Source: Macrostomum lignano
Lineage: Eukaryota
Direction: 5' to 3'
NCBI GenBank assembly: GCA_002269645.1
Contig: NIVC01002749.1
Span: forward strand, 1-42,329
Length of the DNA stretch: 42,329 nt
The notes under the pieces were generated by a model. It was not told the origin of the DNA. It saw only the letters and a list, made by a program, of their open reading frames with translations, and ran no database searches. The translations under genes were made by a program, and so were the position numbers. Of this stretch, positions 1 to 42,329 are shown in pieces (positions within the stretch are counted from its first letter, which is position 1; the number at the start of each line of letters is the position of its first letter).

Positions 1-3000
1 GACTGCCTTTGCCTTGTTCAAAACAATTGTGTTGTTGACTACAAGTCACTCCTACGGCCATTGGTTTACCTTCCTAGCTCGGTCTTTCCTCGCTGTAGCC
101 CTTGCGGCTGGCCACGCCTTCAACTCCGGTCAGCTCGAACGGCACTTTCTCTCTGCTTAAACGCCTTCTTTGTCATCGGGCTGATGCTGCCGTCGCGGCG
201 CTTCCACACAACGATGCAGCGCTGCATGCGGGAGCTGATCTGCGCCTGAAAAAAAGTTTTTTCACCCGTTTCGCTTTTTAAGGTTCTGGGTTGTCTAGGA
301 AAGCTTTAACAACGAGCTGAACCTGTTTCAGAGCCTCTGGCGAGTAGGTTTCGATAAACTTCTCCTTCTCGGCGAGCGCGATGTCTCCAGCCGGATCGTC
401 GTCACCGGCGCCGGGTTCGGAGCCGCGCGCGGAATGCGACGGGCGCCAGATCCGCCGCCCTTGGTGCCGCGCGACTCCGGGATCAGCTTCCTGCGGCGCC
501 GCATCATGGTCATGCTCTTGGCCAGATCCTCTGGGCGAGTAGTACTCAGGGTCCGAGCTGTCTTTGAAATCGTACGAACTCAACCTAGGCAATAGTAGGG
601 TGGTTTTGTTACACATCTGTTCAAAACCAGCACAGTAATATAATTATTGCACTGTTAGTAGCGCAACTCAATTTCGCAGTTGTTGTTGGCGAGCAGGTGA
701 TGGCACTTGAACGAGATTCGCACGTGACCCTTCTCGCCGCCGCTCTCCATCTCGTTTGCCATTGAGCGAGTCGTCCGAGTAGATGTCGAATTTGTAGCGA
801 GACGCTCCAAGGATGACGGCGTTGAGGCTGCCCCAGTGCACTCCGATCCGCATGTCCACGCGCTGCTCATCCGGCAGGCCCATGCTGTCATTGAAGGCCT
901 TCAAAATATCGAAAGATTGCCAACTCGTTTTGGGCTGCTTAAAATCATCTGTGCCGTCTGTGCTCTTGCAAAACCGTTTTGGTTGTGTCGCACCTTACCT
1001 GAATTTTTTCGCACATCTCCAGACCCATGGCCACTGAGCAGAGCACGTAGTACACCTGACAGCAGAGATGTTTTGTCAATGTTTTGTCAATTTGTCGATG
1101 AGTCGTGTTTATTCCAAGTGAAATTTTATCGCTGACGATTACAAATTGAATGCTTTCGATCATTAATTCCGAATATACTTCGTTAACTTTGTCCTAAATT
1201 CTTGGCTCTAGAATTGGCGGGAGCGAGAACTCAACGCTAGTGCACTAATGACCCACACCCAAAACGTTCTGTTACAGCGAAAGTTTTGTGACAAGGACAG
1301 AACCGGCTGAGAAAAATTGCTTCGAAGAAATCGAAAAACTTTTCGAGGATGCAAAATGGGATGACGAGACTTCAGCATCATAATTTAAGCTTCTGATCAC
1401 GGTAGAGGCCCAGCTGGTCGTCTGTGACATTGACGAGCAACGCAGAAGAGCTTCACGAGCATAAAAAGGACCTGAGAGCAACTGAGGTTCAGTTCCAGAT
1501 CACCAACCTGCCTGAGGTGCCTGTCTAGTCGTTCTAGTCGACTAGTCCAGAAAATTTGCTCTTGTCGACATTTTCATCCACTGTTTTACTTTGGGCTCCA
1601 TTCCGGTGGTGATTCAGTTGGCATCCCTTTATCATTTTTTCATGCTAGACAAGTTGGCATAGAACGCTTTACACAGTATGACGAAACAAATACGCGGAAA
1701 GCTCACCTGGTTCCGCTGCGACTCTTTGCTCGCAAACGCCTGGACGGTGCTCAGCCGTTTCTTCTCCGTCATGGGCACGCCGGACACGCAATAGTAGCAA
1801 TCGCCCAGGGTACCGATTTTCTCAATCTGCAACCGACTGGCCGAGATGTCAAAGGCGCCATAGATTCGATTGAGAATGTGCACCACCTCGGAGGCGCTGC
1901 GGCCCGCTGACATCATGGTGAAGTTGACGATATCGGCGAAGAGCATCGAGGCAAAGATGTACTCCTCGTGGTACGGCACGATTAAACCTGTGTTGTTTTT
2001 GCGCAACAGGCTCTGGTTGAACTTGAACTTCTCGTATGGCTCCACAACGATCTTTGGCATCACTTTGCGGACCCATTCTTTGCTGAAATAAGAACACCAA
2101 TGTGGAGATATATTAAGCCTGTAAATCTAAGTTACAAAGGCGTCTAATAATTACCGAATAGAGCCTTCCTCTTCGTTCTTCTTGATGAGTGCAAAGTTCT
2201 CCACAAGGGTTCCAAAAGTGTTGTTGGTTCTGACGATGCTCACAATGCAGGCGTATAGTCCCACCATGTTGCACAGCAGCAGCTCTACCAGGTCCACGAT
2301 CAGGCTGCTACTGTAGTGGAAAGCCTTCTGCGCATCCAGCGCACGGTGGAATGCCGTGGAGTAGTACAGGAACAAGATGCTCGCTACTATTGAGAAGAGC
2401 AGCGCCATGCGGAATCGCAGGATTCGTGACAGGTAAATGGTTAGGATCAGCGACGACTTCATGATGCCCAGGTTCAGAAAGTTTAGCGACAAAACTGTGC
2501 AAGAAAAGCGTGTGGTGCGAAAGCTTACAATATTAGTCACTCTCGTGTCAAAGCACGATGCATTACCGCGCGCTTATTCGGTAACAAAAAGTCAACCAGT
2601 CTACTCAATTACTCTGTGGAAGGGGTTTTTTCATTAGCATTGGTGTTCCCTCATTGGAAACTATGACTAGAAACAAACCTATTAACATTATCAAGCCTAT
2701 CAAGCCTAGAATCAACATTATTATATTGCTCAATTTTTCCATTGCAATACATTCAGGCGTTGCTTCATGAGGTAAATTAGAAAATCAGATGGGACCTAAT
2801 TCGGCACTCACGGATGACAATGAGCGCGTACAGGCTGATAAGCACGAACGCCATGCTTCCATGCACGGCGGACTTAGGCAAGCAGTCCGGCAGCGACATG
2901 ACATTCATGATTGACGCGGACGCAATGAACATCATGATGAAAGGCGCCGTGTTCATAGTCTGGCCGGAGGCCTCATCAAACGTGGCAATTGAGACCAGCT

Positions 3001-3356
3001 GGAAGATTCCGAATGCAATGATGTAGTAATAGGCCAGGTCAATGTACGCGGTGGTCAGGACCTTGTCAAACTTGGTCAACTCCTGGCCAAGCGATTGGTA
3101 GACGAACTTGAACTCGAACAGGGAGTTGCTATCCTGCAGCTTGAACATGCGCCGCCAGGGCATGCACACCCGCTGTACAACCTCCACGCAGTCGGCTTCA
3201 TCGCCATCTTCTTTCTGCTTTGAGAAGCGCCGAGTGATCTGCTCGAGCAGGCGTTGCTCCTCAGGCGACGCCGACGGCGCGAAACTTTTTTGCGATTGAC
3301 CGCCGACCATCGGCAACGTTTGGTACTCGGTTTGCTCTCGCCTGGCTTTTGAGTCT
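1..3356 (-). CDS. Membrane adenylyl cyclase-like gene (class III), partial and multi-exon: ~6 TM helices, helical linker, C1a-type catalytic domain, C1b-like region
   Basis: Inferred exons 3356-2812, 2494-2155, 2083-1707, 1055-999, ~898-~705, ~585-326, 246-125 and probably 38-1, with GT/AG ends and consistent phases (3' exons less certain). Motifs: LFADIVNFT, KIGTLGDCYYCVSGVP, VAMGLEM, DMRIGVHWG, KFDIYSDD..MANEMESGG..GHVRIS. One extra A at 762-763 shifts the frame between DIYSDDSL and MANEMESGG. The start exon was not identified. Confidence 0.88.
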
Positions 3357-4014
3357 CTAGAAATGTATTATTATGTAGATTATCAAAAAGCTACTCAAAA
3401 TCTCGTCACTGTAAATACAAAGCTAAAGCTGCCATTTTTTTCATTTCGTCAAACCAATCATCAACTGTCTATGGTGAGTTCAGCTCAACTGACGCTTAAA
3501 ACGAGTGCGTGGCGAACTTTGATTGAAAGCATTCGATCGAATAAATTAAATGCGTGCATCTCGCCGAGAGCAGTGAATTAAGGTTAAATCAGAAACCATT
3601 AAAAACATTCAGAAACAGGCACGGCATGCGTTAAATTGAAAGTGGCACATAGAGAGTAACAGTGATACAAAAGATAAATAGAATCTTGAAGGGGCTACTT
3701 GTCGAATGTCAAATAACGTTTATAGAAAGTGGTTTTCAATTTCCTTTCAGAGCAGCATCTTCGCTCCCGCCACAGCCTCGCTGCAGTCGCATGCAGGTTG
3801 CCAAACGACGCAGAAAAGTTGAAGGTCTTGAGACCAAATACCTGATACACTTCATTGTCAAGCTGAGCTATTGTTACAATCTCAAATTTGCAACTCTCCG
3901 TTAAGCAAATTCTGAACGGCTTATAAATGACAGATAGCTTTTCAGATCACGTGCATTCGCGTACAAAACGATGACATGAAAATAATCGCTAAAAAGTCGT
4001 TGCAAAAAACGTTC

Positions 4015-4535
4015 TAGTGACTCCAGCGACTCTTGTGACTTTTTAACAACTCGAACGCATCTACTGCGATAGGTGGGGTGGGCGACTGTTGCGTCACAAG
4101 CGCGATACGGGAGTTATAGAATTGTAAGAGTCACAAAAGAGTCATCCAGGATTCGTTATGTTCGCGCTTAACTTCGCTAAAGATGTGACTCTGACTCATC
4201 AAGCAATGTAAATGCGCCTCAAACACAACTCTTGACTCTTGCTACAGCGACTCTACCACACGTACGACTCTAAGGTCTCAGACTCTACGACTCTATGGTC
4301 CCAAAGTTGTTATACCGTCGCATCAGAGTCACTTGCGTCGCCCCAAAGTCGTTTCAGAGAGTCGCAGATAATAAAAGGTTTCGACTCTTGGGCGACTCTT
4401 TGACGCCTTTGGCGACTTTTACCGCGACATCTCGCCTTTTTTGAGTCGTTTAGAGTCACTTCTTTCTTCTTTTACCTGTGTCATCTGTAACGACTCTGGG
4501 ACGACTCTGTGGCGACCCAAGTGACTCTGGGACGC
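4015..4535. repeat. Degenerate repeat dense in GACTC/GAGTC words on both strands
   Basis: About 20 GACTC or GAGTC words counted by eye in ~520 bp (about 1 expected by chance), often as CGACTCT or TGACTCT. No ORF. Confidence 0.7.
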
Positions 4536-5341
4536 TTTTTGGCCTGGGTGGCGTTTTCATCGGGAGTTCCCAGCAAGTCGCAACCGACGGCAAAAATGCC
4601 TGCCTCGTAGCCTAGGCCAGACTGACTCCTGCTCTGCTCGCGGCAATTTCCATGCGGCAGGCAAAGAATCTACGAGCCAGTTTTTCATAGTGAATAAGAA
4701 GCAACAAAGCAAGGAATTGCGGGCATTACCCGTCAGAGTCAATTGATAAGATTTTGGCTTTTCATTAATACACCTTTTCACGTCCAATTTTGATCAAAGC
4801 CCAGTTCTAAAAAAACTAGCGGAAATTCAATTCAGACTGAGGATAATTTTGTCTATGGCTAAACCTTACTTCGGTTAGAATGTTTTGAACTGGGGTTAGA
4901 CTGGGCCCCAGTCTAAATTGTCTGAATTGAAGTCTGTCAGTACAGCAGTTGATTTGAAAAAAAACCAGGTATAAAAATAGACCCTTGTACAGCCTTTGTG
5001 CTTAATCTGTGAGGGCATAGCTGCACTGCAGCAGAGGAGAGAGAAGAGAGAAGAAAGGGCGGCGGGCAGCAGTGTACACTGCATAGCATACAAGCGTGTG
5101 ACGGCTTTTCATTCTGCGTTGCCTATAGCAACCAATTGGGGGAAGGGCGGAAATTCAAATTACAGAGCTGCGATGGCAATTTTGATACAATCTATGCAGT
5201 TGCTAAACCTTGAGTCAGCTAAATTTTCTACGATATTCTTCAGGATTCGATAAAATGATGCAGGCCAGCTTCACTATTGGCGTGGTAAGTCGGCTTGGTT
5301 GCAGATTTGAGCCAGAGGCGCGGCCAGGTAGGGACAAGGGG

Positions 5342-6105
5342 CCACCGGTGCTAAAACCCCCAGTGCTAAAGCCCCCAGTGCTAAAGCCTCCAGTGCTAAA
5401 GCCCCCAGTGTTAAAGCCCCCCGTGCTAAAGCCCCCAGTGCTAAAGCCCCCAATGCTAAAGCCCCCCGTGTTAAAGCCTCCGGTGCAAAAGCCCCCCGTG
5501 TTAAAGCCTCCAGTGCTAAAGCCTCCGGTGCTAAAGCCCCCAGTGCTAAAGCCCCCCGTGTTAAAGCCCCCAATGCTAAAGCCTCCGGTGCTAAAGCCCC
5601 CAGTGCTAAAGCCCCCAGTGCTAAAGCCCCCAGTGCTAAAGCCCCCAGTGCTAAAGCCTCCGGTGCTAAAGCCCCCGTGTTAAAGCCCCCAGTGCTAAAG
5701 CCCCCAGTGTTAAAGCCCCCCGTGCTAAAGCCCCCCGTGCTAAAGCCCCCCGTGTTAAAGCCTCCGGTGCTAAAGCCCCCAGTGCTAAAGCCCCAGGTAC
5801 CAAAGCCCCAGGTACCAAAGCCCCAGGTACCAAAGCCCCAGGTACCAAAGCCCCAGGTACCAAAGCCCCAGGTACCAAAGCCCCAGGTACCAAAGCCCCA
5901 GGTACCAAAGCCCCAGGTACCAAAGCCCCAGGTACCAAAGCCCCAGGTACCAAAGCCCCAGGTACCAAAGCCCCAGGTACCAAAGCCCCAGGTACAAAAA
6001 CCCCAGGTACCAAAGCCCCAGGTACCAAAGCCCCAGGTACCAAAGCTCCAGGTACCAAAGCCCCAGCTACCAAAGCCCCTGGTGCTAAAGTCCCTGGTAC
6101 TAAAG
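5342..6105 (+). repeat. Two-part 15-bp tandem array (GTGCTAAAGCCCCCA ~30 units, then GTACCAAAGCCCCAG ~20 units), possibly coding
   Basis: Directly visible. The unit switches near 5790. A 1-nt shorter C run at ~5671-5675 shifts phase. Two plus-strand frames are stop-free (VLKPP/VPKPQ and APSAK/APGTK). Confidence 0.95.
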
Positions 6106-6250
6106 CGGCACCATTAAATGAAGTGATCACCTTAAGAGGCCGCCTCCAAGTCAGAAATACAGGCTACCTAATGGTTTGAATTTCAATGCACCCCGCTTCC
6201 CTTCGAGTTCAAACCATTCTTTTCATTTTTTGTTACTCTTTGCATTTCAG

Positions 6251-8732
6251 CCGTCTGCCCCAAGTTCGAGACCGTTCCCGCAGCATCTGACGCCCCATCT
6301 AGCACAGATGGGAGTCCCGATGGAACAGGCTATGGGTGAGTGTGTGAAATCATTGCTTAGATAAATACTACAAAGTCTGCATCCCGAAGTTCTCGTAGAC
6401 GATTACCCTAGAAAATATCAGAATATATTTGCTTTACCACAAAACTTTATAAGCCCTTGTAGTTCTTCGTTCTGTAATCACACTTGTTACTTTCAGTAGC
6501 ATGAAAATCAATTTGAAAATCGGCAATTAGCGCGCCCGACTCTGGCTTGATTCTGGCTTGATTCTGGCTTGATTCTGGTTTGATTCTGGCTTGATTCTGG
6601 CTTGATTCTGGCTTGATTCTGGCTTGATTCTGGCTTGATTCTGGCTTGATTCTGGCTTGATTCTGGCTTGATTCTGGCTTGATTCTGGCTTGATTCTGGC
6701 TTGATTCTGGCTTGATTCTGGCTTGATTCTGGCTTGATTCTGGCTTGATTCTGGCTTGATTCTGGCTTGATTCTGGCTTGATTCTGGCTTGATTCTGGCT
6801 TGATTCTGGCTTGATTCTGGCTTGATTCTGGCTTGATTCTGGCTTGATTCTGGTTTGATTCTGGCTTGATTCTGGCTTGATTCTGGTTTGATTCTGGCTT
6901 GATTCTGGCTTGATTCTGGCTTGATTCTGGTTTGATTCTGGCTTGATTCTGGCTTGATTCTGGTTTGATTCTGGCTTGATTCTGGCTTGATTCTGGCTTG
7001 ATTCTGGTTTGATTCTGGCTTGATTCTGGCTTGATTCTGGTTTGATTCTGGTTTGATTCTGGCTTGATTCTGGCTTGATTCTGGTTTGATTCTGGCTTGA
7101 TTCTGGTTTGATTCTGGCTTGATTCTGGTTTGATTCTGGTTTGATTCTGGCTTGATTCTGGCTTGATTCTGGCTTGATTCTGGTTTGATTCTGGTTTGAT
7201 TCTGGCTTGATTCTGGCTTGATTCTGGCTTGATTCTGGTTTGATTCTGGCTTGATTCTGGCTTGATTCTGGCTTGATTCTGGTTTGATTCTGGCTTGATT
7301 CTGGCTTGATTCTGGCTTGATTCTGGCTTGATTCTGGCTTGATTCTGGTTTGATTCTGGCTTGATTCTGGCTTGATTCTGGCTTGATTCTGGCTTGATTC
7401 TGGCTTGATTCTGGCTTGATTCTGGCTTGATTCTGGTTTGATTCTGGCTTGATTCTGGCTTGATTCTGGCTTGATTCTGGCTTGATTCTGGCTTGATTCT
7501 GGTTTGATTCTGGCTTGATTCTGGCTTGATTCTGGCTTGATTCTGGTTTGATTCTGGCTTGATTCTGGTTTGATTCTGGCTTGATTCTGGCTTGATTCTG
7601 GCTTGATTCTTGGATCTCGTGCAGTTCTCGCCCATTAGGCACCCCAAAGGCACGGAGAGTGTGCGGCTTGATGATCCTGATGATAGAAATTAGGACCACC
7701 GTGTACTTGTGTGAGCATATCCCTGTGTACTCGCACGCATCCGTTGTGCTCAAGGGTCAGATGAATGGGCGTGACTCACTGCTCGCCTCCCCGCTGGCTA
7801 CAGCTCAACTACAGTAGCTGAAATATGCTGATTTTGGCCGTAATGGGCGGTGCGCTCTCGCTTTGGGTAGCTAAGCCGTCAAAAAGACGCCCGATTTACC
7901 CGCGCACTACTGAAAACAACTTGCTCATCTCCTTTACTTCCAGGCTACTGGAACACCTTCAACCACTTCGACTTGGACGGCTCCGGCACCATCAATGTGC
8001 AGGAGATGGTAACCGGCTTGCAGCTCATGGGACAGTGCCCCACGCCCAGCGATGTGCAGAACATGATGATGCAGGCCGATCAGAGTGAGTCTGCCTACTG
8101 CGATGGGTCGTCAAGCTTTTCTTCGTGTCTTTTGCTTTCTTGCGCTTCTCGTCATACCATTTAGACTAAGCCTGGATTTAAATTAGATTAATCATGATTA
8201 AAGCCTTGATTGAAATGCTTTCAGAGTAGCAATGATAATCGAGTATTACACGATTAAATTAAGTCCTCAGCAGGTGTCACTGGGGTATTGTCAGTTTATT
8301 GCTTATTCGCCATTTCCCACAGACCACGACGGTCAGGTGGATTTCCTGGAGTACGTAAGGGTGACTCACGCGCGAGTGCAGCCACCGCAGGCGGTGCAGA
8401 ATGACCTCATGACGGCCTTCCGCGTGTTCGACAGGGACGGCAGCGGCTACCTGGACGCGAATGAGCTGCGAGCGGTGCTCTGCCAGCGCGGCATGAAGGA
8501 GAGCGACTTTGACCATGTGATGTCCCTGGTGGACCTGGACCGCGACGGCCGCATCAACTACAACGAGTTCGCCGGGCTGATGACTCGGCCGCTGGAGACA
8601 ATGATGAAGCAGCAGCACGGCAAGGGGCACAAAGATGGCAAGCATCACAAGGACAAGAAGGACAAGAAGCACAAGAAGCACAAGAAGCACGGCAGCGGCA
8701 GCGGCAGCGGCAGCGGCAGCGACAGCGACTGA
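6251..8732 (+). CDS. Calmodulin-like protein with four EF hands and a His/Lys-rich, (GS)n-acidic C-terminal tail; the 5' end probably extends into the 15-bp repeat exon
   Basis: Exons 6251-6335, 7944-8084 and 8323-8732 join in phase (TTTCAG|CCG...ATGG|GTGAGT; CCAG|GC...CAGA|GTGAGT; CACAG|AC) to give VPMEQAMGYWNTFNHF followed by loops DLDGSGTINVQE, DQNHDGQVDFLE, DRDGSGYLDANE and DLDRDGRINYNE. Confidence 0.9.
6541..7610 (+). repeat. 11-bp satellite (TTGATTCTGGC/T)n, ~97 units, inside intron 6336-7943 of the calmodulin-like gene
   Basis: Directly visible, with only a C/T variant at one position. The 11-aa-periodic ORFs on the minus strand are by-products. Confidence 0.97.
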
Positions 8733-10396
8733 AGCAGTTGCCGGTGTGAATAGTCAGAATAATGCTTAGCTTACTTATGCTTCTTTTGACTTGTTAAAAA
8801 AATCTGCTTATGAACGGGGGCAGCCAAAGCAGAAGAGCGCTGTGCTGTGGAGGCCGCAGGTTTTCGCTGTAGAATGCATTGTCGAGATCACGGGGTTTTG
8901 CAGGTTTTAGCACCAACTTTTTCTTACCTTCTCGACTCCATAAGTTGACTCTTTTAATAACTGATCTATTCAATGCGTAATTAAACAAAACATATCACTA
9001 AAGACTTGAATGAAACGCATGGAAAACTCCATCCAGGAAAAGTGATTTTCTGCGTCGAAAACTCCAGCAAAGTTCGCACGGTGCAGCGTCCTTTCGAGCG
9101 CATGTGCCCACTTGCCCGAGCGTCTGAATTATGAAAATCTTTGCAATATTTTGATCCTGTACTTGTACCACTGCAGCCGATTAACTTGCTGGTTGTTTAT
9201 AATTTTCTTATATCAAGGTAGGTCTGCTCGATGCATACTTTATGAGATTAGCGCAAACACAGAAGCTGAAGGTCAAATTCGTGACATGGAAGTAAATGTT
9301 TCCCATGCAGTAAGACGTGCATAATGATACGATTTTAGCTACCTGGAACGAAAAATCTCTTTAAGCCATTTCGATGAAAGTTATTTATGCAGGAAAATTC
9401 TTGTTTTTGTTTAACTTTATTACAATTTTTAGTTTTTGTCTCTACAAAATACAGCCTGTCTCGTTCCTAAAATATACCTTTCTGTTACCAATCTTAGATG
9501 CTTTGCCTTTTTCCACTTTATTCTTAGCAAATATTCAAACTATGCGGATGTTCCATTTGCAGATGTCTACAACTCCCTTGCTCACCAGCACAAACATTTT
9601 GTGGCCAATAGTTAAAATTTCAAGAAACTGCTTGAAACAATTTAGCAGAAGATCCGCTAAATGCAGTAGCTCCGGCCAAATTTAAAGTCTCTGGCAGCAC
9701 CAAAGCCGAACATTTCTGCGTACAAAACGGCAAGAACACTGCCCTTCTGTCGGCGTGCTTCATGCGCTTTTAGCGAACAACTACAAAGCCAGTCTGTGCA
9801 TGGACTGCATTTGGTTTAATTGCTAACAGCAATATTTACACACCCCTTGAAAGTGTACAATTTAATTAATTTTTCGCTAAATTAACGCTCGTTTGCATTG
9901 CCTCATAAAAAGTTTATTGTAAAGAAGCAAGCGAATCACTGATGAGCTTTACGATGAGGTTTCAAGGTTTGCTTAATTCAACTCTCTAAAAATGGGGTAC
10001 AGTCTGCGCCGCAGGTATGTACGCAGGTCTAGAGGGAGGGCTGCAGAAGCGGATAAGTACGTGCGTGTCTTTTCACAGTGCAGGGCACGTCGAATCGAAT
10101 TCTTAGTCACTTTTGTTTACTCGCGAACGAACAGACCGACCAGGCCAACACGCGCTCGTCTCGCTGAGATTCACCGGACGCCTACTTGTTCAGGATAAAG
10201 CGACCAAATTCTGGGCTTCGCTCAGTGCACGAATAAACAATTCTGGACGAATCTGCATAGCAGGTCAACTAATGCTTCAGCAATATTAACACTTCCTTCT
10301 AAGAAAATTTACGACAGCTAATACCAGCTTAAAATTTAGCTAATATATTATATTGAAATTCGAAAAAGAGGCTCTGCAATTTGAATCTGCAATCGA

Positions 10397-12938
10397 ATGG
10401 CCACGGGCGGCCCCAAATTACCTGCTGACCTGCAGGAATGTCTGAACTGGCTGCAAAACTGCTTTCGCTACGACGAGCAAGAAATTTATGAGTCGCTGCG
10501 TTGCATTTTCGGGCCAGGAAACGCGAGCCTGACCGACATAATTAACGTACTTCGAGACGGGATCGTACTGTGTCAGCTGGTTGTCATCCTCAGCGATGGC
10601 GCCGTTCGACGCAGCGAGCTCAAAGGATTTCGACTCATTACGCTGAATTCGGTTTGCGTCTACCGCGACAACATCTCGGCTTTCCTGAGCGTCTGCCAAA
10701 ACTTTTTCCAGCTGAAGGAGAGTATGCTTTTCACACCCGACGACCTCATTGACCGAAAAAATATTGACAAAGTAATTTCGAGTCTAGCTTTGCTCAGCCA
10801 GTCCCCGAAGGTCGACCAGTCGAGGTTTCCTGGCTTCCAAGTGTCCGACAGTCTGCGCGTGGCTCTGCGGCACTTGAGCACAAATACAAGGCAGCCTGCC
10901 TGGTCCGAGCTCTCTGAGTCGGTCGAGCGACTTCGCTGCAACATGGTTGACATCTACAGCGACCAGTTGACAGTCTACACTGAGACTGAGGGCGTCTATG
11001 GGAGCCTCGTGGACGACTATGAGTACGAGCTGGACGATGGCGACGACCCGCGGGTAGGCAACTGGCAGCAGCTGCTGCTCAGTGAGAGGAACTACACGCA
11101 CCTGCTCGAACAGCTGACTACCTACTCAAACAGTCTAAAAGGGACAGTCGGAATGGCTGCGGAGCCGGCATTTCACTACATCCCGGCCTTGTACGAACTG
11201 CACGCTCGCTTTCTCGCACGGTTGGAGTGCATCGCGCGCATCAACCCAATCGCCGATCGGCTGCGCGCAGTTTGCGCCTGTATTGCCAAGAAGAAGCTTC
11301 AGCTCTGCATTGTCTACCGCGATTACTTGGTGAACATGCCGCAAGCCATCGAGTGCGCCGATCGGCTGCAGCGGAGCTCAGGGCTGAGTCAGACGGCCAG
11401 TCACCTGCTGCCACATCATCCTCTTCGCGATTTGCTGCTGGCCCCGCTGCAGCGGGTGCAGCGGTATCCCGACATATTCAAGGCCTGTAAGGAGACGCGG
11501 GCAGCTATGGAGGACTTCATGGAGGTCTGCTGCTATACCCAGTCCTACAAAGAGAACGAATCTGTCATTCAGGTATTACCTTCAGCTGATATCCATAATA
11601 ATAGATGAAGCTGATAAATCCTATATACTAAGTCGTTTTCTATGAGATGTTAAAACATATTTCAGGTACTTGACCGTGTGCAAGCCGGCATCGCAAACCT
11701 GGATCGCAGTTTGCAACTGAGAGACTTTGGTAGTCTGTTGGTCGAGGGGGAGGTGCGCCTCTCACATCTGTCTTACGACAAGTCTGACAAGGACAGTCGA
11801 AGCGTATACTGCTACCTTACAGGTGAAGTGCTGATAGTGTGCAAAATTGTCGGCGACAAAAAGTCCAGCGGCCGCCTGGAATTCTTGTACAGCATCAGAA
11901 TTCCGGAGAAGTGCATGATTCAAACCGAGGAGGCCCCGCGATATAAAAGTTGGCGCTGGCTGCTTACAGTTCAACAGCCAGAGGGAGCCACGCCCGACAG
12001 CACCATAGCGGACGACCTGCGCTACCGAATGCAGCTCAAGTCCCATCGAGTGCAGCAGAACTGGCTGGCTGCTTTTAAAAGGGCCGTATCAGTGCGATAT
12101 CCGCCAAATCACAACTCTTTCGGGCATACTTTTCTGCCTTATATAAGTCTAGAGCCCGTGAATTGTCGTGAATGCAACCGAATCATTTTGCCCGGCTACG
12201 GGCTCGGTTATCGCTGTCGGATTTCAGGTCGCGTGGTGCACCGGGACTGCATTCCTTCAGCTCCAAGGCAACGCAGATTTGAGCACTCCCCGTCCCAGCA
12301 GCTGGCCTCGTCAACCCCGCCGCTGACTCCTCCACGGCAGAGACCTCAGCCAGCACAAATGCCGGCGATGGCGCCACAACCTCAACCGCCGCGGTCACCT
12401 TCTCCGCCACCACCACCTCCACTAACACCGATAGTGCCAAAACAGCTGCCACCGCCGCCGCCACCACCGCCACCGCCGCCACCACCGCCATCGTCACAGC
12501 AGTGTGTCAGAGCACCTGCAGACGCCCAACGCGGTCCAGAGACCCCATCAGACATGTTCATGTCGGACGATTCCGATGAGGAGAATAACTCGAAAGGCGG
12601 CCCTCCAGGAATCGACTACCACTGTCACAACGAGGGCGTTGCAGCAGGCTGGCATGGCCGAATGTCCCGCGGAGCAGCCTGGGCGAAACTGCTGCGAGTC
12701 CCGATCGGTATGTACCTATTGCGCTGCAGCCCACGGCCTGGTGTAGATGAGCACATTCTATCCTATCGAGCGTCTGACACCGTCCGGCACAAGAAGATTT
12801 TCGAGGCGGACGGTCAGTTCTATCTGGAGGAGAAAGCCACGAAAGTTCACGAGCATTCGGGAGCTGTTGCTGCACTATGCTAGCCCTAAAGCACTGAATG
12901 ATGCGTGCATCGATGTGAGGCTAACAGAGCCAGTCTAA
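10397..12938 (+). CDS. vav: Vav-family Rho guanine nucleotide exchange factor (CH - acidic - DH - PH - C1 - Pro-rich - SH2), with no SH3 seen
   Basis: CH: LRDGIVLCQLV...NISAFL...DDL..KNIDKVISSLALLS. Acidic Tyr motifs: DIYSD, GVYGSL, DYEYE. DH: ERNY..LL and LRDLLLAPLQRVQRYP. PH: LRDFGSLLVEGEVRL. C1: HTF..C..C..GYRC...H..C. SH2: WHGRMSR..A..LL...GMYLLRCS...RHKKI...GQFYLEE..KFTSIRELLLHY. One intron at 11573-11665. A +1 frameshift (extra A at 12833-12835) lies within SH2. Confidence 0.9.
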
Positions 12939-15142
12939 TTACACTGCTGCGCCGCTGTAGTTGCATGGGGTCTGGTTTCAAAATAGTCCTTCTCGGTCGT
13001 GACAATGTTTGGGCTACATGTAACGCACATGCGTGTATTGTATCTACTTATTCGTGAGCCTACGTAAGTGTCAATATTTCAACGCAAGAAAGCGACGACG
13101 GCCTAGCAAATTCCCTTTCTGTGTCAGAATCCTTAAGTGCTCGACAAGTTTCCTCAGCCTTAAAAGTATTGTTTTCGTTTTAAAAAAAATAGTCACCTAA
13201 TCTATGCCTCACACGTTACATGCACAGAAAGCGAGACTTGTGATGCCTGGTACATATTTTCAAAGTGACTGGCAACTTTTAATCTGTTTATTTGGTGCTT
13301 CTCTCTGCCTTTTTACTCGAGCCAGCCAAGTCAAAACCCCAGTCCCTACACTTCTTGCCCGCGGAATCTTTTCTCTAGCCAACGTGTTTGCCATTGATCT
13401 GTCGACTAAAAACCTTTGGCGACAACTTGCTAATTATTTGTAAACTTAGCTATACGAGTGCGTAAGTAGTGAGATTTCACGGGTCTGCTTGTCTCTTTTA
13501 TTAACAAAATCATTGTTGCATACAAAAATCCCGAATTCAACAAGAGCTTTGTAAATTTTCATGCAATTCCAACTCCGATTTTGACCTTAATGTCGAGCTG
13601 GTTATGCCTAGAAATTCCCCTTTCAGCTATAATCATGCAGTGAGACTCAGTCGCACATGAAACTCTGAGCAGAAGCAGCAAGTTGCTGCTGTTGCATCCT
13701 TGCGACGGAAATTGCCCCAACTAAGAAGAAATTGTCTGCTCCCGGTAAAAGGAAGTTTGACTAAGCAAAAGTGAAAGCAAGTAAAAAAAAAAGAAGAGAG
13801 CTGAGCAGATCGGCTCCGCATTGTCGAAACCTTTTTGATTGACAAGCAAGCGATCTAAAAAAGCAAGCGAAAAAATCGTCTCAGCAAAAAATAGATTTGA
13901 ACTGGGCTGTCTTTTGAAAGACACTCGTTTTTCAACCCAACCAATCTTTGTTGCGAGAGGCGCCTGCGAGAGTAAGCTGAAAATTAATATTCTAAAAACT
14001 TTTGGGTTCCAACTTTCGACTTTTATTAGCTTCGTTATCTAGGCAGGATGGTGTTTCATCTTGGTCGTCTCATATGCAAGCAAAGCAAATCTTAGGCAAG
14101 TGACGTGAAGCATGAGTTGTAGTTTACCACCCAGCTCCTAGTCAGGAACCACTGCATATCAGACTATCCCTGTTTTTATTGCAGCACATGATAGTAATAA
14201 GGAGAACAGAAAAATAATTGCGAATCATTCGTGATCATTTTTGAAGGACTTCCAAATTGTCAAGGCGTCACGTTTTTGGATAATTTACGATTCTTCTCTT
14301 TAAAAGACTGCCAAAAAACAGAGGGTGTCACGGTGAATATTCCAAAGCATTGAAGCTTAGCAAAGTCAGCTGACGCGATCTTTTGATTCTGTCACGAATC
14401 GTGAAAATTTTGTTGCTTAAATTGAATAATAAATAATGCTTTAATTTCCGACTTTCCGAGTTTCATTTTACCTACTACTTCCTTTTCCTATTTGCACGTC
14501 TCAAGGTTAGCAGCCGCACCCGGCAACGACCTGCCTATCAAAGTGGGTTCTGACCAGTAAGTTTCATTGTAGGTGCCTGCTTCAGTGAAGAAGCAAATCT
14601 AACCCGCCACATTAGTTCAACGAAGCCGGGAGACGTCACCTCTCGGCTACTCGGTAAGGATGGACGAGCTGACAATCCGTGACATTCGCGGATTTGTTCG
14701 AGACTCCGACGAGATGAAGATTGCAGACTTCAGCTCTTCTTCTGCTGCTGCTTTTTGGGGTTGCAATGCCAATAGAGGACTCGTGGCGGAGTCCCGCCCC
14801 CGTCAGTAGTAAATACATGTATGTAATGTGTCACATTCTCAGCCAGCTACATACCAGCTACTTACATAATTTTGTTTTTATGCTTGCTTTGTTGCTTCAT
14901 TTCGTGTTGGATTCGATTTATTTTGCCACACGATAAAAAAAGTTTGCTCGCCTAAAATTTTGCGTGAAAATGTCCTAGAATTGTGGAAATTATCCATGGG
15001 ACGATTGCGTAATCTAAAGAAATACGGTTCCCTTCAAATCCTGATCTACATTGGCTTTAACGTACGCATATTTTCTGCTGAAAAATTCATTCAATTTTGA
15101 CTTTGCTCAAAAGTTTTTAATATTTTTGTCTCCGATTTTTTT

Positions 15143-16720
15143 CTAGGAGTTGCACAGGTTGCGAAGGCTGTCGAACTGGGACTCGCTAAGCGAGGCGTTC
15201 GCGAATCCCCAGCACTGCAGCCAGCCGCTGTAGTAGGGAGGGCTCGAGCCGAAGCAGTTGCCGATGCGGAGGCAGTCGTAGTATTGGCTGGCGACCGGAC
15301 TGCCGCCATTTCTATTCGGTGTTTCTGTGTTGTGCAGGCTTCCATTCATGTACCACTTGTTCGCGTAGTTCAAGGCGGCTCCATCGAAGCTCACTCCCAC
15401 CGAGCTGCGTCTCTGATTGCTGTCGTTTGGAATGACTGTCTGAGAGTTCACATAAGCATAGAGGTCAGAACCGTCCACGAAGTATGTTCTTGCGTAAACT
15501 CCGCCATTGTTGTTGGTGCTCAAGTAGCTCACAGTCGAGCTCGAAGAGCAGCTGCTGAACGAGCTCAGGCAATTGCCCCTGCGCGCGGTAAAAAATACCA
15601 ATAAGAATATGCATAGTTCCTCAACATCGAAAGCAGATTATTCCCAAACTCAATATGAGTGTTCTTACGCGCCGTTGATCGCGAAAGTTCCTTGAAAGAA
15701 GAAGCTGAAATCTTTTCCAACTTTGAAATTATTAAAATAGTTCGGCGTGCTAATTTCGATATAAGAGCCAGACGCGCCATTTAAACGAACTCCGCTAGCT
15801 GAGTTCTGCTCGGCCACGCCAACCGGACTGGCTTGGTGGCTGATCGGGTCAATCAGGTTTGTGTAGCCCTTCTTGAAGTCGTACCAAAGCATCATGTTTG
15901 AAGCGAAGCCAAGAGCCGCAATGCCGGATGTAGGAGCCACAGTGGTGGTGCTTGACTGAATGGTGGTCGGCGATCCAGTTATTGTTAGAGGGTTGGGTGA
16001 GCTGGTTTGCATAGTAGGCGGAGCTGGACCATCTGTGGGAAGTTCAATTAGCTCTACATAGTGCGAGACATTGGAATTAAGCCCAGGGGGTGTAGCCTTG
16101 TGGTTAGAGCGTCGGACTCACGACTTGAAGGTCGGGGGTTCGATTCCCGATCCCACTGGAACAATTTGTGTCCTTGAGCAAGACACTCAACTCTGCATTG
16201 CTTCAGTTCACCCAGCTGTAAAATGGGTGCCAGCATTAACTGGGGTAATTGAGGGTGTGTGTGGCGACGTCCCAGTGCTTGGACTGAACAGCCTTCAGAT
16301 GCGCCGCGCAATAGCTGCGGCTGAGCTGTCGGTTGCACATCTGCCCATTAGGGCAGCTGTAATCAACTATTATTATTATTGAGCAAAGAAGGTTTATGGA
16401 GCATAGCTCTTACTGCAATTATCCACACGCTTAAGTCGCGCAATCATCTCGGGTCCGCAGCTCCCGGCCGAGACGTCGGACAGGCTGTAGCAGGCCTTGC
16501 TGTCCCTCAGGTACACAGAAAGCTGGCACCCAGGGTCCAGGGTGCAGCGAAACAGGCACTCGGTCTCCACGGCCGCAGTCACAGACTCCAGGCCAGCCAG
16601 TGCAGAGGGGCAGCTGCTGGTCGTCAGCTCAAAAATCGCGGAGCCCTGCGGGCACGCTGATGATGAACCGCACAGTAGCGAAAGCATGCCGATCAGCGCG
16701 GCAAAAGATGCTGAGATCAT
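15143..16720 (-). CDS. Secreted protein: signal peptide, PAN/apple-like Cys domain, Ser/Thr/Pro linker, LamG/concanavalin-like domain
   Basis: Exons 16720-16414, ~16032-15669 and 15578-15143 in consistent phase. Hydrophobic N-terminus MISASFAALIGMLSLLC. PAN pattern ECLFRCTLDPGC...CYSL. LamG-like segments LWYDF, VRLNG..SYI, FSFFF, LRIG..YYSGWLQCWGF. The domain names are pattern-based inference. Confidence 0.75.
16086..16380 (+). mobile_element. tRNA-derived SINE with a CORE-like central domain and (TAT)n tail, antisense in the first intron of the PAN-LamG gene
   Basis: A box TAGCCTTGTGG and B box GGTTCGATTCC in a tRNA-like head. Central TGTGTCCTTGAGCAAGACACTCAACTC...CACCCAGCTGTAAAATGGG resembles the CORE-type SINE domain. 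It ends in TATTATTATTATT. No clear TSD. Confidence 0.85.
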
Positions 16721-17148
16721 GACTAAAATTTACGTTGCAAATATTTAGCATCAGGATTAAAGCAAGATTGTTGCGACTTGTCTTGCAAGGTGCATATATT
16801 ATATAAAGTTCAGCAAGCACCAATGAGAGTAGAGAAAAGACACGAGCTCAGTTGGCTCTGCTTCAAGCTCATTTCTAATTCGATGAAATCGTTGTTGAAA
16901 GCGAGATGGCAGAAAACTCTTCGACTCCTCTGATTCAGTTTGCACATGGAAACTGGAAAAATTTTATATGTGGAAAATTATTCAAAAATGATTTGCGGAT
17001 GTCGGAGCTGTCGACTGAGCTGAATCAGGGAGGCAGTCGACTCGCAGCCAGAGCGGAGGCAATCAGGGCTATTGCTAGTATTATAACAGCACGTACATCT
17101 AGTCTACAAAAGACGTCCTTGGAGGCAAGCAGCCGCGCTCTTTCCAGT

Positions 17149-17439
17149 CAGTAGCTGTTCTTACTTGAATGTTCTTATTACAGAATCTTCTTACAGTAGC
17201 TGTTCTTACTTGAATGTTCTTATTACAGAATCTTCTTACAGTAGCTGTTCTTACTTGAATGTTCTTATTACAGAATCTTCTTACAGTAGCTGTTCTTACT
17301 TGAATGTTCTTATTACAGAATCTTCTTACAGTAGCTGTTCTTACTTGAATGTTCTTATTACAGAATCTTCTTACAGTAGCTGTTCTTACTTGAATGTTCT
17401 TATTACAGAATCTTCTTACAGTAGATGTTCTTACTTGAA
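17149..17439 (+). repeat. 45-bp tandem repeat, ~6.4 copies, made of three 15-bp subunits
   Basis: Unit GTAGCTGTTCTTACT-TGAATGTTCTTATTA-CAGAATCTTCTTACA, with near-identical copies and no spacers. Confidence 0.95.
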
Positions 17440-18004
17440 CATCAGCACACTCTGTGCCTGTGGGGCCGACCTAAAAGCTGAAGACCAGGGGAGGGGGTAC
17501 GGAAATGAAATCGCAGCGCATTTTTTCACGAAAGAACAACTCTGCTTTTGTCATTGAATATTGTTACAGTCTGGATGGGTGGCGATTCGAAGAATTTTAA
17601 GTGGATGGTAAAATCTTTTCGATCAATATCGATTCTCGACGACAAGAGAAAGACTCAATGGGCCTAGAAAGAATTCATGGACCGAGTCTGATGGTGTTGG
17701 CTGATCAGGTTCTGCTTTCCGCCCCATCAAGCATCGCCCGCTCTCCCGTGTGATCTCCGCTTCTCTCCATAACGGGAGGCGGAAATACGAGCTAGTGAGG
17801 GAGAGTTTAGTAAGGCTGATGAACAGATTGTGGGTTGGTTGGTTGTTTTCTTGTAAAGAATTGAGGAGATATGCAGGTTTTTGGGGTTGTAAAATATTGA
17901 GAGTGCAGGTAGTTCTGGTTGATGGATAGGTTTGCTGGTTTGGGAAGAAAGAAATAATAAAAATGTTAGCATACGGAAAGAAGGTAAATAACTTGATTAG
18001 TAAA

Positions 18005-18454
18005 TGTACTGCCGGGTGTGCTGCCGGGTTTGCTGCCATGTGTGCTGCCGTGTGTGCTGCCGTGTGTGCTGCCGTGTGTGCTGCCGTGTGTGCTGCCGTG
18101 TGTGCTGCCGTGTGTGCTGCCGTGTGTGCTGCCGTGTGTGCTGCCGTGTGTGCTGCCGTGTGTGCTGCCGTGTGTGCTGCCGTGTGTGCTGCCGTGTGTG
18201 CTGCCGTGTGTGCTGCCGTGTGTGCTGCCGTGTGTGCTGCCGTGTGTGCTGCCGTGTGTGCTGCCGTGTGTGCTGCCGTGTGTGCTGCCGTGTGTGCTGC
18301 CGTGTGTGCTGCCGTGTGTGCTGCCGTGTGTGCTGCCGTGTGTGCTGCCGTGTGTGCTGCCGTGTGTGCTGCCGTGTGTGCTGCCGTGTGTGCTGCCGTG
18401 TGTGCTTCCGTGTGTGCTGCCGGATGTGCTGCCGGGTGTGCTGCCGGGTGTGCT
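18005..18454 (+). repeat. 12-bp tandem repeat (GCCGTGTGTGCT)n, ~37 copies
   Basis: Homogeneous core with GCCGGG-type variants at both ends. It directly abuts the retrotransposon RT remnant. Confidence 0.97.
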
Positions 18455-19560
18455 TGCTGTTCGCCAAGCTGGGAGGCGGCTGCAAGTGGACAAAAGCTCG
18501 ATCTGTCCAATGGCTTCCTGCAGCTTCCGCTCGCCGAGGACAGCAAAGCCTTCGCCAATACCAACACTCCCAAGGTACTTCCTTGATGCCTTCTGGCATC
18601 AAGTGCGTCACAGTGATTTTTCAACAGACTCTGGAAACTCTGCTAAGAGATCTCGACTCTGTCCAGGTGTTTGTCGACGACATTCTGGTCACGGGCAAGA
18701 CGATGCAGCAACATATGAAACACCTGGAAGAAGTTCTTCAGCGCCTCCTTGAGTCGGGACTCAGACTGAACAAGCAAAAGAGCCTGTTATTCATGGAATA
18801 TTTGAGATACCGCATGTGGACTCAGCCCGCTAACGCACAGGGTGGCCGCAATTCAAGACGCCCCAGCGCCGAAGGACGTCAGCTAGCTGCTCTCGTTCCT
18901 CGGCATGCCGGTTCCTGCCGCTCGATCAGCTGCTGGCTAAGGACGCGGGACAAGCCGCAGCAAACTACCTTCAGTGAGACTAAGCTGCTGCTGCTCCAAT
19001 CACCGGTGCTGGTGCACTGCAATCCGGATCTTCCGCTGCGGCTCGAGTGTGACGCTTCACGGGACACGAAGTGGGCGTGGTGTTGTCCCATCTTCAAATG
19101 AGTTCGCTGAGTTCGTCAGGTCCAACGGAATCCGGCACATCTTCTCGACGCCATTCCACACGGCAAGCAACGGCCAGGCCGAGCGCTTCGCCCAGTTGCT
19201 GAAGCGGCATCTGAGTAAGTGCGGTCACTCCGACGAGCAACTTCAAAGACTGCTGATGGCCTACCGCAAGACTCCGCAAAGCGTCAGAGGCACCGCGCCC
19301 AGCCAGCTGGTCATTGGCCGCCAGCTGCGCAGCCGGCTGGGTCTCCTGACACAGTCTCAGGAGCAACAGCGGCCAGTGTACCAGTTCCAGGCTGGAGATT
19401 GCGTGCTCTACCGCGATTTCAGATCTGCTGCTCGTACAGGAGAAAGCAGTCGCTGGGTCGAAAGGTTTCATCGTCAATGCCAGCGCTCGCAACTGGCAGA
19501 ATCGATTGACCGAATCGATCAGCCGCACAGCTCCGGTTGAGGGCTGCGCGGCAACTGACG
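18455..19560 (+). mobile_element. Decayed, internally deleted Ty3/gypsy LTR-retrotransposon pol (RT, RNase H and integrase fragments)
   Basis: Across frameshifts: LFAKLGGG, KLDLSNGFLQLPL, MPSGI..VIFQQTLE..FVDDILVTG..H..HLEEVLQRL..GLRLNK, LVHCNPDLPLRLECDAS, FVRSNGIRHIFSTPFHTASNGQAERF, YRKTP..APSQLVIGRQLRSRL. The order RT-RH-IN is the gypsy type. Confidence 0.92.
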
Positions 19561-19974
19561 CTGGCGGCACGTCGGCCTCGCAGCCTCTGCTGACGAGACA
19601 CCCCGGCGCTACCTGACTCGAGTTCGAGCACCACCTGACAGAATGGTGTAGCGGTGATGGCGTTAACTAATACACGCGATACGGCATGGTGACACGATTA
19701 ACTTTGCAATAGGTTGCGTACACTGAATTGTTCTCTAGCCAGTGACGATTGCTATCGCTATCGACCGGCTTAGGGACTTGAATGAACTTGAATTCAACCC
19801 CACCCCATGCGCACTGTTCTGCACCCACCACCTCTCTGCAAAATAATAAACAGAGTCAGCCAAGCTCTCATGCGAGCACCTTCCTTCTCACTGCTTCCTT
19901 CTCACTCGTGAAAATGAAGTAAGCTGTAACAGAAGCCCTGTATGAAAAGAAAATAACAAAAATTCATTGACTTC

Positions 19975-20620
19975 ACATTGAGTTCACAGCAAAGTTTCCC
20001 TGAAAGAAAATGCTGAACTTCCGGCTTAGACGAAGGTTGATAGAGAAGCCAGCTGTGTTAGCAGCGACGTAGGAACGATGTTGACCGGCTCAGCGGGGTA
20101 CAGCGATTCGTTGGCCAGGTTCTTGAAGCCTTTCTTAAAGTTGTACCAGATTAGCACGTCTGGAGCAAAGTTCAGCGTTGACACTCCCGGTGTTGTGGCG
20201 TCTGGCCTTTGAGTAGTCGTATCTGGCTTCGGTGTGCTTCGGACTGAAGTATGTATTTGAGCAAGTTTAATTACTTTTCACTGAAAAGACTATATTTTAT
20301 CAGTCTAATGAAAGGTCAGAGTCACTTGGTCTACCGGTCCGTTTCTTTCGCGCAATCATTCCCGATTCGCAGAGCCCGGCGGTTGGCGGCATGGAGTTCA
20401 GGCTCCAGCAGGCAGCGCTGGCTATAAGAAACCGCACACTCTTCATTCAGGGTGCAGCTCAGGATGCACTCGGGCTCACTGGCTGTGGTTGCTGGTGCGC
20501 GCTCAGCCGATATCGATGGACAGCCGCTGGTCAGCAGGTCGTACACCGCAGCCACGTGCTCTCATGCTGCTGACTTATACAGGAGTAAGTTCAGATACAG
20601 CACGAAAGTAATGCGCACCC
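19975..20620 (-). pseudogene. Pseudogenised tandem paralog of the PAN-LamG gene at 15143-16720
   Basis: AVYDLLTSGCPS..ECILSCTLNEEC aligns with AIFELTTSSCPS..ECLFRCTLDPGC. LIWYNFKKGFKNL aligns with MLWYDFKKGYTNL, and KFSIFFQGNFAVN with DFSFFFQGTFAIN. Lesions: TGA at 20562-20564 where the paralog has Cys, a frameshift near 20415-20425, and a ~16-codon deletion with frameshift near 20075. Confidence 0.82.
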
Positions 20621-21345
20621 TAAAAATTCCAAAATTAGTTTCGTGAAGTTTTTCGAGAATTTACGCTCGTCGTTTTTCTCGACGTTTTTCTGCAGTTGAT
20701 CAACGAAGGAGAGCTTTTAAAGCTGGATCTCCAGATCGGCTGAACCTGAATCAGCTTGTCTGTCATTGGTCCGGCTCACTCACTAACAGTGTCGCCTAAG
20801 TGACTGATGATAAATTAGACTACCATATCACGCTCTTTTCTTGTGATATAAGTAGTAGCACATGAGTAGTAACTTTGAGCAGTTAAAAAATCAAGAAATG
20901 CCAATCTGAAAGACAAAAGGTAGCGTGGTAGTGCATGCTTGAATCTTTTGATCTCCGGTCACAACCTTCAACATTGTAAATATAAATGTGGCATAACAGT
21001 AAATATGTAGGCATTAAATGAATAAATAAAAAATTACATCTACCGTGTTTTGACTCACAAATACGAATAATCAGTACGTTTTTTTCTTAACCGGGAAAGT
21101 TCGGAATACGAGAAATTCAAGAAGCTGGAAATCAACAATATCTCAGCATGCCTCAGTAGTCTCCTATTTGTCTAGTGGTGTCACTTTGCTTCAAAATTTA
21201 TTTCAGTAGGAGCAAGACTATATTCAAAACAAGTGTCGTAGATTGTTTGCTCCTTAATTCTTGTAAGGTGACATCCAACTAGCAAGGATTTAAAAGTTCT
21301 TTGCCGCAGCACATCAGGCTCCTCGTGCTGTCTCGCAAGTTCTGT

Positions 21346-24300
21346 TTATTCTTCATGGCCTTTCACCAGACTGATTACCTGAAACAAGTATTAAAACAAA
21401 TAGCTATATCGATACTTCGAAAAAGTTCCATACTTGAAGCCCCGCCAAGAATTTCCCCAGCTTGCCTGGTGCCCGAACAGCAAGGCCAGCGTGCCGGATG
21501 CGCCCACCAGCTGGCAGACGGCCAGCAGGGCGCCCCGCAGCGGAGCGGCGCTGTCCGGCAGGCAGAAACCCAGCGCCAAGCCCACCAGAGCCGCGGTGCC
21601 GACATTGCAGACGCTGGCTGCGGTGAGGCGGGCGTCGCTTGGCTCACTCGGGCGGAGCTGTCGCGTCTCCCAAGCGAAAAACAGCCCGAAAAGCAGCTGG
21701 ATGCCTGAAGTACATAAATATTAAGGCTTGTAACTTCTTTGATCAACTTGCATATTCAACGGTTGCTGACCTTTAAACCCAATGAGGACGCCAATCCACA
21801 CAATGTTGGAGCTCGATCGGCACACGGAGAGCACTTCGCGCACCAGCGAACCAGACTGAATGTTCTCCTAAAAGTGATTTCAGTACGAACTTACGAGTAG
21901 TTTCCGACTCTTATTTCCGCACAACGGATTTTATCGATGGATTGTATCTGACTTTGAATAAACCTAATTGTTACACTTCCTCCTACTAATGGATCTTGTT
22001 GATTAACTTCAATGAGTGCATGAGTGCATGTAATGGAGTCGAAATTGATGCCATGATAAATACGTAGCTTGTAGCTCGTATAGGCTTTTAGCCATTGCTC
22101 ACCAAAGCCCATAGATCGACAGTCAGTAGCTTCGTTGGGTCAAACACGGACCATGAAGTCAAAATTGCAGCGTCAGTTGCCAGCAGGGCCGCGACCAGGC
22201 CAGGAAGAACCGAGTCACGAGGCCGCTGAAGAGTTAAGAAGCGGAAGAATTGACTTACAGTCCATAAAAGTCCATGATTCGCTCATATCTCTTAAGTTTC
22301 TACTTTATCTTCGTATGCATGCAATTACGAGATATATTCGTAATTAAAAGACATTAGCACAAGGGTCAGCGAAGAACCTGCTGGTGGTAAGCCGCTGTGG
22401 CCAGCCTAGCTGCAGATATATGTAGCCACGAGTATACACAACGAGCTATATCCGAGCCACAACTCATTTATGGGTCGCTCACACTTCCTGAAACGGTGCA
22501 GTGGAGGCGCCACATTTTAGTCAGCATGGCGCCCAGCCCGAAGGAGCAGCCGGTGCACAGCAGAACCGCCTGAGCCCAGCAAAGATCGCAGGAGGCTCCA
22601 GCAACCAAATTCACGGCCTGAATGACGCAGCTGATGCTGCATAGCAGGCAGCCCACAGACACGCAGCAGTTCGCTCTCGGGCTGCTTAGCCTGATGACGG
22701 CTGCCTCTGAGCGGAAGATGTTCAGGCAGACTGATGCGATGCTGAGCACAGCGGTCAAGCCGGAGATCGCAATGATGACGATGGCGGCCGGTGCGGACAG
22801 GGTCAGCTGCCGCCACTCCAGCAGCGGCTCGTCAACCGGCGGCTTGGAACCTGAATGAGTTGTTGGCTCTGTTTAAGCGTTTAAATATTTTCTGTGCAAT
22901 AAAATTAGTATGCTGAATAAAACTTTACCAGCAAACCACAGTTGCTTTAGCCAGGTTATGGCACCCGTCACTGGGCTGAACTCTGCCACTAAATCAACTG
23001 TATTGTCTGCAATTAGTAATGGATGCTGGTATACTCGTAGCAAAGAGTACAGTTGAAATGTCACATTGATCTGGCTCTCACTTCGATGCTGATATATTAG
23101 TAGATCAGCCGTGCGGTCGTTGTTGTCATCAAATGCGATGGGACCCTGGATACGGTAAAAATATGCCCTTGTATTTAAAAACATCACTCGTTTCCATGCT
23201 TATTAGTGATACACGAATCAAAGCCTACTGAAATTCCCACGAAGTTGGTTGACTTCAAACTTTCAATCAAGGCCTGCTTGAAGGGTGTCTTGCGCCGGGA
23301 CGAGTAGTTGCCGTTGTCCGAGTAATCTCCCTGCTGCAGCGTCGCGTTGATGGCCACCGCAGCTGTCAGAAAGGCGTCAAACTTCAGGTCGAGACCGAGG
23401 ATTGTTGAAGACACCGTGATTTTTTCCCGGTCAGGGTACACGCTGAGGAACTTGTTGTACAGCTCTTTCGAAGTCTGAAGAGTTATGTTATTATTCAGTC
23501 ACTAAATAAGGTGCCATAAAAATTATTGGGATTCGGAAATTCATAAATTTAAATAATGTGAATTATGCTCTACTCGCGATAATTGCCATCTCACGAATGA
23601 AATTTGCGGGGAATTTATGAGTGTGTAATGCCTTCTACAAAGTTCTCCATGATCGAGTGGAACAAGCAACTAGTGCCGCACCAGTCCGACAATGCTGCGC
23701 GGTCTCCGGTCGGCCATTTCAGTCACAACACTACCAAATTCCACAGAACCCTCCAGAGCTGAAGCGGCCGCGCTGGTTGAGCACTTCGGTGGTCGCGAGT
23801 GCAGCCGCTGAGTGTAGCCCAAATGAATCCAGAAGTACTTGGGTCCGAACAGTCTGTATTTGAAGATCTGAGGGTTAGTAGAATTACGTAAACCAATTGA
23901 TTTAGAGCATTAAACTAGAAAATAAAGCTCATTCTTACCAAACATTCCAGCCGCTGCTCTTCAGAAAACACAACTCGAACGGCTATGAAAATTCGAATGT
24001 CTCTTGTCTGTAAAGGTCAAATGGGAATACTTAATGGTTTAAATGGTTTGAACAAATTGGAACCAGAATTACAGCTCGTTTCTGACTAGCAAAAAAAGTC
24101 TTTCTAAAAGCCTGGCTTGAGCAAAAACAGTGGAAAAATTTATCGACTTGCTAGGAGGCGGTGCTTACAATCAGGTGCTCAAGCTGTTCCGTAGCGTCAG
24201 TCGCGTAGATTACTTTTTCGTAATGTGTGATGTTGCTGGCCGTCAGCTTTGTCTCCAAGTCGTTAACCATCTAGTAATTTTTTGTTTACAGGAAAGCGGA

Positions 24301-25481
24301 TATAGCATTTGCCATGCAGCAGTATCAGCAGAACAAAGTGGCTTCTCTGATCAAAGACAGTTTTTTAAAATAGGATTCGACTCAGAATCTCCGTTTCATC
24401 GCACACTAATCAAAAGCTAATAGACCTTCTGATTACGGGAAAATTCTGGTCAAAAAAGGCCTAAACGGAAATAATTAAGACTATTTCTGCCTCAGAAGCT
24501 CCAACTGGCGCCTCTTCTCTGAAGAAGTGTCTGTACTACGAACTAACTGCCCGGCCGCAAGGTTTGGGTTAGGCAATGCTGTAAGTGACCTTGGATTTCT
24601 AAAACGTTAAAATAAAATAAAACGTGATGTCATGACTACACTATCCTTCAACCAACGAGAAACAGATAGAGTAAGAAAACTTCTCGATATAGATTTAATG
24701 AATTCAAATTCAAACTATAAAAACTTTTTTTCGAAATTTTGGAAAGGGGTTACAATATCTCACGGATGCCACACTGCCAGAGTCGGCTACTAAAAGGCCA
24801 ACCCTGGCCCATCGGTACCGCAGCAGCAGCTGCACAGTGAGCTCCGCGTACTGGCTCTCGGTGTAACACAGGCGAAGAAGTACGGATAGGCCCTCTTGTT
24901 GCTGAGATCCGAGGCCGGAGCTGACGTGCCGATCTGAAATTTAGTTTAAGAAACTTTCATGCATTTCATCATGTATTTTCATTTTACTTTCATCACGCAT
25001 CCCTGCCGCTCAATCCCACCTGGGCAGCATAGTAGTACTTGGCCAAGTCGGCCACTGACTGCGCCTGCTGAATGAGGACGGGGCCGATGACCAGGGCTTT
25101 CGGAGGCGGCGACAAATAGCCGTCTATGAACTCCTTGACTGCACTGCCGGTGTCACTCTGAGGAAAATTACAATGAGGCATGAGGCGGACTACCGTTTTC
25201 ATTGAGGTATTTTTGCACTGTTGCACTTTCAAGTTAAGAATTGATGAATCACTCACCATCACAGGAAACCGGTTCTCATACTCGAGTCGGAAACTGGGAA
25301 ACAGGTGGGTCAGGTTGTTAATGTATCCAACCGAGAACTCATTGTAATAGACTGCTGTTTCTTGACTGCTGGTTGACTCGTAGTCCAGAACTAGAAGGTG
25401 AAAGGTGCTTCTGTTTTCCGAGGCAGCTGCAAGAACGGCTGCGTCGTGCATACAAAAAGCTAAAAGCAGCAGGAGCAGCAT
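21346..25481 (-). CDS. GABA-B-receptor-like class C GPCR, copy A (signal peptide, Venus flytrap, 7TM, ~10-aa C-tail); one 1-nt frameshift
   Basis: Motifs: IGPVL; SAP.SDLSNKRAYPYFF(R); RDIRIFI; GPKYFWI; GPIAFDDNNDR; KPPVD; LSSPRAN; FGLGAMLTKMWRLH; WSVFDP; LFGLFFAWETR. A 1-nt deletion at ~24874 (TTC TTC [C]GC) shifts the frame. The last intron has a GC donor at 21465. Stop TAA at 21346-21348. Confidence 0.88.
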
Positions 25482-27640
25482 GCTTTCTCGCAGTCACAGC
25501 CTCGAGCTCATTAGGAGCTTCAAGTTCAGGAAAGCAGATTAGGGCTAGTTGGATCAGACGTTAAGTATAGGATGGATAAAATTCAAATTTGATCTCATTG
25601 GCTAGAATGGTCACCGTGGATGCACGAATTTTACTTGGCTCTTTGACTGCTACGAGCTGGTTGAATTTTAGTCCAGAATGAAGAAAAACGGCAAACTTAG
25701 ATAAAATGCTCAACTGAGAGGTCTGTCACTGATACCACTATGCCAAGGTTAATGAGATGTCAAGGCTCCCGGGATTTTTTGAGATGGGATCAAGAAAAAT
25801 ATTGAAATTTCGATTGCCTACTGATGCAACTGTGCGTTTGACTGCTCCTGTTTACGTCCCCTTGCTCTGCCCCTGCGTATTTACTGTTCATTTATTATTT
25901 TCTCATGATTTCCTCATGTTCAAATACTGTTGATACATGGTCAAAGATGCATCTGATTTGCGTCAACGCTTCAGTTCCTCGCTTTCCAAGGCTGCTGCTT
26001 GGGGCAGCTCTTGGTTTGCTTAGTTTAGTTGGTTGTCGAGCCATCTTCCTGTCCTGCGATTTGCTTGAGTACAGCTTCCGATTCTGGAAAGGCGTGGTCG
26101 CGCTTCAGCTCATGACATTCATAAGAAACAAATCGATATTGAGTTCGATTGCACCAGAGAAATGTGCCGCGCGATCTTTGAACGCCTCTTGGTGAAGCTC
26201 GTTCACAACTCAGCGAAATGAGTCATCAAATTACACGAATACACGCTTCACGGATTCGTGTAAAATTCGAGTGATGGCAGCCGCATGAATTCGCATTTTT
26301 GATGAAAGAGACAGAAAGTATTTCCTAAAGTGCTGCACATCCAACTCCTAGTGGTGCTGGTGTCCGCAGTAAAAATTCCGTGAACTTACACAAAGTGACT
26401 TTTTCGTCCTTAAAACTGATACTCAGTCATGTTAAATGAATAAAATTCTGTTTTGACAACAGAAGGTGAAATCTACTACGAGTACAGTCCGTTATTCGTT
26501 ACTTGCTCCGGGACTGTGAAGTGATTCTGTGAAGTGATTCGTGAAGTAAATGTAAAACTAATAAAATGTAAAACGTTTGCTATGCATCTGCTTTCAAAAA
26601 ATGTTCTGCAATAAATATCTCGAAAATTCTTAAACAGTTTTTAAACGGTTTTTCCAAACTTTTGGTGTTAGAGCGAAATTTCCCTAAAATGACATGAAGA
26701 CTTGAAACCTTTGTCAAAGGATTTTTGAGTCAATTAACTGGCTGCTGCTGCTAGTTGCTCCATACTTACAAGTTTAGACTGCTGATGTAATCCAGGTGGG
26801 TTAGAAGTTATATTCTGACGCTTTGTTAAAATATATGTAATTTATTTCATTTTCCAAACGGAGACCTCTTTGTTTTATAGAAACACCTGTCAAACTTGCT
26901 CTCTTTGACCAATTAATTATGTCAACCGCCCCGGCAATTAAAATTATTCACAGGTTTTGACCTCGGACCAGGCTGTGGAAAACTCAAGATTGAGACAGTG
27001 AAGCGATAGAATATGTAATTCGCGGGAATAACAGATAATTTTGTGAGCCACTGTAACCTGCTTTTTGCCTGCTAAATCATTAACCGCTTGAGACAAGTAA
27101 TCACCGGCAACAATAGCTGAATATAGGAATAATTAGCAAGCTTTTTCTCTGAAAAAACTCTAAGGAGACAAGCTGCAAGTCTCTCAACTCTCGGTGCAAA
27201 AACAGTTGCGCCAGCTTGTGAAAACGTCGTGTATTTCTAATTTTTTCGGGTGAAAAAGCAAACAGAGCTTTTGATTGCTCGATCGAAATTTTGAGTGCTG
27301 AGGACCCTGAGAAGTGCATTGGGTTAGGGTTTCACGAAACGATTCCAGATCGATAACTAGCAGCTAGTCGTGAGAATAAGAAGTGAAACTTACTCAATGT
27401 CATATTTTTCCAGTAAAATCTTTGAGTAAGTATTTCTCCAGACAAAGTCAACTTTGCAAAATGGATGCATGTTAAAACCAGAATCCACTATATGGAAATC
27501 TGTTACACTAAGGATATTTTGCTTTCTAACTCTACGATCTGAGTCGAAGTTTCTACGATTGTGTTTTTCTCGAATTTCAATGTTTGTTCTGAAAACACTC
27601 GCTCGCACTGTCGTTGCTTATAAGCCTTGACGCTGCTCAG

Positions 27641-30600
27641 TTAAGTAGTCGAGGTCTGGTTTTGATTCATTGTGGACCCGTTGCCAGGCAGTGTGTTGTT
27701 GAGATCGTCCACCTTTGACGGGCCGTGTTTGATGATGGTGAAGATCTGGAGTGTGAATCATGGCGAATTGCTTGATTTTCGTAAGCCCTCTAAAAGCCCT
27801 AGGACAGAGCGGCTTACCTTACTACCGAAGACGATAATAACCACAGTGGTGCAGCAGAGAAAGATGCAGCCATTGATGAGGAGAAAACGCACGTTGACCT
27901 CGCTATTCGGCAGCACGAACGCCATGGTCACGCCAATAGCGCCCATCACCAAGGTGTTGTACACGCAAACGCCAATTTTCTTGGAATCGTTGAGGCTCTC
28001 AACGTGCACCATGCGGGTCTCCCAGGCAAAGAATATGCCAAAGATGAGAAGCAGGCCTGCCAATTCAGAATAATGTACTTAAAGGTAACGATTATGCAAA
28101 AAAAATTTATTGGCGTACTCATGTGCACAAGACATTAAAAAGGCTGCAAGTTCGACCAGTTTTCTCACGGTCTCCACCGCACCTGCAAATATATCAATAA
28201 TTGAGGCTATTGAAATCTGTGAGGTTATGTGGACCTTGAGAACCCTATTGAGCCGACAGTAAGCCTGTGGAGTTCACCGAGCATAATCTATCGTTTCTTA
28301 CTCGACTGAACAACATAAATTTATGACTCAACGAAAACTTGACGCTTGCCTTTGATCCCGAGAAAAATTCCGGTCCACATGACCGAATTGTTGCAGTCAC
28401 ACTCCTGAATTTCCTGGGATTCGATTGTTCCAGAGCTGAGCCACTCCTGGATGAGCAGGGCGACGGACATTCGATACGAATGGACAGCGGATATTCGATG
28501 GAACAGGAAAGTGGCACAAAATACCTACTCACCACAACGGCTAACTGAGTGATTTTGACTTTGATGGGGTCCTTGACAGCCCAGACTATGAAGACGATGA
28601 TGTCAGCCAAGACGATTGCCAGAACCATGGCCACCAGGTGCATATCCTTGATTGACTGCAATCAAATATTATGATTTGGCATGCGCATTGAGCTAGGAAA
28701 ACTATTAAGTGTGTGGTGCTCGGTTATACTGAATGAATCAAAGTTGAGCATGATTGTCCTAAAAAACTCAGCTTACCACTCGGCGCAAATTTTTTGTCGT
28801 GAAGATGATGTGCACCCGCCAAGTCTTGGACAGCATGGCTCCATAAGCCACCGAGTAGCCAATGCACAGGCAGATCGTCTGCAGCCAGCAGTAGACTGCA
28901 GAGTTGCTCCAGTGTCCGGAGATGGCGCTGAAGATGCTGGACATGTAGCACATGATGCATCCGACAGCCATTAGGTTGTTGATATTCGGCGAGGACATCT
29001 TGATGAAGCGAAGATGGCGGAAAGCTAAGTTTACGCCAATCGAAGAGATGGTGAGAGCCACGCCGACAGAGCAAAGAAAAATTATGACGATGGCGTTGCT
29101 CCTTGGAACCGAGATGCGATACGTGACTCTCTTGGGCATGTCGCTGGGTGGCTGACCACCTGTGCATGGTTTTAGCTTAATTAAGTATCCAACAGCAGAG
29201 TAAAACGAGTTGCATAACTTGAAATTCAGTAAGCCTAGCTTTTTAAAAGCGAGCTTTTTGATACCATGCTCGACAGTTCTTTTTTTATGAAAAAAGACTC
29301 ACCAGCGAACACCAAATCCTCGTACCACTCAAGCTTATCCGCGTAGGTGTCAATAAGGGCAACCGGTACGCCCTTAAAGCCTAAAATTTCGGTTATAAAA
29401 CACTATATTGCAGTTATATGGAGCGATGGTGTGAATTAGGCATGTAAAAATCACATCGACTCTCACTTCGAATCTGGTAAGCGATCGCGTTAGCCAGGCG
29501 ATCTCCATTCTGGTCCAGCTTTACGCGACCCTGCGAATACGATTTTTAAAATACCAAATCTTCAGCTCAGATCATCAATAATTCTTCAAGTCTTGCACTT
29601 TGTCACTTACAGTTAGTCCATAAAAATCGACAGCTCTGATATTCTTCAACAGTTCAGTTTTGAATGGACTGCTGTCCAGATCCAAAGCCGTTGAGTAGGC
29701 GTGCTTCATCAGCGTTTTGTTAAGCGCAATGGCCGCAACAGTCATTGCGTCCAAACGCGTAGCAAGGCCTCTGATCGAGACCACACTTTCGTTAACCAGG
29801 TGGGGGTACCGTCGTAGGAAGCTGGCGAACAGGCTGTTGATGGGCTGGCGTTTTGGGTTGCAAAGAACGGCTTTCGTATTAGTAAACTGAATTAAAACTG
29901 CATTGTAAGTATTTAAGTATTGATCAGTAAGATCGATTTTCAGTCAGTCGCTATCAGACGCAAACTCACCACCTGGCCGATTCCAGTTTCATTGTCAAAG
30001 ATATCAAAATGAGACCTAAAATAGAGCGAGCCCTCTGCTCCATCGGCTAGCATCTGGCTGCTGCAGGTGTCCTGCAGATTGTGTGAGAAGGTTCGCGTAA
30101 ATCCCAGTTGGATCCAGAAGTAGCGAGGTCCAACCGCGTTGTTCATCTTAAGCTGTTTAGAAAAAAAGGAAGAATTTTTTCTGAAATCGCATGTCGATAT
30201 CTATTCTTACTTGGTATGTGCACTATAACGGTGCAACGGCGCTCACCAGACATTCGAACTTTGTCCCAGTTTCGATATTTCCAGCTCGAACGACGATAAA
30301 AATTCGAATGTTCATGTTCTGGAAGCGTTTGGTCAGTTCAAGATAAAATCTGTTCTACTCGTAGCTAATTAATGCTCTTGAAAGTTTGAAAATTCTTTGC
30401 GATACAAAAGCGTACCAGCAATTGTTTCAGACTGTCTTCCGGATTATGTTGATAAACAGCTTTGCTCAAAACAGTAATCTTATTCTCAGCTAGCAAAACC
30501 TCCAACTGTTGTGTAATCTAAAATCGGTTTTGGATGATAGTGAAGTTATATCCATATTTTCCGAAGAAAGAGAAAATGTCATGAAAAAATTTCTGAGAAA

Positions 30601-32715
30601 AAACGTAGAAGTGACTTGTATAGACCACGAAACTCGAAACTCGAAGCGTCGGACGATCTGGTCAGAGCTCAGTCAGCAAAGTGAGTTCTACCAATGAGAC
30701 ATTGATGGCTAAGAACATCGGTCAGGACTGGTGCGTTCTGACTTGGATTGCACCATTGGCGATTAATTTATGCGCCCATATAGAATAAAATACGGGCGTA
30801 TATGACAGACGGGCTAAATAGCTAAAAGCAGCTGTTGAGATATCAAGACAAAACATGGAGTCTCAAACAGCAAGCTAAACGATGGAAAAATCGATATACG
30901 AACCGCCTTAAAGTTCGACAAAACACCTCTTCGGTCAATGGAAATCGACATGGGACGGATTCGAGGTGCTCTAAAGATTGGCGGCAATGAAGGATGAGAC
31001 AGGAATAAGAAGTTTTGCCTCCACACCCTGCGGTACAGCTTCAGTCTGAAAACATTTAAGCTGGTAGAAAACTTGCCAAGCCTGAAAAAAAGAAGACCCT
31101 AGTAAGATTATTGATACCATAAGAATTTCGTCACAGGAGAGATAAAGAGACTTTCAACAGACTCAAATTCTGGTTGAGATGTCAGCGCGCTGATGATGAT
31201 GATGATTCATGACCGTCAAGGAGTTGGCGAGCAGGTGCATTACTCTAAATGCTGCATGCAGTGCGGGGAACTTCTGCTGTGCGATAAAACCGTCACTGGA
31301 TTCCACGACACAAGCGCCATGGAGAAGCCAAAATTCATTTGCGAATCTGCAGAATTCAGACTATAAGAATTAGGGCTCGGACAATGACTTTGTAGATATC
31401 AGGCAGGGTATTGAGGCACTGGTACCTTGACGTCTGTCGATATCAGCCAGGGTATTGGGGGCACTGGGACCTTGACGACTGTCGATATCAGCCAGGGTAT
31501 TAGGGCACTGGTACCTTGACGTCTGTCGATATCAGCCAGGGTATTAGGGCACTGGTACCTTGACGACTGTCGATATCAGCCAGGGTATTGGGGGCACTGG
31601 TACCTTGACGTCTGTCGATATCAGCCAGGGTATTAGGGCACTGGTACCTTGACGTCTGTCGATATCAGCCAGGGTATTAGGGCACTGGTACCTTGACGTC
31701 TGTCGATATCAGCCAGGGTATTGGGGCACTGGTACCTTGACGTCTGTCGATATCAGCCAGAGTATTGGGGCACTGGTACCTTGACGTCTGTCGATATCAG
31801 CCAGGGTATTAGGGCACTGGTACCTTGACATCTGCAGATATCAGCCTCAGGGTATTGGGGTACTGGGACCTTGACATCTGCAGATATCAGCCTCAGGGTA
31901 TTGGGGTACTGGTACCTTGACATCTGCAGATATCAGCCAGGGTATTGGGGTACTGGGACACTGACGTCTGAGAGTTTTTTTCGAGGCTTTTTAGACTCAC
32001 CGCGGAAACTCCGTCATAGTCGCTAGCGAGAAGGCCCACATTTTTCCAGTTGTATCGCTTCAAAATTTGTATCATACCCACCAGATAAAGGCTGTTAGAC
32101 GTGGTGGTTCGTGAGAAGTACGGATAGACGGACTTGTCCGCCAAAGCGGGGGTAGTGGCTGTGGCGCTAATCTGGAATAAGGATAAGCGTATGTGGAATT
32201 CTATATTAGAGTCAAACTCAAACACGGAAATGAACCTTGGAATGGCCCAAGAATGAAAGAGCATAAAATTGAACGACTAATCATACCTGGGGCAGGTAGT
32301 AGTAGCCCCCGGCCAGCTCGGACAGAACCACCGCCTGGTTTGAGTAGGCAGGCCCGAACAGAAGAGCTTTGTTCGGTTCGTTCACGTAGCCGTCAATGAA
32401 CTTGCGAAGCGCGCTCCCCTGCAGCTCCTATGGCAAAGAAAGAAAGGATTTTGACTGCGAACATAATTTCAGGTTGCCAATCTCATCAAAACTCACCTTT
32501 TCGGCGCAGAAGAAAGAGGCATCAATGCGAAACGTATAGTTAAACTCTGGCTGCGCAGTCACATTGTTAATGTAGTCGAGGGCGAAGGAGTAGTATTCGA
32601 CATCGAACCGGAGTGTGGCGTTCTTTGAGCAGATAACCAGGGTGTGCACAGTTGTGCGGTTGTCCGATTGAGCTCTTACTGTCGCTATTAACAGCAACAG
32701 AAGCAGATATCGCAT
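27641..32715 (-). CDS. GABA-B-receptor-like class C GPCR, copy B (apparently intact; ~35-aa C-tail)
   Basis: About 13 exons traced in phase: MRYLLLLLLIATVRA; LLFGPAYS; ATTPALADKSVYPYFSRT; NIRIFIV; GPRYFWI; GRVKLDQNGDR; GQPPSD; IKMSSPNINNLMAVG; YGAMLSKTWRVH; WAVKDP; GLLLIFGIFFAWETR.V.VESLNDSKKIGVCVYN. GC donor at 28349. Stop TAA at 27641-27643. Confidence 0.92.
31395..31970 (+). repeat. 44-45-bp tandem repeat, ~13 copies, in an intron of GPCR copy B
   Basis: Unit GTATTAGGGCACTGGTACCTTGACGTCTGTCGATATCAGCCAGG, with ordered variants toward the right end and no spacers. Confidence 0.95.
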
Positions 32716-34313
32716 CTTGGCGCAGCTCTTGTAAGTCAGGTATAAGTTCTGTTGTAGGCTTTCTCATCTTGTCACTTCAACTCCCCTTTATATAGAAAGT
32801 CGAGCCTTCACCGTTTATCCAACAGCAAAAAAGGGTTTTGCGAAAATTTAGACAATGGCGTGACTAGCATTGCTCTAATTCGATACTTCAGGAAAGACAC
32901 CTGCCTTTCTGTTCTCATCCTTCAGCTAACGGCTGATGAGCAAGTCATGCGAAGGGTGTTGAAGCTTTGAGAACCGTTTTTTCAACATAATTTCGAATCA
33001 GCGCCGACAATTTAGAACTCTCGAGCACATTTGGAAAGACAGCTTAAACCAAAAATTATCTGTGTTTTAAAAAATTTTACAGTTGGCGCTGAAGAAGTGC
33101 TTTGGTGAGCAGCACAGCTTTATCCATTATTTAATCTATAACCATAGATACTCATCTATGGTTATATACCATCAGGGTTCTAACAAGGTTATTGGTTTTC
33201 GGCTAGAGTTAGAAATAGGGATAGAACTAGTGAATGAAGAATGAGTGAATGAGTGAGCTTTTATTCCATGTAGTATCGCTCGATATTATCGCTCGAGCTC
33301 ATTGCCCATTGCTCACGCTCTGTACACGTTGCTGCTCTACCGTAACTTTAAAGTACACTTGCTGGTGTTTTAGCCCTTGGGTTGGGGTGGCTGCTTATTG
33401 ATCAGCTTATATATATTCGTCTCGCCTATTTTCTGCTCTTGACTTTGGTTTTGTCTCGCATAGAGACGCCTAACCGCAGTACCCCTGTGAAACTTGTCTC
33501 TGCCTGGCCGAAAGCTTGTAATGAGTTAGTAGGCTGGGTTGGCGGGTAATAGTGGATCAGGAAGGGCTGTGGGTAGCTGTATAGGAAGGCAGGCCTATAC
33601 CTGTTCCAGTTGGTGCTCTGCATGACGGTCTACCTCGGAGTGCCCTCTGAGCGAACAGCCAGCGACCTATTAAAGCTGGAGTGTGCCAGAACCAGGACTG
33701 AGTCTGAACAGGACGAGACCGTTGGCAGGGTCACTATAGAAATGGCGGGTTGGCGAAGCAAAGGGTGAAATAGTCCCGGCGATTAGCCCTCCTGCCGCTT
33801 CAAAGATAAGAGACTGTCTTGGCAAGAGTACCCGGGGGTGGTGGGTGGTCGGCCCCAGCTGGTAGCCACGGCTCTCGGTCTTCGGACCAACCCTAATAGG
33901 CTTTGGGGCCAACTAACCGGATTTTTTGGGCACGGGCTTCCTGACTGGTACGTCGAACCCTCGCTGTCCCCGGGGAGGTTTAGATAAGCCAATTGGGTTT
34001 GGGGTAGGCGTACGCTCTGAGGGTCGGGGTAGGGCCCGCTCTCGGCCTGACTGGCGCCGCTTGCCCGGCTCGATGTACAGTCCTCTTAGCTAATTAGGAT
34101 CTTAGTGTACATTAGTACACTCCCAACCTGGAACCTATATTTCTCTAGTGGCGTAAGAGCCTTTTTCAATGGCTGAGGCGCCGGTTTACTTATTACTGTA
34201 CTGTACTTCTGCTCTTGACTTGCTTCTTTAACGGAAAGAGCTAGGCTAAGTATTGCGGTTAATGATTCGGACTACTAGTTACGGGAATTGGGGGAAACGG
34301 AAACCGTAGGGGC

Positions 34314-37064
34314 GGGTGTGTATAAAAGCTGGCACTGGCACATTGGACACATTGGACACCCCTTTTTATAACAAAATTAGATATGAAAATGCAGAATAAA
34401 CTTGCGGAGATACTTTTAAATAATTTAAAAAATTGATAATAATAGAAATGACATCCTTGCTTTCGTGATAGATGATTTGTTAAATATTCTTTGTATTATC
34501 GTTTTTTGTACATGTTTAATTTGGCATTCGATTTTTTAAAATAATCGCACATGCAAAAACTGCAGCTTGCAATGCATTACACTGTGATTTTACTACCCCG
34601 AAGGTTCTGTACTACAGGCGTACCGATTTAATGCTAAATATGCCTGATATATGAAATGATCAAACTAATAGTCAGAACTCAATTTTCCATAAAATGATGA
34701 AGCATTCTGCTCTTATCAAAAAACCACAACTTATTTTGTTAGGATTACTTCATGAAGAACGAACTTTGGATATTCCAAATTGCAAGTATTTCTATATTAA
34801 AAAAGTTAATACATTGGCAGATTATTTGATGAAAAAATTGCACCCAAAAAGTTTTTTTTACTTTGTAAGATGATGATTAAATTAATAATTTCCAAGCTTC
34901 TTCTTTTATTAGTTCAATTACTTTTTGTATGATTTCAACCAACAAAAAAAGGAATAGCTACTCAGTGAAAGTTCAAATTACAGTCTCTTCTTTATATACA
35001 ATCCTTTTAAGAAAACATTATTATGAATAATTTGCCAAGTCATGATATTTAAGAAATTGTGCTAATCATTTAAATTATGAGTTAAAAATGCAAGCATATA
35101 AGTAAAAAATCTACCTCACAGACCAAGAAGTCTTTTTACTGAAAGTTTATATGTGACGCTTTGAAAAAACAACATATAAACCATCTTCACATAACATTTA
35201 TTGTCATTTATTTCAGACCTAAATCCTTTAGCACATAAATATTCTGCACGTATGTTGCAGGGTATACTTCCTTCTTCTAAAATCCTACAAATGCCACAAA
35301 GTTTTAATAGGCAAATTTATTCGTATTGTTTATATTAATATTTCTATATTTATGAGAAGTTTTCCAATAAGAACAAGTTCCCAATCAGTAAAACACTATA
35401 TTTTAATTCTAATGTCCAAAATTATGGCATTCTAAGGGACCAAGTGATAGGTTTTAAGCTACTATTAGCACCTGCATGATTTATTTATTTAATACCTACA
35501 CATTCCTTAATGTCTATAGTTCGTCTAATTGCCTAATTGCTAACCCTAATTCTAGCCTTCTTGGCTTACAAGTTTGAGTCTTCACAGCATATTATTCAAT
35601 TCAAGCCCTACTAATTTTATTAGCCTCTCTTAATTTTATAAAATAATAATTTTCTTTAGTGTAACTGCTCCAAAAATTTCAACTTTAATTTAAGTGGTGT
35701 GCCGAAACACCACTTGCACCATTACAGCCGTCTATAATTTTTTGTGCTAATTGGTTGACCACTTTCAATAATTTTCTTGGGTCAAGAGTGTGATATATGC
35801 ATATTGCAGCATGAATTTTTTAAAGAATCCCTAATTTTATACAAGGAATCATATATATTTATAGAAAGTTAGCTCTTAGAGTAGAGATAAAGTACATAAG
35901 ACTATTAATAGCAACTTTTCATACAATTGCTTATGGTAATGATTTCTATTGTTATAAAGTTACAAATAAATAAAAAGTTACATTGCATTTAAACTGTACT
36001 TTATGAGTTGTAAGCCTTTCAACTCAGAGTGCACTTCAATTGCTTTAATATACATTGCTAGATGTTATTTAGCATTTCTTTGTTATTTATCATTTAACTC
36101 ATTGCATTGTTTAATTGCTAATTTCATTTGCTCAGCTGCAATATTTATTACTTTTTTATTAATGCCAATGTTTGTAATACTTTTTCTCCCCATTTTTAGT
36201 GTTTGTGGTATTCTTTTGTCAAATTTTAATTTTCCGCTGTATCTATCTTTACAAAAAATTGTACCTGTAAACTTATGGTTTTTTGCTTACAATGGTGCTG
36301 TACTAAATTATATTTATTTCCTTGTTAGATTCTCTAAATTGAAAAAGTAATGCACTGCTTTATTATCATGCATATTGAATATTAAGGATAGTTAGTATTC
36401 CTTCCTTGAAAAAGATTCTAGAGTTGGATTCTATTTGATAAGAGAATAAATAATTTATTGAGTTTAAATGTTTTTAAAACATTAATTAATTGCATTTTGA
36501 TGGAAATCACAACTTAAAAAAATTATTCGTTTTTTTATTTAAGACACGGGGGATTTTAAAAATCCATATTAACAGCAAATCAAACATTATGGGAGAGAGA
36601 GAGAGAAGGATTAGATTCACTTTCACCATTGCTGTTGATTTATGGAAAGGCAGTAAACAAGCCAGAGCAGCTGCAAATAGTCAAATATGCCATGTCCGGC
36701 AATAAAATTCTGCAACTAGTCTGCTGCTCACTTTTTCCAACGTTTATTGAGGACAAGAAACGGCATTTAATGTTTCTATGTTTTCTGTAAGTGCACCAAC
36801 TAGGTAAATGAAAATGACGTACCGAAAGTAGTTCGACAATAAAGCAAGTTAAGAAATGAATTTAAATGTAGAATAAAACTTGTTGATACTACCAATCTCA
36901 TGGTTGTTAGAAGTATATGAAAAAGTGCAATTATAAATAAATATTTACATTTTTATTCGAAAGCCAAAGTATATTTATTCAAGCAAAACAACGATCAAAA
37001 CTCGATTTTTGTTAACATAAGGGGTGTCCAATGTGCCAATGGTGCCCTGCTTTTATACAGACCC
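34314..37064. mobile_element. Non-autonomous TIR DNA transposon, Mutator/MULE-like, 2.75 kb, AT-rich
   Basis: Left TIR GGGTGTGTATAAAAGCTGGCACTGGCACATTGGACAC.. matches the reverse complement of the right end, GGGTCTGTATAAAAGCAGGGCACCATTGGCACATTGGACACCCC. A perfect 10-bp TSD, CCGTAGGGGC, lies at 34304-34313 and 37065-37074. No transposase ORF. The superfamily is inferred from TSD length and G-start TIRs. Confidence 0.85.
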
Positions 37065-38788
37065 CCGTAGGGGCAAACTTAGGGCGGCCCACTGGACTAG
37101 CCACACAACGCGATCCCGCGCGGTCGTTTCGAAGCCACAGTCCCGTCAGCAGACTGACACATATGTAAACTAATGAAAATGCAATACTCTTAATAGCTTC
37201 TGCAAGGACCGCTGTAGCATAATATACAGCAGCGTAAAAATCAAAGATCGTGTAATTTTTTTAGGTTAATTTCCTGGAAATATACCAACCTACACTATTG
37301 AGATAGGAAAAAATCTTTTTTTCATCACAAAATCTATAATTGCATTTGATCTGAAGCAGTGAAGATTAGGCCTACCATTTTTTTAAATTTAGCTTGTACA
37401 GCATGTTACTCTGCTGTATTTTTTGCAGTGAAAGTTTCACCACATTGACACATTGTTTATTTTATTTTATAAGCCCAAGGCCAAGGCAAACTCTCAGTCT
37501 TCTTAAATCTCAAGTGGCATTAGCTGAAATTTTTGCTTTGTTCTTTCTTGAATAAAGCATATTTGTGCCACAGAAGATGCCAGACCTAATCATTGAATGT
37601 TAATTTAGACATAGGCATTATCATAGGGGGTTATCTCTTATAATATAATTATTAAAAAAGCAAAAACTAGGCTATCATTGTCTGGCAAGTGGCAATCAAA
37701 GCCAAAGGGCATGCTTGGAGGGCCTCAACTGAAAAAAATTGATGATATGATAAACTAAAAATTAATTAATTAGAACTTAAAACTAAAAGTTCTAATTAGG
37801 GTTTTAAAAAGACAGCTATATATTTATAATCTTAACTAGGCCCTAGGCCCTTAGTTTTTTTAAATTGCTTGTCTTTATCCTATATTTGTTTAAGTTAGCA
37901 TAATTAACCATAACTAGGCCAGCAACTAGACAATAGTTTTATCTAGAATGCATATTTGTTGGCCAATATATAATAATAAGAAAAAGATATATTTTTTGTT
38001 GGCTTATTATTTTATTTAATTAGGCCTAATTAATATAGGGTATAGGGCCTAGGGCCTAATGCATATTTTTTATATTGCTTGCTATTCAATCAATAAAATA
38101 AGTTATATATTTTTTGTTTCAATTTTCCATGTTTTTGTTTTATTCGTTTTATTACTTTATATTACACATATATAATTACATTTATGCCTAATACCTGACC
38201 AAGGTAAGTTGCAAAAATTTAAAAAATTAAAAATTTACAAAATAGTAAATGTTAAGAAGTGGAAAAGAAAAAGGGCAGAAAAGGAAAGAAAAAAATGAAG
38301 AAAAATATAGGGAAAGAAGCAAAAACATACCATGTTATAGCTAAAGCCAGAGGCAACTAAATTGCATTTTTTGGCAAAACTAAGTTGCATTAACTAGGTA
38401 AATTTTGAAGTTTGGCATGCTTGTCTTTTTACATTGTCATTGTTTGTTCTTGGTTAATTTTTGTGATATACTTACATTGACAACTAGCGGAATGGGCGAC
38501 CCTCGCCTCCCCGCTGTGTCTACGGACCACCCTTACATTGACGACACCTTAAGTAATATATTATTCATATATAGTATAGGGTAGAGCCTAGATTTAACTC
38601 AAACAGGGCATAATATTATCAAGTATTTTTGGTAACTTGTCATATATCTACTTGTTTTTTAGCAAAATATTATATAATGAAGTAGGCCTATATATAGGAA
38701 GATAAATTATTAGGATTAAGATATTAATAATAATTAACAATACAAAACTCTTATATGTAAATAAATTCCTAGACAATTATACTATATA

Positions 38789-39634
38789 TTTGAGTGAGCC
38801 AAAAGTTTCTAAAATCTTTTTGAATCCAACCTCAGTTAACTTTTGTATATGGAAAAGCTTAAAAGCAGCAACCATCTACTATGTTGTTAAATAGCCTAAT
38901 CATCATTCTTTAGCTTAGCATTGCTCAGTTTCACTTGACTTAGCTGCAAGGAGGCTCCGTGCATCCAGAAACAGTGAGGAGGCATTGCCGCCCATTTTGC
39001 TAACCCCTGGCGACCACGGGTAGCTAGTGCTATGGTGTCGTGCAGGGAGTTCCAGTGGCGCTGGCATCCGCAGCATGGTCCCCCTCCGGAGAGTCCAGGA
39101 GGTGGATTGTCACTCGCCCGGTAGCTGTCTGGCCCTATTTTCTGGGAGGTCATCCCACATGGCATGGCTGTAAACACAGAGGTCATCTGCAGCAAACTGG
39201 AGTAGGTTGCCCATTTGCTGCAATCCGTGTACCTGGGGCTCTGTGACAAGGTGCTTCTGTTTGACAATGCACAACCTCACAAAGCAAGACTCACCTAAGC
39301 CAAGCTGGCAAGCATGGGCTTCAGTGTTTTATCCCATCTACTATACTTGCTAGACCTCTTGCCATGTGACTACCACGTGTTTAGGTCCCTCTAGAGCTTT
39401 TGCAATAGACAGTGGTTCACCAGCAAGCAACATGTAGAGCAGGCAATGTAGAAATGGATAGATTCAAGGCTTGCAAGCTTCTAGAGGGAGGGGATTGAGG
39501 CATTGCCAGCAAGATGGGAAAGGGCCAGGGCCTTGAATGGCAACTACATCACATCACTGTAAACTGTTTTTTCTTGAGACTATTTGTTACAGTTTTCAAA
39601 TGTTTAAATCCTAGAAACTTTTGGCTCACCTAAT
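38789..39634 (+). mobile_element. Decayed, deleted mariner element (~850 bp)
   Basis: TIRs TTTGAGTGAGCCAAAAGTTTCTA and the reverse complement of TAGAAACTTTTTGGCTCACCTAA, flanked by TA. 39260-39563 translates with stops to DNAQPHKA..LSH....DLLPCDYHVFRSL..GIEALPARWE..NGNY, a mariner transposase C-terminus. Confidence 0.8.
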
Positions 39635-39647
39635 ATAATATGTAGTA

Positions 39648-40979
39648 CGAGGGGTGCGCAAAAAGTTTCGGCAACTGGGTTCCCAATTGCAGATAAATTG
39701 TTAGTAAATCTTAAAACGTTATCAAAGTCCTTCAATGTAATCTCCGCCACGTTCTATGCATTTCTGGTGACGGCGGATCCATGCCTCGAAGGCAGCGCAG
39801 TACTCTGAAGCTGGCATGGTGTTCAGCTCTAAATTAATGTGGCGAGCCAGGTCTTGGGGCTGCTGAAAATGGCATCCAGCCATGCGTTCGGTCAGCTTCG
39901 GGAATGCCCAGAAGTCGCAGGGTGCCAAATCAGGACTGTACGGAGGGTGCGGTATCACTTTGAGCTTGTTATTGGCCAAAAAGCTTGTTGTCATGGCCGC
40001 AGTGTGGCTGGAGGCATTGTTGTGGTGCAAGTGAATTCTGCCACTTTGGAGGTGGGTTGGCTGCTTTTCCATGACTGAAGCCACGACTTTAGACAAAACC
40101 TCGCCAGTATAGAACGTGGCATTGACGTTCTGTCCATTTGGCACCATAACAACTGTCTCTGGCCCATTGATGCTGAAAAAGACGATGAACATCTGCTTCC
40201 TTGAGCAAAACCCTGGGCGCAGAACAGTTGGACGGTCTTCATCGGAACCAATCCAAACCTTGTTTTGGTTTTTGTGAGGCACTTGGAAGTAGTAAAACCA
40301 CTTCTCATCACCAGTCACAACATCAGTAAGTTGTTTAGTGCCACCTTTGCCAAAGCATCACAGAAATTCTTGGCTGCATCGAACCCTCTCCTGCTTCTGC
40401 TCTGCTGTCAGTGCATGAGGTACCCAATGGGCCGTGACCTTGCGGAGGCCAAGATGGTCATGCAAGATGGTTTGGACACTGCCATCAGAAATGCCAATTG
40501 TTTGGCTAAGTAGTGCAACAGTGATATTGCGATCTTCGTCCACTAGCTGTCACATAGCAACAATGTTCTGCTCGGTCACAGATGTCATTGGCCTCCCAGA
40601 ACGAGGGCTGTCGGTCATGGAGCATCAACCAGCACTGACCAATTCAATCCAATGGGCGACAGTGCGGTACAAAAGGGGCTTGATCTGCTACAACTTGGAC
40701 TAGCTCGGCATGAATTTTGGTGGCGTTTTCTCCGAGCTGCAATCGCATGAAAACATAAAATCTCCACTGATCAGCAGTGATATTTTCCATTTGAAGGCTG
40801 AAAACGAGACTGTATGTTAATCAAAATGCTCTAGGAAGCGAAAAAATCAATGCAATAAGCTGAAAATTTATGAACAAACGCAAAATATGGTCATATTTAT
40901 GAGATTAAAAAATGGCTACGTTTAAACTTTTATTTAAAAAGTTATGAGCCAGTTGCTAAGACTTTTTGCGCACCCCTTG
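39648..40979 (-). mobile_element. Full-length (1332 bp) but inactive mariner (DD34D-type) element
   Basis: 31-bp TIRs CGAGGGGTGCGCAAAAAGTTTCGGCAACTGG and CAAGGGGTGCGCAAAAAGTCTTAGCAACTGG, with TA TSDs at 39646-47 and 40980-81. Confidence 0.95.
39722..40790 (-). pseudogene. Mariner transposase pseudogene
   Basis: Starts MENITADQWRFYV. Motifs RSGRP, HWVPHALT, TGDEKWFYY and HPPYSPDLAPCDFWAF. It has one early frameshift and several TGA stops, and the second catalytic Asp is lost (HNNA instead of HDNA). Confidence 0.9.
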
Positions 40980-42329
40980 TATGAAGCCAGCTATAAATAT
41001 TATTGTTAGTGCCATTGTGCTATGCATATAATTCTCAATCCTTTAGTCTATTCACTAGACTTCCCCCCTAGTCTATCTAATAGACACCCCCTTAAAATAT
41101 TAGTATAATATATAATGTATGTATGATCTGCATCCATAGAACAATAGAACATAGTGGGGACTATATATTAGAGGTAGGCCTATGATTTTGATTCTGAATC
41201 TATAATTTCTAGATTTTTAATTCCTAACATCCTAAAAAATCCTAGGATTATTAGGATCCCAATCTTATCCAATCCTAAAATATTTGACATTGTCTCATCT
41301 ATATATTAATTCATAGATAAATATTCTAATCTCATTCTTATATTTTCAAAAAATGATCAATCTAACCTCTATAAGATATTGTCCTATCCCTAGCTAAGGA
41401 ATGCAAAATTAATTATATAAGCTGTTGATCTGCCTTGAAGTATAGCAAACATAATTTGTATTATAATTATCTAAAGAACAACATCTTTGTAGTTTATTTT
41501 AATAAGAAATACCTTTCAGTTAAAAAGAAATATCTTATCTTTTATCCCTATTAATTTAGAGCTATTTTAAGTGGTCTCTTCTATGATATAGTGTTTACAT
41601 TGACATAAAATCTAATTTTAGATTATCACAAGATTTAAATCATGGCATATTTTATTAATGTGTTAAATATCATTAAATGACATAAAATATGCTTTAAAAC
41701 TCAAACTATAAATTTACATAGTGTTACTATTATTGGCATTTTAAATTTCAGACCCTGATGCCAATGACATTATAATTTAATGGCAATCTATAAAGGGGAT
41801 ATGATTTATGAATTTCAGTCATAGCCAAAAAAAATCTAGTTAAAGGTGCACTAAGGACAAATACACCACCTTTAAAATGCATGAGCAAAAATGCAAACCT
41901 GACAACCAAATAGTAAAGTCTCAAAACTGTAATTATAGTGAATGCAAATATCAAGCAATACAATCTGTAAAGTCAAACATTTTGTCATTTGTCATTTTCA
42001 GTAAATCACTGAGCCTGCTTCAGAAAATACAAAATTATTTACCATCAGTGGAGATGCTAATTGTAAGTGCTATTCCATATTTACATATAATTTTCAATAT
42101 TGCCATTGTGAACCTGCTTGCACCAGAAATCTCAAACAAAAGCATATTGAGCTACTTATAGTAGTTCCATTAAGTTGAGCCAGCCCTAGCCTAGACTCCA
42201 ATTCTCCAAAAACTGGCATTGCAATTCGCAGAAAAACCTCAGCCCGAATCCGGCCAACCCAGTCTACCTGGTGGAGTTCTGCAGCACCCGCCTGCTGCTG
42301 GACTGCCCGCTGGACTTTGGCCCCTGCTG

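Follow-up and report, generated by a model that had tools for sequence, protein, structure and literature searches.

The gene pair and the frameshift in copy A

Two class C GPCR genes lie head to tail on the minus strand of the Macrostomum lignano contig NIVC01002749.1, which was analysed over its whole 42,329-nt length (the window). We rebuilt both gene models, A (21346-25481) and B (27641-32715), using splice sites and the homology between the copies. Copy B is an intact 14-exon gene whose 736-aa ORF encodes a signal peptide, a Venus-flytrap domain (VFT), a seven-transmembrane domain (7TM) and a 34-aa tail. Its exons occupy 32715-32497, 32427-32287, 32171-32001, 30517-30416, 30318-30247, 30152-29970, 29844-29611, 29530-29467, 29380-29303, 29159-28777, 28655-28533, 28446-28350, 28056-27818 and 27745-27641 (219, 141, 171, 102, 72, 183, 234, 64, 78, 383, 123, 97, 239 and 105 nt). 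Copy A also has 14 exons, with 712 codons and one frameshift; these lie at 25481-25257, 25157-25020, 24933-24764, 24270-24169, 24007-23939, 23867-23682 (alternative donor 23727), 23474-23229, 23145-23082, 23006-22929, 22850-22483, 22225-22103, 21867-21771, 21704-21466 and 21378-21346 (225, 138, 170, 102, 69, 186, 246, 64, 78, 368, 123, 97, 239 and 33 nt). All 13 introns fall in identical alignment columns in A and B, which bears out the initial annotation of the genes as same-strand paralogs with a common exon structure. The proteins are 33% identical over 705 aa (E 3e-128). Their VFTs had been described as strongly diverged; identity there is indeed only 34.8%, but the VFT is not more diverged than the 7TM (30.5%).

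Intron 12 of B (28057-28349, minus strand) is of the GC-AG type (AAG/GCAAGC). A tandem array of 13 copies of a 44-nt unit (31391-31970) explains part of the 1483-nt length of B intron 3. A 2.16-kb spacer (25482-27640, minus strand) separates the B stop codon from the A start codon; it takes in the 3' UTR of B, and the promoter of A presumably lies there too. No further class C homology was found in the spacer or in the rest of the window outside A and B.

Domain content and similarity place both predicted proteins in the GABA-B branch of class C. Pfam matches to ANF_receptor (PF01094; 4.8e-31 in A, 9.5e-37 in B) and 7tm_3 (PF00003; 9.2e-32 at residues 443-700 of A, 5.5e-48 at residues 441-702 of B) were the only ones returned for A and B, with none to sushi or cysteine-rich (NCD3G) domains. 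Since sushi domains are a feature of vertebrate GB1a, their absence, correctly noted in the initial annotation, carries no information. The N-termini of the two copies are hydrophobic (MLLLLLLAFC.. and MRYLLLLLLIA..) and are read as signal peptides. The VFT passes directly into TM1, without NCD3G, in a single unbroken alignment to GB2 that runs from the VFT through TM7; the linker reads ..FAGGQPPSDMPKRV... Against solved proteins, B scores 266 bits to human GB2, 216 to GB1, 102 to GPR156 and about 80 (81 or less) to mGluRs, and its best solved relative is human GABBR2 (E 7e-78, B residues 77-708). GB1, GB2 and GPR156 are all nearer in sequence than receptors of the mGluR and CaSR type.

Exon 3 of A contains a 1-nt frameshift that the initial annotation overlooked. 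The exon measures 170 nt in A vs 171 nt in B, the CDS of A (2138 nt) is 1 nt short of a multiple of three, and one base is missing at 24871-24876 (minus strand), between TTC TTC (..YPYFF) and (C)GC CTG (RL..). In a three-frame view the exon reads YPYFF, shifts frame and continues as (R)LCYTESQ, and both flanks align to paralogues. As assembled, the frame ends at a TAG at 24792-24790. Counted over 70 family-conserved columns, A is also the most divergent or degenerate member of the family, deviating at 20 of them; B deviates at 6 and human GB1 at 15.

A genuine, recently disabled pseudogene, with B the sole functional gene at the locus, would account for these features, and we regard it as a possible though doubtful explanation of A. 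The shift leads to a stop 27 codons on, no member of the clade has a longer branch or more conserved-residue losses than A, and A did not turn up in a lossy search of the protein collections. The large duplicated blocks of the M. lignano DV1 genome could also make a copy dispensable (PMC5730564). However, past the shift about 570 codons over 11.5 exons are open in the homologous frame and every splice site is intact, which points to a lesion of very recent date or to an error in the assembly. The genome derives from PacBio data, and the base is missing within a CC dinucleotide. We read copy A as one of three things: a pseudogene of very recent origin, a copy that was mis-assembled, or a degenerate subunit that does not couple.

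Short C-terminal tails

The A protein ends 10 aa after TM7 (...LLFGHQ/VISLVKGHEE), as the initial annotation had it. This length hinges on the last intron, an 87-nt GC-AG intron at 21379-21465 on the minus strand (CAG/GCAAGC...TTTCAG/G); unspliced, the tail would be 25 aa. In the alignment VISLVKGHEE, encoded with the stop by the terminal exon (21346-21378), stands opposite IFTIIKHG.. in B and the paralogues. The stop codon of A overlaps with an AATAAA hexamer. The tail of B (...VFGSK/IFTIIKHGPSKVDDLNNTLPGNGSTMNQNQTSTT) is 34 aa, where about 35 had been estimated; its terminal exon (27641-27745, minus strand) encodes a proximal motif, KHGPSKVDD, common to paralogues and is 48% identical to the tail exon of PAA48162.1 (E 1e-6). 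The C-terminal 99 aa of B match the M. lignano UniProt entry A0A1I8G1D4 at 99 of 99 positions, reproducing splice and stop exactly and confirming M. lignano as the source of the window; this sole independent support for the 3' end is itself a gene prediction.

By a crude home-made heptad score (positive controls: human GB1 0.98, human GB2 1.00) neither tail has a heptad segment, and both contain Pro and Gly. The RXR (R.R) motif is likewise absent from both tails, so the earlier statement that coiled coil and RXR are missing holds. Across the 7TM and tail of both proteins a single RXR occurs, RPR at residues 550-552 in ICL2 of A. In canonical GB1, GB2 and a third clade, a heptad segment lies 30-50 aa past TM7. 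Tails of the Macrostomum clade members in which they are complete measure 10-52 aa and none has such a segment; A0A1I8GNL1, fused to unrelated sequence, was outside this comparison. The predicted proteins support a short coil-free tail as a trait of the whole clade.

The coiled-coil prediction that the initial annotation proposed was negative within the tails, but a heptad-like frame is open after the stop of B. Beyond this TAA the same frame continues for 45 codons, including EQTLKFEKNTIVETSTQIVELESKISLV, a segment whose crude heptad score (0.86) ranks second of 893 window fragments and falls within the range of true GB coiled coils. A possible donor (AAG/GTGGAC) follows HGPSK in B, and the first AATAAA of B lies 794 nt downstream of the stop. 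The short tails might then be annotation artefacts, with real mRNAs adding 3' coding sequence that carries a coiled coil. We consider this very unlikely. The VDD... sequence beyond the candidate donor is coding-conserved in PAA63463.1, PAA48162.1 and the annelid KAI0230313.1. Short coil-free tails also close the PAA48162.1 and PAA63463.1 models, which belong to an annotation built on transcript and poly(A) data (PMC5730564), and the post-stop segment of B is without counterpart at the PAA48162.1 locus. Downstream of A there is no convincing heptad ORF (best crude score 0.79, the 99th percentile of the window), and tblastn with coil-bearing relatives gave no match in the window. A retroelement lies downstream of A.

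Family position and ligand pocket

In a neighbour-joining tree of 66 sequences (684 columns, 100 bootstraps), A, B, PAA48162.1, A0A1I8GNL1 and PAA63463.1 form an M. lignano clade with 100% bootstrap. Within it B pairs with PAA48162.1 (100%; 55% identity) and A with A0A1I8GNL1 (84%), although A is at most 41% identical to any of these paralogues or to the annelid gene, KAI0230313.1 of Lamellibrachia satsuma, that is sister to the clade (95%). Both A and B fall outside the canonical GB2 clade (human GB2 and 17 sequences, 97%) in this sample, which is skewed to GB2-like sequences and has just two GB1 representatives, one human and one from a coral; support at the deep nodes is low (5-46%). The class C tree suggested in the initial annotation supports the view that neither protein is a GB1 or GB2 orthologue. 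The family comprises at least 8 lineages in M. lignano, with pairwise identity of 66% or less, and scaffold NIVC01001840.1 holds at least 3 tandem, near-identical PAA63463.1-like copies. The proposed lineage-specific expansion is thus borne out by the clade, the paralog count and a second tandem array; at this size, at least 8 lineages and one array of at least 3 copies, it is modest. The receptors may be chemosensory, as the initial annotation suggested, a role for which a large family and sensory-cell expression would be expected.

Our best explanation, which we hold with good confidence, is that A and B are anciently diverged tandem paralogues of a GABA-B-type family expanded in M. lignano, and that this family belongs to a spiralian side branch apart from canonical GB1 and GB2. 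It is highly improbable that A and B are instead fast-evolving true GB1 and GB2 orthologues, displaced in the tree by a long-branch effect. Surveys of neodermatan and triclad flatworms (Schistosoma, Schmidtea) placed no sequence with GABA-B receptors (PMC3261222), and flatworm GB genes could therefore be highly derived; GB2 is the best solved match of B, and the deep nodes are weak. However, A and B join all M. lignano paralogues and the annelid gene rather than GB1 and GB2 separately. Neither has the coil that is kept from fly to human, nor the GB1 binding residues.

These residues were compared at the GB1 GABA contacts S130, G151, S153, H170, Y250, W278 and E349 (PMC6429233; bioRxiv 10.1101/621060); W65 and C103 lay beyond the reference string. 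The corresponding residues are I/S/P/C/V/Y/G in A and S/T/T/T/N/F/G in B, so that A has lost all 7 contacts and B, which keeps S130, has lost 6 of the 7; the alignment near E349 is uncertain. Cys129 of the Cys103-Cys129 bridge is replaced in both proteins and is also absent in PAA48162.1 and A0A1I8GNL1, the other M. lignano members covering the region. The Cys259 and Cys293 positions are conserved. Because the GABA contacts are not conserved, A and B are likely orphan receptors whose ligand is not GABA, as the initial annotation had anticipated. At the two positions with which GB1 binds the ligand carboxylate, copy B still has Ser and Thr, and an amino-acid-like ligand is possible; A has lost both.

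Dimerisation, known relatives and significance

Class C receptors dimerise via VFT and TM contacts. Dimers of the proposed side branch would be held in the same way, and they would reach the surface without a coiled coil having to mask an ER-retention signal. The different assembly mode suggested in the initial annotation is not required, and functional assays have used coiled-coil-deleted GB1 constructs (PMC12499500). Copy B keeps nearly all GB2-type 7TM motifs, and its proximal tail segment lies where fly GB2 has the ordered segment on which its G-protein coupling depends. Given these features, B is probably signalling-competent.

Alternatively, the neighbours could be dimer partners, as the initial annotation proposed. 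A and B would then be the obligate subunits of one heterodimeric orphan receptor and share out their tasks as GB1 and GB2 do; B would couple to the G protein, A would be the degenerate partner and the tandem layout would serve co-expression. The 7TM departures of A (20 of 70 columns) resemble those of human GB1 (15 of 70) in number and place, with IKMSSP and LNDSK among the motifs affected, and the two copies come from two old sublineages of the clade. In addition, ICL2 of A is 5 aa shorter and carries the RPR, and the ER-retention signal of fly GB2 lies in ICL2 (PMC12499500). A three-residue motif is an easy chance match, however, and A is frameshifted in the present assembly and, having lost the Ser/Thr carboxylate positions, is no obvious ligand-binding subunit. 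PAA48162.1, the closest paralogue of B, stands alone at its locus. We consider an obligate heterodimer of A and B unlikely. It is also quite improbable that A-type and B-type receptors are old subunit types forming obligate coil-free heterodimers, with B coupling and the RPR in ICL2 of A providing quality control. If that were true, the GB1/GB2 division of labour would have been re-invented independently, by neighbouring genes. Because another scaffold holds at least 3 near-identical copies of one type in tandem, duplication is the simpler reason for adjacency, and the simplest view of the A/B arrangement is that it is left over from tandem duplication.

Among known receptors, GABBR2 (human and Drosophila; PDB 7c7q_B, 6uo8_B, 9jqx_B) has the same VFT and 7TM without a cysteine-rich domain and the shared 7TM motifs IKMSSPN.NN, GAM.SKTWRVH, F.AWETR and LNDSK; like B, it is missing the GABA-contact residues. 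Unlike the coil-free A and B, it carries its coil past TM7, and identity is only about 28-30%. GABBR1 (PDB 6w2x_A, 4mqe_A) shares fold and family, and its relaxed 7TM motif pattern resembles that of A, but A and B have neither its GABA contacts (save S130 in B) nor its Cys129, coil, tail RXR or sushi domains. PAA48162.1, PAA63463.1, A0A1I8GNL1 and KAI0230313.1 belong to the clade and have a short coil-free tail with K(H/Q)GPSK(V/I)(D/E)D or RVDD; they lie at other loci and are uncharacterised. GPR156 (GABABL), which to our knowledge has no VFT, aligns with B in the 7TM alone (residues 445-699). It is an orphan member of the GABA-B branch that forms a coil-free homodimer (PDB 8yk0). Another orphan of this branch, Drosophila GABA-B-R3 (dGB3), is of unknown function (PMC12499500).

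Coil-less GABA-B homologues are common and had already been described in invertebrates, which the initial annotation overlooked. Nematostella vectensis likewise has several GABA-B-like paralogues in one genome; a coil is predicted in only 3 of its 8 homologues, and in several the GABA-binding residues are missing, as is the Cys103-Cys129 bridge (Levy et al., bioRxiv 10.1101/621060). The GABA site, absent from the Macrostomum clade, is retained by four of these homologues; in the tree the Nematostella and other invertebrate homologues belong to clades other than that of A and B. Coil-less tails also occur among relatives in Capitella, Lineus, Glandiceps and Montipora.

The main value of the locus lies in annotation and comparative work. 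Copy A is flagged as a probable mis-assembly or pseudogene, which automatic annotation would overlook. In surveys of Schistosoma and Schmidtea no clear GABA-B receptor emerged, yet a basal flatworm keeps and expands a GABA-B-type branch, one from which the GABA site and, apparently, the trafficking checkpoint based on the coiled coil have gone. This places a spiralian case beside the evidence from cnidarians that the coiled-coil/RXR system is a property of the canonical GB1/GB2 pair rather than one common to the entire branch. These genes may offer tractable orphan receptors, in a model amenable to transgenesis and RNAi, for finding which ligands such VFTs sense.

A tandem pair of GABA-B-type receptor genes

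The minus strand between 21346 and 32715 carries two genes whose stop-to-stop fragments pair off in matching order, which confirms the observation of a tandem GABA-B-like pair. GT/GC-AG splice sites, continuity of the reading frame and homology between the copies guided the model building. Copy B (32715-27641, minus strand) has 14 exons and an uninterrupted open reading frame (ORF) of 736 codons; copy A (25481-21346, minus strand) has 14 exons of almost equal size and the same phases. All 13 intron positions fall in identical columns of a six-sequence alignment, bearing out the common exon structure that the initial annotation proposed for this same-strand pair. GC-AG introns account for 2 of the 26, both with the donor AG/GCAAGC: the last intron of A (21379-21465, minus strand; CAG/GCAAGC) and intron 12 of B (28057-28349, minus strand). 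A 44-nt minisatellite at 31391-31970, within intron 3 of B, comprises 13 copies at 93% matches and also shows a higher-order period of 133 nt.

Proteins A and B show 33% identity across 705 residues (E = 3e-128). Identity is 34.8% in the Venus-flytrap (VFT) domain and 30.5% in the heptahelical domain (7TM), so the flytrap is not the more diverged half. Pfam places only ANF_receptor and 7tm_3 in both copies; it finds no cysteine-rich NCD3G domain and, as first noted, no sushi domain. Residues 77-708 of B align in one stretch to human GABA-B2 in the PDB (E = 7e-78, 266 bits). Lower PDB scores go to fly GB2, to human and fly GB1 (about 216-220 bits), to GPR156 (about 102 bits) and to mGluRs (at most 81 bits), GB1 and GB2 being the GABA-B receptor subunits. 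On this domain content and ranking, A and B are both GABA-B-type class C receptors. A tblastn search with all collected relatives detected no further class C copies and no homology-detectable coiled-coil exon in the window.

Elsewhere in the window, adenylate/guanylate cyclase catalytic-domain exons lie on the minus strand (671-2126, probably to about 3367; Guanylate_cyc, 9.7e-18 and 1.1e-6); those at 671-2126 are also matched by vertebrate guanylate cyclase 2G (tblastn). An EF-hand calcium-binding protein gene (7871-8729, plus strand; EF-hand_7, 3.6e-19) encodes a Lys/His-rich tail with a Ser-Gly repeat, and a Vav-like guanine-nucleotide exchange factor with large exons (10385-12880, plus strand) combines CH, RhoGEF and C1 domains with a subsequent proline-rich stretch. 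Simple arrays at 5348-6106 and 6541-7610 (a 15-nt unit repeated 51 times and an 11-nt unit repeated 97 times) give spurious long ORFs in all frames. A retroelement fragment (18004-19537, plus strand; RVT_1, 3e-14; RNase H-like) sits downstream of A, before the convergent Vav-like gene, and is flanked by tandem repeats, a 12-nt microsatellite (18005-18454) and a 45-nt repeat (17149-17439). A mariner/DDE-type transposase ORF (39725-40357, minus strand; DDE_3 and Transposase_1 matches) is surrounded by an AT-rich stretch, with GC of 0.32-0.40 from 34 kb onward. A 254-259-nt segment shared at 86% identity between 16086-16339 and 7828-8077 of an unrelated scaffold, NIVC01004220.1, is presumably a dispersed repeat.

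A frameshift in copy A

An important addition to the first reading is that copy A carries a frameshift. Its coding sequence, at 2138 nt, lacks one nucleotide for a whole number of codons. Exon 3 is read as NKRAYPYFF up to the shift and, in a frame displaced by one base, as (R)LCYTESQYAELTVQLLLRYRW after it; both sides of the shift align to B and to the paralogues. The missing base maps to about 24871-24876, where a single C stands in place of an expected CC; the frame as assembled ends at the stop at 24792-24790. An intron of 19-21 nt that would restore the frame was rejected, being too short and removing residues conserved in paralogues. Past the shift, some 570 codons are intact, as is every splice site, so the lesion is either very recent or an error of the PacBio-based assembly.

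Copy A is also the most degenerate member of its family, which comprises A, B and the M. lignano proteins P0161 (PAA48162.1), P0015 (A0A1I8GNL1) and P0016 (PAA63463.1), together with further paralogues. Conservation in at least 85% of 63 relatives marks out 70 columns; A deviates at 20 of them, compared with 6 for B, 7 for P0161, 8 for P0015, 15 for human GB1 and 0 for human GB2. A has lost the LNDSK and IKD motifs, and its ICL2, a loop within the 7TM, is 5 aa shorter. Full-length A had no match in a word-index protein search in which full-length B had five; the same index misses even P0019 (A0A1I8G1D4, M. lignano), which is identical to the C-terminus of B, so this absence is uninformative.

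C-terminal tails without a coiled coil

Copy B ends in IIVFGSK/IFTIIKHGPSKVDDLNNTLPGNGSTMNQNQTSTT, a tail of 34 aa, and A in LLFGHQ/VISLVKGHEE, a tail of 10 aa that reproduces the sequence read initially. Were the last GC-AG intron of A left unspliced, its tail would still reach only 25 aa. An AATAAA hexamer overlaps the stop codon of A. A profile search (P0004 plus exon 13 of B) of 1.84 billion representative proteins recovered P0019, which is identical to the B C-terminus at 99 of 99 residues, with the same exon 13/14 junction and the same stop; the predicted 3' end of B matches this independent gene prediction, and the identity assigns the window to M. lignano.

RXR scanning and heptad scoring found neither an RXR motif nor a heptad segment in the tail of A or B, as the initial annotation had stated. 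A crude heptad measure, applied to the tails of all tree members, picked out a strong heptad segment 30-50 aa past TM7 (scores 0.8-1.0) in canonical GB1, in GB2 and in a third clade. Family members with a complete tail, a group that leaves out P0015 because of its fusion to unrelated sequence, have tails of 10-52 aa and no heptad segment. A proximal tail motif is common to B (IFTIIKHGPSKVDD), P0016 (IFMLIKHGPSKVDD), P0161 (ILLLVQHGPSKIED) and an annelid sequence (GGQRVDD). The P0161 and P0016 models belong to the GenBank annotation of Mlig_3_7, which was built on a genome-guided transcriptome whose poly(A) sites had been defined by experiment (PMC5730564). Given these transcript-based models and the complete, coil-free tails, the short tail characterises the family, and paralogues back it at the transcript level. 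Short coil-free tails also occur in many predicted annelid, nemertean, hemichordate, echinoderm and coral relatives.

Immediately past the TAA of B, a further 45 codons lie open in register (27506-27640, minus strand) and contain a 28-aa heptad-like segment, EQTLKFEKNTIVETSTQIVELESKISLV, whose crude heptad score is the second highest of 893 window fragments. The real B mRNA might on this ground read on past the annotated stop into coil-coding sequence, making the short tail an artefact. We regard this as very improbable: the segment has no counterpart downstream of P0161, and the residues that an alternative splice would drop from B are conserved coding sequence in paralogues. On both counts, the heptad-like frame is probably a chance feature of the 3'UTR.

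In GB1 and GB2 the coiled coil is conserved from fly to human and serves trafficking quality control; functional assays have used coiled-coil-deleted GB1 constructs, and an ordered 12-residue segment ahead of the coil contributes to G-protein coupling (PMC12499500). The IFTIIKHGPSKV of B occupies the same place as this segment.

Ligand site, phylogeny and neighbour arrangement

GABA and baclofen contact GB1 at W65, S130, G151, S153, H170, Y250, W278 and E349 (PMC6429233; bioRxiv 10.1101/621060). We aligned A and B at seven of these: S130 (I in A, S in B), G151 (S, T), S153 (P, T), H170 (C, T), Y250 (V, N), W278 (Y, F) and E349 (G, G). Only S130 is kept, in B, consistent with the different ligand suggested earlier. 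Cys129, half of the Cys103-Cys129 bridge, is missing from A, B, P0161 and P0015 (the region is not covered in P0016); Cys259 and Cys293 are retained. By the criteria applied to Nematostella, A and B would be predicted not to bind GABA. Ser and Thr persist at the two carboxylate-binding positions in B and P0015, which makes an amino-acid-like ligand conceivable.

The top profile-search matches are further M. lignano proteins, including P0016, P0017, P0020 and P0024. P0161 (753 aa) is 55% identical to B, and region 2238-2945 of the fused P0015 model is 37% identical to A. With A and B, the family spans at least eight lineages at pairwise identities of at most 66%, in keeping with the lineage-specific expansion of orphan receptors first proposed. 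Two class C proteins of more remote kinship served to root a neighbor-joining (NJ) tree (66 sequences, 684 columns, 100 bootstraps), whose human GB1 and GB2 references were verified against PDB chains. The tree unites A, B, P0161, P0015 and P0016 (bootstrap 100%), B with P0161 (100%), A with P0015 (84%), and the whole clade with P0023 (KAI0230313.1) of the annelid Lamellibrachia satsuma (95%). Both copies fall outside the canonical clade of human GB2 and 17 further sequences (97%). Human GB1 pairs with a coral GB1-like sequence, and deep nodes are weak. On these groupings neither A nor B is a GB1 or GB2 orthologue; as the two are not mutual closest relatives, their duplication is old.

At the P0161 locus we looked for the tandem arrangement and found P0161, the closest paralogue of B, alone. 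At least three class C GPCR copies of the P0016-like kind stand in tandem on the same strand of scaffold NIVC01001840.1 (1-1325, about 6488-12690 and 21672-21953). VFT exons detectable upstream, at about 6488-9728 of that scaffold, show the annotated P0016 model (462 aa) to be truncated. Such copies show that the family grows by tandem duplication, and this suffices to account for A and B being neighbours. That the neighbours are dimer partners is at most hinted at, by the relaxed 7TM of A, which resembles the GB1 pattern, and by an RPR in its ICL2, the loop in which fly GB2 holds its retention signal (PMC12499500). Apart from this RPR (22195-22203; residues 550-552, in the shortened ICL2), which may well be due to chance, neither copy has an RXR-type motif in its 7TM or tail.

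Our literature searches turned up no work on GABA-B or class C receptors of Macrostomum, the present genes included. A survey counted two glutamate-family receptors in Schistosoma and nine in Schmidtea, none placed with GABA-B (PMC3261222). Of eight Nematostella GABA-B homologues, a coil is predicted for only three, and the GABA site is missing in half (bioRxiv 10.1101/621060). The initial interpretation stands in part: the family is orphan and expanded within its lineage, lacks a coiled coil and has a ligand site that is not of the GABA type. A new assembly mode is not needed, and a chemosensory role and dimer partnership are possibilities. The family of A and B is an already known kind of receptor, coil-less GABA-B homologues having been described before.
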